NCBI GenBank assembly: GCA_041441465.1
Contig: JASDSY010000010.1
Coordinates: forward strand, 105,883-169,882
Source: Candidatus Wallbacteria bacterium
GTDB lineage: Bacteria > Muiribacteriota > UBA9980
Direction: 5' to 3'
DNA: 64,000 nucleotides
Part shown: positions 1 to 64,000 of the stretch, piece by piece
How the letters are laid out: every line of letters begins with the position of its first letter
How positions within the stretch are numbered: the first letter of the stretch is position 1
Position numbers and translations under genes: made by a program
The notes under the pieces: generated by a model
Told to the model about the DNA's origin: nothing
What the model saw: the letters and a program-made list of their open reading frames with translations, nothing else
The model's database searches: none

Positions 1-71
1 GCCATTAATCAATATTAAGCAAACAAAAAATTAAAAGAAGCGTAAAAAAATTTGACGAATAAAAGGTATTT

Positions 72-1235
72 ATGAAATTCAAGCATTTAAAAATAATATT
101 AATAGCCATGTTAATAAGCGTTTTCACTGAAACCGCATTTGCGGCAAATTTCAAGGACGCCTGCTTTTACATAAAAAGCAAATGGGAAAATGAAAGACTG
201 GCAGCGATAAACGATTTCATCGAACTTGATAATGAAAACGCCGTGCCGTTTCTTGCGCGGGCGGTATCGGATAAAACGCCGGCCGTAAGAAAACGCGCGG
301 CAGAGGCCCTTATAAAACTTGGAAACCTTCAGGATTCTATAACGGTGCCGGCGCTTTTGGAACAGATAAAAATCGAACCCGATATCCCGACTCTCGGAGT
401 TTTAATATTCGCGCTCGGCAACTTTTCAGGCGAAGAAAACACGGTTAAAACTTTTAAGGAAGAATTTAAAAGCTATGAAGCCGAGCAAAAATACAATGTC
501 CTTGACGCGTTGATCCCGCTTGCCGTCAACCATAAAGCAGCATATCTTAATTTTTTTGAAATTATTACTGAATCGCAAAATTCCGATGACGCCCTTTTGA
601 GGCTGCACGCGGTAATAAATATGGGCGAATTCGGCGACCGTGAATATGTTACGGCGCCTTTAATAAAGGCGCTCAGCGATAAATATGACGATATACGCGC
701 GATGTCATGCAAATATCTCGGGATCATAAAACCGCAGCAAGCAATAAGGCCGCTTGTAATGGTCGGCCTTAACGATAAATCGCCGATGGTGCGCCGAAAA
801 TCTGTAATTGCCGTAAGAAATTACGCTCATCCCGATACTTTTGATTTTTTCAAAAATATCCTCGAATTCGACCTCGACGGCGAAGTACGCGGCGAAGCCG
901 CTCTCGCGTTTATCGATTTAAAAGACCGGCGCGCTCTGCCTTATCTTAAAAACGCTCTTCTGGATTCCCCGAACGTCGTGCGTCTTAATTCGGCTTACGC
1001 GCTGGCTTTTTTCGATGACGATAAAGGCCAGGAGGAGCTCGTATGGTTCTTATGGGAACAAAACCTTCCGGCGTACAGGCAGCGCGCAATTAAAGGCCTG
1101 GCAATGCTTAACAACCGAAGCGTGATAGACGATCTTCAGCGCGCGCTTTCCGACTGGGATGATATAGTCCGGGAAACGGCATTCCAGGCGCTCAGGCATA
1201 AATGGAAACATGATGTCAGAACCGAACCAAGATAA
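72..1235 (+). CDS. HEAT-repeat (PBS-lyase-like) protein with N-terminal signal peptide
   Basis: 387-aa ORF; hydrophobic N-terminus MKFKHLKIILIAMLISVFTETAFA; repeated units of the form AVRKRAAEALIKLGN / MVRRKSVIAV typical of HEAT-like repeats. Confidence 0.6.
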   Translation: MKFKHLKIILIAMLISVFTETAFAANFKDACFYIKSKWENERLAAINDFIELDNENAVPFLARAVSDKTPAVRKRAAEALIKLGNLQDSITVPALLEQIKIEPDIPTLGVLIFALGNFSGEENTVKTFKEEFKSYEAEQKYNVLDALIPLAVNHKAAYLNFFEIITESQNSDDALLRLHAVINMGEFGDREYVTAPLIKALSDKYDDIRAMSCKYLGIIKPQQAIRPLVMVGLNDKSPMVRRKSVIAVRNYAHPDTFDFFKNILEFDLDGEVRGEAALAFIDLKDRRALPYLKNALLDSPNVVRLNSAYALAFFDDDKGQEELVWFLWEQNLPAYRQRAIKGLAMLNNRSVIDDLQRALSDWDDIVRETAFQALRHKWKHDVRTEPR

Positions 1236-1324
1236 GCTGATTCATAATTTATTCAATGTTTTTTTATAAATCTTAAGTATTTAAAATTTTTAGCCGAAAA
1301 ATAATGGATTAAATTTTATAATTG

Positions 1325-1333
1325 TGGTATAAT
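1325..1333 (+). promoter_or_regulatory. extended -10 promoter element TGgTATAAT upstream of the carbamoyltransferase gene
   Basis: tggtataat about 38 nt upstream of the ATG at 1371; RBS-like gagg at 1356-1359. Confidence 0.35.
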
Positions 1334-1370
1334 ATTCCCACATAAATAAAAACTATGAGGTGTTATAGTA

Positions 1371-2555
1371 ATGAAAAATGAGGTAATGAAGTTAATATCA
1401 AAACTCAACGAACTTGATCACAAAATGTACGGAACAGATTTTTTTCTCACATGGGAAAAAAACGACGACCAGATAAACGCTACGCTTTTAACGGCTAAAA
1501 TATTGAAATCATTATACGAAGAAAACTATAGCTGCAAGCTTTTCAAATCAGGTCTCGCCATTTCAAACTTCCGCGATAACTCGACCAGAACGAGATTTTC
1601 ATTCGCTTCTGCTTCGAACCTTTTAGGCCTTGCCGTTCAGGAATTGAACGAAAGCACATCGCAGATCGCGCACGGCGAAACGGTCCGTGAAACCGCTAAT
1701 ATGATTTCATTCCTTTCAGAAGTTATCGGTATCCGCGATGATATGTATCTCGGCGAAGGCAATAAATACATGCATGAAGTCGCTGACGCTCTCGACGACG
1801 GCTATAAAAACGGTGTATTGCACCAGCGCCCTACGATAGTCAACCTTCAGTGCGATATCGACCACCCGACACAGTCTATGGCCGACCTTGCGCACTTAAT
1901 CGATTACTACGGCGGAGTTGAAAACTTAAAAGGCAAAAAAATCGCTATGACATGGGCTTATTCGCCAAGTTACGGCAAGCCGCTTTCAGTACCGCAGGGC
2001 ATTATCGGCCTTATGACAAGATTCGGCATGGATGTTACGCTCGCTCATCCTGAAGGCTATAACCTCATACCGGACACATTGAAAGTAGCCGAAAAGAACG
2101 CTAAAAAATCAGGCGGTTCGTTCAAGCATGTAAACACAATGGAAGAAGCTTTCAAAAACGCCGATATCGTTTATCCTAAATCATGGGCGCCTTTCAGCGT
2201 TATGCAGGAACGCACAACATTATTGAAGAAAAAAGACCTCGACGGCTTAAAAAATCTCGAAAAACGCTGCCTCGAAAACAACGCTAAATATAAAAACTGG
2301 GAATGCAACGAAAAAATGATGAAACTCACCAAAGGCGGCAAAGCGCTTTATATGCACTGCCTGCCTGCCGACATTTCAGGCGTTTCAAGCAAAGAAGGCG
2401 AAGTTTCAGCTAAAGTATTCGAAAAATACAGGATTGAAACATACAAAGAAGCTGGTTACAAGCCTTTTGTAATAGCCGCAATGATAGCTCTCGCGAAAGT
2501 TAAAGACATCTCAAGAGTTCTCGGCAGCCTTCGCAAAAAAAGATTCGCCGAATAA
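1371..2555 (+). CDS. ygeW: YgeW-type (long, knotted-class) carbamoyltransferase
   Basis: 394 aa; carbamoyl-phosphate binding motif STRTR (FRDNSTRTRFSF), HPTQ and HCLP motifs; about 80 aa longer than OTC/ATC, matching the YgeW family size. Confidence 0.75.
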   Translation: MKNEVMKLISKLNELDHKMYGTDFFLTWEKNDDQINATLLTAKILKSLYEENYSCKLFKSGLAISNFRDNSTRTRFSFASASNLLGLAVQELNESTSQIAHGETVRETANMISFLSEVIGIRDDMYLGEGNKYMHEVADALDDGYKNGVLHQRPTIVNLQCDIDHPTQSMADLAHLIDYYGGVENLKGKKIAMTWAYSPSYGKPLSVPQGIIGLMTRFGMDVTLAHPEGYNLIPDTLKVAEKNAKKSGGSFKHVNTMEEAFKNADIVYPKSWAPFSVMQERTTLLKKKDLDGLKNLEKRCLENNAKYKNWECNEKMMKLTKGGKALYMHCLPADISGVSSKEGEVSAKVFEKYRIETYKEAGYKPFVIAAMIALAKVKDISRVLGSLRKKRFAE

Positions 2556-2655
2556 TTAATTATAAAAAATCAGCTTAAATTTTTAAGCGAAGTTAACATA
2601 TCATAAAGTATTTAAACTTCACTTAAAAATGAAAATAAAAATTACGGGTTTTAAA

Positions 2656-2679
2656 GGGCACGCGCTAAGCGCGTGCCCC
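2656..2679. other. perfect GC-rich hairpin (gggcacgcgc-taa-gcgcgtgccc) downstream of the carbamoyltransferase gene
   Basis: 10-bp perfect inverted repeat; no clear U-run afterwards, so terminator versus regulatory hairpin is unresolved. Confidence 0.4.
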
Positions 2680-2725
2680 TGAATATTATTAAAAGTACCA
2701 AAAAAATAAAAGGGGATGGGGATTA

Positions 2726-3940
2726 ATGGACACACAGAAAATATTACAGGAAGCCAAAAATTATGAAAAAGACCTTATAAAATTTATGAGGGATTTGATA
2801 GCAATACCTGGTGAATCATGCCAGGAAGGCCCGGTAGTCAAACGCATCGAAGAGGAAATGAAAAAAGTCGGATTCGACGAAGTTAAAATAGACAAAATGG
2901 GCAATATTATAGGCCGCATCGGTAAAGGCAAGACCAAAATAATGATGGACGCTCATATCGACACAGTCGGAATAGGCGATCGCAGCGCATGGAAAATCGA
3001 TCCTTATAAAGGCGACATGAAAGACGGCATAATTTACGGACGCGGCGCTACCGATCAGCGCGGCGGCATGGTTTCAATGGTTTACGCCGGCGCTATAATC
3101 AAAAAACTCCAACTCGAAGACGATTACACTTTATACGTAACCGGCACATGCCAGGAAGAAGACTGCGACGGTCTCCCGCTTTTACATATGATCCGCGACA
3201 CTAAAGAAGTCGTTCCTGATTTCGTTGTAATCACCGAGCCTACAAACCTCGGCGTATATCGCGGCCACCGCGGCAGAATGGAAATGAAAGTCGTAACTAA
3301 AGGCGTTTCATGCCACGGTTCCGCTCCTGACCGCGGCGTCAACGCGGTTTACAAAATGATGCCTATCATTAAAGGCATTGAAAAATTAAACGAAGGCGGC
3401 TTAAAAGACGATAAATTCCTGGGCAAAGGCACAATCACGGTATCTAAAATCGAATGCCAGACACCGTCGCTCTGCGCCGTCCCTGACGAATGCACGATCT
3501 ACATCGACCGCAGAATGACCGTAGGCGAAACCGCAGAATCGTCAGTCGCCGAAATCCAGAAAATCATCGATGACAATAAAATAAAGGACGCAAAAGTTGA
3601 AATACTTCAGTACGAGGTAAAATCATGGACAGGACTCACAGTCGGCCAGGAAAAATTCTATCCGACATGGGTATTGCCTGAGGATCATAACCTTACCAAA
3701 GCCGCAGTTAAATCAGCTGAAATAGCGCTCGGCGAAAAACCGCGCGTCGACAAATGGACATTCTCGACAAACGGCGTGGCCTCAATGGGAAGACTTAACA
3801 TCCCGACCATAGGTTTCGGCCCGGCAAACGAAATATACGCTCACTCTATAAACGACCAGGTGCCTGTCGATCATCTTGTAAAAGCAGCTGCATTTTATGC
3901 TTGCTTCCCTAAAAATCTCCTTAACGAACTTAAAAAATAA
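2726..3940 (+). CDS. ygeY: M20 family peptidase/amidohydrolase, YgeY-like
   Basis: 404 aa; metal-ligand regions MMDAHIDTVG and GRGATDQRGGM typical of M20/DapE/ArgE-type hydrolases; same size as E. coli YgeY; RBS aggggatgggga. Confidence 0.7.
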   Translation: MDTQKILQEAKNYEKDLIKFMRDLIAIPGESCQEGPVVKRIEEEMKKVGFDEVKIDKMGNIIGRIGKGKTKIMMDAHIDTVGIGDRSAWKIDPYKGDMKDGIIYGRGATDQRGGMVSMVYAGAIIKKLQLEDDYTLYVTGTCQEEDCDGLPLLHMIRDTKEVVPDFVVITEPTNLGVYRGHRGRMEMKVVTKGVSCHGSAPDRGVNAVYKMMPIIKGIEKLNEGGLKDDKFLGKGTITVSKIECQTPSLCAVPDECTIYIDRRMTVGETAESSVAEIQKIIDDNKIKDAKVEILQYEVKSWTGLTVGQEKFYPTWVLPEDHNLTKAAVKSAEIALGEKPRVDKWTFSTNGVASMGRLNIPTIGFGPANEIYAHSINDQVPVDHLVKAAAFYACFPKNLLNELKK

Positions 3941-4076
3941 ATAATATCCAAACGCTATCAATAAATTCAGGAATTCGGAAGAATATTCCGGTTCCTGAAT
4001 TTATCGGGCATAATAAAATTAATTGTAAACATTAAAACATAGTAAAATTAATTATAATAACGGAGGAAATAGTCAC

Positions 4077-5015
4077 ATGAAAAAGGCAGTAATTGCGGTA
4101 GGCGGAAATTCACTTATAAAAGATAAAAATCACCAGAGCGTTCCTGACCAGTACGCTGCGGTATGCGAAACCGTAAAACACGTTACCGGCATGATCGAAA
4201 AAGGCTATAACGTCGTCATGACGCACGGCAACGGCCCGCAGGTCGGCTTCATATTAAGGCGCTCCGAAATCTCTTCAACGGAACTTCACGAAGTTCCTCT
4301 CGATTCCTGCGGCGCCGACACCCAGGGCGCAATCGGCTATCAAATTCAGCAGGCTTTTTATAACGAATTTAAAAAACGCAACATCCAAAAAAAAGCTGCA
4401 ACCGTAGTAACTCAAGTTTTAGTTGACCGCGAAGACCCGGCGTTCAAAACTCCTACCAAACCTATCGGCTCATTCATGCAAAAAGAGGAAGCCGACAAGA
4501 AAGTAAAAGAAGAAGGCTGGAACATAAAAGAAGACGCGGGCAGGGGTTACCGCCGCGTTGTGGCATCGCCTATGCCTAAAGAAATTATTGAAATCGACGC
4601 CATAAAAAAACTTATCGATTCAGACTTCATCGTAATCGCTGTCGGCGGCGGCGGCATTCCAGTACTCAAAAAAGAAAACGGCGATTTGGTCGGCACAGCC
4701 GCAGTTATCGACAAAGATTTCGCATCAGCGCTTCTTGCGGCAAATGTTAAAGCCGATGTTTTCATGATAACAACCGGCGTCGAAAAAGTCTGCATCAACT
4801 ACAATAAGCCTGACCAGAAAACAATCGATAAAATGACAATGGCCGAAGCTGAAAAATACCTTGCAGAAGGCCAGTTCCCGGCAGGCTCGATGGGCCCAAA
4901 AATCCAGGCTGCTATTATGTTTTTGAAAAACGGGGGAGAAAAAGTAATAATCACCTCGCCTGAATTCATCGAAAAAGCGATAAACGGCGAGACTGGAACC
5001 GTTATCACAAAATAA
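4077..5015 (+). CDS. yqeA: carbamate kinase family protein
   Basis: 312 aa; N-terminal AVIAVGGNSL and VVMTHGNGPQVG, and IVIAVGGGGIP, are characteristic carbamate kinase motifs; RBS ggagg. Confidence 0.75.
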   Translation: MKKAVIAVGGNSLIKDKNHQSVPDQYAAVCETVKHVTGMIEKGYNVVMTHGNGPQVGFILRRSEISSTELHEVPLDSCGADTQGAIGYQIQQAFYNEFKKRNIQKKAATVVTQVLVDREDPAFKTPTKPIGSFMQKEEADKKVKEEGWNIKEDAGRGYRRVVASPMPKEIIEIDAIKKLIDSDFIVIAVGGGGIPVLKKENGDLVGTAAVIDKDFASALLAANVKADVFMITTGVEKVCINYNKPDQKTIDKMTMAEAEKYLAEGQFPAGSMGPKIQAAIMFLKNGGEKVIITSPEFIEKAINGETGTVITK

Positions 5016-5054
5016 TTTTTCACGTTTCATAAATAATCACAATTTTAACACTAA

Positions 5055-5082
5055 ACGGCCTTTTAACAGGCCGTTTTTTTTA
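5055..5082 (+). terminator. intrinsic terminator after the carbamate kinase gene
   Basis: stem acggcct / aggccgt with loop tttaac, followed by an 8-T run. Confidence 0.7.
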
Positions 5083-5123
5083 TTTATAGATACACCATTA
5101 ATAGTTTGATCATTTTCTATGAT

Positions 5124-5411
5124 GGGGGAGTCAAAGGGCCAATGGCCCTCTAACTCCCCCTATTCCCCCCATAACTCCCGGCTATTTTTTCTTTGTTTAT
5201 TTTTAATTACCGCAAAGCGCGGACACTGTCCGCTTACTTTGCGGTAATTAAGCATTCGCGCAAAAATTTGCGCGATATGAAAATATAAGATAATATAACG
5301 AGCAGGCGCGGAGGCCTGCCGATAGACAGCAGTAAAGGTTCACGCTTATTTTATTTGATTGCCAGATACACGCAAAGCAAGTGGATACAATCCACGCTTT
5401 ACGTGTATATC
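5124..5411. repeat. cluster of five independent GC-rich hairpin palindromes in an otherwise AT-rich intergenic region
   Basis: hairpins at 5124-5160 (gggggagt...actccccc with inner agggcc/ggccct), 5203-5251 (ttaattaccgcaaag...ctttgcggtaattaa with inner gcggaca/tgtccgc), 5257-5274 (cgcgcaaa/tttgcgcg), 5302-5319 (gcaggc/gcctgc), 5365-5411 (gatacacgcaaagc...gctttacgtgtat with inner gtggat/atccac). Confidence 0.6.
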
Positions 5412-5444
5412 AGGATGGGTGGGGGTTTCAAGGAATTGTCAAAA

Positions 5445-5520
5445 AAGATTTTTTCGGGACCGCGTTCGAAAATCCTTCCGGGATTTTCGCCGCTTCCGAG
5501 ATGTCCCTGCAAAAATCTTT
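5445..5520 (+). repeat. structured intergenic element, copy A (second copy at 59611-59730)
   Basis: shares with copy B the blocks ttttttc-(g/a)ggg, hairpin aaaatcc-(t/a)tccg-ggatttt, ccgct and ccctgcaaaaat; closing helix gggac/gtccc. Confidence 0.5.
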
Positions 5521-5626
5521 TTTGACTCTAATATACATTCAATTTTTTAAAAGGTGTTTTATGAAATAAACTTTTTGATTAGCCTCTGACAAAAAAATTA
5601 AAAATGCGATGTTTTTTTTAAATATA

Positions 5627-5635
5627 TGTTATAAT
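5627..5635 (+). promoter_or_regulatory. extended -10 promoter element TGtTATAAT upstream of the 5674 gene
   Basis: tgttataat about 39 nt upstream of the ATG; RBS aaggag at 5661-5666. Confidence 0.35.
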
Positions 5636-5673
5636 TTACCTGGAAAACATTTTAAATTTAAGGAGCATTTTTA

Positions 5674-6324
5674 ATGAGAAGTAAAATAGTTTTATTTTTT
5701 ATGATTTTGACGATATTAATTTCATCAATCCCGGCTAATGCAGCAAGATTGGCCGAAGATAAAGGAAAAGAAGTGAAGCTTGACGCAGGGCAGAAGAAAA
5801 AACTGAACACTTTTTTCAGTAATTTTGCCGAAACATATCTCGAATTTTTCGCTGAAGGCAAAATTAAAAATGAAGAACTGATAAGGTTTGGAATACTGCA
5901 CAATTCAATTAATAAACCGGCTAATATAAAAAAAGTTGATAATTATTACGGTGTTCTGGCTGAAAAAGACGTCGAAACCGCCGCTAAAAAATATTTCGGC
6001 GAAATAAAAATAACAAATAAGTCAATTCAGGATTATGAATATTCGAAAGGCAATTATAAAATTCCTTATGCGGACGGCGAGGCATATAATTTTTCGCAGA
6101 TAGAAAAATTAATCGATATAAGTGATAATTATTATATCGCCTATTTAAATAACTACATTGCTTCTCCAGGTTTTACAGGCGATCCGCATGCTGCAATCGA
6201 TAAATTAAAAAAAGGCGAAGACACTCCGGAATTAAAAGATAAAATAAAAGCCGTAATAAAAAAGGTTGAAGACGGCGGCCAAAGCCGTTATATCTTAATC
6301 GAATATTTAAAAAATCAACTATAA
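5674..6324 (+). CDS. hypothetical secreted protein
   Basis: 216 aa; signal-peptide-like N-terminus MRSKIVLFFMILTILISSIPANAA; strong RBS; no family recognised. Confidence 0.55.
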   Translation: MRSKIVLFFMILTILISSIPANAARLAEDKGKEVKLDAGQKKKLNTFFSNFAETYLEFFAEGKIKNEELIRFGILHNSINKPANIKKVDNYYGVLAEKDVETAAKKYFGEIKITNKSIQDYEYSKGNYKIPYADGEAYNFSQIEKLIDISDNYYIAYLNNYIASPGFTGDPHAAIDKLKKGEDTPELKDKIKAVIKKVEDGGQSRYILIEYLKNQL

Positions 6325-6436
6325 ATTCCGCTCCGTGAATTTATAGTTACTTCATAATCACAGCAAAATAGCATAATTTCGAAATATAAAAACGATATTA
6401 TCTTAAAATAATTTAAGCATTATAAGAGGTAATAAT

Positions 6437-7288
6437 ATGGACGAAAATGATAATATAAACGCCAGCCAGAAGGAAATCGAAGGCCAGGAACATCAAAATT
6501 CAACACTCCGGCAAGAAGTGAAATTTTATATTCCGGAAATTACGAAAAATTGTGAACTTCCTGAAAATATAAAAATCGAGCTGGACACCTTTCTGGAAAC
6601 ATTGCTTAAATATTTATATGGCGGCTGTTTTCTTATAAGCTGTTATTTATTTTATGTAAGTAAATTCGGGCATTATACCGGACGCGGCAATTCAAGACAT
6701 TATATCCCTCCGGACCCGTCAGCTTTTCCTGACGCGCTATGGTTTATGGCCGGAGCTTTTTTATTTTTCATAATCGCATTAAACACCGATAATTATTACA
6801 TTTTAAACACCAAGCGAAAAACAATATATTATCACTTTAAATGCCTTTTCTGGAAATATATAAAACCGAGCCTGACTAACGATAAAATATTTGCAATCGC
6901 GGTAGACTGCAGGGAAAAACATCAAAAAAGCTCAAAATGGTGGGAATATGGAATATGCGCCGTTTCGAACGACGGAAAATTTACCGAATTAAGCGATTTT
7001 AAAAAAGATATTGAAAATCCGAACTGCCTTTCAGAACTGAATCACCAGGCAATGATAATGGCGATGGCGATGCAGTGCAAATTTGCCGAATGCCCTGAAA
7101 AACATTCGCTGCAAGCCGCAATGAACAATAATTCATTAGACCTGAAATATTTCGTGCCGCCGAAAGAAGAACCGCCGCCGCCGGCTCGACCTAAATATGA
7201 CTTCCTGCGGCTGATATTTACCGCTTTCCTGCTGATAACATTAGTCTCGGTAACGTTAATGGGATTAATGCTTTTACTTTGCAAATAG
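6437..7288 (+). CDS. hypothetical membrane protein, Cys-containing
   Basis: 283 aa; hydrophobic segments (CFLISCYLFYV, WFMAGAFLFFIIAL, C-terminal LIFTAFLLITLVSVTLMGLMLLL); RBS agagg; stop codon abuts the stop of the convergent radical SAM gene. Confidence 0.45.
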   Translation: MDENDNINASQKEIEGQEHQNSTLRQEVKFYIPEITKNCELPENIKIELDTFLETLLKYLYGGCFLISCYLFYVSKFGHYTGRGNSRHYIPPDPSAFPDALWFMAGAFLFFIIALNTDNYYILNTKRKTIYYHFKCLFWKYIKPSLTNDKIFAIAVDCREKHQKSSKWWEYGICAVSNDGKFTELSDFKKDIENPNCLSELNHQAMIMAMAMQCKFAECPEKHSLQAAMNNNSLDLKYFVPPKEEPPPPARPKYDFLRLIFTAFLLITLVSVTLMGLMLLLCK

Positions 7289-8365
7289 TTATTTCAGCAT
7301 ATCATACTGGCAATAAAGCAATTCACCGGTTTTTTCATCCCGAAGATGAAGACCGTTACCCTCGCACCAATCGAATACATCGCATTTAGCGCATTTTCCG
7401 GTTTTCATCCATGCGCGGTCGCGCATAACCTGAAATTTATTGTTCCAGCATTCTAAAAAATCGTCTTTATATATATTCCCCTGTATATAATCGGCGCGCA
7501 GGCTCGGACAGGCCGATATGGACCCGTCGGCCAGAACGGACCCTACATTTATGCCGGCGCGGCAGAACATATATCCTTTACGCGCGATATTTTCCATTCT
7601 TCCCAAAAAGCCGTCACAGGCATATTGAAGATCGATCTTGCCCTCGCGCCTGGTGTCGGCGATAAAGTCTATTATATACTTGAGCTGGTTCGACGTGACG
7701 CGCAAAAGGTCGTTCGTCAAAGCGCGGCCTTTCATAAATATATCGAAAAGACGCCATTTTTTTATCCCGATGCCTATCAAAAATTTTTTAATTTCATTAA
7801 GTTCGGTTATATTTTTCTGGGTAACGCATGTAATAGCTTCGCACACAATTTTGGGAAATTTAGACGAATGGGCAAGCGCGTTCGCAGCCGCATCGAATGA
7901 ACGTTCATTCTGCCGCAGCCAGTTATGGCTTTCGCGCAGTCCGTCAAGGCTTATCGAAACGGAATGCATCCCTGAATTCGCGAGCGAATCAAAACGCTCA
8001 TTCGTCAAAAGCATCGCGTTAGTAACAATTCCCCAGGGATAGCCGCGTTTAAAAAGCTCGAAACCGCATTCCTCGAGATCGCTTCGAAGCAGGGCCTCGC
8101 CGCCGGTAATGGCTATAAAAACATTATTCGGATTATACTGCTTTGAAATTATATCCGTTACTTTCAAAAAATCCTGATAAGGCATATCAGGCACCGTGCC
8201 GAGTTTCTGGCAATCGCTCCCGCAGTGACGGCAATTCAGCATACACCGCGAAGTGCATTCCCAGAATAAATAATTCAACTGATGTTTTCTAGTTTCCATC
8301 TTTTTGGCATAACGGAACATTTCAAGCGATATTTTCTTTTGAAAAGGAATATCAGTATAATTCAT
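7289..8365 (-). CDS. radical SAM enzyme with C-terminal SPASM-like Cys cluster
   Basis: 358 aa; CxxxCxxC motif (CMLNCRHC); glycine-rich ITGGEALL; C-terminal CAKCDVFDWCEGNG cluster; RBS gaggt. Confidence 0.7.
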   Translation of the reverse strand: MNYTDIPFQKKISLEMFRYAKKMETRKHQLNYLFWECTSRCMLNCRHCGSDCQKLGTVPDMPYQDFLKVTDIISKQYNPNNVFIAITGGEALLRSDLEECGFELFKRGYPWGIVTNAMLLTNERFDSLANSGMHSVSISLDGLRESHNWLRQNERSFDAAANALAHSSKFPKIVCEAITCVTQKNITELNEIKKFLIGIGIKKWRLFDIFMKGRALTNDLLRVTSNQLKYIIDFIADTRREGKIDLQYACDGFLGRMENIARKGYMFCRAGINVGSVLADGSISACPSLRADYIQGNIYKDDFLECWNNKFQVMRDRAWMKTGKCAKCDVFDWCEGNGLHLRDEKTGELLYCQYDMLK

Positions 8366-8615
8366 ATTATTAACCTCATTTTTACGGACGTGATTACAAA
8401 TATTATTTTATAAACTTTAATATATTATAAAACATCTTTTTATTTTTTTATACTCTTTTTTTGTTTTTTTATTTTTCGAACTTAATCGTAATTTAAGCAG
8501 TCAATATACTGAAAAAATTCATAAATATTTTTTCTGCCCCCGAAACTGCATATTCATTTTAAAATAATTAAAAGCCTACAATTTAAATTAAAGTTGACGC
8601 CATATATCAAATATA

Positions 8616-8644
8616 TTGACGAACATTGTCATTTTTTATATAAT
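8616..8644 (+). promoter_or_regulatory. consensus sigma70-type promoter TTGACG-N17-TATAAT for paralog 1
   Basis: -35 ttgacg 8616-8621, 17-nt spacer, -10 tataat 8639-8644; ggagg RBS at 8663-8667, ATG at 8677. Confidence 0.6.
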
Positions 8645-8676
8645 AGATGCAATTTAAAAATCTGGAGGCATAATCA

Positions 8677-9177
8677 ATGGATTTTATAAAAAAAAGAACT
8701 AAAAATATATTAATAAGCATCATTGCGTTTTTACTTGTAAGTCCGGGTTTTATCGCCGATTATTTGTTTGCGCAAAATAATTTAGTCAATGAAAAAACGG
8801 AAGAAGTAAAGGCAAATAAAATGCCGCTGCCGGAACCGCCGGTTTACGGAATGCCGCCGACGCGTTTTGATCATAACATGCCGGGCCGCAATATTTCGGT
8901 TATAAGCGCCAGGCCGAAAGTCAAAAAGAGCTTTTCAGGAATAATAGTATCCGCCGGCTCAGAAACACCTCTTCCAGGAATGATATTAGAAATACAACAG
9001 CTCAACTCCAGGACAATTACGAGTAAAACCGGAGCTTTCAAATTTCAGGAGCTTTACGCCGAAAAAGATTCGGATAAATTTATCATGACAATAACCAACT
9101 CAGAAGACAGAAGCATTTGCCGGACGATGGAAATAGAGTTAACTAAAAGCGGCAGTACTATTGAAGTTTCATTATAA
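8677..9177 (+). CDS. small secreted protein, paralog 1, with C-terminal carboxypeptidase-regulatory-like beta-sandwich motif
   Basis: 166 aa; signal peptide KNILISIIAFLLVSPGF; C-terminal GIIVSAGSETPLPGMILEI...TGAFKF pattern; ends KSGSTIEVSL. Confidence 0.6.
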   Translation: MDFIKKRTKNILISIIAFLLVSPGFIADYLFAQNNLVNEKTEEVKANKMPLPEPPVYGMPPTRFDHNMPGRNISVISARPKVKKSFSGIIVSAGSETPLPGMILEIQQLNSRTITSKTGAFKFQELYAEKDSDKFIMTITNSEDRSICRTMEIELTKSGSTIEVSL

Positions 9178-9223
9178 TATCAGAATTCAAGTATTTTTAA
9201 TTAAATTGAAAACAATAAAAATA

Positions 9224-9252
9224 TTGACTGACACCGATAATTGTAATATAAT
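9224..9252 (+). promoter_or_regulatory. consensus sigma70-type promoter TTGACT-N17-TATAAT for paralog 2
   Basis: -35 ttgact 9224-9229, 17-nt spacer, -10 tataat 9247-9252; ggagg RBS at 9284-9288. Confidence 0.6.
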
Positions 9253-9293
9253 GATTTTTAAAACAAAGCATTATGAAAAATTCGGAGGAAATC

Positions 9294-9749
9294 ATGATAG
9301 AATTTATAAAGATAAAAGCTAAAAATATGTTAATAAGCATTATAGCGTTTTTACTTGTAAGCCCGTGTTTACTGACCGATTATTTATTCGCCGGCGATTC
9401 GGCTTTAAAGGAAAAAGTAAATATGGCAAACGAAGATATGGCAGCCACTAAATATGGCGGCCCGGCAATGAATTTTGACGAAGATATAATATTGGAAAAA
9501 CTTGTAGAATTATTCGGCGTGGTTACATCAAAGGAAACGAAAAAACCTGTCGAAGGCATTATTATAAAAATCCAGGATTCAAAAGCAAAAGCTGTAACCG
9601 GTAAAGACGGCATGTTTAAATTCCCTCCATGCCCGCCCAGATTAAAAAAAGTTACACTGGAAGTAAAAGACGCCAAAGACGAAAAACTTCTGCAGACCAA
9701 AGAAGTGGAGCTTAAAAATGCCGGCTCTACAATCGAAATTTCACTTTAA
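9294..9749 (+). CDS. small secreted protein, paralog 2 (start moved to RBS-supported ATG)
   Basis: ORF track starts at 9273, but ggagg sits 6 nt upstream of the ATG at 9294, giving MIEFIKIKAKNMLISIIAFLLVSP parallel to paralog 1; ends NAGSTIEISL. Confidence 0.6.
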   Translation: MIEFIKIKAKNMLISIIAFLLVSPCLLTDYLFAGDSALKEKVNMANEDMAATKYGGPAMNFDEDIILEKLVELFGVVTSKETKKPVEGIIIKIQDSKAKAVTGKDGMFKFPPCPPRLKKVTLEVKDAKDEKLLQTKEVELKNAGSTIEISL

Positions 9750-9887
9750 TCCCAAATAATTAAATAAATAATAATACTTCATAAAAGTTATTTTTTAATA
9801 AATATTCCACATTATCAAAATTAATGAAAATTTAAAAACGGCTGTTTCATTACAAAAAATTTATAAATACAAACATCATAATAAAAT

Positions 9888-9924
9888 AAAAATCCGCCCG
9901 GTAAAAATTTCGAGCGGATTTTTA
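9888..9924. terminator. bidirectional terminator hairpin between convergent genes
   Basis: 10-bp stem aaaaatccgc / gcggattttt with A-run before and T-run after. Confidence 0.55.
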
Positions 9925-10002
9925 TTTTTATTCAACCCTAAAATATAACAGACGAATAAGGTATTTTCAGGTTAATACAGAAATATTTTTATTTCCTATT
10001 TC

Positions 10003-11418
10003 CTATTTCTTATTTTCTATAATGCCGTATGCCGCTTTTATAATATCATTGAGCCTGTCCGGAAATACTTTATATAGTTTTTTAGGCTCGTCGCATTTGA
10101 CATAATTAGCTTTATCGAAATCCCGCGGAATAATGAACATCGCTTCGTCTGTGCCGCCTGAAAACGTGCCAAGCCTTATTTCCATTGTCGCAGGAGAAAA
10201 TTTAGAGAGCAATTCGGCATTAGTGGTGTCGCGGTCTATAGACTGCAGCATGCAATTAGCTATAAGCTGAGTCAAATTTTCAACTTTCGCCTTATCTATT
10301 ACCGCCTCTAAAGTCGAATCGCCGACACGAGTTATTTTCCAGTCGCTATTCGTCTTTTTTACCTCGACCGATACGGTGCCGGCCGGAATAAGTCTGACGC
10401 TGTTAACTTCCGAAGCCGCAAAATCATTAGTCAACTTAGGCATAAAATCCATGGCCGATTTTTTTAATTCGGCCTTAAAATCCCTGTCAAGCATAAGGAT
10501 TTCTTTTTTATAATTGGATTTAACCGCTATGAGGTTTTCAGACGTGCTGTCACGGCCGACATTAATTACCGTCATTACCTCGGCGGTTGCGCCGGTACTG
10601 AGTTTTAATATTATTTCAGCCGATGTTTCGCTTACCAGATTATTTTTATACGAAGCATCGGTCTCGTCTATAATTTTTTTTGCGGAAGCGGCCTGTATTT
10701 TATTAATGATCTCGTTAATCATCTTAGTATCGCAGCGGCCGTTCTCCGGCGATTCCATGCTCCATATCCCGGCTTTATTCGTAAAAGAATATTTTTCTTC
10801 GGCCGTCGTGCCGGGATATGAAATTTCAAAATGCTTTATGTTTGCCGGAATAAAAGAAGCGATTTTTTTATCGCGGAATTCAAAAAGGTTTTTATTCGCG
10901 TCATTGTAAAGCCCCGACTCAACCAGAAATATATCTTTGCTTTCAGGAAATTTCACGTAGCATAATTCGCCGGACGGATTTTTGTTTCCATAACAAAAAG
11001 TAATTTCGGCGCTTTCAGCCTTCAAAGTAACCTTTATCTCATTGGTCCCAAAGCCGAAATCCGCCATGTTAGATATCTGATCGGCCGTAATTTTAGAATC
11101 GATTCTGGCGAGCTTGATTTTATTCGTCATTTCATTGACAGCGCTCTGATCTAAAAGCGCATCAAGCGGTTTTTCAAGCATCCATTCTTTCTTTTCGTTT
11201 TTCTTTGAAAAAACAATTTCAGTCAAAGCGCCGCCGGATTTTGTATAATCAGGCTTCTGGATTTTCAGATGAGTCAGTCCTTCAAAGTTAAAGTTAGCCG
11301 CCAATTGTGCTTTCTTGCTTTCCTCGGTTTCAACCGGCGCCTGCCTGAGATTATTCGCGTAGAACCCGAGCGCGATAAGAACAATAAGAGCGACAATAGT
11401 TTTTATATATTGATTCAT
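10003..11418 (-). CDS. DUF4340-like protein (GldG-associated)
   Basis: 471 aa; N-terminal membrane anchor IVALIVLIALGFYA; last gene of the ABC/GldG operon, the usual position for this family. Confidence 0.5.
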   Translation of the reverse strand: MNQYIKTIVALIVLIALGFYANNLRQAPVETEESKKAQLAANFNFEGLTHLKIQKPDYTKSGGALTEIVFSKKNEKKEWMLEKPLDALLDQSAVNEMTNKIKLARIDSKITADQISNMADFGFGTNEIKVTLKAESAEITFCYGNKNPSGELCYVKFPESKDIFLVESGLYNDANKNLFEFRDKKIASFIPANIKHFEISYPGTTAEEKYSFTNKAGIWSMESPENGRCDTKMINEIINKIQAASAKKIIDETDASYKNNLVSETSAEIILKLSTGATAEVMTVINVGRDSTSENLIAVKSNYKKEILMLDRDFKAELKKSAMDFMPKLTNDFAASEVNSVRLIPAGTVSVEVKKTNSDWKITRVGDSTLEAVIDKAKVENLTQLIANCMLQSIDRDTTNAELLSKFSPATMEIRLGTFSGGTDEAMFIIPRDFDKANYVKCDEPKKLYKVFPDRLNDIIKAAYGIIENKK

Positions 11419-11440
11419 AAAGTATCACTCCCGTAAAAAT

Positions 11441-13090
11441 TTATGACCTGTAATACCACACGGTAAATCCTGTCAATATAACGATACCAGGCACCAAGAG
11501 TATAACTATAAACCATACGTTATTGGCCGCTTTCTGATTGAAATCGAGCGTAAACGGCACCGGCGCCTTAGGCGTAACCGCTATGAGATCTTCGATATCG
11601 GCCAGGTAACTGAACATATTCAGCGCAAGATTAAAATTTCCCTGTAATCCTATAAATTCGTTACGCATAAAATTCGAAGTGCCGGCCGCAATAATGCGCA
11701 TTTCTTTTTGTTTGGAACGACGGCCGTTAGCGTCGGATACGATCGCGTTTTCACCGGTGCCTGAATGTATTTCAGCGTTAGCGACAGTTTTTGAAACCGC
11801 TGTTACGACAGTTATCGGCCCTTTTATATCGCGGTCAGAATCAAATTTCACGTTTTTATCGGTCAGATAAGTCGTATCAGCAAACGAGTCAGGGCTGGTC
11901 TGAACAAGCGCAGCCGCAGTCATGCCCGGCGGCATATTTTTAACGGAATTCACGGCCCTGGCAAGCGGATAAAAAGTAGCCATATTAAAACCTTTTACCA
12001 CAGGATGGTCACTGTTATAAATCATTCCGAGCGGCATGGTATAATCGCCGAGTCCGAGCATCTTCAATGCCGGTTTCATATCTATTATAATGTTTTTACC
12101 GGGCTCGATTCCGTATTTTGAAAGCAGCCTTTCCATGCTGGCCGAAGGCGCCTGCGGCGGGAAATTCACGTCAACTAAAAAGAGCGCATGACCGCCGTTA
12201 TCAAGATATTTAGAGATCATCGCTTCCTCAGTTTCCATAAGCTCAATCTGCGGTCCTGCAATTACGAGCGCGCTGCAATTGCCCGGCACTTCCTGGCGCT
12301 GAAGCAGGTTGAGTTTTTGCAGCTCGAAATTCTTGTTAGCCAATTCCTGCTTCATAAGGCTCATGCCGCGTTTATCATCCGAATTAATGTCGGCTTCGTT
12401 ATGCCCCTCAAGAAAATATATGACGTTTTTTTCCTTCGAAGTAGCCCTTATTATAGCGTTAGTCAATTCCTGCTCGCCGAAAAAATTCTCGAGTTTTTCC
12501 GTTTTGCCTTCATATTTAACGACAGTGATGCCGTCGCGAGTTATGTTAAATTCCTTGGCGAGAAGCGGTTTTTTGTTCATATCCACAAATTCATACTTGA
12601 ACTTCGGGTTGTTATATGAATACTGCTTCATAAGATCGGAAAAATGCCTTCTGACTTCAGGAATATCACGATAGAAAAGATAAACGTTGATATCGCTTTT
12701 AAGCCTCGCTATCGCCTTGACCGACTGCTCGGCCAGCGAATATCTTTTATTCGACGTCATATCCCACTGCTTCGTATCGCGCCCCGCAATAAAATTAAGA
12801 AGCACGACTATAGCTATTATAATAGCGCCATAAATCAACGCGTTAGTCGAATATTTAAATGAACGTGTCCTCATTTTATTAGCGATATAATTGAAATTAT
12901 AAATCGTGATACCGAGCGCCATGATAAGGCCGGCTGCAGCCAGGGCCGCCGGAACCGTTGTCGATTCAGCCATAAAATATCCGAAGAAACCTGAAAAAAT
13001 AAGCAGCGCGGTTAATATTTTCAAAGTTGCCATTAATTTAGTGTTGTTATCGCCGTTAGAGTTTTTTATTTCACGAATATCGTTATTCAT
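11441..13090 (-). CDS. GldG-like ABC transporter auxiliary component
   Basis: 549 aa; N- and C-terminal TM segments (C-terminal VWFIVILLVPGIVILTGF); sits between an ABC-2 permease and the DUF4340-like gene. Confidence 0.55.
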   Translation of the reverse strand: MNNDIREIKNSNGDNNTKLMATLKILTALLIFSGFFGYFMAESTTVPAALAAAGLIMALGITIYNFNYIANKMRTRSFKYSTNALIYGAIIIAIVVLLNFIAGRDTKQWDMTSNKRYSLAEQSVKAIARLKSDINVYLFYRDIPEVRRHFSDLMKQYSYNNPKFKYEFVDMNKKPLLAKEFNITRDGITVVKYEGKTEKLENFFGEQELTNAIIRATSKEKNVIYFLEGHNEADINSDDKRGMSLMKQELANKNFELQKLNLLQRQEVPGNCSALVIAGPQIELMETEEAMISKYLDNGGHALFLVDVNFPPQAPSASMERLLSKYGIEPGKNIIIDMKPALKMLGLGDYTMPLGMIYNSDHPVVKGFNMATFYPLARAVNSVKNMPPGMTAAALVQTSPDSFADTTYLTDKNVKFDSDRDIKGPITVVTAVSKTVANAEIHSGTGENAIVSDANGRRSKQKEMRIIAAGTSNFMRNEFIGLQGNFNLALNMFSYLADIEDLIAVTPKAPVPFTLDFNQKAANNVWFIVILLVPGIVILTGFTVWYYRS

Positions 13091-13093
13091 TTA

Positions 13094-13879
13094 TTACAGC
13101 CTCCATTTCGTCGATTCTAATGAAAGTGAGGTTAAGAAAAGCCCTATAAAGGTAAAACTTAAATAATACATCATATCTTTCGAGTCAATTACGCCTTTCG
13201 CGAATGTCTCAAAATGTTCCATAATCGAAATCGACTTTAAAAATTCGCCAAGAACGCCTTCTGCGCTATACGATGCCCAGCCTATCACCCAGAATAAAAG
13301 CAGTACGCCGAAGCCAAGGACTGCCGAAACCACCTGATTTTTGCTTAATGTAGAGGTGAAATTTCCGACTGCGGCAAAAGCCATACCTATAAGAAACAAT
13401 CCGAAGTATGACGTAAATAGCGGCCCTGTTTCGACATTTCCATATACGTATAAAATCGCCGGATAGGTAAAGGTAAGAGCCAGCATCAACGCAAAAACGC
13501 CGACCGACGCGAAAAATTTTCCAAGCACGATAGAAATATGAGAAACCGGAGAAGTGAGCAAAAGCTCGATAGTTCCGGTCTTAAACTCTTCCGAATATAA
13601 CCGCATTGTAAGAAGCGGCATTATAAGAAGTATGACGACGCTGGCGTTATATACAAGCGGCCTCAAAACGGCGTCGGCGATATTGATTTTCGATAATTGC
13701 TCCATCGCCTGCGGATTGCCGGATGTCTTCATGTAATTGACGTAATTTGCGAATGAAACAATGCCCATATAGAAAAAATAACCTGTCAGTATCAAATATA
13801 CGGCTATTATCATATAAGCGATTGGCGAAGTGAAAAAAAGCGACATTTCTTTTTTAAAAATCGACCATGTATTACGCAT
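13094..13879 (-). CDS. ABC-2 family permease (GldF-like)
   Basis: 261 aa polytopic membrane protein; overlaps the ATPase gene by 8 nt. Confidence 0.6.
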   Translation of the reverse strand: MRNTWSIFKKEMSLFFTSPIAYMIIAVYLILTGYFFYMGIVSFANYVNYMKTSGNPQAMEQLSKINIADAVLRPLVYNASVVILLIMPLLTMRLYSEEFKTGTIELLLTSPVSHISIVLGKFFASVGVFALMLALTFTYPAILYVYGNVETGPLFTSYFGLFLIGMAFAAVGNFTSTLSKNQVVSAVLGFGVLLLFWVIGWASYSAEGVLGEFLKSISIMEHFETFAKGVIDSKDMMYYLSFTFIGLFLTSLSLESTKWRL

Positions 13880-14831
13880 TTACCGATTCCTCCTTGGTTA
13901 TAAGCTTAAGGAAAATATCCTCGAGGGAAGTTTCCTGCGTGCGGAGCTCGTGTATGTTAAGCTTTATTTCCAAGAGCCTTGCTGCCGCAAGCGGAGCGAT
14001 TTCAAAATTAGCGGAAGTTTCAATCAATATTTTTCTGGCGTTTTTATGAATCTCATCGTTTATTATATTAACGGATTTTATTCCGGTGATAGGTTCGAGC
14101 GAAGTTTTGATTTGTTCACCTGTCGCCTCACCCGTTATCGTTATTTCCATACGTTCATCTTTCGAAACGGCTTTCGTAAGGTTTGCGGTAGCGTCTTCGG
14201 CAATTATCCGGCCGTGATTTATTATGACGACACGCGAGCATGTTATAGACACCTCAGGCAGAATATGTGTCGAAAGTATAACGGTATGGGCGTCCTTTAA
14301 ATTTTTAATAAGCGTCCTGACCTCGTTTATCTGGAGCGGATCGAGGCCTACCGTCGGTTCGTCAAGTATCAGAAGTTTTGGATTATGAACCAGCGCCTGC
14401 GCCAGTCCAACCCTTTGCTGATACCCTTTCGAAAGATGCCCTATCAACTTGCCGGCCACATTAGAAATATTTGTTTTTTCCATGGCAAGTTCAACAGCCT
14501 TATTAATTTCACGAACAGGAATGCCCTTAATTTCTCCGACGAATTTCAGGTACGAACGCACGCTCATCTCCGGATAGACCGGCGGTTTTTCCGGTAGATA
14601 ACCTATAAGGCGTTTGGCATTTATGGCGTCATCGTAAATATCGTGGCCGTCAACTTTGACAGTGCCGGCCGTCGCCGAAAGAAAACCGGTAATAATGCGC
14701 ATCGTAGTAGTTTTACCGGCGGCATTCGGCCCAAGAAAACCCATGATTTCACCCTGTTTGACATTAAACGTAACATTCGAAATCGCAGTGAAATCGCCAT
14801 AGTTTTTCGTAAGATTTTGAACTTCGATCAA
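13872..14831 (-). CDS. ABC transporter ATP-binding protein (GldA-like)
   Basis: 319 aa; Walker A GPNAAGKTT, ABC signature LSKGYQQR, Walker B LLILDEPTVGLD. Confidence 0.8.
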   Translation of the reverse strand: MIEVQNLTKNYGDFTAISNVTFNVKQGEIMGFLGPNAAGKTTTMRIITGFLSATAGTVKVDGHDIYDDAINAKRLIGYLPEKPPVYPEMSVRSYLKFVGEIKGIPVREINKAVELAMEKTNISNVAGKLIGHLSKGYQQRVGLAQALVHNPKLLILDEPTVGLDPLQINEVRTLIKNLKDAHTVILSTHILPEVSITCSRVVIINHGRIIAEDATANLTKAVSKDERMEITITGEATGEQIKTSLEPITGIKSVNIINDEIHKNARKILIETSANFEIAPLAAARLLEIKLNIHELRTQETSLEDIFLKLITKEESVNA

Positions 14832-15188
14832 TTGCGGTTCCTCCCCGTTATTAAAATTAAAAATTAAATGTAAAAATCCGGACTTTTTTCAGCCCGGCTG
14901 ACCTTATAACATACCCAGGATTAACCAAGCGCATTAAGTAACTCAATTTTCAAACTTAGTCGCACCTGAATATTTTTTTAATTGAAACTTTAACAAATAT
15001 AAGACCTTAAAGAGCCAATAAGTTTATAAAAAGATTTTGCATGGAATAATTTTATATCATAATTTTTTTTTGTTGTCAAATATTTCATTGTTAAATTTAT
15101 AGTCTTGAATATTTTCCTTTTATTTGATAGAATAGACATTTTATAACTTAACGGCAATATGACTTTATAAGGAAAATTTGCAGAAATT

Positions 15189-17588
15189 ATGCGCAATTTT
15201 ATTAACGAACTTCTAAGAATAATAGAATCGAACAAGTTAAATGTTAACTCAGAAGAGCTGTCAACCCAGCTCAAGCTTGTTATAAGCGAATACAACAAAA
15301 GCATTGAGTACTTAAAATTCTATGAAAGTATTATCCATTCACAAACGGAGATGATCTGCCGTTATCTGCCGGACCTCACACTTACGTTCGTAAATGACGC
15401 TTACTGTCACGCTCGCTGCCAGAAACGCGAGCAGCTTTTGGGCAAGAAAATAACGGACTTTATAGATGAAGACTGCCGCGAAAAATTTATCGAATATGTC
15501 GAGCATTTCGGGAAATTCAGAATTTCTAATTCCATAGAGCAAAAAATAACATTAGATAACGGCGTTACTAAATGGGAACTCTGGGGAGACAACGCGGTAT
15601 TTGACGAATATGGGCGCATAGTGGAATTTCAGGCCGTCGGGCGCGACATAACCGAGCAGAAAAACACTGAAATCGAACTTGAAAAATCCAGGGCCCGCCT
15701 CAACTCAATCTTTAACAACAATTTTTTATCGATAATACTCATTAACAAAGATTTAAAAATTTGTGAATTCAACAGAATCGCTGAAGAAAGAATTAAAAGG
15801 TTATACGGCCTTTCGATAAAAATGGAAAGCAATTTTTACGATTATGTGCCGGCCGAGCTTGTAAATTTTTATGATGAAGTTTTAAAAAACGTATTTAAAG
15901 GCGATAATGTCATATTTGAAATGCATATAAACGATACCGCCGGAAATAAAACATACTGGTTTACCAATAACATTCCAATCCATAATGCCGACGGCACGAT
16001 ATTCGGAGCATGCCTGACATCCATCGAAACCACTAAATTTAAAGAATTCGAAAGCCAGTATAAATTATTCGAAGAAAACGTTAAACAAATGTTGAGTAAC
16101 TCCAACCAGGCTTTTATTGTCGTCGGGTTAGACAATAAAATAAAAGTGTTCAACGAATCGGCAAACGACATATCGCTCAAGGTAATCGGCCGGTCGCTTC
16201 AAACCGAAACGCTGCTTATCGAGCTCATACCGGAAAAAAAGATAAAAATAATAACCGAAATGCTGTTAAACGTTAAAGACGGCAAATTTAAAAGCGCCGA
16301 AGCCGAATTCAAAGACTTGTCCGGCCAAAAATATTGGTGGAACTTTAATTTTTCGCCTATCTTCGATTCGGAAGGTAAAATAAACAGCATCTTTATTTCA
16401 ATAATAGACATAACTGAAAAAAAAATGCTTGAGCAGGAGCTTGTCAAATTAAACTCCGAGCTTGAACTAAGGGTTACAGAACGCACCGCCGAACTTGAAA
16501 ATGCCAATAAAAAGCTGCGCGCCGAAATCATGCTCCGCGAAAAAGCCGAAAAAGAAGTTGTAGCCGTTAAGAATGAACTAATTAAAAAATATTCATTTTA
16601 TGACCTTGTAGGAAAAAGCCCGCAAATGCAAGGCATAATGGATATGCTTAACGTAATATCTGAAAATGACTGCAACATTTTAATTGAAGGGCCGTCCGGC
16701 ACCGGAAAGAGCCTTATCGCTAAAATAATTCATAATTTATACGACCCGGATAATAAAAAACCTTTTATAGTTTTAAACTGCGGAGCTTTTCCTGAAACGC
16801 TCCTCGAATCAGAATTATTCGGCTATGTCAAAGGCGCATTCACAGGCGCTAATCGTGATAAAGCCGGAAAATTCGAGGCCGCTAACGGCGGTACAATATT
16901 TTTGGATGAAATAGCCGAAATGCCGATTCAGCTTCAGGTAAAATTATTACGCGTTATCGAAGATAAATGCTTCGAACCGCTCGGATCGAACGTTACCTGC
17001 CGCGTAAACGCCAAAATAATAGCAGCCACCAATAAAGACATTCCGGAACTTATAAAACAGAATAAATTCCGGCTCGACTTATATTACCGGCTGAAAGTGG
17101 CAAATATAAAAATACCTTCGTTATCTGAAAGACGCGAAGATATTGATCTTTTAATCGATTACTTTATCGTAAAATTTAACGATAAATATAAAAAAAATAT
17201 AAAGGGCCTTTCAAAAGAAGTATATGAGTTTTTTATGATATATGATTTTCCCGGCAATATCAGGGAACTTGAAAATATTTTCAACGCGTCCTTTATATTT
17301 TGTAACGGCGATTACATTAACTCCAGACACATTCCAGCGGAATACAGGCAAATTATCGATGAAAAAATGCTCGAAGATAAAAATTATCATGCAGGCGGCA
17401 TTGAAACTATATCAGTCGACGAATCGCCTTTCAATTACGAAAATATCACTACAATTGACCTTAGCGAAAAACAATGCATTTTAGAAACCCTGAAACAATT
17501 TAACTTCAACCGCACGCTCGCAGCGCAGCGACTAAAAATCGACCGAACAACATTATGGCGAAAAATGAAAAAATATAATCTTCTATAA
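15189..17588 (+). CDS. sigma54-dependent transcriptional activator with N-terminal PAS-type sensor region, no receiver domain
   Basis: 799 aa; AAA+ Walker A GPSGTGKS, GAFTGA motif (YVKGAFTGANRDK), C-terminal Fis-type HTH (AAQRLKIDRTTLWRKM). Confidence 0.8.
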   Translation: MRNFINELLRIIESNKLNVNSEELSTQLKLVISEYNKSIEYLKFYESIIHSQTEMICRYLPDLTLTFVNDAYCHARCQKREQLLGKKITDFIDEDCREKFIEYVEHFGKFRISNSIEQKITLDNGVTKWELWGDNAVFDEYGRIVEFQAVGRDITEQKNTEIELEKSRARLNSIFNNNFLSIILINKDLKICEFNRIAEERIKRLYGLSIKMESNFYDYVPAELVNFYDEVLKNVFKGDNVIFEMHINDTAGNKTYWFTNNIPIHNADGTIFGACLTSIETTKFKEFESQYKLFEENVKQMLSNSNQAFIVVGLDNKIKVFNESANDISLKVIGRSLQTETLLIELIPEKKIKIITEMLLNVKDGKFKSAEAEFKDLSGQKYWWNFNFSPIFDSEGKINSIFISIIDITEKKMLEQELVKLNSELELRVTERTAELENANKKLRAEIMLREKAEKEVVAVKNELIKKYSFYDLVGKSPQMQGIMDMLNVISENDCNILIEGPSGTGKSLIAKIIHNLYDPDNKKPFIVLNCGAFPETLLESELFGYVKGAFTGANRDKAGKFEAANGGTIFLDEIAEMPIQLQVKLLRVIEDKCFEPLGSNVTCRVNAKIIAATNKDIPELIKQNKFRLDLYYRLKVANIKIPSLSERREDIDLLIDYFIVKFNDKYKKNIKGLSKEVYEFFMIYDFPGNIRELENIFNASFIFCNGDYINSRHIPAEYRQIIDEKMLEDKNYHAGGIETISVDESPFNYENITTIDLSEKQCILETLKQFNFNRTLAAQRLKIDRTTLWRKMKKYNLL

Positions 17589-17632
17589 TTTATTTAGTTT
17601 TAAGAATTTCAGGCATAAACTAAATACATTTC

Positions 17633-17663
17633 ATGTTGCAATATGTTGCATTTTAAATGTTGC
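17633..17663 (+). promoter_or_regulatory. three direct repeats of ATGTTGC, candidate activator binding site
   Basis: atgttgc at 17633, 17643 and 17657, lying 60-90 nt upstream of a sigma54-like element. Confidence 0.3.
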
Positions 17664-17724
17664 TTTTAAAAAAAAGCGACATTTTTTTTATTTTAAAAGC
17701 ATATTTTATAACCCTTTTTAAACA

Positions 17725-17740
17725 TGGCACAAAAATTGTC
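17725..17740 (+). promoter_or_regulatory. sigma54-like -24/-12 element TGGCAC-N5-TTGTC (non-canonical -12)
   Basis: tggcacaaaaattgtc; -24 GG present, -12 reads GT instead of GC; about 40 nt upstream of the proposed cheA start. Confidence 0.25.
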
Positions 17741-17779
17741 CTTATATTTCTTACGAAAAGAAAAGGTCTGGTGATAAAT

Positions 17780-20020
17780 ATGGTAAAAAATTTAAGCAAT
17801 AACACCAATGAAAAAAAAGTTCCAAGAAAAATAAAAATAAGTTCAGCTGACCAGGCTGCTGCCATGCTTATTAACGCAGACGCTCCAGACTATATCGGCG
17901 TCAGTGAGGTAGCCGACTACATTCAAAATGTTATAGCTGAATATAATCCTTCAGGCGAAATAGGAGCGCTTGTATTTAATATATTTACAGAAGCTCTCAA
18001 TAAATTAAAAGAAGCCATAAAATTAAAAGATGAATCTCCCATAAATACAAAAGCAATAGAAGAATTACTCGGGGCTGCCGGCAGGCTTTTCGAAGCCGGA
18101 AAATCATATTATGAGTCAGACTCGCCTAAATTAAAAAGCGAAATTAAAACACCAGACAGTAAACCAAACCTTGACACTGAAAATAATGCCGGTATGACTA
18201 TGAATTTATCTAATAATCCCATAAGCTCACAAAATTCCGACACCAATCCCGCCGCGCAAAATAATGTTGCAAATTCGCAACCTTCCGTTAACTTAAACAA
18301 TGAATTACTGCCGGAATTTGTGAATGAAAGTCTTGAACATGTCGAAAAAGCTGAAGCCGCTCTTTTAACTCTCGAAAATTCGCCGGACGACCGCGACTCG
18401 ATCGATACCGTTTTCAGGGCATTTCATACGATAAAAGGGTCGGCTGCCTTTTTAGGCCTTGATTATATAGTAAAACTAGCGCATCAGGCCGAAAGCATGC
18501 TTTCAAAAATAAGGGAAGGCACACTGCAATATTCGGCATTTATATCAGACAGCGCACTTTCGGCTATCGACATGCTTTCTTTAATGATAAAAGGCGCGCA
18601 ATCAGGAAAATTATATAAGCCGGAAAACTTTGACGATCTGTTAAAAAAAATAGAATCTCCCGAATTAAATATAAATATTGCCAGCGGTAACAGCAATAGT
18701 AATAATGATATTGACAACAATATTAATAAAACAGAAAATAACGCGGCGGCTGCAATAACTCCAGCCGGCAATCCAGCCGAATCCCAAACCGGCCAGACAT
18801 CATCAACCAAAAATTCACAGCCTTCAATATCGGACGAAGAATCGATGCTGAGAATAAAAACGGATAGGGTTGACAAGTTAATAGACATGATAGGTGAATT
18901 GGTCATAGCGCATTCGATGGTAATGCAGGATAGTTTTGTTAAAACCGGCATAAATCATAATTTACAAAAAAAAGTAATGCGCACTTCTAAAATTATACGC
19001 GAGCTGCAGGATTTAAGCATGCTTATGCGCATGGTGCAATTCAAATCGCTGTTCCAGAAAATGGCGCGTTTAGTGCGCGACACTTCAAAAAAAACCGGCA
19101 AGGCTATTGAATTTATAACTTCGGGACATGAGACCGAAGTTGACCGCAACATCGTAGATACTTTAAATGACGCCCTGATTCATATGATCAGAAATTCCAT
19201 AGACCACGGCATCGAGCCTGCCGGGCAAAGGAGCGCTCAAAACAAACCTGCGCGCGGCGCAATTACGCTTTCTGCATTCCACGAAGGCGGTAACATAGTA
19301 TTAAAACTAAGCGATGACGGCCAGGGCTTGGACCGCGATAAAATATTAAATAAAGCGCTTGAAAAAGGAATAATAAAATCCGCACAGGGATTAAACGAAA
19401 ACGATGTTTTTAACTTAATATTTTTGCCGGGCTTTTCGACGAATGATAAGGTGACATCTCTTTCAGGACGCGGAGTCGGCATGGACGTAGTAAAAAAGGC
19501 CGTTGAAAAACTGCACGGCAAAATTGAGATATCATCAATAAAAAATAAAGGGACCACATTCACAATAAGGCTTCCGCTTACAATGGCAATAACGGACGGC
19601 ATGCTGATAAGAGTCGGAACTCAAAAGTTTATTATTCCGACGATCAATATAAAAATGACAATAAAGCCGCAAAAAGAACAAATTTCAATAATATCAGGCA
19701 GCGGCGAGCTTATAGCATTCAGGGGAAAAATGCTTCCGATATTCAGATTGAAAAAAGTATTTGAAATCAACGAGGGCGAAGACCTTATTGAAAACGGAAT
19801 AATTATAATACTAGAAGACAATCAAACTACATGCGCATTCTTTGTAGATGAGTTGCTGGGACAATACCAGGTTGTAGTCAAGCCTTTAGGCGCCGGCATC
19901 GGCAAGATCGACGGCATTTCAGGCGGGGCAATACTTGGCGACGGACGTGTCGGCCTCATAATCGAACCTTCTGAGTTAATAGAACAGGCAAAGCTTTTAG
20001 CCGTGCCGGTCGCAGCTTAA
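17780..20020 (+). CDS. cheA: chemotaxis histidine kinase CheA
   Basis: Hpt motif FRAFHTIKGSAAFLGL, HATPase region GRGVGMDVV, C-terminal CheW-like domain; ORF track starts at 17657 but that start would overlap the upstream repeat/promoter region, so the ATG at 17780 (MVKNL) is preferred. Confidence 0.8.
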   Translation: MVKNLSNNTNEKKVPRKIKISSADQAAAMLINADAPDYIGVSEVADYIQNVIAEYNPSGEIGALVFNIFTEALNKLKEAIKLKDESPINTKAIEELLGAAGRLFEAGKSYYESDSPKLKSEIKTPDSKPNLDTENNAGMTMNLSNNPISSQNSDTNPAAQNNVANSQPSVNLNNELLPEFVNESLEHVEKAEAALLTLENSPDDRDSIDTVFRAFHTIKGSAAFLGLDYIVKLAHQAESMLSKIREGTLQYSAFISDSALSAIDMLSLMIKGAQSGKLYKPENFDDLLKKIESPELNINIASGNSNSNNDIDNNINKTENNAAAAITPAGNPAESQTGQTSSTKNSQPSISDEESMLRIKTDRVDKLIDMIGELVIAHSMVMQDSFVKTGINHNLQKKVMRTSKIIRELQDLSMLMRMVQFKSLFQKMARLVRDTSKKTGKAIEFITSGHETEVDRNIVDTLNDALIHMIRNSIDHGIEPAGQRSAQNKPARGAITLSAFHEGGNIVLKLSDDGQGLDRDKILNKALEKGIIKSAQGLNENDVFNLIFLPGFSTNDKVTSLSGRGVGMDVVKKAVEKLHGKIEISSIKNKGTTFTIRLPLTMAITDGMLIRVGTQKFIIPTINIKMTIKPQKEQISIISGSGELIAFRGKMLPIFRLKKVFEINEGEDLIENGIIIILEDNQTTCAFFVDELLGQYQVVVKPLGAGIGKIDGISGGAILGDGRVGLIIEPSELIEQAKLLAVPVAA

Positions 20021-20024
20021 TATA

Positions 20025-20549
20025 ATGGCGGTGAGTATAATGACTATGGAAAACGCTCAAATTTATAACCATCCAACACAGGAAGCCGTTCAAATCAAAC
20101 CTGAACTGATTAAGCTGCTGACATTCATATTGAACGGAGAAGAATATGCGGTTGATATATTAAAAGTTCAGGAAATAATAGGCATCATTGAAATAACGCC
20201 GGTGCCTAAAACTAAGCCTTATATTAAAGGCGTTATAAATCTCAGGGGTTATATAATACCGGTAATAGACCTCAGAAAATTATTTGAGATGGCGGAAATA
20301 AAGTACACTGATTTAACCTGCATAGTAATAATTAAATCAGGCGGAATAACAATGGGGCTTATCGTCGATATGGTTTCTGACGTAATCGACGCCGGCACCG
20401 CTAATCTCCAAAAAACTCCCGATTTCGGCATTTCAGTTAAAACAGCATTCATTAATTCAATCGTAAAATCCGAACATAAGCCAAAATACTTAATAAATCT
20501 TGAAAAAATAATTGGAAGCGATGAAAATGCCGTAAATGGAAATACTTAA
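20025..20549 (+). CDS. cheW: chemotaxis coupling protein CheW
   Basis: 174 aa; CheW-like domain (FILNGEEYAVDILKVQEII...INLRGYIIPVIDLR). Confidence 0.8.
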   Translation: MAVSIMTMENAQIYNHPTQEAVQIKPELIKLLTFILNGEEYAVDILKVQEIIGIIEITPVPKTKPYIKGVINLRGYIIPVIDLRKLFEMAEIKYTDLTCIVIIKSGGITMGLIVDMVSDVIDAGTANLQKTPDFGISVKTAFINSIVKSEHKPKYLINLEKIIGSDENAVNGNT

Positions 20550-20620
20550 AATTTAAAATTAAATAACCAATACATGATAATAAAAATATAATAAAGTTAA
20601 CTATATAAGGGGGACTAAAC

Positions 20621-22525
20621 ATGAAAATTAAAATAAGCACAAAATTGATATCGAGCTTTATAGTGATCGCTCTAATAGCGGGATTAATAGGTATAATAAG
20701 CCGGAATAATCTTTTAGAAATCGATGGGAATTATACAAATCTCATCGAAAAATATATGCGCCCGCTTGTTAAAATCGAGAAAATCGACACCAACTTTCAG
20801 CATATAAGGGTATATTTAAGAGATTTGATAATGGAAACAAACAAGGACAAAATATCGAAAATCAAAGATAATATCACCGCATTAGACGAAGAAAATCAAA
20901 AACAGATAAAAGAAGTCGATCAAACTCTTTCTGATAATTCGAATATAAAAACAATAAATGAAATTTATGATTCATTTGTCAGCGAATACAATAGTTATAT
21001 GAGTGATGCAAATAAAATTAAAAATATTGTTAACGCCGGTCAGGAGAGCGAAGCGATAGCCATTTTAAACAGCAGCGCATTTATCGAAAAAGTAAATAAA
21101 GCTGACGAATATTTAAATAACTTGAACAAACTAGCTAACGCTGAAATTACCAGAATAGAAAATATAAACGAAGCGGAAGTTCATTCGACCCTCAGTACGA
21201 TCCTCTGGATCATCGTATCCGGAATAATTTTGGCGGTCATATTGGGGTTATTTATTTCAAGAGGCATCTCAAAAATAATATTGAATTTGAATAACGAAGT
21301 AAGGGCGATAATAAATTCGATTTTAGAAGGCAATCTTAAATTCAGGGGCGACTACCAAAAAATTAATTTTGAATTCCAGGACATAATAAAAGGCATTAAC
21401 GATATAATGGACGCTTATGATAAGCCTGTAAATGAAGCGCTCGCAACACTCGAAAAGATTTCAGAAAATGATTTAACGGTAAGAATGACAGGCAACTACA
21501 AAGGCGATTTCTTAAAAATTAAAGAATCGATCAATAAGGCTTTTGAAACGCTTGACAAGACGCTCCAAAATATACTCGCCAGCTCGGAACAGGTATCTGC
21601 ATCAGCGGTTCAAATCAGCGACGGCAGTCAGTCACTGGCAGCAGGCGCATCTGAGCAGGCAAGTTCTCTCGAAGAAATTTCAAGCAGCCTCCATGAAATG
21701 AACTCAATGGCTAAGCAAAATGCGGCAAATTCCAAAGAAGGCCAGAACCTTGCATTAATTACAAGAAAAAGCTCGGACCACGAAGTTGAAAGCATGAAAG
21801 AGCTTTCGAAAGCTATCGAAAAAATTAAAGAATCAGCCAGCAACACGGCGAAAATAACGAAAACGATAGAAGAAATAGCGTTCCAGACGAACCTTCTGGC
21901 CCTTAACGCGGCCGTAGAAGCGGCAAGAGCTGGAGACGCCGGCAAAGGATTCGCCGTTGTAGCCGAAGAAGTAAGGAATCTTGCAATGAGGAGCGCGGAA
22001 GCTGCTAAAAACACCGCGCAGCTTATAGAAGAATCGGTTAAAGACACTGTTTATGTAGTAAATATAAGCAATGACGCATTAAAAGGCCTGGCAGAAATCA
22101 GCTCGCATATAAATAAAGTCAACGAATTCATGTCCGAAATCGCCGCCGCATCTGAACAGCAGAGCCAGGGAATCGACCAGATCAACGCGGGCGTTTCTCA
22201 GTTAAATCAGGTTACGCAACAAAATGCAGCATTTTCTGAAGAATCAGCAGGATCGGCCGAAGAGTTGAATTCACTATCACGCGAAATGTTTTCAATGATA
22301 TTGAACTTCAAATTAACAGGAAGCGGCCAGATCAACTCAAAAAATTACGTAAACGCAATAGCCAGGCAAGATAAAAAAACAAGCGGAGTCAATGAAAAAA
22401 GACCGATAATAGACGCAGTACACAATATAAAAAAACTCGATAAATTTAAATCGAACACTATAAAAAAATCTCCTGAATCAATAATTCCATTTGATGATGA
22501 CAATGACATACTGAAGCAATTTTAA
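20621..22525 (+). CDS. methyl-accepting chemotaxis protein
   Basis: 634 aa; N-terminal TM, HAMP-like region, conserved signalling motif [34 protein letters not shown]; RBS aaggggg. Confidence 0.85.
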
Positions 22526-22561
22526 TTGTTTAAAGATATAATTCAAAGAAAGGAGGCTAGT

Positions 22562-23395
22562 ATGCCTTCGAAACTTTCCACAATTGAATTAAAAAATGCA
22601 GATTTTTTGAAGATAAGCGATCTGTTATATACATCATGCGGAATAGATCTGGACGACAATAAACAGGAACTTGTAAAATCAAGGCTTATAAAAAGGATCA
22701 GCGACCTTGAATTTAACAGCTTCGAACAGTATCTGGCCTTTATAAAACAGGATTATTCAAAAAAAGAATTGGCCTCTATGATCGATATGCTAACCACCAA
22801 TGTTACATATTTTTTCAGGGAACAAAGGCACTTTGATTTTATGGCCGCGTCGCTGAAAGCAAAAAAGGATACAAGAAAAGTAAGATTATGGAGCGCCGGG
22901 TGCTCATCCGGCGAAGAACCGTATTCAATCATAATGACTCTCAATGAAGAGTTGAGCAAATTTAACGAGTATGACATAAAAGTCCTGAGTACGGATATTT
23001 CGTCTAAAATGATAAATAAGGCACGTACCGGAATATACGACTCTATATCCTTGAAAGGCCTTAATAATTATATAATAGACAAGTATTTCATCAAGCAGGC
23101 TGAACTGCCTGAGTATAAAAACAACATAAAATACGACATAAAAAATAATATCAAGCGGCATATAAGTTTCGCGCGGCTGAATCTTATGGATGACTGGCCT
23201 ATGCACGGCCCTTTCGACTATATATTCTGCCGCAACGTCATGATATATTTTGATAAATTGACGCAGAATAAATTAATTAACAGATTTTATTCGCTTTTAG
23301 CAGACGGAGGTTATCTTTTTATAGGTCATTCAGAAAGCCTCTCCGCGTTAAAACATAATTTTAAATATATAGAACCAGCTATTTATTTAAAATAA
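22562..23395 (+). CDS. cheR: chemotaxis methyltransferase CheR
   Basis: SAM-binding region LWSAGCSSGEEPYSIIM; start set at the ATG 6 nt after aggagg (ORF track 22526). Confidence 0.8.
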   Translation: MPSKLSTIELKNADFLKISDLLYTSCGIDLDDNKQELVKSRLIKRISDLEFNSFEQYLAFIKQDYSKKELASMIDMLTTNVTYFFREQRHFDFMAASLKAKKDTRKVRLWSAGCSSGEEPYSIIMTLNEELSKFNEYDIKVLSTDISSKMINKARTGIYDSISLKGLNNYIIDKYFIKQAELPEYKNNIKYDIKNNIKRHISFARLNLMDDWPMHGPFDYIFCRNVMIYFDKLTQNKLINRFYSLLADGGYLFIGHSESLSALKHNFKYIEPAIYLK

Positions 23396-23418
23396 TTAAG
23401 TATATTGGAGGCGCCAGG

Positions 23419-24525
23419 ATGATTCGCGTTTTAATTGTTGATGATTCGGCGTTCGTAAGGAAAATCTTAAAAAATGAACTTTTAAAATATGACGACATCG
23501 AAGTGATCGGCGAGGCGGCCGACCCTTATGCCGCCCGTGAAATAATAGCGGAAAATAAACCGGACGTTATCACTCTTGACATTGAAATGCCAAGAATGGA
23601 CGGTATTACTTTTCTTGAAAAATTAATGAAATATTACCCGATTCCCGTTATAATAGTAAGCTCAGTTACCGCTCAAAACCGTGATTTAATACTAAAAGCG
23701 ATGAATTTGGGAGCAATCGAAGTAATAAATAAGGCAGGATCGCAATATTCTCTTCCAGATACTATAAGATTAATTAAAGCCATTAAAAACGCATCGTTGA
23801 TCAATATCGAAAAAATGAACTATACGGCTGAAATAAACCATGACTCAAATATAATCAAAGTAAAAAATACGGGTTTACAAGATAAAACCAATAATTATCA
23901 GGCTTCATTACAAAATGTTCCGGCGCTTCAGACGACGGATAAGTTAATAGCGATAGGCGCCTCAACTGGCGGGACGAAAGCGCTTGAAATAGTTCTTGCC
24001 GGCTTACCGGCCGACGTTCCGGCCGTCCTTATCGTCCAGCATATGCCTGAAGGATTTACCGAATCATTCGCCAAACGCCTCGACAGCATATGCAGCTTGC
24101 ATGTTAAAGAAGCAGCCGACGGCGATTATCTCGTTTCAGGTACGGCATTTATCGCACCGGGCAATAAACACATGGTACTTGCCAGAAGCGGCGCGCGATA
24201 TTATATAAAAATAAAGGACGGCCCTCATGTTCATCACCAAAAACCAAGCGTCGATGTGCTTTTTCATTCAGTATCCAGAAACGCCGGCCCGAACGCTGTA
24301 GGAGTCATATTAACCGGAATGGGCGCTGACGGCGCGTCTGGTATGCTTGAAATGCACGAATCAGGCTCCTATAATATAGCTCAGGACGAACAAAGTTCAG
24401 TCGTATTCGGAATGCCCAAAGAAGCCATAAAACTCGGCGCGGCCGATGAAGTCGCCGCTCTTGATAAAATCGCGGGTAAGATTGTCACGGCCGTCGAAAA
24501 GATAAAAAAACAGTCTGATAATTAA
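23419..24525 (+). CDS. cheB: chemotaxis methylesterase/response regulator CheB
   Basis: 368 aa; N-terminal receiver domain (VLIVDDSAFVRK...ITLDIEMPRMDG) and C-terminal methylesterase (IAIGASTGGTKALE). Confidence 0.85.
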   Translation: MIRVLIVDDSAFVRKILKNELLKYDDIEVIGEAADPYAAREIIAENKPDVITLDIEMPRMDGITFLEKLMKYYPIPVIIVSSVTAQNRDLILKAMNLGAIEVINKAGSQYSLPDTIRLIKAIKNASLINIEKMNYTAEINHDSNIIKVKNTGLQDKTNNYQASLQNVPALQTTDKLIAIGASTGGTKALEIVLAGLPADVPAVLIVQHMPEGFTESFAKRLDSICSLHVKEAADGDYLVSGTAFIAPGNKHMVLARSGARYYIKIKDGPHVHHQKPSVDVLFHSVSRNAGPNAVGVILTGMGADGASGMLEMHESGSYNIAQDEQSSVVFGMPKEAIKLGAADEVAALDKIAGKIVTAVEKIKKQSDN

Positions 24526-24620
24526 ATTATTTCCGAAAAAAAATTTGCAGAATACTTCAGAACCATTAGTTTTAACAGCAAATCAGAAATCATCAAAAAA
24601 ACAAGCCGATAATCTAAAAA

Positions 24621-24657
24621 AACGGTAAGGCTAATTAAAGCTTTACCGTTTTTTTTA
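24621..24657. terminator. bidirectional intrinsic terminator between cheB and the convergent peptidase gene
   Basis: stem aacggtaagg / ctttaccgtt (one G-U) with loop ctaattaaag, A-run before and 8-T run after. Confidence 0.65.
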
Positions 24658-24695
24658 AATTAATTTAATTTTTATTTATCTTAATTCTTGTGCAA

Positions 24696-26084
24696 TTAGT
24701 TAGTTTTCATCATAGGCGGCATATCCATTCCGTGCATGAACGGATTGCTGTTAGGCATCGGCGACGCTGACGGCGCTGCTGATTCGTTAGCTTCGTCTTT
24801 TTTGGAATAAACCGCTTTGATCATTTCATCCCATCTCAAAGCTGCAAACTTTGTCGTGTCGTATTTAGCGTTAAAACCATATGTCGGAATGTAAATAGCC
24901 ATGCCTGTCGCGTTAGAAACCGAACCGCCGGTCTGGGAATTCTGCATAACAGCTTTTTCATAAGCCATTAAAACTTTAACGGCGGCATCTTTAATTTTAG
25001 CGTTAACTGCTGATTCCTGTAAGTTTTTCATTAAATTTCCAATATCCACGTTATCGGCTTCGTCAAATTTTTGTGATTTTGATACAGCCCATTTGAAGGC
25101 TTTTACATCGGCGGCATTGCCGGCGCTTTCGATTACCGAAGCTGCAAAAGCGTCCAATGCGTTAGCCAGATCGTCAAGTTTCGAGCAGTCAACCGCTGAC
25201 TGTGTAGCACCGGTTTCATTTTTATAACTTTCACCGAAAGCGCTTACAACAATATTTACAAATTCTTTGCCGTTTAATTTAGGGTTTTGAACAAGAGGCG
25301 GACAAACGAGATCGTAAGGCCAGCCTGCGCCCGGTTCAACTTCTTCTGAAGCTGATATGAATTTTACGTTATCTTTTACTTCGTATGCAACTTCCATCAT
25401 CTGCATCAGGCATGCGTCCATACCGAAAACATCAAGCGGTTTACCAAGTATCTGCTGGATTTTTTCCATAGCGATGCCAAGATCTTTTGTTGTAATATGA
25501 TTGCCTGACTGGTCGTCATAAGAAATCCCGCGGAAAGCTTTCTGAGCTTTTTTCTTCCAGCCTGAACCGTGGTTTTCAATTACAAGCATATATTTTGAAG
25601 CAGGATAATTTTCTTTTGTCCACTTAACGAATTCAACAAGCTGCTTATAGTCGCCCATGTCAACTTCGCCAATTTCCATAACTTTATTGCCGGTCAATCC
25701 CCAATCGTCGGCTTTGGCGCCGGCCTTGCGATCGGTAAGAGAATAACGGCGCGCCGGTTTATTTTCACGGTCAAGCTGTACTATAATATTTACGTCATTG
25801 CTTAATCCGGCTTTTTCCATTTCCTGAGCGTCACGAACTAAATCCGAATCAAGGTTGTTATCGCCGTTTGAAAATACCATGAATGTCCATTTTTTAGAAG
25901 CCGCCGCCTGAGTTTGAGCCATTTCAGGCTGAGGAGTTTCCTGAGTTTGAGTTACGGCAGGAGTATTATCCGCTGCCGGATTTTGATTTTCTTGAGCTGA
26001 TAAATTCGAAGCAGGATTAGCTAGCATAAGACAACAAATTGCAAATGAAACTGCCAATAATGTTTTCTTCATGACCGTTACCAC
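24696..26084 (-). CDS. clostripain-like (C11 family) cysteine peptidase, secreted
   Basis: 462 aa; signal peptide; candidate His (VIENHGSGW) and Cys (FGMDACLMQ) dyad contexts; Met-rich C-terminal tail. Confidence 0.6.
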   Translation of the reverse strand: MVTVMKKTLLAVSFAICCLMLANPASNLSAQENQNPAADNTPAVTQTQETPQPEMAQTQAAASKKWTFMVFSNGDNNLDSDLVRDAQEMEKAGLSNDVNIIVQLDRENKPARRYSLTDRKAGAKADDWGLTGNKVMEIGEVDMGDYKQLVEFVKWTKENYPASKYMLVIENHGSGWKKKAQKAFRGISYDDQSGNHITTKDLGIAMEKIQQILGKPLDVFGMDACLMQMMEVAYEVKDNVKFISASEEVEPGAGWPYDLVCPPLVQNPKLNGKEFVNIVVSAFGESYKNETGATQSAVDCSKLDDLANALDAFAASVIESAGNAADVKAFKWAVSKSQKFDEADNVDIGNLMKNLQESAVNAKIKDAAVKVLMAYEKAVMQNSQTGGSVSNATGMAIYIPTYGFNAKYDTTKFAALRWDEMIKAVYSKKDEANESAAPSASPMPNSNPFMHGMDMPPMMKTN

Positions 26085-26456
26085 CTTAACTTTTTTTATT
26101 TTTACAAATTATACAATAAAATTAATTCATTGTAAAGAATCGAATAAAAGTTTTTTTATTTTTATTTATTTTTGTTGACAGCAGGACATAAAAAATATTA
26201 AAATCAAAAAATTCATTTTTTAATTTAACTTTGAATTTTATTAAATTATGTAAATAAAAAAGTCAACATACCTGCATAGTTAATAATTAAGATTTATAAA
26301 ACATAAAAAACGGTTCTGAAATAAAGGTTATATCGAAAAATATTAAAATTTTGCAGCTAATAATTTCTAAAATAAAAAAACTTATCATTATGTCAGGAAT
26401 AAGCAAGGTATAGAAATAAGCAAAAACAAAAAAATAACGCATGGGTGGTATGAAAA

Positions 26457-28094
26457 ATGATTAAAGGCAAACTAATCGACTTATTTGCAAGGAAAATATT
26501 TCCGGCCGAAGTTATAATCTCAGAAAACAAAATCGGTAAAATTAATGATTTAACCGGAAAAATTACAGATGAAGAAACAAAAAAATTACCGTATATTATG
26601 CCTGGATTTGTTGATGCCCACATCCACATAGAAAGCTCTATGCTCACCCCGTCGAATTTCGCAGTAGCGGCAGTACCGCACGGCACAATAGCTACAGTTT
26701 CCGATCCTCATGAAATAGCCAACGTAATAGGCGCCGCCGGAATTGATTTCATGCTCAATGATGCAGCTAAAGTACCTTTAAAATTTTACTTCAGCGTTCC
26801 GTCATGCGTGCCGTTCGAAAAATTCGGCGGCATAATTAACGATTCCGAATTCGAAAAATTCATGGCGCATGAAAAAATAAAATGCCTCGGTGAAGTAATG
26901 GATTTTCCAGGTGTAATAAATGATCACGACGGGATAATGAAAAAAATAGAACTGGCTAAAAAATATAACAAAATCTCCGACGGCCATGCCCCCGGCTTAT
27001 CAGGCGACGCGGCAAAAAAATATTTCGGCGCCGGCATAACAACGGACCATGAATGTATGACATTCGAAGAGGCCGTCGAAAAAGCCAACCTCGGAGTCAT
27101 GGTGCAAATTCGCGAAGGGTCAGCCGCCAAAAATTTCAATGATATAATAAAACTCATCGAGATAAAACCGCAAAATTGTATGTTTTGCAGCGACGACCGT
27201 CACCCTGACGATTTATTGCACGGCCATATCAATTTATTAGTAAAAAAAGCGTTAAAATCAGGTTATGATCTGTTTGACGTTTTAAACGCCGCATCGACAA
27301 ATGCGATCAGGCATTACAAACTTGATTGCGGCCTTTTAAGAAAAGGCGATTTTGCGGATTTCATAATAGTAGACGATCTCGACAATTTCAACATCGAACG
27401 AGTATTCATAAACGGCGCCGAAATTGCCGCGCACGGCAAGGCTTTATTTAATGCCGCCGGATTGAGCCACATCAACCGTTTTAAAACACATGAAAAAACC
27501 GTCGATGATTTTAAAATTTTATATAACGGCCAAAAGCCAGTAAAAGTAAAAGTTATCGAAGCGATCGACGGCCAGCTCGTCACCGGCAAAACCAGTTTTA
27601 TTCCGCAAATAGAAAATAATTGCGTTCTGGCGGATGTTAAAAACGACATTTTAAAAATAGCGATAGTCAATAGATACTGCGATTCTCCAATTTCGGTCGG
27701 GTTCATAAAAAATTTCGGCATGAAAAACGGCGCCCTGGCGTCAAGCGTAATGCACGACTCGCATAATATAATCGCAGTAGGCGTTTCCGATGAGGCTATA
27801 TGCCGCGCTGTCAACGTTATAATAAAAAATAAGGGCGGCATATGCGTGGCGGCTGATTCAGGCGAGATGAGCCTGCCGCTTCCGATTGCCGGAATAATAT
27901 CAGACCTCGGCTGCCTCGAACTCGCACATAAGTACGAAGAAATACAAAACTTTGCCGCGCAGACCGGCACGACTCTTAAATCGCCTTTTATGACACTTTC
28001 ATTTATGGCGTTAACGGTCATTCCCGAATTAAAAATCAGCGCCGAAGGCTTATTCGATGTCACAAACTTTAAAGTCACGAGCCTGTTTGAGTAA
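26457..28094 (+). CDS. ade: adenine deaminase
   Basis: 545 aa; amidohydrolase metal-binding start GFVDAHIHIESS and overall Ade-like layout. Confidence 0.7.
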   Translation: MIKGKLIDLFARKIFPAEVIISENKIGKINDLTGKITDEETKKLPYIMPGFVDAHIHIESSMLTPSNFAVAAVPHGTIATVSDPHEIANVIGAAGIDFMLNDAAKVPLKFYFSVPSCVPFEKFGGIINDSEFEKFMAHEKIKCLGEVMDFPGVINDHDGIMKKIELAKKYNKISDGHAPGLSGDAAKKYFGAGITTDHECMTFEEAVEKANLGVMVQIREGSAAKNFNDIIKLIEIKPQNCMFCSDDRHPDDLLHGHINLLVKKALKSGYDLFDVLNAASTNAIRHYKLDCGLLRKGDFADFIIVDDLDNFNIERVFINGAEIAAHGKALFNAAGLSHINRFKTHEKTVDDFKILYNGQKPVKVKVIEAIDGQLVTGKTSFIPQIENNCVLADVKNDILKIAIVNRYCDSPISVGFIKNFGMKNGALASSVMHDSHNIIAVGVSDEAICRAVNVIIKNKGGICVAADSGEMSLPLPIAGIISDLGCLELAHKYEEIQNFAAQTGTTLKSPFMTLSFMALTVIPELKISAEGLFDVTNFKVTSLFE

Positions 28095-28135
28095 TACGGC
28101 CTCCGCTAATACTACAATCACGAGCAGTAAATATT

Positions 28136-28165
28136 TTGACAAAGCGTTAATTCGTGTGGTAAAAT
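28136..28165 (+). promoter_or_regulatory. sigma70-type promoter TTGACA-N18-TAAAAT with TGg extended -10
   Basis: ttgaca 28136-28141, gtggtaaaat ending at 28165; about 40 nt upstream of the ATG at 28207. Confidence 0.45.
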
Positions 28166-28206
28166 ATATATGCAATTATAATAATTTAAGATGAGGCTTT
28201 ATATTT

Positions 28207-29916
28207 ATGAAAATAAAAGATATTAAAATAAATGCTCTGTTTTTTAAAATATGTCTTTTAGCCGGCGTATTTTTGTACATCTTTGCGGGTTTATTCCATG
28301 GCAATTGTGAAGCCCGACAATTAAGGCTTGGCGCTTATAAATACCTGTCAGACGCCGATATGAAAAAAGTTCTCGACCCGTTCACGAACTATCTGTCAAA
28401 ATCGTTAAAAATACAGGTTAAGTTATATATTACTTCGACCTATACGGAGCTTGCGCAGCGTTTTATTTCGGGCGAAATGGATATGGCCATGATTCCGCCA
28501 TATGCTTATGTCAAGCTTGCCGACAAGATAAAAATGCAGCTTGCGGCTTCAATGAAACTTGACGGCTCATATTTTTATAACGGCGTAATAGTCGTCAAAG
28601 CCGATTCGGGCATCAACTCGATCGCTGATCTTACGAAAAAGCAATTCGCTTACGTATCGCCGGACAGCGCATCGGGTTACCTTTATCCAAGAATTTTAAT
28701 AAAAAAACAGGGCCTCGATCCGGATAATATGTTCTCTAAAGTCATATTTTCTGGCTCTCACGCCGAGTCAATAAAATCACTCGCGTCAGGAATGGTAGAC
28801 GGCATTTCTGTTTTCAAAACCGCCCTTGATTATTCCAACAACCAGGGTATCGATACATCTAAACTAAAAATAATAGCGGAAACGGAAAAAATACCGCACG
28901 AAGCTTTTATAGTTCAAAACAATATGGACCCCGCGCTTCTGTCATCCCTGAAACAGGCGTTGATCACTTTTAAATATTCGCCTCAGGAGATGGCCGAATT
29001 AGAAAAAAATTCCAAACAGGGCGTATTTAAGGTCGAAGGCTGGGTAGTGGGCCTTGACTCGCTTTATGACACGGTACGCGAGGCGCATAAATATTTTCCG
29101 GTAAAAGAACTCGAGAATACATCGAAAGATACAAACGCCGTAACAATCGGATATTATCCGCGCACCGATATAGACTCGACATTAAAATCGTTCGCGCCAC
29201 TTATCGAATATCTGTCAAAAGAAACAGGCTATAAATTTAAGCTGGCTTTCTCGCCGAATTATATCGACGTCGGCAACCAGCTGATAGAAGGCAATTATGA
29301 CATCGGCATAGTCACCCCGATTGCATTTGTAATGGCCAAAGAAAAATCCAAAACACCTATTAATGCACTAATTCAGCGTTCGACTGCCGGATTGACAACT
29401 TATAAAGGGATTCTGGTCAGCAAAAACGACGGCAAAATAAACAAGATAGAAGATTTAAAAGGCAAAATTTTCGCTTTTACAGAACCTGATTCAATTTCAG
29501 GAAGATTATACCCGCTTTCTATTTTTAAAAAGAACGGCATTTCAATAAAGACTTTTTTTGCAAAAACGTATTATGCAGGCTGTCCCAAAAAAGCACTTGA
29601 AGATGTCGCCGCGGGTTCGGCTGACGCATGCGCCTGCAATGACGCTGAGTTCAAGCTTTTAACCGAAGCCGATCCAAAACTTTTAAATTCGTTGAAAGTT
29701 TTTTATGTTACGCCGGAAATACCATATGAGTATTGGACGGTTATGGAAAATTCAAATCCGCTCATACGCGACAAATTCCAGGCCGCCGTTTTAAAAATTA
29801 ACTCAAATCCTCAATTAAAAAAAGAACTTCTTGAAAAAATTTTTTATGACGGTTTTTCAGCGCCTGACGAAAAAGGGCTGAATGAAATAATGGAAATGCT
29901 CAAAATTATTTTATGA
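28207..29916 (+). CDS. tandem PhnD-like periplasmic binding protein (two phosphonate-binding-type domains)
   Basis: 569 aa; N-terminal membrane anchor; internal duplication (FAYVSPDSASGYLYPRILIKKQGLDPD versus FAFTEPDSISGRLYPLSIFKKNGI). Confidence 0.6.
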   Translation: MKIKDIKINALFFKICLLAGVFLYIFAGLFHGNCEARQLRLGAYKYLSDADMKKVLDPFTNYLSKSLKIQVKLYITSTYTELAQRFISGEMDMAMIPPYAYVKLADKIKMQLAASMKLDGSYFYNGVIVVKADSGINSIADLTKKQFAYVSPDSASGYLYPRILIKKQGLDPDNMFSKVIFSGSHAESIKSLASGMVDGISVFKTALDYSNNQGIDTSKLKIIAETEKIPHEAFIVQNNMDPALLSSLKQALITFKYSPQEMAELEKNSKQGVFKVEGWVVGLDSLYDTVREAHKYFPVKELENTSKDTNAVTIGYYPRTDIDSTLKSFAPLIEYLSKETGYKFKLAFSPNYIDVGNQLIEGNYDIGIVTPIAFVMAKEKSKTPINALIQRSTAGLTTYKGILVSKNDGKINKIEDLKGKIFAFTEPDSISGRLYPLSIFKKNGISIKTFFAKTYYAGCPKKALEDVAAGSADACACNDAEFKLLTEADPKLLNSLKVFYVTPEIPYEYWTVMENSNPLIRDKFQAAVLKINSNPQLKKELLEKIFYDGFSAPDEKGLNEIMEMLKIIL

Positions 29917-29958
29917 TTGCGGTATGTTATAAATACCGGCCTTATAATGGAGGAATTT

Positions 29959-31197
29959 ATGAACAGGAATTTTTTAAAAATTTCAGTTATTACGTTTTTT
30001 ATCTTATCATTTTCATTCGTACTCTATGCCGACGAGGATAACATGCTGGCAATCGCCACAAAGGTAAAAGGAAACGCCGTCCGTCTTACTCTCAAAGGCG
30101 ATTCAGCCGCACTGCAAACCGGCGACAAGGTATATAAAGGCGAAAGCATAAAAACCGGAGCCGACGGCAGGGTCACATTAATATTCACCGACGGCGAAAT
30201 GCGCATAATAACATCGAATTCCGAATTAAAATTCGAAAATAGCGAAAAAAAGGAAAATCTTGCGGCAACCGACAAATTAAGCCAGACAATAGCATTTGCG
30301 GCTAACGTAAAAAATATCGAAGCCGCGGCGCAAAGCCTTACAGGCATAAAAACAAGCATGGCGCCGCCAAGCGTATCGGCGCCCAAGCCCGCAATGCCGC
30401 CAAGCGAATATGACAAATCCAATAATATCGAACCGGCCATGCCGGAAATCGAAGTTCCGCAAAAAGAAGCTTCAGCCATGCCAAATAAAAGCGGCATAAA
30501 GTCAAATCTTTACGATATCGATCTGGCGGAGCAAAAACATGAACACGTCCAGAGAGAGGACATGAAAAAAACAAGTAAAACCGATACAGCCAGAACCGGC
30601 GGCGGAAACTTAAAAAGTAAGACTGATTATTGGGACAGCTCAAAACTATTTAAAGAAAATGTAACAAAGTACAACCTGGGCTTGTGGTATGCCGATTCAG
30701 AATCAGTGACGCTTCAGGAAATTCTTCCTGGATTCGAAGCCGGCCCGCAAGCTGTTTTATGCATTACTGATTCGAGAAATTCAATAACGACAGCAGAAAT
30801 TAAATTTGCCGACACTTTAAAAATCGACAAAGTTATAGCGCAAAAAGAATCAGCCTGCGTATTAATCGCCCAAACACATGATTTCAAGCCGATAGTTCTT
30901 AATTTTGAATCGCCGAACGCCGATTATGAAATAAATTTAGTAAAAAGCGGAATGATATTTTTAGAAAAAATAAAAAATGACGATCCTGAAACTTATTTAT
31001 ATTTAAAAGCTTCGTTATTTTTTAACAACAAGTTTTATACGGCCGCATTAAAAAGCATATTCGAATTCGAAAAGCTGACCGGCAGCTGTCCTATGCACAT
31101 AATGAATTTGAAAGCGCTCATATATTCGAGCATGGGCCTGACGGAACATGCCAAAACAATATTAAAAAACAAGTTCAATAAAGAGCGTGAAAGATAA
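29959..31197 (+). CDS. FecR-domain protein with signal peptide/TM
   Basis: FecR-like motif GDKVYKGESIKTGADGRVTLIFTDGEMRIITSNSELKF; start set at the ATG 6 nt after ggagg (ORF track 29917); Pro/Ala-rich linker. Confidence 0.55.
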   Translation: MNRNFLKISVITFFILSFSFVLYADEDNMLAIATKVKGNAVRLTLKGDSAALQTGDKVYKGESIKTGADGRVTLIFTDGEMRIITSNSELKFENSEKKENLAATDKLSQTIAFAANVKNIEAAAQSLTGIKTSMAPPSVSAPKPAMPPSEYDKSNNIEPAMPEIEVPQKEASAMPNKSGIKSNLYDIDLAEQKHEHVQREDMKKTSKTDTARTGGGNLKSKTDYWDSSKLFKENVTKYNLGLWYADSESVTLQEILPGFEAGPQAVLCITDSRNSITTAEIKFADTLKIDKVIAQKESACVLIAQTHDFKPIVLNFESPNADYEINLVKSGMIFLEKIKNDDPETYLYLKASLFFNNKFYTAALKSIFEFEKLTGSCPMHIMNLKALIYSSMGLTEHAKTILKNKFNKERER

Positions 31198-31199
31198 AA

Positions 31200-33152
31200 A
31201 TGACCTCAGGGTTTAAACATAAGCGGCTGTTCCTTTATTTCCTTCTCACAGCCGCGGCTTTTTTGCTATTTTTTACGGACGGCAACGTTTTCGGCAGCTT
31301 CGTCGATTACAGGTGGCGCGACCTGCTTTTCTGGATGCGCGGTCCTGAACCGGTTGACGAAAGGATAATTATTTGCACAATAGACGAGGACTCGTTCGAG
31401 GCGCTTGAAAAAGACCTGCCGTTCGACCAGAAAATTTATATCAATTTCTTTGATAACTTAAAAAAACTTGAAGCCGGCGTTATCGGACTCGACTTCATAA
31501 TTTCGGAATCATATAAAAACGAATTCAGCACCGACGATGTCGCATTGAAAAAGAGCATTCAAAACCTAAATTCAATAGTATTCGCCGCGAAATTCGAAAA
31601 TTATTTTAAAAACGAAAAATTAGGCGGACAGGAAATAAGCTCGATCGGCATTAAATATAAAATGTCAAACCGTTTTTTCTCAGAATCAGGCAGGACAGGG
31701 TTAATAAACGCCGCTCTCGATCAGGACGGCACGATGAGAAATTCCAGGTTATTTTTCAAAAGCCCGATTGACGGCGAGACTAAAGAAACTTTTATATTCA
31801 AGCTTTACGAGGCGTTTTTCGACAGACTGAAAGACAGCGAGAAGAAAAACTATATGGCGCCCTCAAAATTAGCCCTCGAACGCAATAACTTCATAATCAA
31901 TTATGCCGGCGGGCCGAAACACTTTAACGAAGTGCCTTTTTATTCTTTTGCAATGATGCCGCCAGAGTCGATTGAAAAGTTAAAATCAAGATACAAAGAT
32001 AAAATTATAATAGTAGGCCCTTCTTATTATGAAAGCCACGATTTTTTCAGCGTGCCGTTTTCCAATTCGCAGTATGTGAAGGGCTACAACTTAATGGCCG
32101 GTGTCGAAGTCATCGCTAACGCGCTGAACACCATCATAAAGAATAAATTCATAACCGCAGCGCAGCGCAATGAATTTATATTCATTTATACGAGTTTTGC
32201 GGTTTTATCGATTATTATCTTCGGATTGTTTTCGAATTTTTTCGTTAACTTGTTTTTTTATGCTGCACAGGTATTATCGATATTATATATTTCGTATCAT
32301 TATTTCATAAATAAGCTTTCATTCATGGATATTTCAACTTTAATTTCGATGATAACCATAATTTATTTTATATCGGCCGCGTATAAAATATTTGTGATAG
32401 AAAGCGAAAAAAAAGCCATCAAATCGACCCTTGAACGATATGTCAGCCAGAACATAGTCGATACGATTTTAAATCACGGTGAAAGTATAAACATGGCCGG
32501 AAGCGATATCGATGCCGCGATTTTATTCGCTGACATAAGAAGTTTCACTTCGCTTTCGGAAAAATTGCCGGCCGAAAATATAGTGAAGATTTTAAATCTA
32601 GTTTTCAAAAAAATGGTTGACGTAATATTCGCCAATAACGGCACTCTCGACAAATTCATAGGCGACTGTGTCATGGTGATCTTCGGCGCTCCGCAAAAAA
32701 GCAAAATGCCGATAAAACAGGCTATAACATGCGCGCTTGAAATGCAGAAAGCGGCCCGTGAATTTAACAGGGAATATGCCGAAGAATTGTCAAAATTATG
32801 CGCGCCGGCTTTTAATGACCATAATAATAAAGGCGAAATAAAAATTTCTGAAATCTCGATAGGAATAGGTATAAATTTCGGCCGCTGCGCCGTAGGCAAT
32901 ATAGGTTCTGAAAAGCGTCTCGAATACACAGCGATCGGCGATACGGTGAACATAGCTTCAAGAATACAGAGCCTGGCAGGCGGCGGTGAGATTATCATAA
33001 CCGAAGATTTATACGAAGCGCTTTATAAAAATGAAAACGAATATTTCAACGCAATAAAAAATGATATTATAAAGTTAGAGCCTGTCCACCTCAAAGGCCG
33101 CGAAACGCCGGTTCTGATTTATAAGCTGCAAAACCGGCCGCTGATCAGCTGA
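31200..33152 (+). CDS. CHASE2 sensor domain-containing class III adenylate/guanylate cyclase
   Basis: 650 aa; CHASE2-like N-terminus (LLFWMRGPEP...IIICTIDEDS...GVIGLDFIISE), three TM helices, cyclase core AAILFADIRSFTSL...GDCVMVIFGAP. Confidence 0.75.
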   Translation: MTSGFKHKRLFLYFLLTAAAFLLFFTDGNVFGSFVDYRWRDLLFWMRGPEPVDERIIICTIDEDSFEALEKDLPFDQKIYINFFDNLKKLEAGVIGLDFIISESYKNEFSTDDVALKKSIQNLNSIVFAAKFENYFKNEKLGGQEISSIGIKYKMSNRFFSESGRTGLINAALDQDGTMRNSRLFFKSPIDGETKETFIFKLYEAFFDRLKDSEKKNYMAPSKLALERNNFIINYAGGPKHFNEVPFYSFAMMPPESIEKLKSRYKDKIIIVGPSYYESHDFFSVPFSNSQYVKGYNLMAGVEVIANALNTIIKNKFITAAQRNEFIFIYTSFAVLSIIIFGLFSNFFVNLFFYAAQVLSILYISYHYFINKLSFMDISTLISMITIIYFISAAYKIFVIESEKKAIKSTLERYVSQNIVDTILNHGESINMAGSDIDAAILFADIRSFTSLSEKLPAENIVKILNLVFKKMVDVIFANNGTLDKFIGDCVMVIFGAPQKSKMPIKQAITCALEMQKAAREFNREYAEELSKLCAPAFNDHNNKGEIKISEISIGIGINFGRCAVGNIGSEKRLEYTAIGDTVNIASRIQSLAGGGEIIITEDLYEALYKNENEYFNAIKNDIIKLEPVHLKGRETPVLIYKLQNRPLIS

Positions 33153-33388
33153 CAATAATATTCGCCGGCATAAAGTATAAAAAAAGCAGCAATACTAAGT
33201 TATAAAACTATAAAACTATAAAACGGCTTTAGTTTATGCAATTCAGGTCAATTTTTTTAAATTAATTAAAATCAAATATGACAACAAATGCCGGAGCACC
33301 GGCTGCATACATAAACCCGGAAACAATATTTTAAAGAATATTAAATAAAATATCCAGAACAAATAAAAATACAGGGGGAGGATAAAAT

Positions 33389-34210
33389 TTGAGTTTAAAA
33401 CACGATGAACTTAAAGTACACGCAAAATCAATCAGGAAAAACATTGTAAAAATGATTTATGAGGCAAATTCGGGGCATCCGGGCGGTTCGCTGTCGGCTG
33501 CCGACCTTATCACATCGCTTTATTTCAATCATTTGAAGCATGATCCGCGCATGCCTGAAATGGAAAACCGCGACCGCGTAATTTTTTCGAAAGGTCACGC
33601 TTCTCCGCTTCTTTACGCTACACTTGCCGAATGCGGTTATATCAAACAGGACGAACTTCAGACATTTCGTAAAATCAACTCGAGGCTTCAGGGCCATCCG
33701 GTTTACCACAAAGTCGAAGGTGTCGAAGCCACAGGCGGCCCGCTCGGACAGGGTTTCAGTTTCGGCGTAGGCGTGGCGCTCGCCTCAAGAGTAAATAAAA
33801 TAGATTACCGCGTTTATGTGCTTTTAGGCGACGGCGAACTGCAGGAAGGCCTTGTATGGGAAGCCGCAATGGCGGCCGGCCACTACAAACTTTCGAATAT
33901 GTGCTGTATGCTCGACTATAACGGCCTGCAAATCGACGGCAGCGTCGAAAAAGTAATGGGCGTCTCACCGGTAGCCGATAAATTCAGGGCATTTAACTTC
34001 AATGTTATTGAAATCGACGGTCACGACTATAATCAGATCGATGCGGCATTCAGACTCGCTAAGGCGAAAACCGATAAACCTACAATCATAATAGCTCATA
34101 CTGTAAAGGGAAAAGGCGTATCGTTCATGGAAAACGATTACACATGGCACGGCAAAGCCCCTAATAAAGAGCAGACAGAAAAAGCGTTAAGCGACATCGA
34201 CAAAATGTAA
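33389..34210 (+). CDS. transketolase, N-terminal (TPP-binding) subunit
   Basis: 273 aa; SGHPGGSLSAADL and GDGELQEG motifs. Confidence 0.8.
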   Translation: MSLKHDELKVHAKSIRKNIVKMIYEANSGHPGGSLSAADLITSLYFNHLKHDPRMPEMENRDRVIFSKGHASPLLYATLAECGYIKQDELQTFRKINSRLQGHPVYHKVEGVEATGGPLGQGFSFGVGVALASRVNKIDYRVYVLLGDGELQEGLVWEAAMAAGHYKLSNMCCMLDYNGLQIDGSVEKVMGVSPVADKFRAFNFNVIEIDGHDYNQIDAAFRLAKAKTDKPTIIIAHTVKGKGVSFMENDYTWHGKAPNKEQTEKALSDIDKM

Positions 34211-34281
34211 AATATGGTTACAAAGTAAATTCGATTAATTAACAAATCATTTTTAATAATTATTATTGGAGGTTATTATAG

Positions 34282-35268
34282 ATGGCTGAAATGAAAGCTA
34301 CAAGACAGGGATACGGCGAAGCGCTTGTGGAGCTCGGCGCCGCAAATCCTAAAGTCGTCGTATTAGACGCGGATCTTTCCAAATCGACAATGACATATAT
34401 GTTCGCCGAAAAATACCCGGAACGGTTCTTTAACATGGGTATCGCCGAACAAAATTTAATGTGTACCGCAGGCGGATTATCATCATGCGGCTTAATCCCG
34501 TTCGCTTCGACCTTCGGCGTTTTCGCGTCAGGCAGGGCTTATGAGCAAATCCGCAATACGATCTGTTACGCAAAATTGAATGTCAAAATAGGCGGCACGC
34601 ACGGCGGAATCACGGTAGGCGAAGACGGCGCGACGCACCAGGGGCTCGAAGAAATTGCCTTAATGCGCGCAATACCTAACATGACAGTAATCGTTCCGGC
34701 AGACGCGCATGAAGCCAAAATGGCTACTATTGCGGCTGCAAATTATCAGGGTCCGGTTTATCTGAGACTCGGCCGCGATAAAGTCGAAACAGTGACAGAT
34801 TACACTAAAACTCCTTTTGAAATAGGCAAAGGCTATCTTTTAGAGGACGGCACCGATGTCACGATAATCGCAACAGGCGTTATGACGCCGATCGCCCTTG
34901 CTGCAGCAAAAGAGCTGAAAGCCAAAGGTATTTCGGCGGCAGTAGTGAATTTACCGACGATAAAACCGCTCGACCGTGCAATAATACATGAAATGGCGCA
35001 CAAAACAGGCGCGATCGTGACCTGCGAAGAGCATCAAATTCACTGCGGCATGGGATCGGCCGTTTGCGAATACCTCGCGCAGCATATTCCGACTCCGGTA
35101 AAAATGGTTGCAATAGAGGATAAATTCGGCGAAAGCGGTAAGCCACTGGAACTTCTCGAAGCATACGGACTTAACGCTAAAAACATAATAAATAAAGTCA
35201 ACGAAGTATTAAAATTAAAAAACAGCAAGTGCCCGGCGAGCGCCCAGCCTGTAAGCGCTGATTTATAA
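34282..35268 (+). CDS. transketolase, C-terminal subunit
   Basis: 328 aa; pyrimidine-binding and C-terminal domains (FNMGIAEQNL...). Confidence 0.8.
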   Translation: MAEMKATRQGYGEALVELGAANPKVVVLDADLSKSTMTYMFAEKYPERFFNMGIAEQNLMCTAGGLSSCGLIPFASTFGVFASGRAYEQIRNTICYAKLNVKIGGTHGGITVGEDGATHQGLEEIALMRAIPNMTVIVPADAHEAKMATIAAANYQGPVYLRLGRDKVETVTDYTKTPFEIGKGYLLEDGTDVTIIATGVMTPIALAAAKELKAKGISAAVVNLPTIKPLDRAIIHEMAHKTGAIVTCEEHQIHCGMGSAVCEYLAQHIPTPVKMVAIEDKFGESGKPLELLEAYGLNAKNIINKVNEVLKLKNSKCPASAQPVSADL

Positions 35269-35398
35269 TAATTTAGGATCATAATCGTTTCTTAAAAAAA
35301 TACAAAAAAATACCGATATAAATAACAAGCTGATAATAAGCGAAAGCGAGGCTAAATGTCTCGCTTTTGCTATATGCCGATTCGGAGGTAATAACAAA

Positions 35399-35728
35399 AT
35401 GAAAGCCATCGCGCTGCTAACATTATCTAATATTTTCATGACATTCGCCTGGTACGGCCATTTAAAATATAAAAGTTCGCCGTTATGGGTCGCCATAATC
35501 GCCAGCTGGTCGATAGCGTTTATCGAATACTGTTTCCAGGTCCCGGCCAACCGCATAGGAAGTAATGATTTCACAACGGCGCAGCTGAAAGTAATTCAGG
35601 AAATAATTACTCTGATAGTATTCGCCGGATTTTCAGTATTATATTTAAAAGAAGATTTCCGCTGGAACTACCTTGTAGGTTTTGCATTTATGGTCATAGC
35701 CGTATTTTTTATATTTAAAAAATGGTAA
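35399..35728 (+). CDS. small DMT-like membrane protein (DUF486-type)
   Basis: 109 aa with about 4 hydrophobic helices. Confidence 0.4.
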   Translation: MKAIALLTLSNIFMTFAWYGHLKYKSSPLWVAIIASWSIAFIEYCFQVPANRIGSNDFTTAQLKVIQEIITLIVFAGFSVLYLKEDFRWNYLVGFAFMVIAVFFIFKKW

Positions 35729-35856
35729 TATAATCCACAAGTCAAAGTTAATATAAAAAAATAATAAAAATAACTTGATTTTAACTAAGCTTTATGTTAA
35801 AATAAAATGAATTTTTATAGGACATTTTAATTATAAATATATGGGAGGACACTTAA

Positions 35857-36117
35857 ATGCAAGAAAAAATTCATCCAAAGTATTATCCGGAAGCGGTAGT
35901 AACATGCGCTTGCGGCGAAACATTCAAAACTGGCTCGACATTGCCGACAATCAAAATTGAAATTTGCTCAAAATGCCATCCTTTCTTTACCGGTAAGGTA
36001 AAAGTTATGGATACTGCAGGCAGAATCGAGAAATTCCAGAAGAAGCACGCAAACGTTGAGATCGGCGCTGCTCCTAAGAAAAAAGCTCCAAAAGCAAGAA
36101 AAGAAAAAGCTGAATAA
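35857..36117 (+). CDS. rpmE: 50S ribosomal protein L31
   Basis: 86 aa; HPKYY, CxCG...[10 protein letters not shown] zinc-ribbon pattern typical of L31. Confidence 0.85.
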
Positions 36118-36161
36118 TAAGATATTTCAGGAATATATTTTTTTAATATTTGCAAGAAATC

Positions 36162-36190
36162 GGGCGTTTTTTTGAGCGCCCTTTTTCTTT
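36162..36190 (+). terminator. putative intrinsic terminator after rpmE
   Basis: short stem gggcg / cgccc followed by a T-run. Confidence 0.4.
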
Positions 36191-36230
36191 ATCCGTATTT
36201 TATTGATTTTAATTTCAGGAGATTATTAAA

Positions 36231-36956
36231 ATGCCAGAAGTCAAATTAAATGTCATGTTAGTCGAACACACGCCAGATCCCGAAAAACTTGTTGCCCTCG
36301 CGGCTAAGATGTGCTACTCGAAGCTTTCGGTAGGCGAATTAAAAAATAAAGTATCAGCCAAAGACCAGAAAGATTTCATAAAAAAAATAATGGAAATGCA
36401 GCATTTTACGCCAATCGAACATGTATCGTTCACGTTCGGAGTCGAAGGGGTAAGCCGCGCGCTGCTTGCGCAAATCACAAGGCACCGTATAGCTACGTTT
36501 TGCGTTAAGTCGCAAAGATACGTAGACGAACGCAGCAATGACGGCAAAGCGTCGTTTAATTTCATAATCCCGCCGTCGATAAAAAAACTCGGCAAAAAAT
36601 ATGTCAAAATATATGAAGAGCAATTACAAACCATACAGGGTTTTTATGATTTCTGGTTCGACGCTCTGGACAAAAATCCAGAAACAAAAGATTTCAGAAA
36701 CGAAGACTCGCGTTTTGTGCTGCCGAACGCGGCCGAAACAAAATTCGTATTTACGATGAACGCGAGAGAGCTTTTGCATTTTTTCAGGCTGCGCCTCTGC
36801 GCAAGGGCGCAATGGGAAATAAGGACGCTCGCGGCTAAAATGTATTACGAAGTCAAAAAAGCCGCTCCGACACTTTTCGCCTACGCCGGACCGGCATGTA
36901 AATTCGGAGAATGCAAGGAAGGTACTTTAAAATGCAAAAAAGACAGGATACTATAA
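36231..36956 (+). CDS. thyX: flavin-dependent thymidylate synthase ThyX
   Basis: 241 aa; ThyX signature RHRIATFCVKSQRY. Confidence 0.8.
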   Translation: MPEVKLNVMLVEHTPDPEKLVALAAKMCYSKLSVGELKNKVSAKDQKDFIKKIMEMQHFTPIEHVSFTFGVEGVSRALLAQITRHRIATFCVKSQRYVDERSNDGKASFNFIIPPSIKKLGKKYVKIYEEQLQTIQGFYDFWFDALDKNPETKDFRNEDSRFVLPNAAETKFVFTMNARELLHFFRLRLCARAQWEIRTLAAKMYYEVKKAAPTLFAYAGPACKFGECKEGTLKCKKDRIL

Positions 36957-37618
36957 TAGATCCTGACATAAAAATCATTCAAACAGAAGATTCGTTTTGC
37001 TATTCAACAGACACCCTGCTTTTATACGAATTCATTTCAGAGGTTTTCGATTTTTCGAAGCCGGCTAAAGTCCTTGAATTAGGGGCCGGCACCGGCGGGC
37101 TGTGCATAGTATTAGCGAAGAAGTACCCGGATTCCAAAGTCTTCGGAATTGAAATACAGCCGCATCTTATCGAACTCGCCAATGAAAGCGCCTCATTGAA
37201 CCGCATCGATAACGTCAATTTCATGTGCGGCGATATAAGAAAGGTAAAGGGCAATTATTATCCTGAATATTATAATTTAATCGTGACGAATCCGCCTTAT
37301 TTTAAACTCGGCACCGGCAGGATAAATAAAAACTCAAAAAAAGCGCAGGCAAAACATGAAATAAAATGCACGCTTTCCGACATATTCGAAGCAGCATCTT
37401 TTTCCATAAAAAAAACCGGCACATTCTGCCTGATTCAACACTATTCCAGATTTTATGACGTCATAAACGAAGCCGCCAAAAACGGATTCGAACTTATATG
37501 CATGCGGCCGGTTTACCTGACTCAAAATCAGCCTGCAAACGCGACACACTGCCTCTTCGCATTCGGCAAAAATCACAAAAAAGAGCCGCAGATAATGCCG
37601 CCAAAGTATATACGCTAA
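36932..37618 (+). CDS. N6-adenine-type methyltransferase, TrmN6/YfiC-like
   Basis: SAM-binding LELGAGTGG and NPPY motif (TNPPYFK); start set at the RBS-supported ATG (ORF track 36911); overlaps the thyX 3' end. Confidence 0.6.
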   Translation: MQKRQDTIIDPDIKIIQTEDSFCYSTDTLLLYEFISEVFDFSKPAKVLELGAGTGGLCIVLAKKYPDSKVFGIEIQPHLIELANESASLNRIDNVNFMCGDIRKVKGNYYPEYYNLIVTNPPYFKLGTGRINKNSKKAQAKHEIKCTLSDIFEAASFSIKKTGTFCLIQHYSRFYDVINEAAKNGFELICMRPVYLTQNQPANATHCLFAFGKNHKKEPQIMPPKYIR

Positions 37619-37649
37619 TTCAAACCCAACCCATATTTAATCAACCAAA

Positions 37650-37697
37650 AAACGCAATGCCGCGAGCTGCCTTTATGGCCTCTGCGGCATTGCGTTT
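37650..37697. terminator. bidirectional hairpin with perfect 14-bp stem between convergent genes
   Basis: aaacgcaatgccgc ... gcggcattgcgttt with a 20-nt loop. Confidence 0.5.
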
Positions 37698-37749
37698 ACG
37701 CTTAAAAATTTTAATAATGATAATATTTTTATAAAACCCTAATATTAAA

Positions 37750-39363
37750 TTAATTGTTAGGATATTCTGATTTTCTGCCGAGCAAGGCATTTTTTATGGC
37801 TTCCCAGCGTTTTTTATCGTCGCTGTTAGCCATCGCTTTTTCAAAATACTCAATTATAAAACTTAAGAATATCAGTATGAAAAAAACGGCGAATGACGCG
37901 ATCAAAATTGTCATGGTGCGCTTGGGGCCTGATTTTATTTCAGGCGGAATGGCTTTATCGAGTATTGTAATATTTTGTGATTCTTTAGCTTCGTCAATTT
38001 TAGCCAGCTCATATTGCTCGGTTATAACCTTGAATAATGTTTCCTGGACAACCTGTTCACGGTAAAGCCTCGCCAATTCTACCGAAAGATTCGGCACCCT
38101 TTTCAGCACTATATAAGAAGATGTAAATTTATTGTCATTCAAAATATTAAACGGGTCGCCCGACGCTTTTTCAATAACGTTTTCAACTGGTTTTTCAATA
38201 TTTCTCACAGCGTCCTGGTCAATGAATAACCCTGTTTTATTTTGCTGCGCCTGGCTGCCTGCGTTCGAGCTATTTGCAGTTTCTGGCTGCGCAGTATTAT
38301 TCGAATTCGAAGCTGAACCGTTATTCATTTTTTCAGAACTTGTAGCCACCGAGCTTACAGGCAAATTTGTCGGATTGTTAGCGACCGTGACGCCCGATTG
38401 CGAAGCGGACTGCGCCAGGCGCAGATCGTTTACTACAACGTATGATATCTCGCTCGTGCCCGGGCCATTTTCAATGACCGATAATTTTTTCTTTAGTTCC
38501 TCTATATATTTTTTAGCGGCGATAACCTGCGGATGCGATTCGTTGTTCGAAAGCATTGCAACTTTTAATTCTATTTCTTTAGCGGTTATCTGACCCTGCA
38601 ATGCGCCGATAGCCGAAATTGTGGCAGAAGCCTGCGCGTCGATCTGGTAGATATTATTTTTCATTTTGAATTGAGTTATCGAATCCTCGCATTTAGCAAG
38701 GGTTTCTTTAATTTCTTTAAGCCTCGTCTCAAGAAATATTCTTCTCTGACGGGTATTCGAAAGGCTCATTTCATTTATCATCTTATCGAGGCGTTCGACA
38801 AGCGTATTAGCCATATCTGCCGCTAAAACCGCGTTAGTATCGCTGACGCTAAGTTCGATTATGCCTTCTTTAGTAAGAATTTTAGTTTCAATTTTTTTTT
38901 CAAACAATTGTCTGATATTTTCCATTTTGGCACTAGCCGGGGCGTCCTGTCTGATTTTATATTTATCGATCATGAAATCAATCATCTGCCTTGATTTAAA
39001 AAGGCTGACATAAAAATCATTCGAGCTTGCGACTCCCAGGTAATCGCCCGCAAGCGAGGAAAGGCTGCCGAGTTTTGCTGCAAGCATTGCGCTTGCGTTA
39101 CCGGAAGAGCTTTTCGGCGGCACAAATGAAACTTTGGCCGTATACACATTCGGCTGTAAAAACATGTAAATTGCCATAATAATACCGGCGGCAACAGTAT
39201 AAGAAACTATCATTCTCGCTCTTTTAGCTATGACATATAAAAGGTCCAGAAGGTTAATTTCATCTTCATCCGCCCCGGCATTATTCAAACCGGTACATTT
39301 ATCGGGATCATTCGAAAAAATTTGCTCAAGTTCCTTTTTTGTTTTATCTTCGTTATTTTTCAA
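37750..39363 (-). CDS. polysaccharide chain-length determinant (Wzz/GumC-like) protein
   Basis: 537 aa; N-terminal TM after LLDLLYVIAKRARMI, long coiled-coil-like periplasmic region with a low-complexity Ser/Asn/Gln stretch, C-terminal TM. Confidence 0.55.
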   Translation of the reverse strand: MKNNEDKTKKELEQIFSNDPDKCTGLNNAGADEDEINLLDLLYVIAKRARMIVSYTVAAGIIMAIYMFLQPNVYTAKVSFVPPKSSSGNASAMLAAKLGSLSSLAGDYLGVASSNDFYVSLFKSRQMIDFMIDKYKIRQDAPASAKMENIRQLFEKKIETKILTKEGIIELSVSDTNAVLAADMANTLVERLDKMINEMSLSNTRQRRIFLETRLKEIKETLAKCEDSITQFKMKNNIYQIDAQASATISAIGALQGQITAKEIELKVAMLSNNESHPQVIAAKKYIEELKKKLSVIENGPGTSEISYVVVNDLRLAQSASQSGVTVANNPTNLPVSSVATSSEKMNNGSASNSNNTAQPETANSSNAGSQAQQNKTGLFIDQDAVRNIEKPVENVIEKASGDPFNILNDNKFTSSYIVLKRVPNLSVELARLYREQVVQETLFKVITEQYELAKIDEAKESQNITILDKAIPPEIKSGPKRTMTILIASFAVFFILIFLSFIIEYFEKAMANSDDKKRWEAIKNALLGRKSEYPNN

Positions 39364-39499
39364 TTTTTTTCATTCTCCATTTTTTATTAAATTATTGCCG
39401 CTTACGCGTCTGTAAGTTATAAATTCATTAAGGCCGCCATTTTATCAAACAAAGGTATCCGTGTCAAGCGGGCAGCAAATTTTATTTAAAAATCATAAA

Positions 39500-41344
39500 C
39501 TAAACCCTGAATTCAATTGCGAGTTCGTCCAATTTTTTATTCGAAGGAACGCCAAATTCATTCCAGCCCCTTAATTTATAGTAATCTGAAATTATGGCGC
39601 CGACATCTGGAAGATTATCAGCTGCAATGCCGCCGCCCCTTTTTTTACAGTAAAGGCGGGCAGGCAAAATATCGTCTTTTCTTGATATTCCAAGTTTCAC
39701 ATTTAAAAGCCTTTTCTCGTTAAAAACTCTTTCGCTTATATGCAGCAGTTCATCATTTGACATATTAATATCGGTAATATATTTCAGCCATTTGGCAATA
39801 TCAAAAATAGTCACGCCTCCGCGCGCCATGAACTTGCAAATTCCAAGCGGATTAAATATCCCGAAAAAATTTTGAGTTAAAACAGAAAGCAGCGCCGCGC
39901 TCTGCGAATCATTAGAAACCGTGTCGGGCAAGCCGATACCGTCGTAATATCTTCCGATTCCAAGAGTATATGAAAGTCCTTCGAGATGGCAGGCGCCGCG
40001 GTTGGCGGTCATATAATCAGCTGCCATACTGTAAAACGCCCGAGGATCATGCATCGCAACTTCGAGCCCCTTGACGTGCACCGCAAATTCCGATGAATTT
40101 TTCCCGATCGTCTCGGCGGCCTTTTTTACTCCGCCGGTGAGTATCGCCCCGATACCGGCGCCTTTAGCCATTTGTTCCAAAACGGCCATTACCGCATCCG
40201 CATTTCCCCACTCGAGCTTGATTCCCTGTAAATCGATACCGCTTAATATTCCGTATTCATAACATTCCATGGCAAAGGCAACAGCTGAAGAGGCTGAAAT
40301 AGCATCGAGCCCCATACGGTCGCAATATTCGCTCGCCGCACAAACTAAGTAAGGGTCATCGTTCATTATTAAAGCGGAAAAACCTTCTACAGCCTCAAGT
40401 TCCGGCGAATGTGAGTGAAGGTTGCCATATTTAGGATGAATGAAATTCATTATTTTTCCGCAGCCCACCGGACATGCAAAACATGAATAATCCTTTTCGA
40501 ATGTAAGTTTTTTTATCTCCTGGCCGGAAACTTTTTCGACTTTTTCCTTAAAACTACCGTCACGCCAGTTTTTTACAGGCAAATCGCCGCGCGCCTCAGC
40601 GTTGATAATTCCTCCGGAAGTCCCGAATTCATGCAATGACATGGTGTTTTCTTTTATAACGGGTATTTTTTCTTTAACTTCATTTAAAAGCAAATCCTGC
40701 GAAAACAGTTCGGACTTGATATCGCCGCAAGCCGCTATGGCCTTGAGTTTCTTCGAGCCCATAACCGCTCCCATCCCGCCGCGGCCGGCGCTGCGCGCAT
40801 TACGGCCCTCGCATATTATCGAAGCGATCGAAGCAGACCTTTCGCCCGCCGGACCAATGCACATCACCTTTAATTTTTCGCCTTCATCAGCTATTATTTT
40901 ATCGTTAGTAAAAAAAGTATCTTTGCCCCATAAATGGCCGGCATCTTTAAACTCGACATCCTGGTTCTTTATAACCAGATAAATAGGATTAGCCGACCGG
41001 CCTTTTATCAGGAGACCGTCATAACCCGTGCTTTTTAATGCGGCCGGAAAATAACCGCCGACCGTGGATTCATTCCATATTCCGGTAAGCGGCGACAAAC
41101 CGCAAACCGACATCTTACAGGAAGCCGGAAATGGCGTACCGGTAAGTAATCCCGTAAATATAAGAAGCGGAGCTTCAGGCGACAAAGGATTAACGTGGAT
41201 GTTAAAATATTTAAGCATATAATAAATGCCATAACCTGACCCTAACAGATGCGATTTTATAATTTTCGGATCTATCAGGATCTCCTTATACGACTGAAAC
41301 CCGAGATCTATTTCCAGGAATTTACCGTTATAGCCATAAGGCAT
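39500..41344 (-). CDS. aor: aldehyde:ferredoxin oxidoreductase family (tungstopterin-type)
   Basis: 614 aa; N-terminus MPYGYNGKFLEIDL and overall AOR family layout. Confidence 0.7.
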   Translation of the reverse strand: MPYGYNGKFLEIDLGFQSYKEILIDPKIIKSHLLGSGYGIYYMLKYFNIHVNPLSPEAPLLIFTGLLTGTPFPASCKMSVCGLSPLTGIWNESTVGGYFPAALKSTGYDGLLIKGRSANPIYLVIKNQDVEFKDAGHLWGKDTFFTNDKIIADEGEKLKVMCIGPAGERSASIASIICEGRNARSAGRGGMGAVMGSKKLKAIAACGDIKSELFSQDLLLNEVKEKIPVIKENTMSLHEFGTSGGIINAEARGDLPVKNWRDGSFKEKVEKVSGQEIKKLTFEKDYSCFACPVGCGKIMNFIHPKYGNLHSHSPELEAVEGFSALIMNDDPYLVCAASEYCDRMGLDAISASSAVAFAMECYEYGILSGIDLQGIKLEWGNADAVMAVLEQMAKGAGIGAILTGGVKKAAETIGKNSSEFAVHVKGLEVAMHDPRAFYSMAADYMTANRGACHLEGLSYTLGIGRYYDGIGLPDTVSNDSQSAALLSVLTQNFFGIFNPLGICKFMARGGVTIFDIAKWLKYITDINMSNDELLHISERVFNEKRLLNVKLGISRKDDILPARLYCKKRGGGIAADNLPDVGAIISDYYKLRGWNEFGVPSNKKLDELAIEFRV

Positions 41345-41384
41345 TATATGGAACGCTCCTTTACGATTCTCGCTTATTTAATTT

Positions 41385-43550
41385 CTAATTATTGTTTTTA
41401 TTCTGTGTTTTAACGGTGTTGCTGCCGCCCATGCTTCTGGATTCAACCTTTTTATTCGAAAGTTTAAATTCGAGAACGATAGCGCGCCTGTTGCCGGGCG
41501 ACTTGGAAGCGCCAGTCGACGGCCTGTTCGGATTGTAAAACGGCGAAAAATCATCCACAAAAAAAGCTACATTATAGGTTTTAGAAGCGTCAGGGTTTCT
41601 GAAAATATAATCAGGATAAGTAAAAACATTATTGTCTTTATTTTCGTATTTCAAATTATCGACTCCGGTAGGGTCCTGAATAATCCATGTGCAGTAGCGT
41701 AAAAGCGAATCATCGTTCTTCTCGAACCCGTCCATCGGAGTTGAAATGCCATACTGGCCGATTTTATTTCCCTGGTTTTTCACTTCAACGTTACGGTTAA
41801 TGTTATCATAAGCGGCCATATCGAATATCAGCCTCACGTCTTCGTTTATCTGAAGCGCCTCGGTATATTCCTTATAACGGTCTGGATCATTTGCTTCGAG
41901 CCATTTCATTGTTTCGGTCGAATTGTCATATTTAAAATGCCACAAATCCCCGAGGTCCTTATTATACGGCGAATAAGGCGCTGAGCATAAATCGGAATTA
42001 GGCAGAGTGAATATAGTAGTTTTATTAGTTTCGGTATTTGTCATCGAAAGCATCGGATTTGGCGATATATCGTCATAAGGAACGATCGCCATGCATTCCA
42101 TCTGGCCGGCCGCCATATAATTCGGCGTGGTGCCGTAACGGGTCTTTATATCGTTAATAAATACATTGGAACCGGCAGCAAGATAAGGCAGCCTGAAATT
42201 CATCGAAGTATCGCATGCGCTGACGATTATTCTTGTGCAGCATTCGGTAACGCCGGAGCTTGATTGTATGCTGTGGCTTTCCTTAACCGCGTTATCGGTG
42301 AACGCTATGCCGGATCTGGAAGCGTAATGCGGATTCATTATCGACGAACCCGGACGGAGTTTTTCCATGGCGTTTTCAAGATCGGTTATCGGCCCCTCGA
42401 ATACTATGACGGAGCACAACTTGCTCTTATCGGCAACAGGCGAATTCGTCGGATGACCGTCGGCTACAACCTGTCCGTTATTAACTTCAGCAGAAACAAT
42501 CTGATATTTCCAGTTAGGCATATCGTCAGCCCATATCGGCCCGACCCATTCAAACGCGCCGTCCGGAGTAGCCTTGCCTTTTGAAGTATTAAGAGCGTTT
42601 TCATCCACACGTTCGCCGGTAATCCTTTCGATTTTATTCTGGCTGCTGCTGGCATCAGGCAATTTCCCATAATAAGTCTTAAAAACTTCAACATAAAAGG
42701 CAATATTAGGGCTGCCTTTCTGGTTATATTTATGAAGTACGCCATTTTTCTTGGCGCTTGCGAAATAATTATTATCCTTAACGGCAACCCTTATTATGTC
42801 AGGGTTTTCATCCGCCTTAAAATTCCAGGCTTTCGCTTTTTTATTAAAGTTAGATATCTTATCGTTGGTTGTCGCGAGCAATACCGGAGTATCGAAATAG
42901 ATTTCATGCGGCGGTATATTATCGACGGTCAGAACCTGGCCCAATATTTTTTGGACAAAAAACCAGTGAGGCTTGCCGCCAGCATCGTATGTGAATATAG
43001 CGGTAACGCCGACACGGCATGATTCATTCGGATCCGTAGCGTAATTAAAAGTGTATTTAATGTTGCTGCCGCCGTTTGGAGGGGTAAGGGTCAGCATTGT
43101 TTTATCCCAGTTTAATATGGTATAATGAACTGAATGCAAAGCAATATTACTGTAATTGCCGGCACCGATAGATTTTTTAAAAACATCTGTTTCCATTTGA
43201 TTAATATAGCTGGAGCTGTTAAATTGAAACTCGCATTCCTGGCCCTGTAATACATTAAAAACATTCCCGCTTTGCTCGGAATTTGTTATTTTCATATAAT
43301 TACTGACTTCAGGGTAAGTATACGACGATGGATTACCTGGGAAATCCATAGTTCCAAGTTTTCCGCTGGTCAAACTGTCGTCTTTTATAAACTCCGACAG
43401 CTGCTCATCGAGCTTCGTTTCGTCCGCCGCGTAAAGATTATTACGCAGAGCGATGCCTGAACATGCCAGCACCAGTAAACAAATAACAGAACATATTAAA
43501 AATTTTCCGCTAAAAAATGAACTGCCGTTACAATTAAATTTCTTTTTCAT
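41385..43550 (-). CDS. large hypothetical secreted protein
   Basis: 721 aa; signal-peptide-like N-terminus with Cys; no family recognised; directly upstream of aor on the same strand. Confidence 0.5.
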   Translation of the reverse strand: MKKKFNCNGSSFFSGKFLICSVICLLVLACSGIALRNNLYAADETKLDEQLSEFIKDDSLTSGKLGTMDFPGNPSSYTYPEVSNYMKITNSEQSGNVFNVLQGQECEFQFNSSSYINQMETDVFKKSIGAGNYSNIALHSVHYTILNWDKTMLTLTPPNGGSNIKYTFNYATDPNESCRVGVTAIFTYDAGGKPHWFFVQKILGQVLTVDNIPPHEIYFDTPVLLATTNDKISNFNKKAKAWNFKADENPDIIRVAVKDNNYFASAKKNGVLHKYNQKGSPNIAFYVEVFKTYYGKLPDASSSQNKIERITGERVDENALNTSKGKATPDGAFEWVGPIWADDMPNWKYQIVSAEVNNGQVVADGHPTNSPVADKSKLCSVIVFEGPITDLENAMEKLRPGSSIMNPHYASRSGIAFTDNAVKESHSIQSSSGVTECCTRIIVSACDTSMNFRLPYLAAGSNVFINDIKTRYGTTPNYMAAGQMECMAIVPYDDISPNPMLSMTNTETNKTTIFTLPNSDLCSAPYSPYNKDLGDLWHFKYDNSTETMKWLEANDPDRYKEYTEALQINEDVRLIFDMAAYDNINRNVEVKNQGNKIGQYGISTPMDGFEKNDDSLLRYCTWIIQDPTGVDNLKYENKDNNVFTYPDYIFRNPDASKTYNVAFFVDDFSPFYNPNRPSTGASKSPGNRRAIVLEFKLSNKKVESRSMGGSNTVKTQNKNNN

Positions 43551-43801
43551 TACCCGCCTCCGTATATGTATATATTGAAAAAAATTTTCCTTCGGTTTTC
43601 TAAAATAATCACGATAAAATTAAATAGATAAATATTTTTAATTTTATCAGAAATAATTTTTAATTGCAAATAATTTATTATTCAGGCGAATAACCGCTTC
43701 AGGGACATTATCCGGCAAAGCAGGAAATATTACAAAATTACTCTGATTTATTTTTAACAATTGACTTAATAGGCTTATTTATGGTATAAGAGAAAAATAT
43801 A

Positions 43802-44773
43802 ATGGAAAATTTTTTTAAATACTTAAGAATTTCAATTACCGACAAATGCAACCTGAAATGCAAGTATTGCGATACCGGCAAATATTGCAAGCTGCCGCCT
43901 GCGTCGATTCTTTCATTTGAAAACATATGCCGTATCGTCCGCTGCGCGGCCGAATGCGGTGCTGAAAAGATAAGAATAACCGGCGGCGAGCCTTTAATGC
44001 GCAATAATTTTCTTGAGTTATTTAAAATGATAAAGTCTATAAGCGGAATAAATGAACTTACATTCACAACGAACGGCATATTGCTCGACAGATGGGCCGA
44101 TAAATTATTCGATATCGGCATCCGCCGTTTTAACGTGTCGCTTGACACGCTCTGCCGTGAAAATTTTAAAAAAATTAACGGGTCCGACAATTTGGACAGA
44201 GTTCTCAAGAACCTTGAAGATTGTAAAAAAATAGGCTTCGCGCCTATTAAAATCAACACGGTATTACTGAAAGGCATAAACGACAGCGAGATTCCGGAAC
44301 TCATAAAATACGCCGCAAATAATGGTTTTTTAATAAGGTTTATAGAACTGATGGATATTTCACATTCAAAAGGCTTTTTTGAAAAACATTTTATAAGCTC
44401 CGACTGTGTTATAAAAAAATTAAAAGAATCTTACGTTATCGAAAAAATAACAAATCATGACGGCGCCCTCGAAGGCCCTGCTGTTTATTATAAAATAAAA
44501 GGCGAAGGCATCGACGGCAGGATAGGTTTTATAACGCCCGTAAGCCATCATTTCTGCAAACATTGCAACAGGCTGCGCCTTACGGTTGACGGCAAACTCA
44601 AACCGTGCCTTTTAAGAGCTGACGAAATAAATCTTAATGAGCTTTTAAATAATAATATAAGCGATAACGAGTTAAAGGAAATTTTTAAAAATACATTTAA
44701 AGACAAAAATAAAGCTTCAGGAAAACATTTATTTAACAATAATTTTAGAAATATGTCTGAAATAGGCGGTTAA
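43802..44773 (+). CDS. moaA: GTP 3',8-cyclase MoaA (molybdopterin/tungstopterin cofactor biosynthesis)
   Basis: 323 aa; radical SAM CxxxCxxC (CNLKCKYC) and C-terminal Cys triad context. Confidence 0.75.
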   Translation: MENFFKYLRISITDKCNLKCKYCDTGKYCKLPPASILSFENICRIVRCAAECGAEKIRITGGEPLMRNNFLELFKMIKSISGINELTFTTNGILLDRWADKLFDIGIRRFNVSLDTLCRENFKKINGSDNLDRVLKNLEDCKKIGFAPIKINTVLLKGINDSEIPELIKYAANNGFLIRFIELMDISHSKGFFEKHFISSDCVIKKLKESYVIEKITNHDGALEGPAVYYKIKGEGIDGRIGFITPVSHHFCKHCNRLRLTVDGKLKPCLLRADEINLNELLNNNISDNELKEIFKNTFKDKNKASGKHLFNNNFRNMSEIGG

Positions 44774-44794
44774 CGCCAAAAGGAGCAGTATTTT

Positions 44795-45724
44795 ATGAAA
44801 ATATTAGTTACCGGCGGAGCGGGATTTATCGGGTCGCACGTAGTTGACAAGTATATCGCTGCCGGCCATGAAGTCCATGTTCTCGACAATCTTTCAACAG
44901 GTAAAAAGAGCAATTTAAATCATGCCGCGAAACTGCATGTTGCCGATATCGGAAGCGAAGAAGCGCGCGAATTGATAACTGCAGAAAAATTTGACGTAAT
45001 CAATCATCACGCAGCGCAGATTTCGGTAACCGCATCCGTGGCCGATCCACAAAAAGACGCAAGAATCAACATTGAAGGCCTGATAAATATAATAACCGCT
45101 GCAATAAAATCGCAAAGCGTTAAAAAGATAATTTTTATTTCTTCCGGCGGAGCGGTTTACGGCGAAAAACAAAACTTTCCGATACCTGAAACTGAATTGC
45201 CCGAGCCGATGTCGCCATACGCGGTATCTAAACTCGCGGGCGAACATTATTTAAAATGTCTTTTAAACGGCACCGGAATAAATTACACAATTTTAAGATA
45301 TTCCAACGTATTCGGACCGCGCCAGGATCCGCACGGCGAAGCCGGAGTCGTAGCCATATTTTCGAAACTCATGATTTCCGGAAAACCGGTTAATATATAC
45401 GGCGACGGTTCGGCTATAAGAGATTATGTATACGTTAAAGATGTAGCGGAAGTAAATCTTATGGCGCTCGATAAAGTCAATAACCAGACAATCAATGTTT
45501 CGACCGCGGTCGGCACTTCAGTAAACAGGCTTTTTGCTATGATGGCCGAAATTTTAGGCTTCGATAAAAAGCCGAACCACCTCGCCAAACGTTCCGGTGA
45601 ACTTGAAAAATCAGTCATTGACAATCAAAAATGCCAGGAACTATTGAGTTTTAAACCTGTTTATAGTTTCATGGAAGGACTGCGCGAAACTATTCATTAT
45701 TTTAAAATGGAGTCGAACCAATGA
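44795..45724 (+). CDS. NAD-dependent sugar epimerase/dehydratase (GalE-like SDR)
   Basis: 309 aa; Rossmann motif VTGGAGFIGSH, catalytic YxxxK context (YAVSK). Confidence 0.75.
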   Translation: MKILVTGGAGFIGSHVVDKYIAAGHEVHVLDNLSTGKKSNLNHAAKLHVADIGSEEARELITAEKFDVINHHAAQISVTASVADPQKDARINIEGLINIITAAIKSQSVKKIIFISSGGAVYGEKQNFPIPETELPEPMSPYAVSKLAGEHYLKCLLNGTGINYTILRYSNVFGPRQDPHGEAGVVAIFSKLMISGKPVNIYGDGSAIRDYVYVKDVAEVNLMALDKVNNQTINVSTAVGTSVNRLFAMMAEILGFDKKPNHLAKRSGELEKSVIDNQKCQELLSFKPVYSFMEGLRETIHYFKMESNQ

Positions 45725-45882
45725 AAAAAAGTAACGATATCTTCATAATAAAACTCGTTATCATAATAAACTTTTTTTCTATATTTATAGCATTCGGCGC
45801 CGGCTGCCAGGGTAACAAAGTCACCGACGCGAACATTATCAAACCAGTCCAGGCAAATGAATCAGCTTTCAGTTCAAAATAA
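45721..45882 (+). CDS. small hydrophobic protein (53 aa), candidate translationally coupled ORF
   Basis: ATG overlaps the epimerase stop (ATGA); encodes MKKSNDIFIIKLVIIINFFSIFIAFGAGCQ...; immediately followed by a terminator; below the ORF-track length cutoff. Confidence 0.3.
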   Translation: MKKSNDIFIIKLVIIINFFSIFIAFGAGCQGNKVTDANIIKPVQANESAFSSK

Positions 45883-45892
45883 AAATAAAAAA

Positions 45893-45923
45893 ACGGGCTA
45901 AATAAAAATAGCCCGTTTTTTTT
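45893..45923 (+). terminator. intrinsic terminator
   Basis: stem acgggcta / tagcccgt with loop aataaaaa, followed by an 8-T run. Confidence 0.7.
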
Positions 45924-46092
45924 GCGCATTTTTTAAAATTTACTTATTAATCCAAAAACAAATGGCAATATAAACTCTGTCTTTTTTATAAAATCAACAT
46001 TTACTTTATTTGTTCACAAGAAGAATGAGGACACATTTTTTTATTTCTTATTTTTATTTCTGATAAATTTCGAACTTATTACGATTTAATAT

Positions 46093-47424
46093 TTAATATG
46101 CCTCATACTGTGTTCCCAGCACTAAAATTCTCATAGGCACCGGAGTTGACGATTTGAAAACATGCAGCTGCGGAGCGGTCAGGCCGACACCGCCGGCGGC
46201 GATAATATCGAGGCGGCCGTCGCCGTCAAGATCGCAGATAGTTACCGGAGTCACAGATTTACCGATATATTTTGGAAAACCCTGAAGCGGTTCGCCCTTA
46301 ATATTTAAAACATTTACAAGCCCGGCTTTTTCACGCGCATCATTAGTCCACGCGGTAAAAATTATGTCAGGTGACCCGTCACCGTCGACATCGGCAATCT
46401 GAGGAATACCATTTATGTATTTTCCGACTTTCCTCGGCCAGCCCGGCAAAGACTCGCCTTTTTGCGTTCTTATATCTATATAGGCACCTTTATCGTCCGG
46501 ATATGTATAAGTCACTATCATATCTAACTCGCCGTCTTTATTAATATCGGCGCAGCGTATTTGCGAATGCGATTCGGCAGGCAGATCCTGTTTAAATTTT
46601 ACAGTCCCTTTCAAATCATAAGCTTTTATTGAAAAAGGCTCCGGCGTCTGGCCTATAATTTCAGACTTGCCGTCCCTGTCAGTATCCGCCACCTCGAGTT
46701 CGAAAGGCCAATAACCCGTATTGCCGCCGATATTCTGCGGGAACCCTGACCGCACCTTGCCTTCGTCATAAACGGTAATTTTACCGCTGTTATCGCGAAT
46801 AATGATGTCTTTTTTACCGTTACCTTCGAGATCGGCTATCTTTACGGGCGAGGTAACAGCCGTTCCCGCATTAGTCTGCCACTCTACATCGCCGTTTTCA
46901 TTTAATTTTACGACACGTCCCGATGTGGAGCCAACCACTATCTTCAGCTTCTGGCTGCCGTCAGGATCGTATAACTGCGGATTGGAAAAAGTAATACTGC
47001 CTTTGGTATCATACGCCCATTCGGTTTTGCCGTATTTATCTATGCAGTAAACCTTACCGTCAAGACTGCCGACCACGACCCTTAATTTTCCGTCATTTTT
47101 AATATCGCCGATCGCAACCGACGATAAAATAGGGCCGCCCGTTTGTTTCGGCCATAAGCCAAATCTTTTTTCCTTGCCGTCCACGCCAACGATATGAACC
47201 ATGCCGTCAGTTGCGCCAAATACCATTTCATTTTTGCCGTCGCCGTCAACATCGGCTACTTTTACCTGGCCGTATACGTCGCCGGTGACTGCCGCCGGAA
47301 ACCCGTCGCGATAAGTAGCGGCATCGGAACCGTCAGCGCAAAGAGCCGGCTCTAAAACCATAAAAGCAAATAATAACTGACAGGCAATTGAAAATAAAAT
47401 ATATAAATTAACACGATTTTTCAA
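46093..47424 (-). CDS. FG-GAP/VCBS repeat secreted protein
   Basis: 443 aa; signal peptide; repeated DxDGDG motifs (DVDGDGKNEMVFG, DINKDGELDMIVT, CDLDGDGRLDIIAAG). Confidence 0.65.
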   Translation of the reverse strand: MKNRVNLYILFSIACQLLFAFMVLEPALCADGSDAATYRDGFPAAVTGDVYGQVKVADVDGDGKNEMVFGATDGMVHIVGVDGKEKRFGLWPKQTGGPILSSVAIGDIKNDGKLRVVVGSLDGKVYCIDKYGKTEWAYDTKGSITFSNPQLYDPDGSQKLKIVVGSTSGRVVKLNENGDVEWQTNAGTAVTSPVKIADLEGNGKKDIIIRDNSGKITVYDEGKVRSGFPQNIGGNTGYWPFELEVADTDRDGKSEIIGQTPEPFSIKAYDLKGTVKFKQDLPAESHSQIRCADINKDGELDMIVTYTYPDDKGAYIDIRTQKGESLPGWPRKVGKYINGIPQIADVDGDGSPDIIFTAWTNDAREKAGLVNVLNIKGEPLQGFPKYIGKSVTPVTICDLDGDGRLDIIAAGGVGLTAPQLHVFKSSTPVPMRILVLGTQYEAY

Positions 47425-47466
47425 TGTAAGCCCTCCTATTTAGTAAAACTTGCAACCATTTTCCGT

Positions 47467-48039
47467 TTAATATCTTATTTTTTCCCTTATTATCTTAACG
47501 AGTGAAGTCATTTTTACCCTTGTATTAGAAGCTGGAATTTCGCCCATGGTGGTTATCCTGTATATGTCATAATTGCCGTAATCATTGCTTCCGATAACAT
47601 ATTTCGCATTCTGAAAATTCTTTGTTATGGTCTCGACGGGAGTTTTGAGATTTTTCACTATTTCTACCTTCAAAACCTTGTAAGCTCCGTCACCGAGCTG
47701 TCTTTCAAATTGATCTCCGGAGCCTAACTTTTGTTCAGGATAAGACCAGTTCATATTTCCGGCCACATATTGATTTTTTATCGTCAAAAGCGCCTTCTGA
47801 TATGCGGCATAAGCGAGATTACGCGCCTTTATCCTATGTGCCTGAAGCAATATGCTGTCAACCGACTGCATCGAATATTTGAAAAAAATAGTTCCGACCG
47901 CGAGCGCCACCGCCAGAAGCATTATAACTACAACTTCCACAATCGCCCTGTCGCCGGTATCAAACCGCAAATTTCTAATACCGCCGGCTTTTCTTTTGGA
48001 ATCGTTGTTCATTAAAATCATTCGAAAAATATTCGGCAT
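47467..48039 (-). CDS. hypothetical membrane-anchored protein (possibly PilX-like, unconfirmed)
   Basis: 190 aa; single N-terminal hydrophobic helix AIVEVVVIMLLAVALAVGTIFF. Confidence 0.4.
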   Translation of the reverse strand: MPNIFRMILMNNDSKRKAGGIRNLRFDTGDRAIVEVVVIMLLAVALAVGTIFFKYSMQSVDSILLQAHRIKARNLAYAAYQKALLTIKNQYVAGNMNWSYPEQKLGSGDQFERQLGDGAYKVLKVEIVKNLKTPVETITKNFQNAKYVIGSNDYGNYDIYRITTMGEIPASNTRVKMTSLVKIIREKIRY

Positions 48040-48071
48040 CCTTATTTATCCTCAACCTTTTTACTTATTTT

Positions 48072-48992
48072 TTATTCAGGCACTTTGAAGCGTAAAATCT
48101 TTTCGTCGTTAGATACATTTGAAATTTCGATTTCATAAGCGTTGGAATCAAGTTTTACGACATTGCCGCGGCCTGCTATGAATTTATCAAGCGTATCGAT
48201 TATTATGTTGCCGGCGGTTTTTTCAGTTTTATAATGCATCGGAATTATTATTTTAGGCGAGATAAGCCTTATTACTTCCCAGGCGTCAAACGCATCGATA
48301 GTAAAATAACCGCCGACCGGCACCATCAGCACATCAACCCGCCCGATTTTCGAAAGCTGCTGATCATTTAAAACATGGCCGAGATCACCAAGGTGCGCGA
48401 TCCTGAAATTATTAAATGAAATTATGCTTACAAGGTTTTCTCCGCGTTTTTTGCCGTTTTCTTTATCATGATATGTAAGTACCTGCTCAATATTCACCGC
48501 GCCGCAGCTATATGTTCCGGCATTTTTAAATTCCTGGTAAGCGCCGGTTAAACGGCCCGTATAATTATGATCAAAATGCGAATGAGAAATTACGCAGCCG
48601 TCGCATCTTAAAGCTTTCGGCACTGTATAACCGCTGTCCTCGTTGAATGGATCGATTACGATTTTCTGTCCGCCGATTTCAACTAAAAACATGGAATGCC
48701 CAAACCATGTAATCGTCACGCTGTCTGTTTTATTTTTCTTAGCTTCATTTTTAGCGCTTGTTTCCATAGTATCCGAACCGGAATGATCTTTTTCAGGCGA
48801 ATTTTCTTCCGCGCTCGAAGCCGGATCAGGTTTATTTTTGCCGGCCGAATCCGCCGCTTCCGCATTTTTATAATTCATAAAAATTACTCCGCAAAAGAAC
48901 AATATAAAAAACATAACCATAAAAGTTTTTAAACTCCGCATAATTAATATATTAAATTCAATCATATACATAAAGCCCCTTGTTTTATTCAA
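48072..48992 (-). CDS. MBL-fold metallo-hydrolase, secreted/membrane-anchored
   Basis: 306 aa; HxHxDH motif (ISHSHFDHN); N-terminal hydrophobic segment. Confidence 0.65.
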   Translation of the reverse strand: MNKTRGFMYMIEFNILIMRSLKTFMVMFFILFFCGVIFMNYKNAEAADSAGKNKPDPASSAEENSPEKDHSGSDTMETSAKNEAKKNKTDSVTITWFGHSMFLVEIGGQKIVIDPFNEDSGYTVPKALRCDGCVISHSHFDHNYTGRLTGAYQEFKNAGTYSCGAVNIEQVLTYHDKENGKKRGENLVSIISFNNFRIAHLGDLGHVLNDQQLSKIGRVDVLMVPVGGYFTIDAFDAWEVIRLISPKIIIPMHYKTEKTAGNIIIDTLDKFIAGRGNVVKLDSNAYEIEISNVSNDEKILRFKVPE

Positions 48993-49004
48993 TAATTTAT
49001 AATT

Positions 49005-49748
49005 TTACTTTTTTTCCGTCCCTTCATCTTTTTTATCATCAGTTTTTATTTTTTCTTCCTTGCCGCTATCATTATCTTTGGCATTATTTTCGGATTTTTT
49101 AGAGCCCGACGGCTTTTTAAAAAGCTCTTCATTCTGAATTCCGAAGTTATAATCATTAAAATCAGCTTCAGCCAATAACTTGCCGGTTTCGTTATATACC
49201 CTTTCCTGAATGATCAAGTTCTCTTTAGTATCGATGGTTAATTCGCACTTTATCTTCAAATCTTTATTCAAATATGAATATATCATATTTTCGCCGCTTA
49301 CAGATTCGTTAAACCCATATTTTTTAAATTTCTCAAGCTCGTTTTCAGGCACGGCAGAGTCTACCGTCATTTCCTTCGATTCATCATATATCCATGCTTT
49401 CTCTTCATTTACAACGGTAATCGTTCTTTTTCCTTTATTATCCGAATCGATTCTATAAACGCCGGGATTTTTGTAATAAACTTTTATGCGGCCCAGTTCT
49501 TTGCTTTCGAGCGTATACGAAACATTACCAGTCGAACGGGCATAAGCTTTTTTCAAATACTCGGGAATGGTTTTACCGTCATAACTCTTGACTTCAGCAG
49601 TATCAGAAGCGGCTGCATTTATTTTATCTTCAGTTTTCACTTCTTTTTTTATATCGTGTTCCTCGCCGAAACATAGAGCGGCACGCGAAAATAACAACAA
49701 TAAAATAATAATAAACAAAGTTATCCTATTTTTTTTCATAAAAAGCAA
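49005..49748 (-). CDS. hypothetical secreted protein with Lys/Glu-rich C-terminal tail
   Basis: 247 aa; signal peptide; first gene of a 4-gene minus-strand block. Confidence 0.45.
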   Translation of the reverse strand: MLFMKKNRITLFIIILLLLFSRAALCFGEEHDIKKEVKTEDKINAAASDTAEVKSYDGKTIPEYLKKAYARSTGNVSYTLESKELGRIKVYYKNPGVYRIDSDNKGKRTITVVNEEKAWIYDESKEMTVDSAVPENELEKFKKYGFNESVSGENMIYSYLNKDLKIKCELTIDTKENLIIQERVYNETGKLLAEADFNDYNFGIQNEELFKKPSGSKKSENNAKDNDSGKEEKIKTDDKKDEGTEKK

Positions 49749-49822
49749 TACACTCCATATTTTATATCTCGCTTATCTCAAGTAAAAAAAGCACATACCA
49801 ATTTTGCTTGTAATTTTTTAGG

Positions 49823-50485
49823 CTAATAAAATAAAAATAAAAATATCGTTTTTAACACATTATAAACTAAAACCAGCCCGAATCCCGTAAAAATAGAAGC
49901 ACATAAAAATGATATCAACTCAAAGACAGAATTATTTATATATTTTTTCCCTTTATGGATAATATGGCTTAAAATATAAAACCATAACAGCGACCCGGCA
50001 AGAACCCCAAGCGTAAAATACCATATTCCGCCGTAAACTTTTATAAAGGACGATTGCACGGTTCCCAGAAAAACTATCCAGAACCCTAAAACCATCGGAT
50101 TAGAAGTATTAATCATAAATCCCATGAGAACCGGATCACGCTTCGAACCTGAATAATTCAATTTTTGCATTATATCTTCTTTATTTTTCGAAAAAACACT
50201 TTTAAACCCGCTGATTCCAAGATTGATCATTATAATTGAACAAATAATCCACAAAAAAAACGTTATGACTTTAGAACCGAGAAATAATTTAGCGATTCCG
50301 AAATAAACAACAAGGCACAGCAATGCATCAGAAAGTCCGACTCCCAGACCGACTTTCATTCCAGCCTCAAACCCTTCACGAAGGCCGCGGCGCAATAGCT
50401 CAATATTTCCGGGTCCTATCGGAAGCGCGATCATCGCACCGTATATAGTTCCGACCATTATTACCTTTAAAATCGCTAATATCAT
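49823..50485 (-). CDS. LysE/RhtB-type amino-acid exporter family protein
   Basis: 220 aa polytopic membrane protein; N-terminal IALPIGPGNIELL region. Confidence 0.5.
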   Translation of the reverse strand: MILAILKVIMVGTIYGAMIALPIGPGNIELLRRGLREGFEAGMKVGLGVGLSDALLCLVVYFGIAKLFLGSKVITFFLWIICSIIMINLGISGFKSVFSKNKEDIMQKLNYSGSKRDPVLMGFMINTSNPMVLGFWIVFLGTVQSSFIKVYGGIWYFTLGVLAGSLLWFYILSHIIHKGKKYINNSVFELISFLCASIFTGFGLVLVYNVLKTIFLFLFY

Positions 50486-50676
50486 CAGTTTAATTTTATC
50501 ATTTTTTAAGCTTTTTTACAATAAAAAACTTTTAAGGTCATGTTTTAAAACTAAACAAAAAAATACGCATATTGGAATTTATCCAATGCGTATTTTTTAT
50601 GTGCTTTTTTATTTTAATAAATGTATTAAATTTTTATATTAGCAGAAAATATATTCGAGAGCTTTTTTATCACTGT

Positions 50677-53600
50677 TTATTCAGTCTTAAACTGCCACTT
50701 TAACGGCATCAATGACTGCCCTGTCGTGTTCTTTATTCCCGCATTAAGGGTTACTTCATAGCGGGTGCCGTAATTTAAAGGCTGCGCCGGCCTGAATATT
50801 AATTTTTTCATGCGCTGATTGTACAGGATTTTGCCATTAACGGTGCCTTCAGCGCCTGTTACTATAAAATTAACCCCGTTCAGCGTAGCTACATCGGCAT
50901 CCTGGCTGAACACTACAGTAATAGTGCTGTTCAACTTTATCTTTTCGGAGTTTTTATTAGGATAGATCGCCGTAATATAAAACTGCGAAGCGCTCTGTTC
51001 ATTGCCGTATGAAGTCGAAAGCTGAGGCTCGAAAGTATTGAATGTAGTCAGCTCTTTCTGTTTTCTAGCTTTTTGGATATTTTCCGGCGTTATTACTTCG
51101 TTTCTGTTGTTCTTTATAAGTCCTTCCTTTTGAGCCTGAATTATCGGATTATCCGAATTATCAGCCATTATTTCATCCACTGCCATGCCGTTTATTGTTC
51201 CTTTAGGGCCGGACGCCGGATTGGTTTCTGAAGCCGCCGCGACCATGTTGCCGTTAGCTAATCCGGAGGCAGGTTTCACAAAAGCCGCCGGTGACGCATC
51301 GGACGCTGTGGCGACGTTATCAGGAACCGCGCGGGCCACCATATTTTTTAAAGCCGCATTTTCAGCCTGTGCGTCAGGTCCGAATGCCTCATACTCGCCT
51401 GCCTGAGGCGCCGCAGAAACTGACTGGACCTGAGGCTGATCATTATTAGCCGCAACCGGTTTTACAAAATTACCGGAATCATTATTGCCTGTTCCGGCTA
51501 AAACTATGTTTTGACCCGAGGCCGTGACATTTACCAAATCCTGTTTTAAAATCGGCCCGGCCGGATTTTCTGAAAGATATGGAGCTTTAATACCAGGCTG
51601 TGCCTGAACCGCCGCAATATTAGCATCTGTTTTGGCTTGATAAGCATTTCCGGCCTGGACCGCTATATCATCTTTCAACGGCGATTCAATTAAACTGTCA
51701 ATAGAATTATTACCGGCGTATAATCCGGCCGGCTGGACTGCCGCTGAAACCTGCGCTGCCTGCGGCCTGCCGTCAATGCGGCCGCCGTTCATCGAAATCG
51801 GTTTTTTATACTGCATCGGAGTATTTTTTAACTGATCAGGCTGGCTGTTATCGCCATCCTGGATTTTTTTATCCTCGCTGCCGTATTGCTCCACTTTTTC
51901 AAGATTTATCAAATCGGCGTCATCGCCTATTAATTTAGGCTGCTGAGGTTTTTGCATCGTTTCAACCGGATTATCCGAATTAATCGAGTTTTCTTTTGAA
52001 GGCGGTTCCGACATCTGTACAAAAACCGATTTAGGGTTCCTGTATTCCTGTGCCTGCATTATACCGTCTTCTCTTGTATATTTCACATTCTGGCCGTTAA
52101 ATTTTGTCGCGACATCCTGTCTTATTTTTTCAGCTGCAGGCGATCTCTTTTCTTCTTCACTTCCTGCAATCGGAATCTTCGGAGTCATTTCTTCGGGACG
52201 CATCATTTCACGGTCAGGGTTAGGCGTAATATTATTTCCCATACCGTTGGCATAGGCATCAGCTACAGGTTCGCTGTTCGAAGGCAAAGCATCGATAGCT
52301 GCACCCATTTTAGCCTGCGCTTTGGAATCATCGGATAAAAATTTAGCTATCTGGTCCTTTAACGTTTCGGCCGCCGCGTCATCAATAACGTCCGTCTGGT
52401 CAACCGTATCTTTTATTCTTTTCGCATTCACTTTTCCATAAGCGCCCTTATCCGAAACTGAATGACGCAGTGCCATTTCATCCGGCGGAGTATCGTCAAC
52501 TATTTCAGAATTATCTATAGTGTCTTTTACGCTTTTAGCCGTGACTTTACCGTATGCGCCCTTGTCAGAAGCAGAAAGTCTGTCTTTGACATCTGCGATA
52601 GGAACTATTTGCCTTAATTTTGTTTCTTTAGGATAATTAACATTCATCTGCTGACCAATTTCACTCATAGCTTCGGCGCTTGCCGCGGTCTTCTCGCCCA
52701 TCGGCGCGATGGCCTCCGAACCCATAGCTTTTTGAACCTTAATCTGCATGCTGGCGTCTTCGCCGGCCGCTACCGATGTCACGTTTCCCTTAGTCATACC
52801 GGCAGTTTTCAAACCGCTTCCCGTTTTAAATTTCCACATCTGCGGTTCTGAAAGAGTCATGCCTTCCTTATCTTCGACAGTTTTTGCAATTGTCACATTA
52901 TAAAGCGTATTCGGCGACAATGTATTCCATGGGGTAAACGATGCCGTCGTCGTGGCGTCATCGTATGTAACCCGCCCCTGGACAGCTCTTGTTCCATCCG
53001 TCACGAAAAATGAAAAAGGCGTTATTGTACTGCCTTTCATCCTGCGGTCGAAAGTAACCGAAATCACAGGCGATAATTCTATATCGAACCCGTCTCTATC
53101 GGGTTTGAGACCTATAATCGCCGGACCTCTTCCCGACCAGCTTTTGCCTACCAGAAATTTCCATTTCTTTTCACGCTGCATATAATTACTCGATAAATCC
53201 ATTACGCCTTTTGTAACAACCGCGGTATAAGCCGCGCCCTCTTCGAGAGGCTGACGCGGAGTGAATATAGCTTTTTTCTGGGCTGAATCGTAATAAATTT
53301 TTCCGGGCACTTCCGCTTCGCTGTTTAAGACCCTGAACGTAAACGAGTTGAGTGAAAAATCTTTTATAGCTTCATCAAACGATGCGGTTATCTGCGAAGA
53401 GGCAGGCACATTGTCAGAATTATCGCGAGGCGCGACACTAATAACATTCGGGCCGGTAATATCTTTACTCATGCTCTTCGGTTCATCGAACATTTTTTTC
53501 ATGTTAGCGGAAGCGATTTGTTTCAATGTCGAAAACTCCCAGCTGTTTGGCTGGCCAAGTCTGCTGCCCTGTATGTCCTCGATTTTTTCCGAAAGCGTAA

Positions 53601-54954
53601 CCCTGTATTTACGGTTGACCTTAAGCGCCCCCGAAGGCGTATAGACCGCGGTTTTGGTTTTCTGGTTATATTCGACTTTGCCGAATATATATTCATCGCC
53701 GTCCTGCAGAGAAAAATTGAAAATATTAAATGAGGCTGGATTCATTTTTTTATTAAATTTAACTATTATTTTTTCGTCGAGATTTATCATATCAGCGCCG
53801 GGAGCAGGAAACATCTCGATAATTTCAAACTTGCCTGCTTTTCCGTCACCGGCAATTTCATCTTCCGCGACGACAGGTTCATCTTCGTCCGCGCCTGATT
53901 CACCCTTGTCTTTTTTTATTTTAGCCATTAATTTCTGTATTTTAGGATTAGCCGAAAGGCGTTCTGAAGTTTTACTAACCGCGGGTTCGTCTTCTTCAGC
54001 AGCGTTTTCATTTTCAACTGCCGCTGCAATCTTTCCTCTGGCAGCAGGATTTTTTATCTTCGAAGAAGTTTTCGCACTTTTTTTAACGCTTTCAGCGCCA
54101 CCGTCGGCCGAAATCACAGTCCCGGCAATACGGGCACTGCCGGTTTTAAAAGTATAAACATAATCACGTGACATTTTATTTTTAGAGGCATCGCATATTT
54201 CAGAGGATATTTTTACTTCATGAACCGCGTTAGGTTTCAAATTATTAAGCGGTGAAAATATAGCTTTATTTACGTCATCAAAATAGCGGATAGCGCCCGC
54301 AATTTTTTCGCGGCCGCATTTCACTGTAATAGTATTTTCATTTATAGAAGCCTCATACATTTTCTTGTTGAATATGACTTCGAGTTTAGTGTCAACCGGC
54401 ACGCCTGATGCCGAAACAGTCGGCGACACATCGGCTACGACCGGCGGATTGGAATCGACTTTTTTTACGGTCCTGAATTTCCACACTTTATCGGATGTCA
54501 TTGTCTTGCCGTTAAGGTCCCTTATGGTCCTGCTTATCGTTAAGAAATATCCGTGATCGGGCTGCAAATTTTCAAGAGGCGATACGGTCACTTTCATAAG
54601 TTCGCTGTTATAACGCACGGTAGTCGATATATCAGAAACTCCGTCATTCAACGTAACAGTAAACTCATTAATATCTTCATCCTGCATTTTTTTATTGAAT
54701 ATCGCCATGATTTTAACATCGAGCGCTACATCTTCGTCGTTATCTTCAGGCAGCGTTCTCACGACAGAAGGCGCCGCACCGCCTTCATTCGTTTCTTTTT
54801 CAGCCTGCTTTGCCTTTGCGGCAGCAAAAGCGGCACCGGTATTTAAAATATAAAAAACGAAAAAAACGGCTATAATCAAAAACACGCAGCCTGATGGCCG
54901 AAGTTTTTTTCTAACCGATGTACCGCCTTTTTCTTTTAATAATTCTGATCTCAT
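50677..54954 (-). CDS. giant secreted surface protein with multiple Ig-like (SbsA/Big-type) repeats
   Basis: 1425 aa; signal peptide; at least six recurrent repeat units of about 90-100 aa; long low-complexity Ala/Gln/Asn-rich central region. Confidence 0.6.
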   Translation of the reverse strand: MRSELLKEKGGTSVRKKLRPSGCVFLIIAVFFVFYILNTGAAFAAAKAKQAEKETNEGGAAPSVVRTLPEDNDEDVALDVKIMAIFNKKMQDEDINEFTVTLNDGVSDISTTVRYNSELMKVTVSPLENLQPDHGYFLTISRTIRDLNGKTMTSDKVWKFRTVKKVDSNPPVVADVSPTVSASGVPVDTKLEVIFNKKMYEASINENTITVKCGREKIAGAIRYFDDVNKAIFSPLNNLKPNAVHEVKISSEICDASKNKMSRDYVYTFKTGSARIAGTVISADGGAESVKKSAKTSSKIKNPAARGKIAAAVENENAAEEDEPAVSKTSERLSANPKIQKLMAKIKKDKGESGADEDEPVVAEDEIAGDGKAGKFEIIEMFPAPGADMINLDEKIIVKFNKKMNPASFNIFNFSLQDGDEYIFGKVEYNQKTKTAVYTPSGALKVNRKYRVTLSEKIEDIQGSRLGQPNSWEFSTLKQIASANMKKMFDEPKSMSKDITGPNVISVAPRDNSDNVPASSQITASFDEAIKDFSLNSFTFRVLNSEAEVPGKIYYDSAQKKAIFTPRQPLEEGAAYTAVVTKGVMDLSSNYMQREKKWKFLVGKSWSGRGPAIIGLKPDRDGFDIELSPVISVTFDRRMKGSTITPFSFFVTDGTRAVQGRVTYDDATTTASFTPWNTLSPNTLYNVTIAKTVEDKEGMTLSEPQMWKFKTGSGLKTAGMTKGNVTSVAAGEDASMQIKVQKAMGSEAIAPMGEKTAASAEAMSEIGQQMNVNYPKETKLRQIVPIADVKDRLSASDKGAYGKVTAKSVKDTIDNSEIVDDTPPDEMALRHSVSDKGAYGKVNAKRIKDTVDQTDVIDDAAAETLKDQIAKFLSDDSKAQAKMGAAIDALPSNSEPVADAYANGMGNNITPNPDREMMRPEEMTPKIPIAGSEEEKRSPAAEKIRQDVATKFNGQNVKYTREDGIMQAQEYRNPKSVFVQMSEPPSKENSINSDNPVETMQKPQQPKLIGDDADLINLEKVEQYGSEDKKIQDGDNSQPDQLKNTPMQYKKPISMNGGRIDGRPQAAQVSAAVQPAGLYAGNNSIDSLIESPLKDDIAVQAGNAYQAKTDANIAAVQAQPGIKAPYLSENPAGPILKQDLVNVTASGQNIVLAGTGNNDSGNFVKPVAANNDQPQVQSVSAAPQAGEYEAFGPDAQAENAALKNMVARAVPDNVATASDASPAAFVKPASGLANGNMVAAASETNPASGPKGTINGMAVDEIMADNSDNPIIQAQKEGLIKNNRNEVITPENIQKARKQKELTTFNTFEPQLSTSYGNEQSASQFYITAIYPNKNSEKIKLNSTITVVFSQDADVATLNGVNFIVTGAEGTVNGKILYNQRMKKLIFRPAQPLNYGTRYEVTLNAGIKNTTGQSLMPLKWQFKTE

Positions 54955-55203
54955 TATTTCTTACGCCTCTTTTATTTTATTGTTTTTATAAAATAAAAAA
55001 TGAAAATTAAAAATATAATTACACTTATATCTTCATATATTTCGTAATAATAATGAAAAAGTTTAGCTTTTTTTCAAGATAAAGCGGCCAGGACTTTGTC
55101 AGATGATTCGATGAGCCTGCCCGAGTCTGAAATAAGTATCTTTGCTTTCGGCACATGAAATGTAATAATAAAAAAATAGCAGTATGGGTGGAGGATTATA
55201 AAG

Positions 55204-55264
55204 GGGCGGTAAGGAATAATTCCTTACCGCCCACTTATCAAAAAAACAATGACTCATTGTTTTT
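55204..55264 (-). terminator. tandem hairpins downstream of the 55302-55856 gene
   Basis: perfect 13-bp palindrome gggcggtaaggaa-taa-ttccttaccgccc (55204-55232) plus an A/T-flanked hairpin aacaatg/cattgtt (55241-55264). Confidence 0.5.
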
Positions 55265-55301
55265 ATATTCATTTTAAAATGAGGTAATGAAATAGTATTT
55301 A

Positions 55302-55856
55302 TTAATAAAACCTAATAAACATGCTTACCGCGTATTCAGCAATTCTAAAAGCCAGGTAAGAAATAACAACGGTTGCGACTATATTTTTAGGATCCCTCAT
55401 ATCATGCGCCTCTGCGCAGGCCACATATTCAACGAGTATCGTCAGCACCTGCATCGGATAATACAGAATGCCAAAAAATCTTATTAATGAACGGAAAAGC
55501 GCCAGCGGAAAAGAAATCAAGCCGAAAGCCACGGCTATATTTTGCGGAGTGCCGCGGCCGCCGAACGTCTGGCCTACAAAGTAAAAAGCAAGCATATTTA
55601 TGATCACGTTCAAATTAAAAGTTAAAAGAACGCCGGGAAGAATTTTATATGGTGAAATATAAACAAACTTATTATTGAGGTTAAAAGAATTAAACGCGCC
55701 GATAAAGCCCAGGGCTATGATGATATTTGCCAGGATAACTGAAGCCAGCGAATCAGCCAGAGCGTTTTCATCGACGGCTTTTTTTATGGCGCGCGGCAGT
55801 GATATGAACATTTCGATAAACCGGCCTATAAATTTATTTATATCAAAGTTTCCCAT
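55302..55856 (-). CDS. Yip1-like polytopic membrane protein (tentative)
   Basis: 184 aa with about 5 hydrophobic helices. Confidence 0.4.
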   Translation of the reverse strand: MGNFDINKFIGRFIEMFISLPRAIKKAVDENALADSLASVILANIIIALGFIGAFNSFNLNNKFVYISPYKILPGVLLTFNLNVIINMLAFYFVGQTFGGRGTPQNIAVAFGLISFPLALFRSLIRFFGILYYPMQVLTILVEYVACAEAHDMRDPKNIVATVVISYLAFRIAEYAVSMFIRFY

Positions 55857-55990
55857 GGGGCCTCCAGAATAAGTAATAAAAAAATATATCAGGTATATAC
55901 TTTAAATTTTAATAATTAAACTCCTGAGATAAAAACAAAAAAGTTATTTATGAATTTAGTTCAAATATTTTTAAAGTTAAGGCATTATTT

Positions 55991-57016
55991 TTAGCTGACG
56001 CTTTTAGAAATGCCTGTCAGCGTCTCAAACACGATTTTACGGAGTTTTGAGTTCTGGTAATTAATGCTGAAATCGACGGTGCCGTTTTCTACGAGGCTCT
56101 CCAATTCAACATTTTCACCAAGCAGTTCATTCAAGCGCTCTTCTGTAAAATCCTTAATAAAACTGAAATACTGCTCGCGCAGGCGTTTTTTTCTGATATC
56201 GGCGAATAATCCGCTTTTTTTCATATACCGGTCGTGCGCTTTTATTTTTTCGATAACTTCGCTCACGCCGTCGCCCGATATGCAGTTTGTTTTGACAATA
56301 GGAACGCTCCATTCGGAAACGATTCCGTCTTCACGGTTCTTATCTTCGCGAAGTTTCAGCATGTAATTAATTTCAGTGTAAACTTTTTCGACGCCGGTCC
56401 GGTCGCTTTTATTAATAACAAATATATCACCGATTTCAAAAAGTCCGGCTTTTATGGCCTGCACTTCATCGCCGAGTCCCGGCACTTCAGTCACAATAGT
56501 AGTATCTGTCATTTTAGCGACTTCGATCTCCAGTTGACCGACACCGACCGTTTCGACAATAATATAATTAAATCCGAATAATTCATAAATTCTCAAAACA
56601 TAAGGAATGCAGCGTGACATTCCACCCAGAGCGCCGCGCGTGCCCATGCTTCGAAAATAAAGATTAGGCGAAGTGAAATTAGACATTCTCACACGGTCGC
56701 CGAGTATCGCGCCGCCGGTGAACGGGCTTGAAGGATCGAAAGCTATAATTGCGATTTTCGCTTCCGGTTCTTTATTTAAAATCTCGCGCGATATTTTATC
56801 GACAAGCGTGCTTTTTCCAGCGCCCGGCGGCCCGGTAATGCCTATTATAGCCTGGTCAGGCGCGAGATAACTGGCAGGATTGCCGTTTTTATTCCTGAAA
56901 TGTTCTTCGAGTTTTGTCAATATCTCAAAGCCGTCATCGTCAAAATTTTCAACCGCCGTTATAAGTTTCGCCAGAGCGCGGTGATTGCCGTTCAAAAACT
57001 CATTATATATGTCCAT
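55991..57016 (-). CDS. meaB: MeaB/ArgK-type G-protein (methylmalonyl-CoA mutase-associated GTPase family)
   Basis: 341 aa; P-loop GITGPPGAGKST, VETVGVGQ and NKSD GTPase motifs. Confidence 0.7.
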   Translation of the reverse strand: MDIYNEFLNGNHRALAKLITAVENFDDDGFEILTKLEEHFRNKNGNPASYLAPDQAIIGITGPPGAGKSTLVDKISREILNKEPEAKIAIIAFDPSSPFTGGAILGDRVRMSNFTSPNLYFRSMGTRGALGGMSRCIPYVLRIYELFGFNYIIVETVGVGQLEIEVAKMTDTTIVTEVPGLGDEVQAIKAGLFEIGDIFVINKSDRTGVEKVYTEINYMLKLREDKNREDGIVSEWSVPIVKTNCISGDGVSEVIEKIKAHDRYMKKSGLFADIRKKRLREQYFSFIKDFTEERLNELLGENVELESLVENGTVDFSINYQNSKLRKIVFETLTGISKSVS

Positions 57017-57102
57017 TGTATCTGAAACTTCCTTTATTATTTTCTGTTGATGCCTTATCGATAATTATCATGCCAATTATTATTTTAATTTATTTCATGC
57101 AA

Positions 57103-57366
57103 TTATTTTCCGAATTTATAATGCTTTCTTACCTTTTCAATTACTGTCCATTCGCAGCTAAGCCCTTCGGGAAATACAACATAATCTCCGGCAGCGAATT
57201 CAACATTTTCTTTACCGGTTTTTATTTTTACTTTGCCGTCAAGAATAAGGCATATTTCCTGTTCGTCATAATGCCATGGAAATGTTTTAGGTTCGCATTC
57301 CCATATCGGCTCTTTTTTCATTTGATCAATTTCAGACTGTGAAGGTTTTTTTACTATTATCCGCAT
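57103..57366 (-). CDS. small single-domain cupin protein (cupin_3/DUF861-like)
   Basis: 87 aa; WECEP...DEQEICLILDGKVKI...GDYVVFPEG pattern. Confidence 0.55.
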   Translation of the reverse strand: MRIIVKKPSQSEIDQMKKEPIWECEPKTFPWHYDEQEICLILDGKVKIKTGKENVEFAAGDYVVFPEGLSCEWTVIEKVRKHYKFGK

Positions 57367-57760
57367 CGTTATAACCCTCCGATTGATTATTTTTTAGTAT
57401 ATTAGCATAAAAACAATATAAATACAATATGAGAATATAACATGTGATTGTGATAATGTAATATCAAAAATATCTAAATACATAAAACTAATATTTACAG
57501 TCATACATAAAATCTAACTTCTTCAGTCAGCGCTTCCATCAACTTCTTCTTGTATGAATCTATGTTTTATGATAAACTTTATTTTTAAATTTATCTTTAC
57601 CAAAATAATAAAATATCTAAACAGTAAAGAATAATTTTTTATAACTAAAACTATAAGCCTTCTATTAAATCCTGAACAAAATTTAATGTTATAACGCCAA
57701 AATAAACCGTTCTTTTCGAATTAATAATTAAAAAGCTAAATAAAAATTGGAGATTTAAAT

Positions 57761-59602
57761 ATGTATGAAGACCCGCATAAAATCCTGCAGCAGCATTTCG
57801 GCTATTCTAAATTCAGGGATGGCCAGCAGGAAATAATTTCGGCGATTATTTCAGGGCGCGACGCTCTGGGAATAATGCCGACAGGCGCAGGAAAATCACT
57901 ATGTTTTCAAATTCCTGCGCTTATGTTCAAAGGAACCGTCATTGTTATTTCACCGCTTATTTCTCTTATGAAAGACCAGGTTGAAGCTCTCCGGCAGGCC
58001 GGGTTGCCGGCGGCATTCATTAACAGCACGCTCACGGGACGCGAACGCAAAGAAATAGAAAATGACGCTCTGGAAGGCAAGTACAAGTTAATTTACATGG
58101 CGCCGGAGCGGCTTGAAAATCCTGAATTTTTGAAATTCTTAAACGATATTTCGGTTTCAATGGTAACAGTCGATGAGGCGCACTGCGTATCGCAATGGGG
58201 CCATGATTTCCGCCCGAGTTATCTCAAAATACCCAATATGATTGAAATGTTAGCCCAAAAACCTATCATTTCAGCATTTACGGCAACCGCGACGCCTATA
58301 GTAAAAAATGATATCATGCAGCTGCTTAAGTTAAATAATCCCGTCACGGTAGTAACAGGTTTTGACCGAAAAAATTTATATTTCGAAGTGAACAAGCCTT
58401 CAAGCAAATCTGAATTCACGCTCGACTACGTCCGGAAGAATTCCGGCAAAAGCGGCATAATTTACTGCATTACGCGTAAATTAGTCGAAAGCGTATGCGA
58501 CATTTTAAATTCCAACGGCATCCCCGCCGTACGGTATCACGCAGGATTATCTCAGAAAGAAAGAAGCGAGGCGCAGGAAAAGTTCATTTTTGAAGACGCC
58601 GGAATAATCGTCGCCACTAATGCTTTCGGCATGGGTATCGATAAATCAAACGTCAGGTTCGTATTGCACTATAACATGCCTAAAAACATAGAAAGTTATT
58701 ATCAGGAAGCCGGCAGGGCCGGGCGCGACGGCGAAAAAGCAGAGTGCATATTGCTCTTTTCAGGCCAGGACATCATCATGAATAAATTTTTAATTGAAAA
58801 CAGCGACAGGGACAAAGAAAAAAGCGGAGGCGAGCGTTCCGATAAGAGCGGCGAACTGCGAAAACTTTCTCAAATGGTAGATTATTGTTCCACGACATCA
58901 TGCATAAGACGCTACGTACTGAATTATTTCGGCGAAAATCATACTTATGAAAGCTGCGGCAACTGCGGAAGCTGTTTAAGCGCCCCGGCGGAACTTACCG
59001 ACATGACCGAATGCTGCCGGAAAATACTTTCGTGCATAAAACTTATGGGCGAGCGTTTCGGCCGCACTTTCGTATCAGAGGTTTTGCGCGGCTCAAATCC
59101 CGAACGCTCCAGTGAATTCGGATTTAATAGACTTTCGGTATACGGCGCTTTAAAAGAATATTCACAGGATTTTATAAAAGACACCATCTCGGCGCTTGCG
59201 GATGCCGGATATATAAAAGTTGACAGCAGCCAGTATCAAACGCTTTCATTATCATTTAAAGCCCTTAACTCATTAAACACAGGCGAAAAAATATTAATAA
59301 AAGCCGCTGAAATTAAAAGTAAATCCAAAGCAAAGGCCAAAACTAAAACCGCGCCTCAAAGTGCCGGAGACAGCAATTTATTTGACAGGTTAAGGGCATT
59401 GCGACGCGATCTGGCTCTTAAGCAGCGAGTACCGCCTTATCTGATATTTTCAGATGCCGCATTAAACAGCATGTGCCAATTACTGCCTTCGACCGATGAA
59501 GATTTTTTAGAAGTCAACGGCGTGGGCAGGCGGAAGCTTGAACAATACGGCGAGATTTTTATGGATGAAATTAAGCAGTTTCAGGATTCAAAAAGAGGTT
59601 AG
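57761..59602 (+). CDS. recQ: ATP-dependent DNA helicase RecQ
   Basis: 613 aa; FGYSKFRDGQQEII start, Walker A MPTGAGKS, DEAH box VDEAHCVSQWGHDFRP, Zn-binding Cys cluster, C-terminal HRDC-like region. Confidence 0.85.
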   Translation: MYEDPHKILQQHFGYSKFRDGQQEIISAIISGRDALGIMPTGAGKSLCFQIPALMFKGTVIVISPLISLMKDQVEALRQAGLPAAFINSTLTGRERKEIENDALEGKYKLIYMAPERLENPEFLKFLNDISVSMVTVDEAHCVSQWGHDFRPSYLKIPNMIEMLAQKPIISAFTATATPIVKNDIMQLLKLNNPVTVVTGFDRKNLYFEVNKPSSKSEFTLDYVRKNSGKSGIIYCITRKLVESVCDILNSNGIPAVRYHAGLSQKERSEAQEKFIFEDAGIIVATNAFGMGIDKSNVRFVLHYNMPKNIESYYQEAGRAGRDGEKAECILLFSGQDIIMNKFLIENSDRDKEKSGGERSDKSGELRKLSQMVDYCSTTSCIRRYVLNYFGENHTYESCGNCGSCLSAPAELTDMTECCRKILSCIKLMGERFGRTFVSEVLRGSNPERSSEFGFNRLSVYGALKEYSQDFIKDTISALADAGYIKVDSSQYQTLSLSFKALNSLNTGEKILIKAAEIKSKSKAKAKTKTAPQSAGDSNLFDRLRALRRDLALKQRVPPYLIFSDAALNSMCQLLPSTDEDFLEVNGVGRRKLEQYGEIFMDEIKQFQDSKRG

Positions 59603-59610
59603 TGTGCCAG

Positions 59611-59730
59611 ATAATTTTTTCAGGGGACGCTGCTAAAAATCCATCCGGGATTTTTAACCGCTCGGTGCTCCGGCGCCTCTCACCCATCCATGGGTTCCGG
59701 CGCCTTCGCAACACCCCTGCAAAAATTTCT
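59611..59730 (+). repeat. structured intergenic element, copy B (copy A at 5445-5520)
   Basis: same blocks as copy A; closing helix cagggg/cccctg; extra nested hairpin ggcgcc-[cccat-cc-atggg]-ggcgcc inserted relative to copy A; begins 9 nt after the recQ stop. Confidence 0.5.
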
Positions 59731-60075
59731 GTCACACTGTTAAATATTCCGAAAAATAATTCACTTATCATCACTATTTCCACCTAAAGAATAAACTTTG
59801 TCTATCGTTATAATTTTTATCCCTAAAACGAACTTGTGAAAAATGTGGGTTCGCAATTGTTCCAGATTTAGAATGATAAATAAATTTATGCTAATATGAA
59901 GGATTAAGCAAAAGCCCCGCTGCCCGTTCTATTTCAATACTCTCTTATTCTCATCTCGCCGGGCGTTCGCAGAGCTTCGAAAAATAACATTAAATTATCA
60001 TAAACAATATAAACGCTACCATATCAACATTTTTTAAAAATCGATATTTTTTTATTTCAAATTTTAAAAAAATTG

Positions 60076-60084
60076 TGATATAAT
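60076..60084 (+). promoter_or_regulatory. extended -10 promoter element TGaTATAAT upstream of the PLD-SNF2 gene
   Basis: tgatataat 25 nt upstream of the ATG at 60109; RBS aaggag. Confidence 0.35.
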
Positions 60085-60108
60085 TTTTTTCAAGAAAAAG
60101 GAGCCTAT

Positions 60109-63100
60109 ATGCCTAAAATCTATGACAATATAGAAAATCAACTAACACGCGGATTAAACGAAACGCTTGAATTATCCAATAGAGCGGACTTTTGCGTTGG
60201 TTACTTCAATCTTAGAGGCTGGAAAGAAGTCGCAGAAAAGATTGAAAAACTTACCGGTTCTGAAATTCTTGAAGGAAAAAATGATGTTCACCGAATTTGT
60301 CGATTATTGGTCGGCATGCAAAAATTACCCGTTGATATACTACGTGAACATTTCGGCCAGGACGAAAATTACATAATTGACAACGCAGAAGCGGTTAAAA
60401 TCAGGAAACGATTAGCGCAAGAATTCAAAGATCAATTAACGATAGGCACACCTTCCGAATCTGATGAAAAAGCGTTACGTCTTCTAAGCAAACAAATGAA
60501 AGAAAACAAAGTAACCGTTAAGTTACACTTGCGTTATACGCTTCATGCTAAACTATATCTGGCTTACAGCGACGATAAACGCGTTCCCATAGTTGGTTTC
60601 CTTGGAAGCAGTAATCTTACGTTGGCCGGACTTGCCAGACAGGGTGAGCTAAATATTGATGTTATGGATCAGGACGCCGCCGGAAAGCTTGCCAAATGGT
60701 TTGACGACCGCTGGAGTGATCGGTGGTGTCTCGATATTACACAGGAACTTATTGAAATTATCGATAACAGTTGGGCCGCTGATAGGATTGTATCTCCGTA
60801 TCATATTTATCTGAAAATAGCATATCATCTTTCACGAGAAGCACGTGCAGGCATTAATGAATTTAAATTGCCTAAAGTTTTTCAAAGAGAATTACTTGAA
60901 TTTCAACAAAAAGCCGTTCTTGTTGCGGCACATCACCTTCATAAAAGGGGCGGCGTATTAATTGGCGATGTGGTTGGACTTGGAAAAACAATAACAGCTA
61001 CCGCGCTTGCAAAATTATTCGAAGATGATTTTTTTCTTGAAACGCTTATAATTTGTCCCAAAAATCTCGTTCCGATGTGGGAAGAATATGCTCACAAATA
61101 TCAAATTAGGGCTAAAATAATATCACAAAGTAAAGTTCAGAGTCTGCTTCCTAACATGAGACGATACAGACTTGTAATTATAGATGAAAGCCATAATCTT
61201 AGAAATGACGAAGGAAGTCGCTATCGCGCAATCAAATCATACCTTGAAGAAAATGAAAGCAAGGTTATTTTGCTATCTGCAACGCCATATAACAAATCAT
61301 ACCTTGATTTATCAAATCAACTGCGTCTTTTCATATCAGATGACAAAGATTTAGGAATAAGTCCTGAAAGATATATTGATGAAATTGGAGGACAGATTCA
61401 ATTTGGCGCAAAGCACACTGAAACGTTTATACGAAGCATTAAAGCATTTGAGAAAAGTCATTTTTCAGATGATTGGCGCGAACTTATGCGTTTATATTTA
61501 GTTAGACGTACAAGAAGCTTTATAAAAAACAACTACGCCGCAACCGATCCAGAAAATAATAGAAAGTATTTAACTTTCGCCGATGGCACTAAATCATATT
61601 TTCCCGACAGGCTTCCTCGAAGGGTTGAATATGCTTTTAATCCAGATGATCCCAAAGATCAATATGCCAAATTATATTCGCCTGAAATAGTTGACATAGT
61701 TAATTCACTAGAATTACCAAGATATGGATTGGGTAACTTTTTAACTCCCAATCCGATTATAAAACCTGACAAAAACGAAGAAGTAATAATTGAAAATCTT
61801 TCGCGAGCCGGAAAACGATTAATGGGTTTTTGTCGTACAAATCTTTTTAAAAGACTTGAAAGCAGCGGATATTCATTTCTTGTTTCACTTTGCCGTCATA
61901 TTTTACGCAATTATATTTTTATATTCGCGCTTCAGAATAAACTGCCAATTCCAATTGGAAATAATATATCGCAAAATTTAGATGAATTTCTCGAAGACAG
62001 CGATACTGACAACGACACCAGAGAAGAAAGGCAATTTAATTTTATACTTGACGAAAATGAATATTTAAAAAAAGCGGAAAATGTATATTACTCTATGTTA
62101 AATGAAAAGAACCGTTATGACTGGATAAAAAGTGAACTATTTATTTCATCACTTCAAAAAAAGCTAATTGACGATAGCCGTGAAATAATTAAAATATTAA
62201 AAAAGGGCTATAATTGGGCCCCTGAAGAAGACAGACAATTAAACGCGCTTCATCAACTTATTGCTAATACTCATGGCAATGAAAAGGTCCTTGTTTTCAC
62301 TCAGTTTGCCGATACCGCAAATTATCTTACAGACAATTTGAAAAAAAGAGGCGTCAAAAAAATCGAATGTGTAACCGGCGATTGTGAAAATCCAACACAT
62401 TTAGCGCATCGTTTCAGCCCAAGAAGCAATGGCAATAATGAAATAGCCAACACTTCCGACGAATTAAAAGTGCTTATTACAACTGATGTATTGAGCGAAG
62501 GGCAAAACTTGCAAGACGGCCACATAATTTTAAATTACGACCTTCCGTGGGCAATTATTCGTTTAATACAACGTGCGGGGCGTGTTGACCGAATAGGCCA
62601 GAAATCAGATAAAATAATTTGCTATTCATTTTTTCCAGAAGACGGCATCGAGCAAATAATTAACCTCAGAAGCAGGCTAAGAACACGCATTGAACAAAAC
62701 GCCGAAGTTGTCGGCTCGGATGAAACATTTTTCGACGGCGATCCTGTCAATCTTGAAGATTTATATAACGAACGTTCAGGAATTTTAGACGATGATGATG
62801 ACGACGGCGAAGTTGACCTTGCATCTTACGCTTATCAAATCTGGAAAAACGCTACCGACGCCGATCCATCGTTAAACAAAAAAATACCGGATTTGCCGAA
62901 TGTTATTTATTCAACTAAACAGAACAACAATAAGCCTGAAACCGAAGGTGTTATTTTATATACGCGAACTACGGATGAAAATGATGTATTGACATGGATT
63001 GATAAAAATGGAAAAATCATAACACAATCACAGCTGACTATTTTAAAAGCCGCTCAATGTCCTCCGGATGTGAAGGCTTTTTATAAAATAGAAAATCACC

Positions 63101-63474
63101 ACGACCTTGTAAAAAAAGGAATTGACTACATTCGCGAAGAAGAAAAAAATACTGGAACGTCATTGGGCAAAAAGACGGGTGTAAAGTATAGAGTTTATAT
63201 GCGTCTGGACAGATATTGCAAAGAAAACGAAGATACGCTATTCGTAACCGAGGAACTAAAGAAAGCCATTAATGACATTTATAAATTTCCGATGAAAGAA
63301 TTTGCGCGTGATACACTTAACAGACAATTGAAAGCCGGAATTTCTGATGAAATGCTTGCCGGGCTCGTTGTTTCACTGCGCGAAGATGATAAGCTGGTAA
63401 TAGTTAATGAAGATGAGATGCCAAACAGGCTTCCTCAAATTATTTGTTCACTTGGACTTAAAAATGGAGAATGA
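60109..63474 (+). CDS. PLD-like (HKD-type) nuclease domain fused to SNF2/DEXH-family helicase
   Basis: 1121 aa; N-terminal HKD-like segment HAKLYLAYSDD...GSSNLT; helicase motif I GDVVGLGKTITA, motif II LVIIDESHNLRN, helicase C motifs TDVLSEGQNLQD and QRAGRVDRIGQ. Confidence 0.8.
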   Translation: MPKIYDNIENQLTRGLNETLELSNRADFCVGYFNLRGWKEVAEKIEKLTGSEILEGKNDVHRICRLLVGMQKLPVDILREHFGQDENYIIDNAEAVKIRKRLAQEFKDQLTIGTPSESDEKALRLLSKQMKENKVTVKLHLRYTLHAKLYLAYSDDKRVPIVGFLGSSNLTLAGLARQGELNIDVMDQDAAGKLAKWFDDRWSDRWCLDITQELIEIIDNSWAADRIVSPYHIYLKIAYHLSREARAGINEFKLPKVFQRELLEFQQKAVLVAAHHLHKRGGVLIGDVVGLGKTITATALAKLFEDDFFLETLIICPKNLVPMWEEYAHKYQIRAKIISQSKVQSLLPNMRRYRLVIIDESHNLRNDEGSRYRAIKSYLEENESKVILLSATPYNKSYLDLSNQLRLFISDDKDLGISPERYIDEIGGQIQFGAKHTETFIRSIKAFEKSHFSDDWRELMRLYLVRRTRSFIKNNYAATDPENNRKYLTFADGTKSYFPDRLPRRVEYAFNPDDPKDQYAKLYSPEIVDIVNSLELPRYGLGNFLTPNPIIKPDKNEEVIIENLSRAGKRLMGFCRTNLFKRLESSGYSFLVSLCRHILRNYIFIFALQNKLPIPIGNNISQNLDEFLEDSDTDNDTREERQFNFILDENEYLKKAENVYYSMLNEKNRYDWIKSELFISSLQKKLIDDSREIIKILKKGYNWAPEEDRQLNALHQLIANTHGNEKVLVFTQFADTANYLTDNLKKRGVKKIECVTGDCENPTHLAHRFSPRSNGNNEIANTSDELKVLITTDVLSEGQNLQDGHIILNYDLPWAIIRLIQRAGRVDRIGQKSDKIICYSFFPEDGIEQIINLRSRLRTRIEQNAEVVGSDETFFDGDPVNLEDLYNERSGILDDDDDDGEVDLASYAYQIWKNATDADPSLNKKIPDLPNVIYSTKQNNNKPETEGVILYTRTTDENDVLTWIDKNGKIITQSQLTILKAAQCPPDVKAFYKIENHHDLVKKGIDYIREEEKNTGTSLGKKTGVKYRVYMRLDRYCKENEDTLFVTEELKKAINDIYKFPMKEFARDTLNRQLKAGISDEMLAGLVVSLREDDKLVIVNEDEMPNRLPQIICSLGLKNGE

Positions 63475-63476
63475 TA

Positions 63477-64000
63477 ATGGCAATTTCTAAAAATGAATTT
63501 TCACAATATATAAAAAAATTTGATTTTCGCGGATTATTCAACGAAATGGGATGGAATAACGACGATAAAAAATTTGCAATATCTTTACCCAAGAAAAATA
63601 CGTTTGTTTTATATACTGTAGGTGAAAAAAGCGGATTTAAAATATTCGTATGCAGCCCCACATCGGAAGGGAAAATCCCGGACTTTTCAATAAGAAGAAA
63701 AATCGAAACTGAAGTTACAAAACTTTTTCAAGAGCATCTTATTATTTTTCACGACACTAAAAAGCATGAGCAAGTGTGGCAATTGGTTGTCAGACAATCA
63801 GGCCAGCCGGCGAAAGTTACTGAAACACGCTACAACGTCAAACAGGACCCGGAACTTTTATATCAAAGAGCATCAGGCATTTTCTTCGAACTCGATGAAG
63901 AGGAAAAAATAACTATTGTTGATGTTACAAAAAGAGTCGCCGAAAATTTCAATCAAAATAATGAAAAAGTAACAAAACAATTTTATGACAAATTTAAAAA
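63477..64000 (+). CDS. 5'-partial ORF running off the window end; function unassigned
   Basis: ATG 3 nt after the helicase stop with ggag RBS; open for at least 174 codons (MAISKNEFSQYIKKFDFRGLFNEMGWNN...) with no stop before position 64000. Confidence 0.55.
   Translation, partial: MAISKNEFSQYIKKFDFRGLFNEMGWNNDDKKFAISLPKKNTFVLYTVGEKSGFKIFVCSPTSEGKIPDFSIRRKIETEVTKLFQEHLIIFHDTKKHEQVWQLVVRQSGQPAKVTETRYNVKQDPELLYQRASGIFFELDEEEKITIVDVTKRVAENFNQNNEKVTKQFYDKFK

Follow-up and report, generated by a model that had tools for sequence, protein, structure and literature searches.

What kind of system is encoded at the end of the window, that is, the whole 64,000-nucleotide stretch of Candidatus Wallbacteria DNA analyzed here? 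A gene joining a PLD-family nuclease domain to an SNF2-type helicase ends close to the edge, and a partner gene that follows it is cut off at position 64000. The initial annotation read this pair as the beginning of a defense-type module whose remainder might lie downstream.

The first gene (60109 to 63474, plus strand) starts with ATG and encodes an HKD(PLD)-SNF2 helicase-nuclease of 1121 amino acids, identified as an open reading frame and by Pfam and PADLOC models. It is not a chance feature, given this length and matches to four Pfam families, all above their cut-offs. The PADLOC 'HKD+Snf2' model C3a139 matches it at E = 8e-52, and it has more than 8000 database homologues. Its PLD-family nuclease domain (amino acids 1 to about 235; 60109 to 60813) exceeds the curated Pfam cut-offs for PLDc_2 (31.2 against 27) and the RE_NgoFVII PLD family (25.5 against 23.8); a PDB sequence search gave no sequence-level match to solved PLD nucleases. 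The HKD motif comprises H146, K148, D156, G166-S-S-N169, and E180, all invariant in an alignment of 76 homologues and also in 24 diverse sequences, so the segment that had been called HKD-like does carry the catalytic His and Lys. These residues lie in and around HAKLYLAYSDD (amino acids 146 to 156; 60544 to 60576) and GSSNL (166 to 170; 60604 to 60618), with an HxK-x7-D spacing where the canonical one is x4. HxK and GSxN each occur once in the whole chain, indicating a single HKD motif per protein.

Behind the nuclease domain lies an SNF2-type SF2 ATPase/translocase core (amino acids about 262 to 885; 60892 to 62763), delimited by Pfam matches (SNF2-rel_dom, 47.2 against 24.9; Helicase_C, 58.8 against 23.5; ResIII also matched), motif conservation, and PDB sequence hits, which are of the RapA/ISWI type. 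The motor motifs GLGKT (290 to 294), DESH (359 to 362), SATP (390 to 393), and QRAGRVDRIGQ (821 to 831) are invariant in the 76 homologues, and a long insertion separates the two lobes. The remaining C-terminal region (about 886 to 1121; 62764 to 63471) is moderately conserved within the family; no Pfam or PADLOC model covers it, and its AF2 model was unusable (pLDDT 52).

Upstream of the helicase start codon, a consensus scan picked out a promoter-like site whose -10 element is of the extended type (TTCAAA, 17 nt, TG-n-TATAAT; 60056 to 60084, plus strand; 10/12 matches plus the TG), placed 25 nt before the ATG and identified by consensus match only. A Shine-Dalgarno-like AAGGAG follows at 60098 to 60103. 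At the other end, the stop codon TGA (63472 to 63474) is separated by a 2-nt spacer from the partner ATG at 63477, and the partner's GGAG ribosome-binding site (63466 to 63469) lies within the end of the helicase ORF. The two genes thus appear to be tightly coupled in translation. We assigned the partner start to ATG 63477 over the in-frame ATG at 63471 because homologues begin with MA(I/L)(S/T)K. On all these points (a genuine PLD-SNF2 fusion with the quoted motifs, and a closely following partner that has its own ribosome-binding site and is still open at 64000), the initial annotation was borne out.

A 100%-identical contig, L001, carries the locus beyond the window end (L001 position = window position - 59673). 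On it the HKD-SNF2 helicase gene is followed by the methyltransferase gene, a gene for a YhcG/DUF1016 nuclease, and what is left of a frameshifted DprA-like gene, so the remainder suspected downstream of 64000 does exist. The complete partner is 1086 amino acids long (L001 3804 to 7064), ending at extrapolated window position 66737. The left edge of the mobile module falls approximately at 59910 to 59976, where DNA similarity to the related locus L082 (helicase 96% identical) sets in; in blastn, an 80% block covers L001 237 to 318, and about 90% identity is unbroken from L001 303. The recQ gene (57761 to 59602) lies outside the module. RecQ itself scores as the housekeeping protein that it had been taken for (TIGR01389, 754 bits against a cut-off of 640).

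The partner's first 174 codons (63477 to 64000, plus strand, open at the window end) encode a family-specific N-terminal domain. The PADLOC REase_MTase_IIG model matches this fragment at E = 4.6e-24 and the full protein, end to end, at E = 1.7e-292. Eco57I (86 bits) and MmeI_Mtase (35 bits) exceed their Pfam cut-offs, the helical spacer MmeI_hel matches weakly, and motifs I (DPTCGSGAF) and IV (NPPY) are conserved. The loose resemblance to MmeI that had been remarked on therefore holds at the family level. Considered as a possible unrelated metabolic gene, the partner instead proved to be a predicted MmeI/Eco57I-type gamma-N6-adenine methyltransferase with a putative recognition domain. That domain would be the hypervariable segment at amino acids about 800 to 1040 (about 25% column identity), although no recognition-domain model matched the C-terminal segment. 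Between L001 and L082 the recognition-domain DNA (L001 6078 to 6883, GC 0.25) alone fails to align, and the segment appears to have been swapped between these close relatives.

The DprA-like third gene, which the initial annotation had not described, was found in 40 of 50 informative loci, co-oriented every time. Its divergence tracks that of the helicase (rho = 0.79, Mantel p = 0.001), and the methyltransferase follows the helicase similarly closely (rho = 0.75). It is not a true DprA: TIGR00732 gives 42 bits against a cut-off of 191, and the PF02481 match covers the Rossmann core only. PsyrA (of the PsyrTA system) and ShosA (of ShosTA) are DprA-like antitoxins, and the third gene resembles them in encoding a short DprA-like Rossmann protein (PsyrA model, E 1e-11 to 3e-22; ShosA model, weak). 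The match is restricted to the DprA-like core, however, and neither a PsyrT nor a ShosT toxin is present. Other defense genes often insert between the methyltransferase and DprA-like genes, a hotspot where we found Gabija-like, DarTG, Schlafen/AlbA_2, AAA_21+DUF4276, and YhcG cargo; the YhcG/DUF1016 gene is the cargo of the Wallbacteria locus.

Of the DprA-like gene, the Wallbacteria copy retains about 60 frameshifted codons, and similarity to L082, whose copy is intact, ends inside this stub. This decay raises the question of whether the module in this genome is a non-functional relic, which we consider doubtful, if by no means far-fetched. The ORFs for helicase, methyltransferase, and YhcG all keep their full length here, with all conserved helicase and methyltransferase motifs present, and the plasmid copies on pSYSX and in Pelobacter lack the DprA-like gene altogether. 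Because it is missing from these plasmid copies and decayed here, the third gene is not strictly required.

Across 80 reference-genome loci from many phyla, the methyltransferase gene lies directly downstream of the helicase gene on the same strand in 75, and three of the five others are contig ends. Just three families are shared by more than 7 of the 80 loci. The arrangement occurs in at least 573 species-representative genomes and also on plasmids (106 plasmid records). It is thus widespread and its parts are familiar; adjacency to Cj0031-like Type IIG genes has been remarked on in passing (PMC9881135). The helicase is 75 to 80% identical across phyla, flanks are heterogeneous between genomes, and the GC content of the module is lower than that of its flanks. 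On this evidence, the module spreads horizontally. A fixed core-genome housekeeping context was looked for, and the genomic context was not fixed. Plasmid carriage, differing flanks, high identity across phyla, and defense cargo within the operon together uphold the defense-type assignment.

The same data bear on a non-defense role, in which an orphan epigenetic methyltransferase and an SNF2 remodeler or repair factor would serve host physiology. The adjacent recQ in the Wallbacteria genome and a third gene from a recombination-linked family point that way, as does the altered gene expression upon phase variation of Cj0031 (PMC4889913). The methyltransferase Slr6050 of Synechocystis 6803, which is 44% identical to ours over its full length and whose gene adjoins an HKD-SNF2 gene on pSYSX, was reported essential for viability, as its deletion never fully segregated (PMC6105098). 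The incomplete deletion also fits the outcome of self-restriction, and the apparent essentiality has other possible causes. We regard a host-physiology role as very improbable: recQ is not a conserved neighbor among related loci, the distribution is patchy across phyla at high identity with plasmid carriage, the operon has taken up defense cargo and toxin-antitoxin genes, its nuclease motif is invariant, and its recognition domain, besides being hypervariable, has been swapped between close relatives.

If the locus serves defense, which protein cuts? The methyltransferase could be a self-sufficient Type IIG/IIL enzyme that cleaves with its own N-terminal domain, like MmeI, DrdV, and Cj0031. 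In that case the HKD-SNF2 protein would be an effector that assists or acts on its own: it might degrade DNA processively once the first cut had been made, or be a Type IV-like enzyme in its own right. The end-to-end Type IIG match is consistent with this, the stand-alone relative Cj0031 restricts phage alone (PMC4889913), and Hagemann et al. noted weak HSDR_N similarity in Slr6050 (PMC6105098). Several polar residues of the N-terminal domain are also near invariant; the near-invariant set K51, R73, E86, H87, and W101 could form a non-canonical nuclease site. Against this, alignments of 28 and 56 sequences contained no conserved acidic/Lys catalytic triad D...(D/E)xK, and positions 50 and 69 vary (E/Q/A/R/H and D/P/L/E/K, respectively). 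No Pfam match to the MmeI N-terminal-domain model was found in the partner, and PDB sequence searches with the domain, family profile included, gave no hit. The AF2 model of the domain (pLDDT 81) yielded no significant Foldseek match, the fold similarity to DrdV being weak; the domain is perhaps a degenerate endonuclease-like fold. Moreover, the helicase is an obligate, translationally coupled, co-diverging neighbor with an invariant nuclease motif of its own. A self-sufficient methyltransferase-nuclease therefore seems unlikely. This lack of a conserved nuclease motif in the partner is an observation that goes beyond the initial annotation.

We conclude that the locus is probably the 5' part of a defense operon that moves horizontally and is of an ATP-dependent, restriction-modification-like type. 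By analogy, it is best read as functionally resembling a Type ISP enzyme that has been divided over two proteins and is equipped with a PLD nuclease. We infer a division of labor in which the methyltransferase would recognize a short asymmetric sequence and protect the host's DNA by methylating it. Cleavage is apparently delegated to the HKD-SNF2 partner, since the methyltransferase N-terminal domain lacks the conserved catalytic D...(D/E)xK. In PLD-family nucleases, of which Nuc, BfiI, and SauUSI are examples, a pair of HKD motifs makes up a single active site. The SNF2 translocase would bring one HKD half-site per chain, and by this analogy two motor subunits would have to meet to cut. They might do so as a standing dimer, or through ATP-driven translocation from unmethylated sites followed by collision, the route taken by Type I and Type ISP enzymes. 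The DprA-like protein, as a frequent third component, may bind single-stranded DNA or regulate, by analogy with PsyrA and ShosA. More tentatively, and somewhat short of what we would call probable, the operons may constitute a widespread and distinct ATP-dependent restriction-modification class. In such a class, a nuclease-less, Type IIG-derived methyltransferase would recruit an HKD-SNF2 motor that cuts when two motors meet, the DprA-like protein would gate or assist, and the operon would be a docking site for defense genes.

Several named systems combine similar parts. Class 1 DISARM consists of the SNF2 helicase DrmD, the methyltransferase DrmMI, and DrmA/DrmB, with or without the PLD protein DrmC. 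An SNF2 helicase, an adenine methyltransferase of Type IIG-like character, and a PLD nuclease also come together in our locus, but there the helicase and the PLD domain form one protein. DrmA and DrmB (DUF1998) were absent upstream and downstream and did not recur in the 80 loci, and the helicase is not a DrmD equivalog (NF038317, 132 bits against a cut-off of 610; NF038318, 85 against 950). Nor is this Zorya: MotAB-like ZorA/ZorB genes were absent from the upstream 10 kb of the window and from downstream, and the ZorD match of the helicase is confined to amino acids 245 to 331. Type-2 BREX-related systems and Hma also pair an N6-methyltransferase with a Swi2/Snf2 helicase that carries a fused HKD endoDNase at its N-terminus, as found here. 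In the Type-2 systems this fusion is the effector and other defense genes insert in the operon (PMC12839542; Rakesh and Krishnan 2026). BREX-related systems are defined by the DUF499 AAA+ ATPase, and Type-2 also by DUF3780 (PMC12839542); neither was present in L001 or L082 or recurrent in the 80 loci, and similarity to HmaA is partial (amino acids 562 to 833).

It could still be asked whether the pair derives, by fragmentation or degeneration, from Class 1 DISARM, Type-2 BREX-related/Hma, Zorya, or Pbe, given partial PADLOC/NCBIfam similarity to DrmD (2e-36), BrxH, HmaA, PbeA, and DrmMI, and the N-terminal HKD domain shared with Type-2 helicases (PMC12839542). With DrmD so far below cut-off, and no DrmA/DrmB, DUF499, DUF3780, ZorAB, or CxC-ABC/DndE downstream, upstream in the window, or recurrent in the 80 loci, this origin is scarcely credible. 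The partners expected for named systems are thus missing on both sides, as the initial annotation had noted for upstream.

Other enzymes are alike in mechanism or in one component. SauUSI (Type IV) reads modified DNA via its own recognition domain and, unlike the present system, works without a methyltransferase. In SauUSI and CglI/NgoAVII, as would be the case here, a nuclease of the PLD family acts together with an SF2 ATP motor, and the RE_NgoFVII PLD model matches our helicase-nuclease. SauUSI is reported to be dimeric, with an N-terminal PLD domain fused to the helicase (10.1101/2025.10.16.682607). The Type IIG (IIL) enzymes MmeI, DrdV, and Cj0031 resemble the partner in overall layout: it has an Eco57I/MmeI_Mtase domain and weak similarity to the MmeI helical spacer, its C-terminal segment varies as a recognition domain would, and a Type IIG model derived from REBASE matches it from end to end. 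The partner differs in having an N-terminal domain without the catalytic D...ExK and in being almost always preceded by the HKD-SNF2 gene.

The closest functional parallel is Type ISP (LlaGI, LlaBIII), whose enzymes recognize asymmetric sites and cleave after translocation and collision (PMC3874165). The present system is not itself Type ISP. Its activities lie on two polypeptides where Type ISP has one, and no helicase-methyltransferase fusion was found among the 150 best representatives when the N-terminal domain of the methyltransferase was examined. Its nuclease is HKD/PLD rather than Mrr-like PD-QxK, its motor is SNF2-type, and a DprA-like third gene is common. The likeness is functional only: a nuclease, an SF2 ATP motor, a gamma-N6-adenine methyltransferase, and a recognition domain make up the working unit of Type ISP and would do so here. 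It may extend to the target, as Slr6050, the close homologue of the methyltransferase, is tentatively assigned the asymmetric site GA(m6)AGGC, a specificity assigned by elimination only (PMC6105098).

The feature is genuine, and the initial annotation read it correctly. The helicase-nuclease ORF (60109..63474, + strand) opens with an ATG and encodes 1121 aa, and it does join an HKD-like PLD domain to a SNF2 core in one protein: its N-terminal region matches PLDc_2 and an NgoFVII-type PLD nuclease domain, and the remainder matches SNF2-rel_dom, ResIII, and Helicase_C, all above Pfam curated cut-offs. The motifs first picked out by eye were located at aa 146-156 (HAKLYLAYSDD), 166-170 (GSSNL), 290-294 (GLGKT), 359-362 (DESH), and 821-831 (QRAGRVDRIGQ). 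Residues L-H146-A-K148-L-Y-L, D156, G166-S-S-N-L-T, and Q-G-E180 are invariant in 76 homologues, and so are motifs I, II, III, and VI of the helicase. The 1121-aa protein carries one HxK and one GSxN, with no second copy. Upstream of the gene is a promoter-like site with an extended -10 (60056-60084), and AAGGAG lies 5' of the ATG. Against the sequences of solved structures, the helicase matched generic SNF2/DEAD cores alone, and a profile of the HKD domain gave chance-level matches only. The C-terminal ~235 residues (62764-63471), conserved within the family and matching no profile, may be where the methyltransferase docks. An AF2 model of the C-terminal 251 residues reached a pLDDT of only 52 owing to a shallow alignment (sequences at least ~70% identical to the query).

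The helicase stop codon (63472-74) is followed by the methyltransferase ATG at 63477, with GGAG at 63466-69 ahead of it; this start is confirmed by homologues, which begin MA(I/L)(S/T)K. The initial impression of a loose MmeI-like resemblance at the N terminus of this partner was borne out at family level, as the 1086-aa protein has Eco57I and MmeI_Mtase domains (Pfam) and is covered end to end by the REBASE-derived PADLOC Type IIG model (E = 1.7e-292). Homologues keep motif I (DPTCGSGAF) and NPPY, and column identity is ~25% over residues ~800-1040. This profile match would fit a less likely reading, in which the protein is a self-sufficient Type IIG enzyme and the helicase is auxiliary. The N-terminal domain (aa 1 to ~150) has near-invariant F21, G25, W26, K51, P68, R73, E86, H87, and W101. 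In the homologue alignment of this domain, D...(D/E)xK is not conserved, with positions 50 and 69 varying freely, and Pfam gave no match to the MmeI N-terminal domain. Among the best 150 of 1517 representative clusters, the domain lies at the extreme N terminus in every case, the full-length proteins are ~1050-1340 aa, and a Rosetta-stone search found no helicase-methyltransferase fusion. Neither the full methyltransferase nor a profile of its N-terminal domain matched any sequence of a solved structure. Two of the retrieved loci, L006 and L061, have the methyltransferase divided between a longer and a shorter ORF, with extra ORFs between the pieces in L061; either gene disruption or the invertible cassettes that Milman et al. 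reported could account for this.

The initial annotation allowed that the rest of the module might lie downstream of 64000, and it does. Looking up the exact 1121-aa sequence recovered a 14.5-kb Logan contig, L001, which overlaps the window over 4327 nt with 0 mismatches and adds the rest of the methyltransferase gene, a YhcG gene, and a DprA-like stub. YhcG, a 345-aa DUF1016 PD-(D/E)xK protein and PADLOC candidate PDC-S02, overlaps the methyltransferase stop by 4 nt. Directly after it, a frameshifted DprA-like stub of ~60 codons occupies L001 8109-8298 (extrapolated window 67782-67971), and the secreted and repeat proteins beyond YhcG are unrelated to the module. The locus of a close relative, L082, whose helicase shares 96% identity, has the order helicase, methyltransferase, YhcG, DprA-like (intact, 156 aa, at the same place as the stub), GajA, GajB. 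The two loci share ~90% DNA identity over L001 ~303 to 8291, and their similarity stops within the DprA-like gene. These alignment limits and the stub place the Wallbacteria module at ~8 kb, roughly 59910 to 67964.

The frameshifted stub would fit a decaying relic in this genome, and we considered that explanation. Judged by its reading frames, however, the module retains intact helicase, methyltransferase, and YhcG genes, with only the third gene decayed. The single break in the alignment with L082 is L001 6078-6883 (extrapolated window 65751-66556), which falls in the variable segment of the methyltransferase; its GC content is ~0.25, against ~0.37 in its surroundings, and it suggests that the recognition domain was recently exchanged for one of lower-GC origin. 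A search of L001 for a phase-variation shufflon found only short, imperfect, AT-rich repeats, and the window holds no tRNA gene that could mark an integration site. Within the AT-rich spacer 5' of the helicase, a relatively GC-rich stretch (59910-59991) is ~80% conserved in L082 and sits shifted between the loci (L001 237-318, L082 99-183); possible roles are a regulatory element or one end of the mobile module. Farther upstream, 50677-54954 (- strand) encodes a secreted protein of 1425 aa in which Big_5 (bacterial Ig-like) domains recur; it is unrelated to the module.

Relatives of the helicase number >8000 in the databases, and the best 120 (74-100% identity) are spread over Bacteroidota, Acidobacteriota, WOR-3, Wallbacteria, and further phyla. 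Among species-representative genomes, at least 573 carry it, and 80 of their loci were retrieved for synteny. The methyltransferase gene is immediately 3' of the helicase on the same strand in 75 of these; of the other five, three stop at contig ends, one carries an IS200-like transposase behind the helicase gene, and the last is unclear. Genes that split the two are small and of mobile type (KilA-N-like, YhcG, HicAB/VapBC/RelE-type pairs, transposase). In three Bacteroidota loci (L002, L004, and L005), a 270-290-aa protein between them (~13340-14280) resembles the KilA-N type by sequence, and YhcG takes this slot in L009, L012, and L029.

Clustering of flanking ORFs across the 80 loci yielded no families in >7 loci other than the helicase, the methyltransferase, and a ~150-260-aa protein. 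The latter is DprA-like (PF02481; PADLOC PsyrA, E from 1e-11 to 3e-22); it scores far under the dprA cut-off and was rejected as a true DprA. Of the 50 loci with at least 1 kb 3' of the methyltransferase, 40 have its gene, always in the same orientation and starting from -25 nt to +5.4 kb relative to the methyltransferase stop. Its divergence tracks that of the helicase (rho = 0.79, Mantel p = 0.001) about as closely as the divergence of the methyltransferase does (rho = 0.75). We conclude that the DprA-like protein is a frequent, dispensable third part and that YhcG is cargo. The product of the upstream recQ scores above the RecQ equivalog cut-off and contains RQC and HRDC domains, which upholds the initial assignment of recQ as a housekeeping gene; because it is a full RecQ and is not conserved beside the helicase in the 80 loci, we rejected the idea that it pairs with the DprA-like gene as a PsyrT-like toxin.

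Inserts between the methyltransferase and DprA-like genes are defence modules: OLD-family ATPase plus UvrD (Gabija-like), DarT plus Macro, Schlafen/AlbA_2, DUF4062, AAA_21 plus DUF4276, and YhcG. L017 and L021 have the Gabija-like pair at this position; in L082 a complete pair (8638-12139; GajA E = 3e-159, GajB E = 2e-190) directly follows the DprA-like gene instead. Large singleton neighbours are mixed (Lhr, RecD-like, AddA-like, GmrSD, peptidase, P-type ATPase), and a search for full-length phage-borne copies found none. A non-defence role was weighed against this context; the defence modules inserted in the operon, the differing neighbours, and the spread over phyla argue for the defence-type module originally proposed.

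The evidence best supports an ATP-dependent, R-M-like defence operon that would in function amount to a split Type ISP enzyme. In it, the methyltransferase would provide specificity and self-protection, and the HKD-SNF2 protein would translocate and cleave. Because each chain has a single HKD, two motors would have to pair for cutting, going by what is established for Nuc, BfiI, and SauUSI. On plasmid pSYSX of Synechocystis 6803, an HKD-SNF2 gene with intact motifs comes first, then a VapBC pair, then slr6050, whose product shares 44% identity with the window methyltransferase from end to end. Hagemann et al. tentatively gave Slr6050 the asymmetric site GA(m6)AGGC; its deletion never fully segregated, and the helicase is unmentioned (PMC6105098). 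An undeletable methyltransferase is what cognate restriction activity would produce. Directly 3' of slr6050, on the opposite strand, is a bacterial ubiquitin-like, defence-type cluster (ThiF / E2 / multiubiquitin / DUF6527; L084 16924-19545), with an HTH and ImmA/IrrE pair next.

If this division of labour is true, thousands of predicted Type IIG enzymes would be modification/specificity subunits of a motor-nuclease system made up of two or three proteins, changing how REBASE-type predictions are read, and the apparent "essential" status of Slr6050 would be explained. A PLD-nuclease version would join the Type I, ISP, and III translocating restriction enzymes, and the operon would offer a tractable example of a defence operon as an insertion hotspot.

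An unlikely alternative is that the locus is a fragment of a named system. Membership in DISARM, Hma/BR, Zorya, and Pbe was rejected, with their core genes missing downstream and from the recurrent families of the 80 loci, and no DUF499 or DrmA/B protein is found among the large singleton neighbours. The initial annotation had noted that the expected partners of named systems do not lie upstream, and had offered an arrangement outside the described systems as one alternative. The locus belongs to none of DISARM, Zorya, Hma/BR, or Type ISP. Our literature search found no name for the triad of HKD-SNF2, Type IIG-like methyltransferase, and DprA-like protein, and no experiment on the whole system. 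Cj0031 is a stand-alone enzyme that restricts phage (PMC4889913), and Milman et al. list, uncommented, Cj0031-like "Type II R-M" genes adjoining a PLD+SNF gene or a DUF1016 gene (PMC9881135). Standard tools would call this locus "Type IIG R-M" and leave a "helicase-related protein" unexplained, as public annotations in fact do. The parts are known and the arrangement is widespread, noticed in passing and annotated only generically. Type-2 BREX-related systems likewise combine an HKD-Swi2/Snf2 effector with an N6-methyltransferase, but their defining components, a DUF499 ATPase and DUF3780 (PMC12839542), are both missing from this locus; the MANTIS preprint, from its title ("dual ATPase") and abstract ("BREX-related"; 10.64898/2026.09.23.753747), appears to describe the same DUF499 class.
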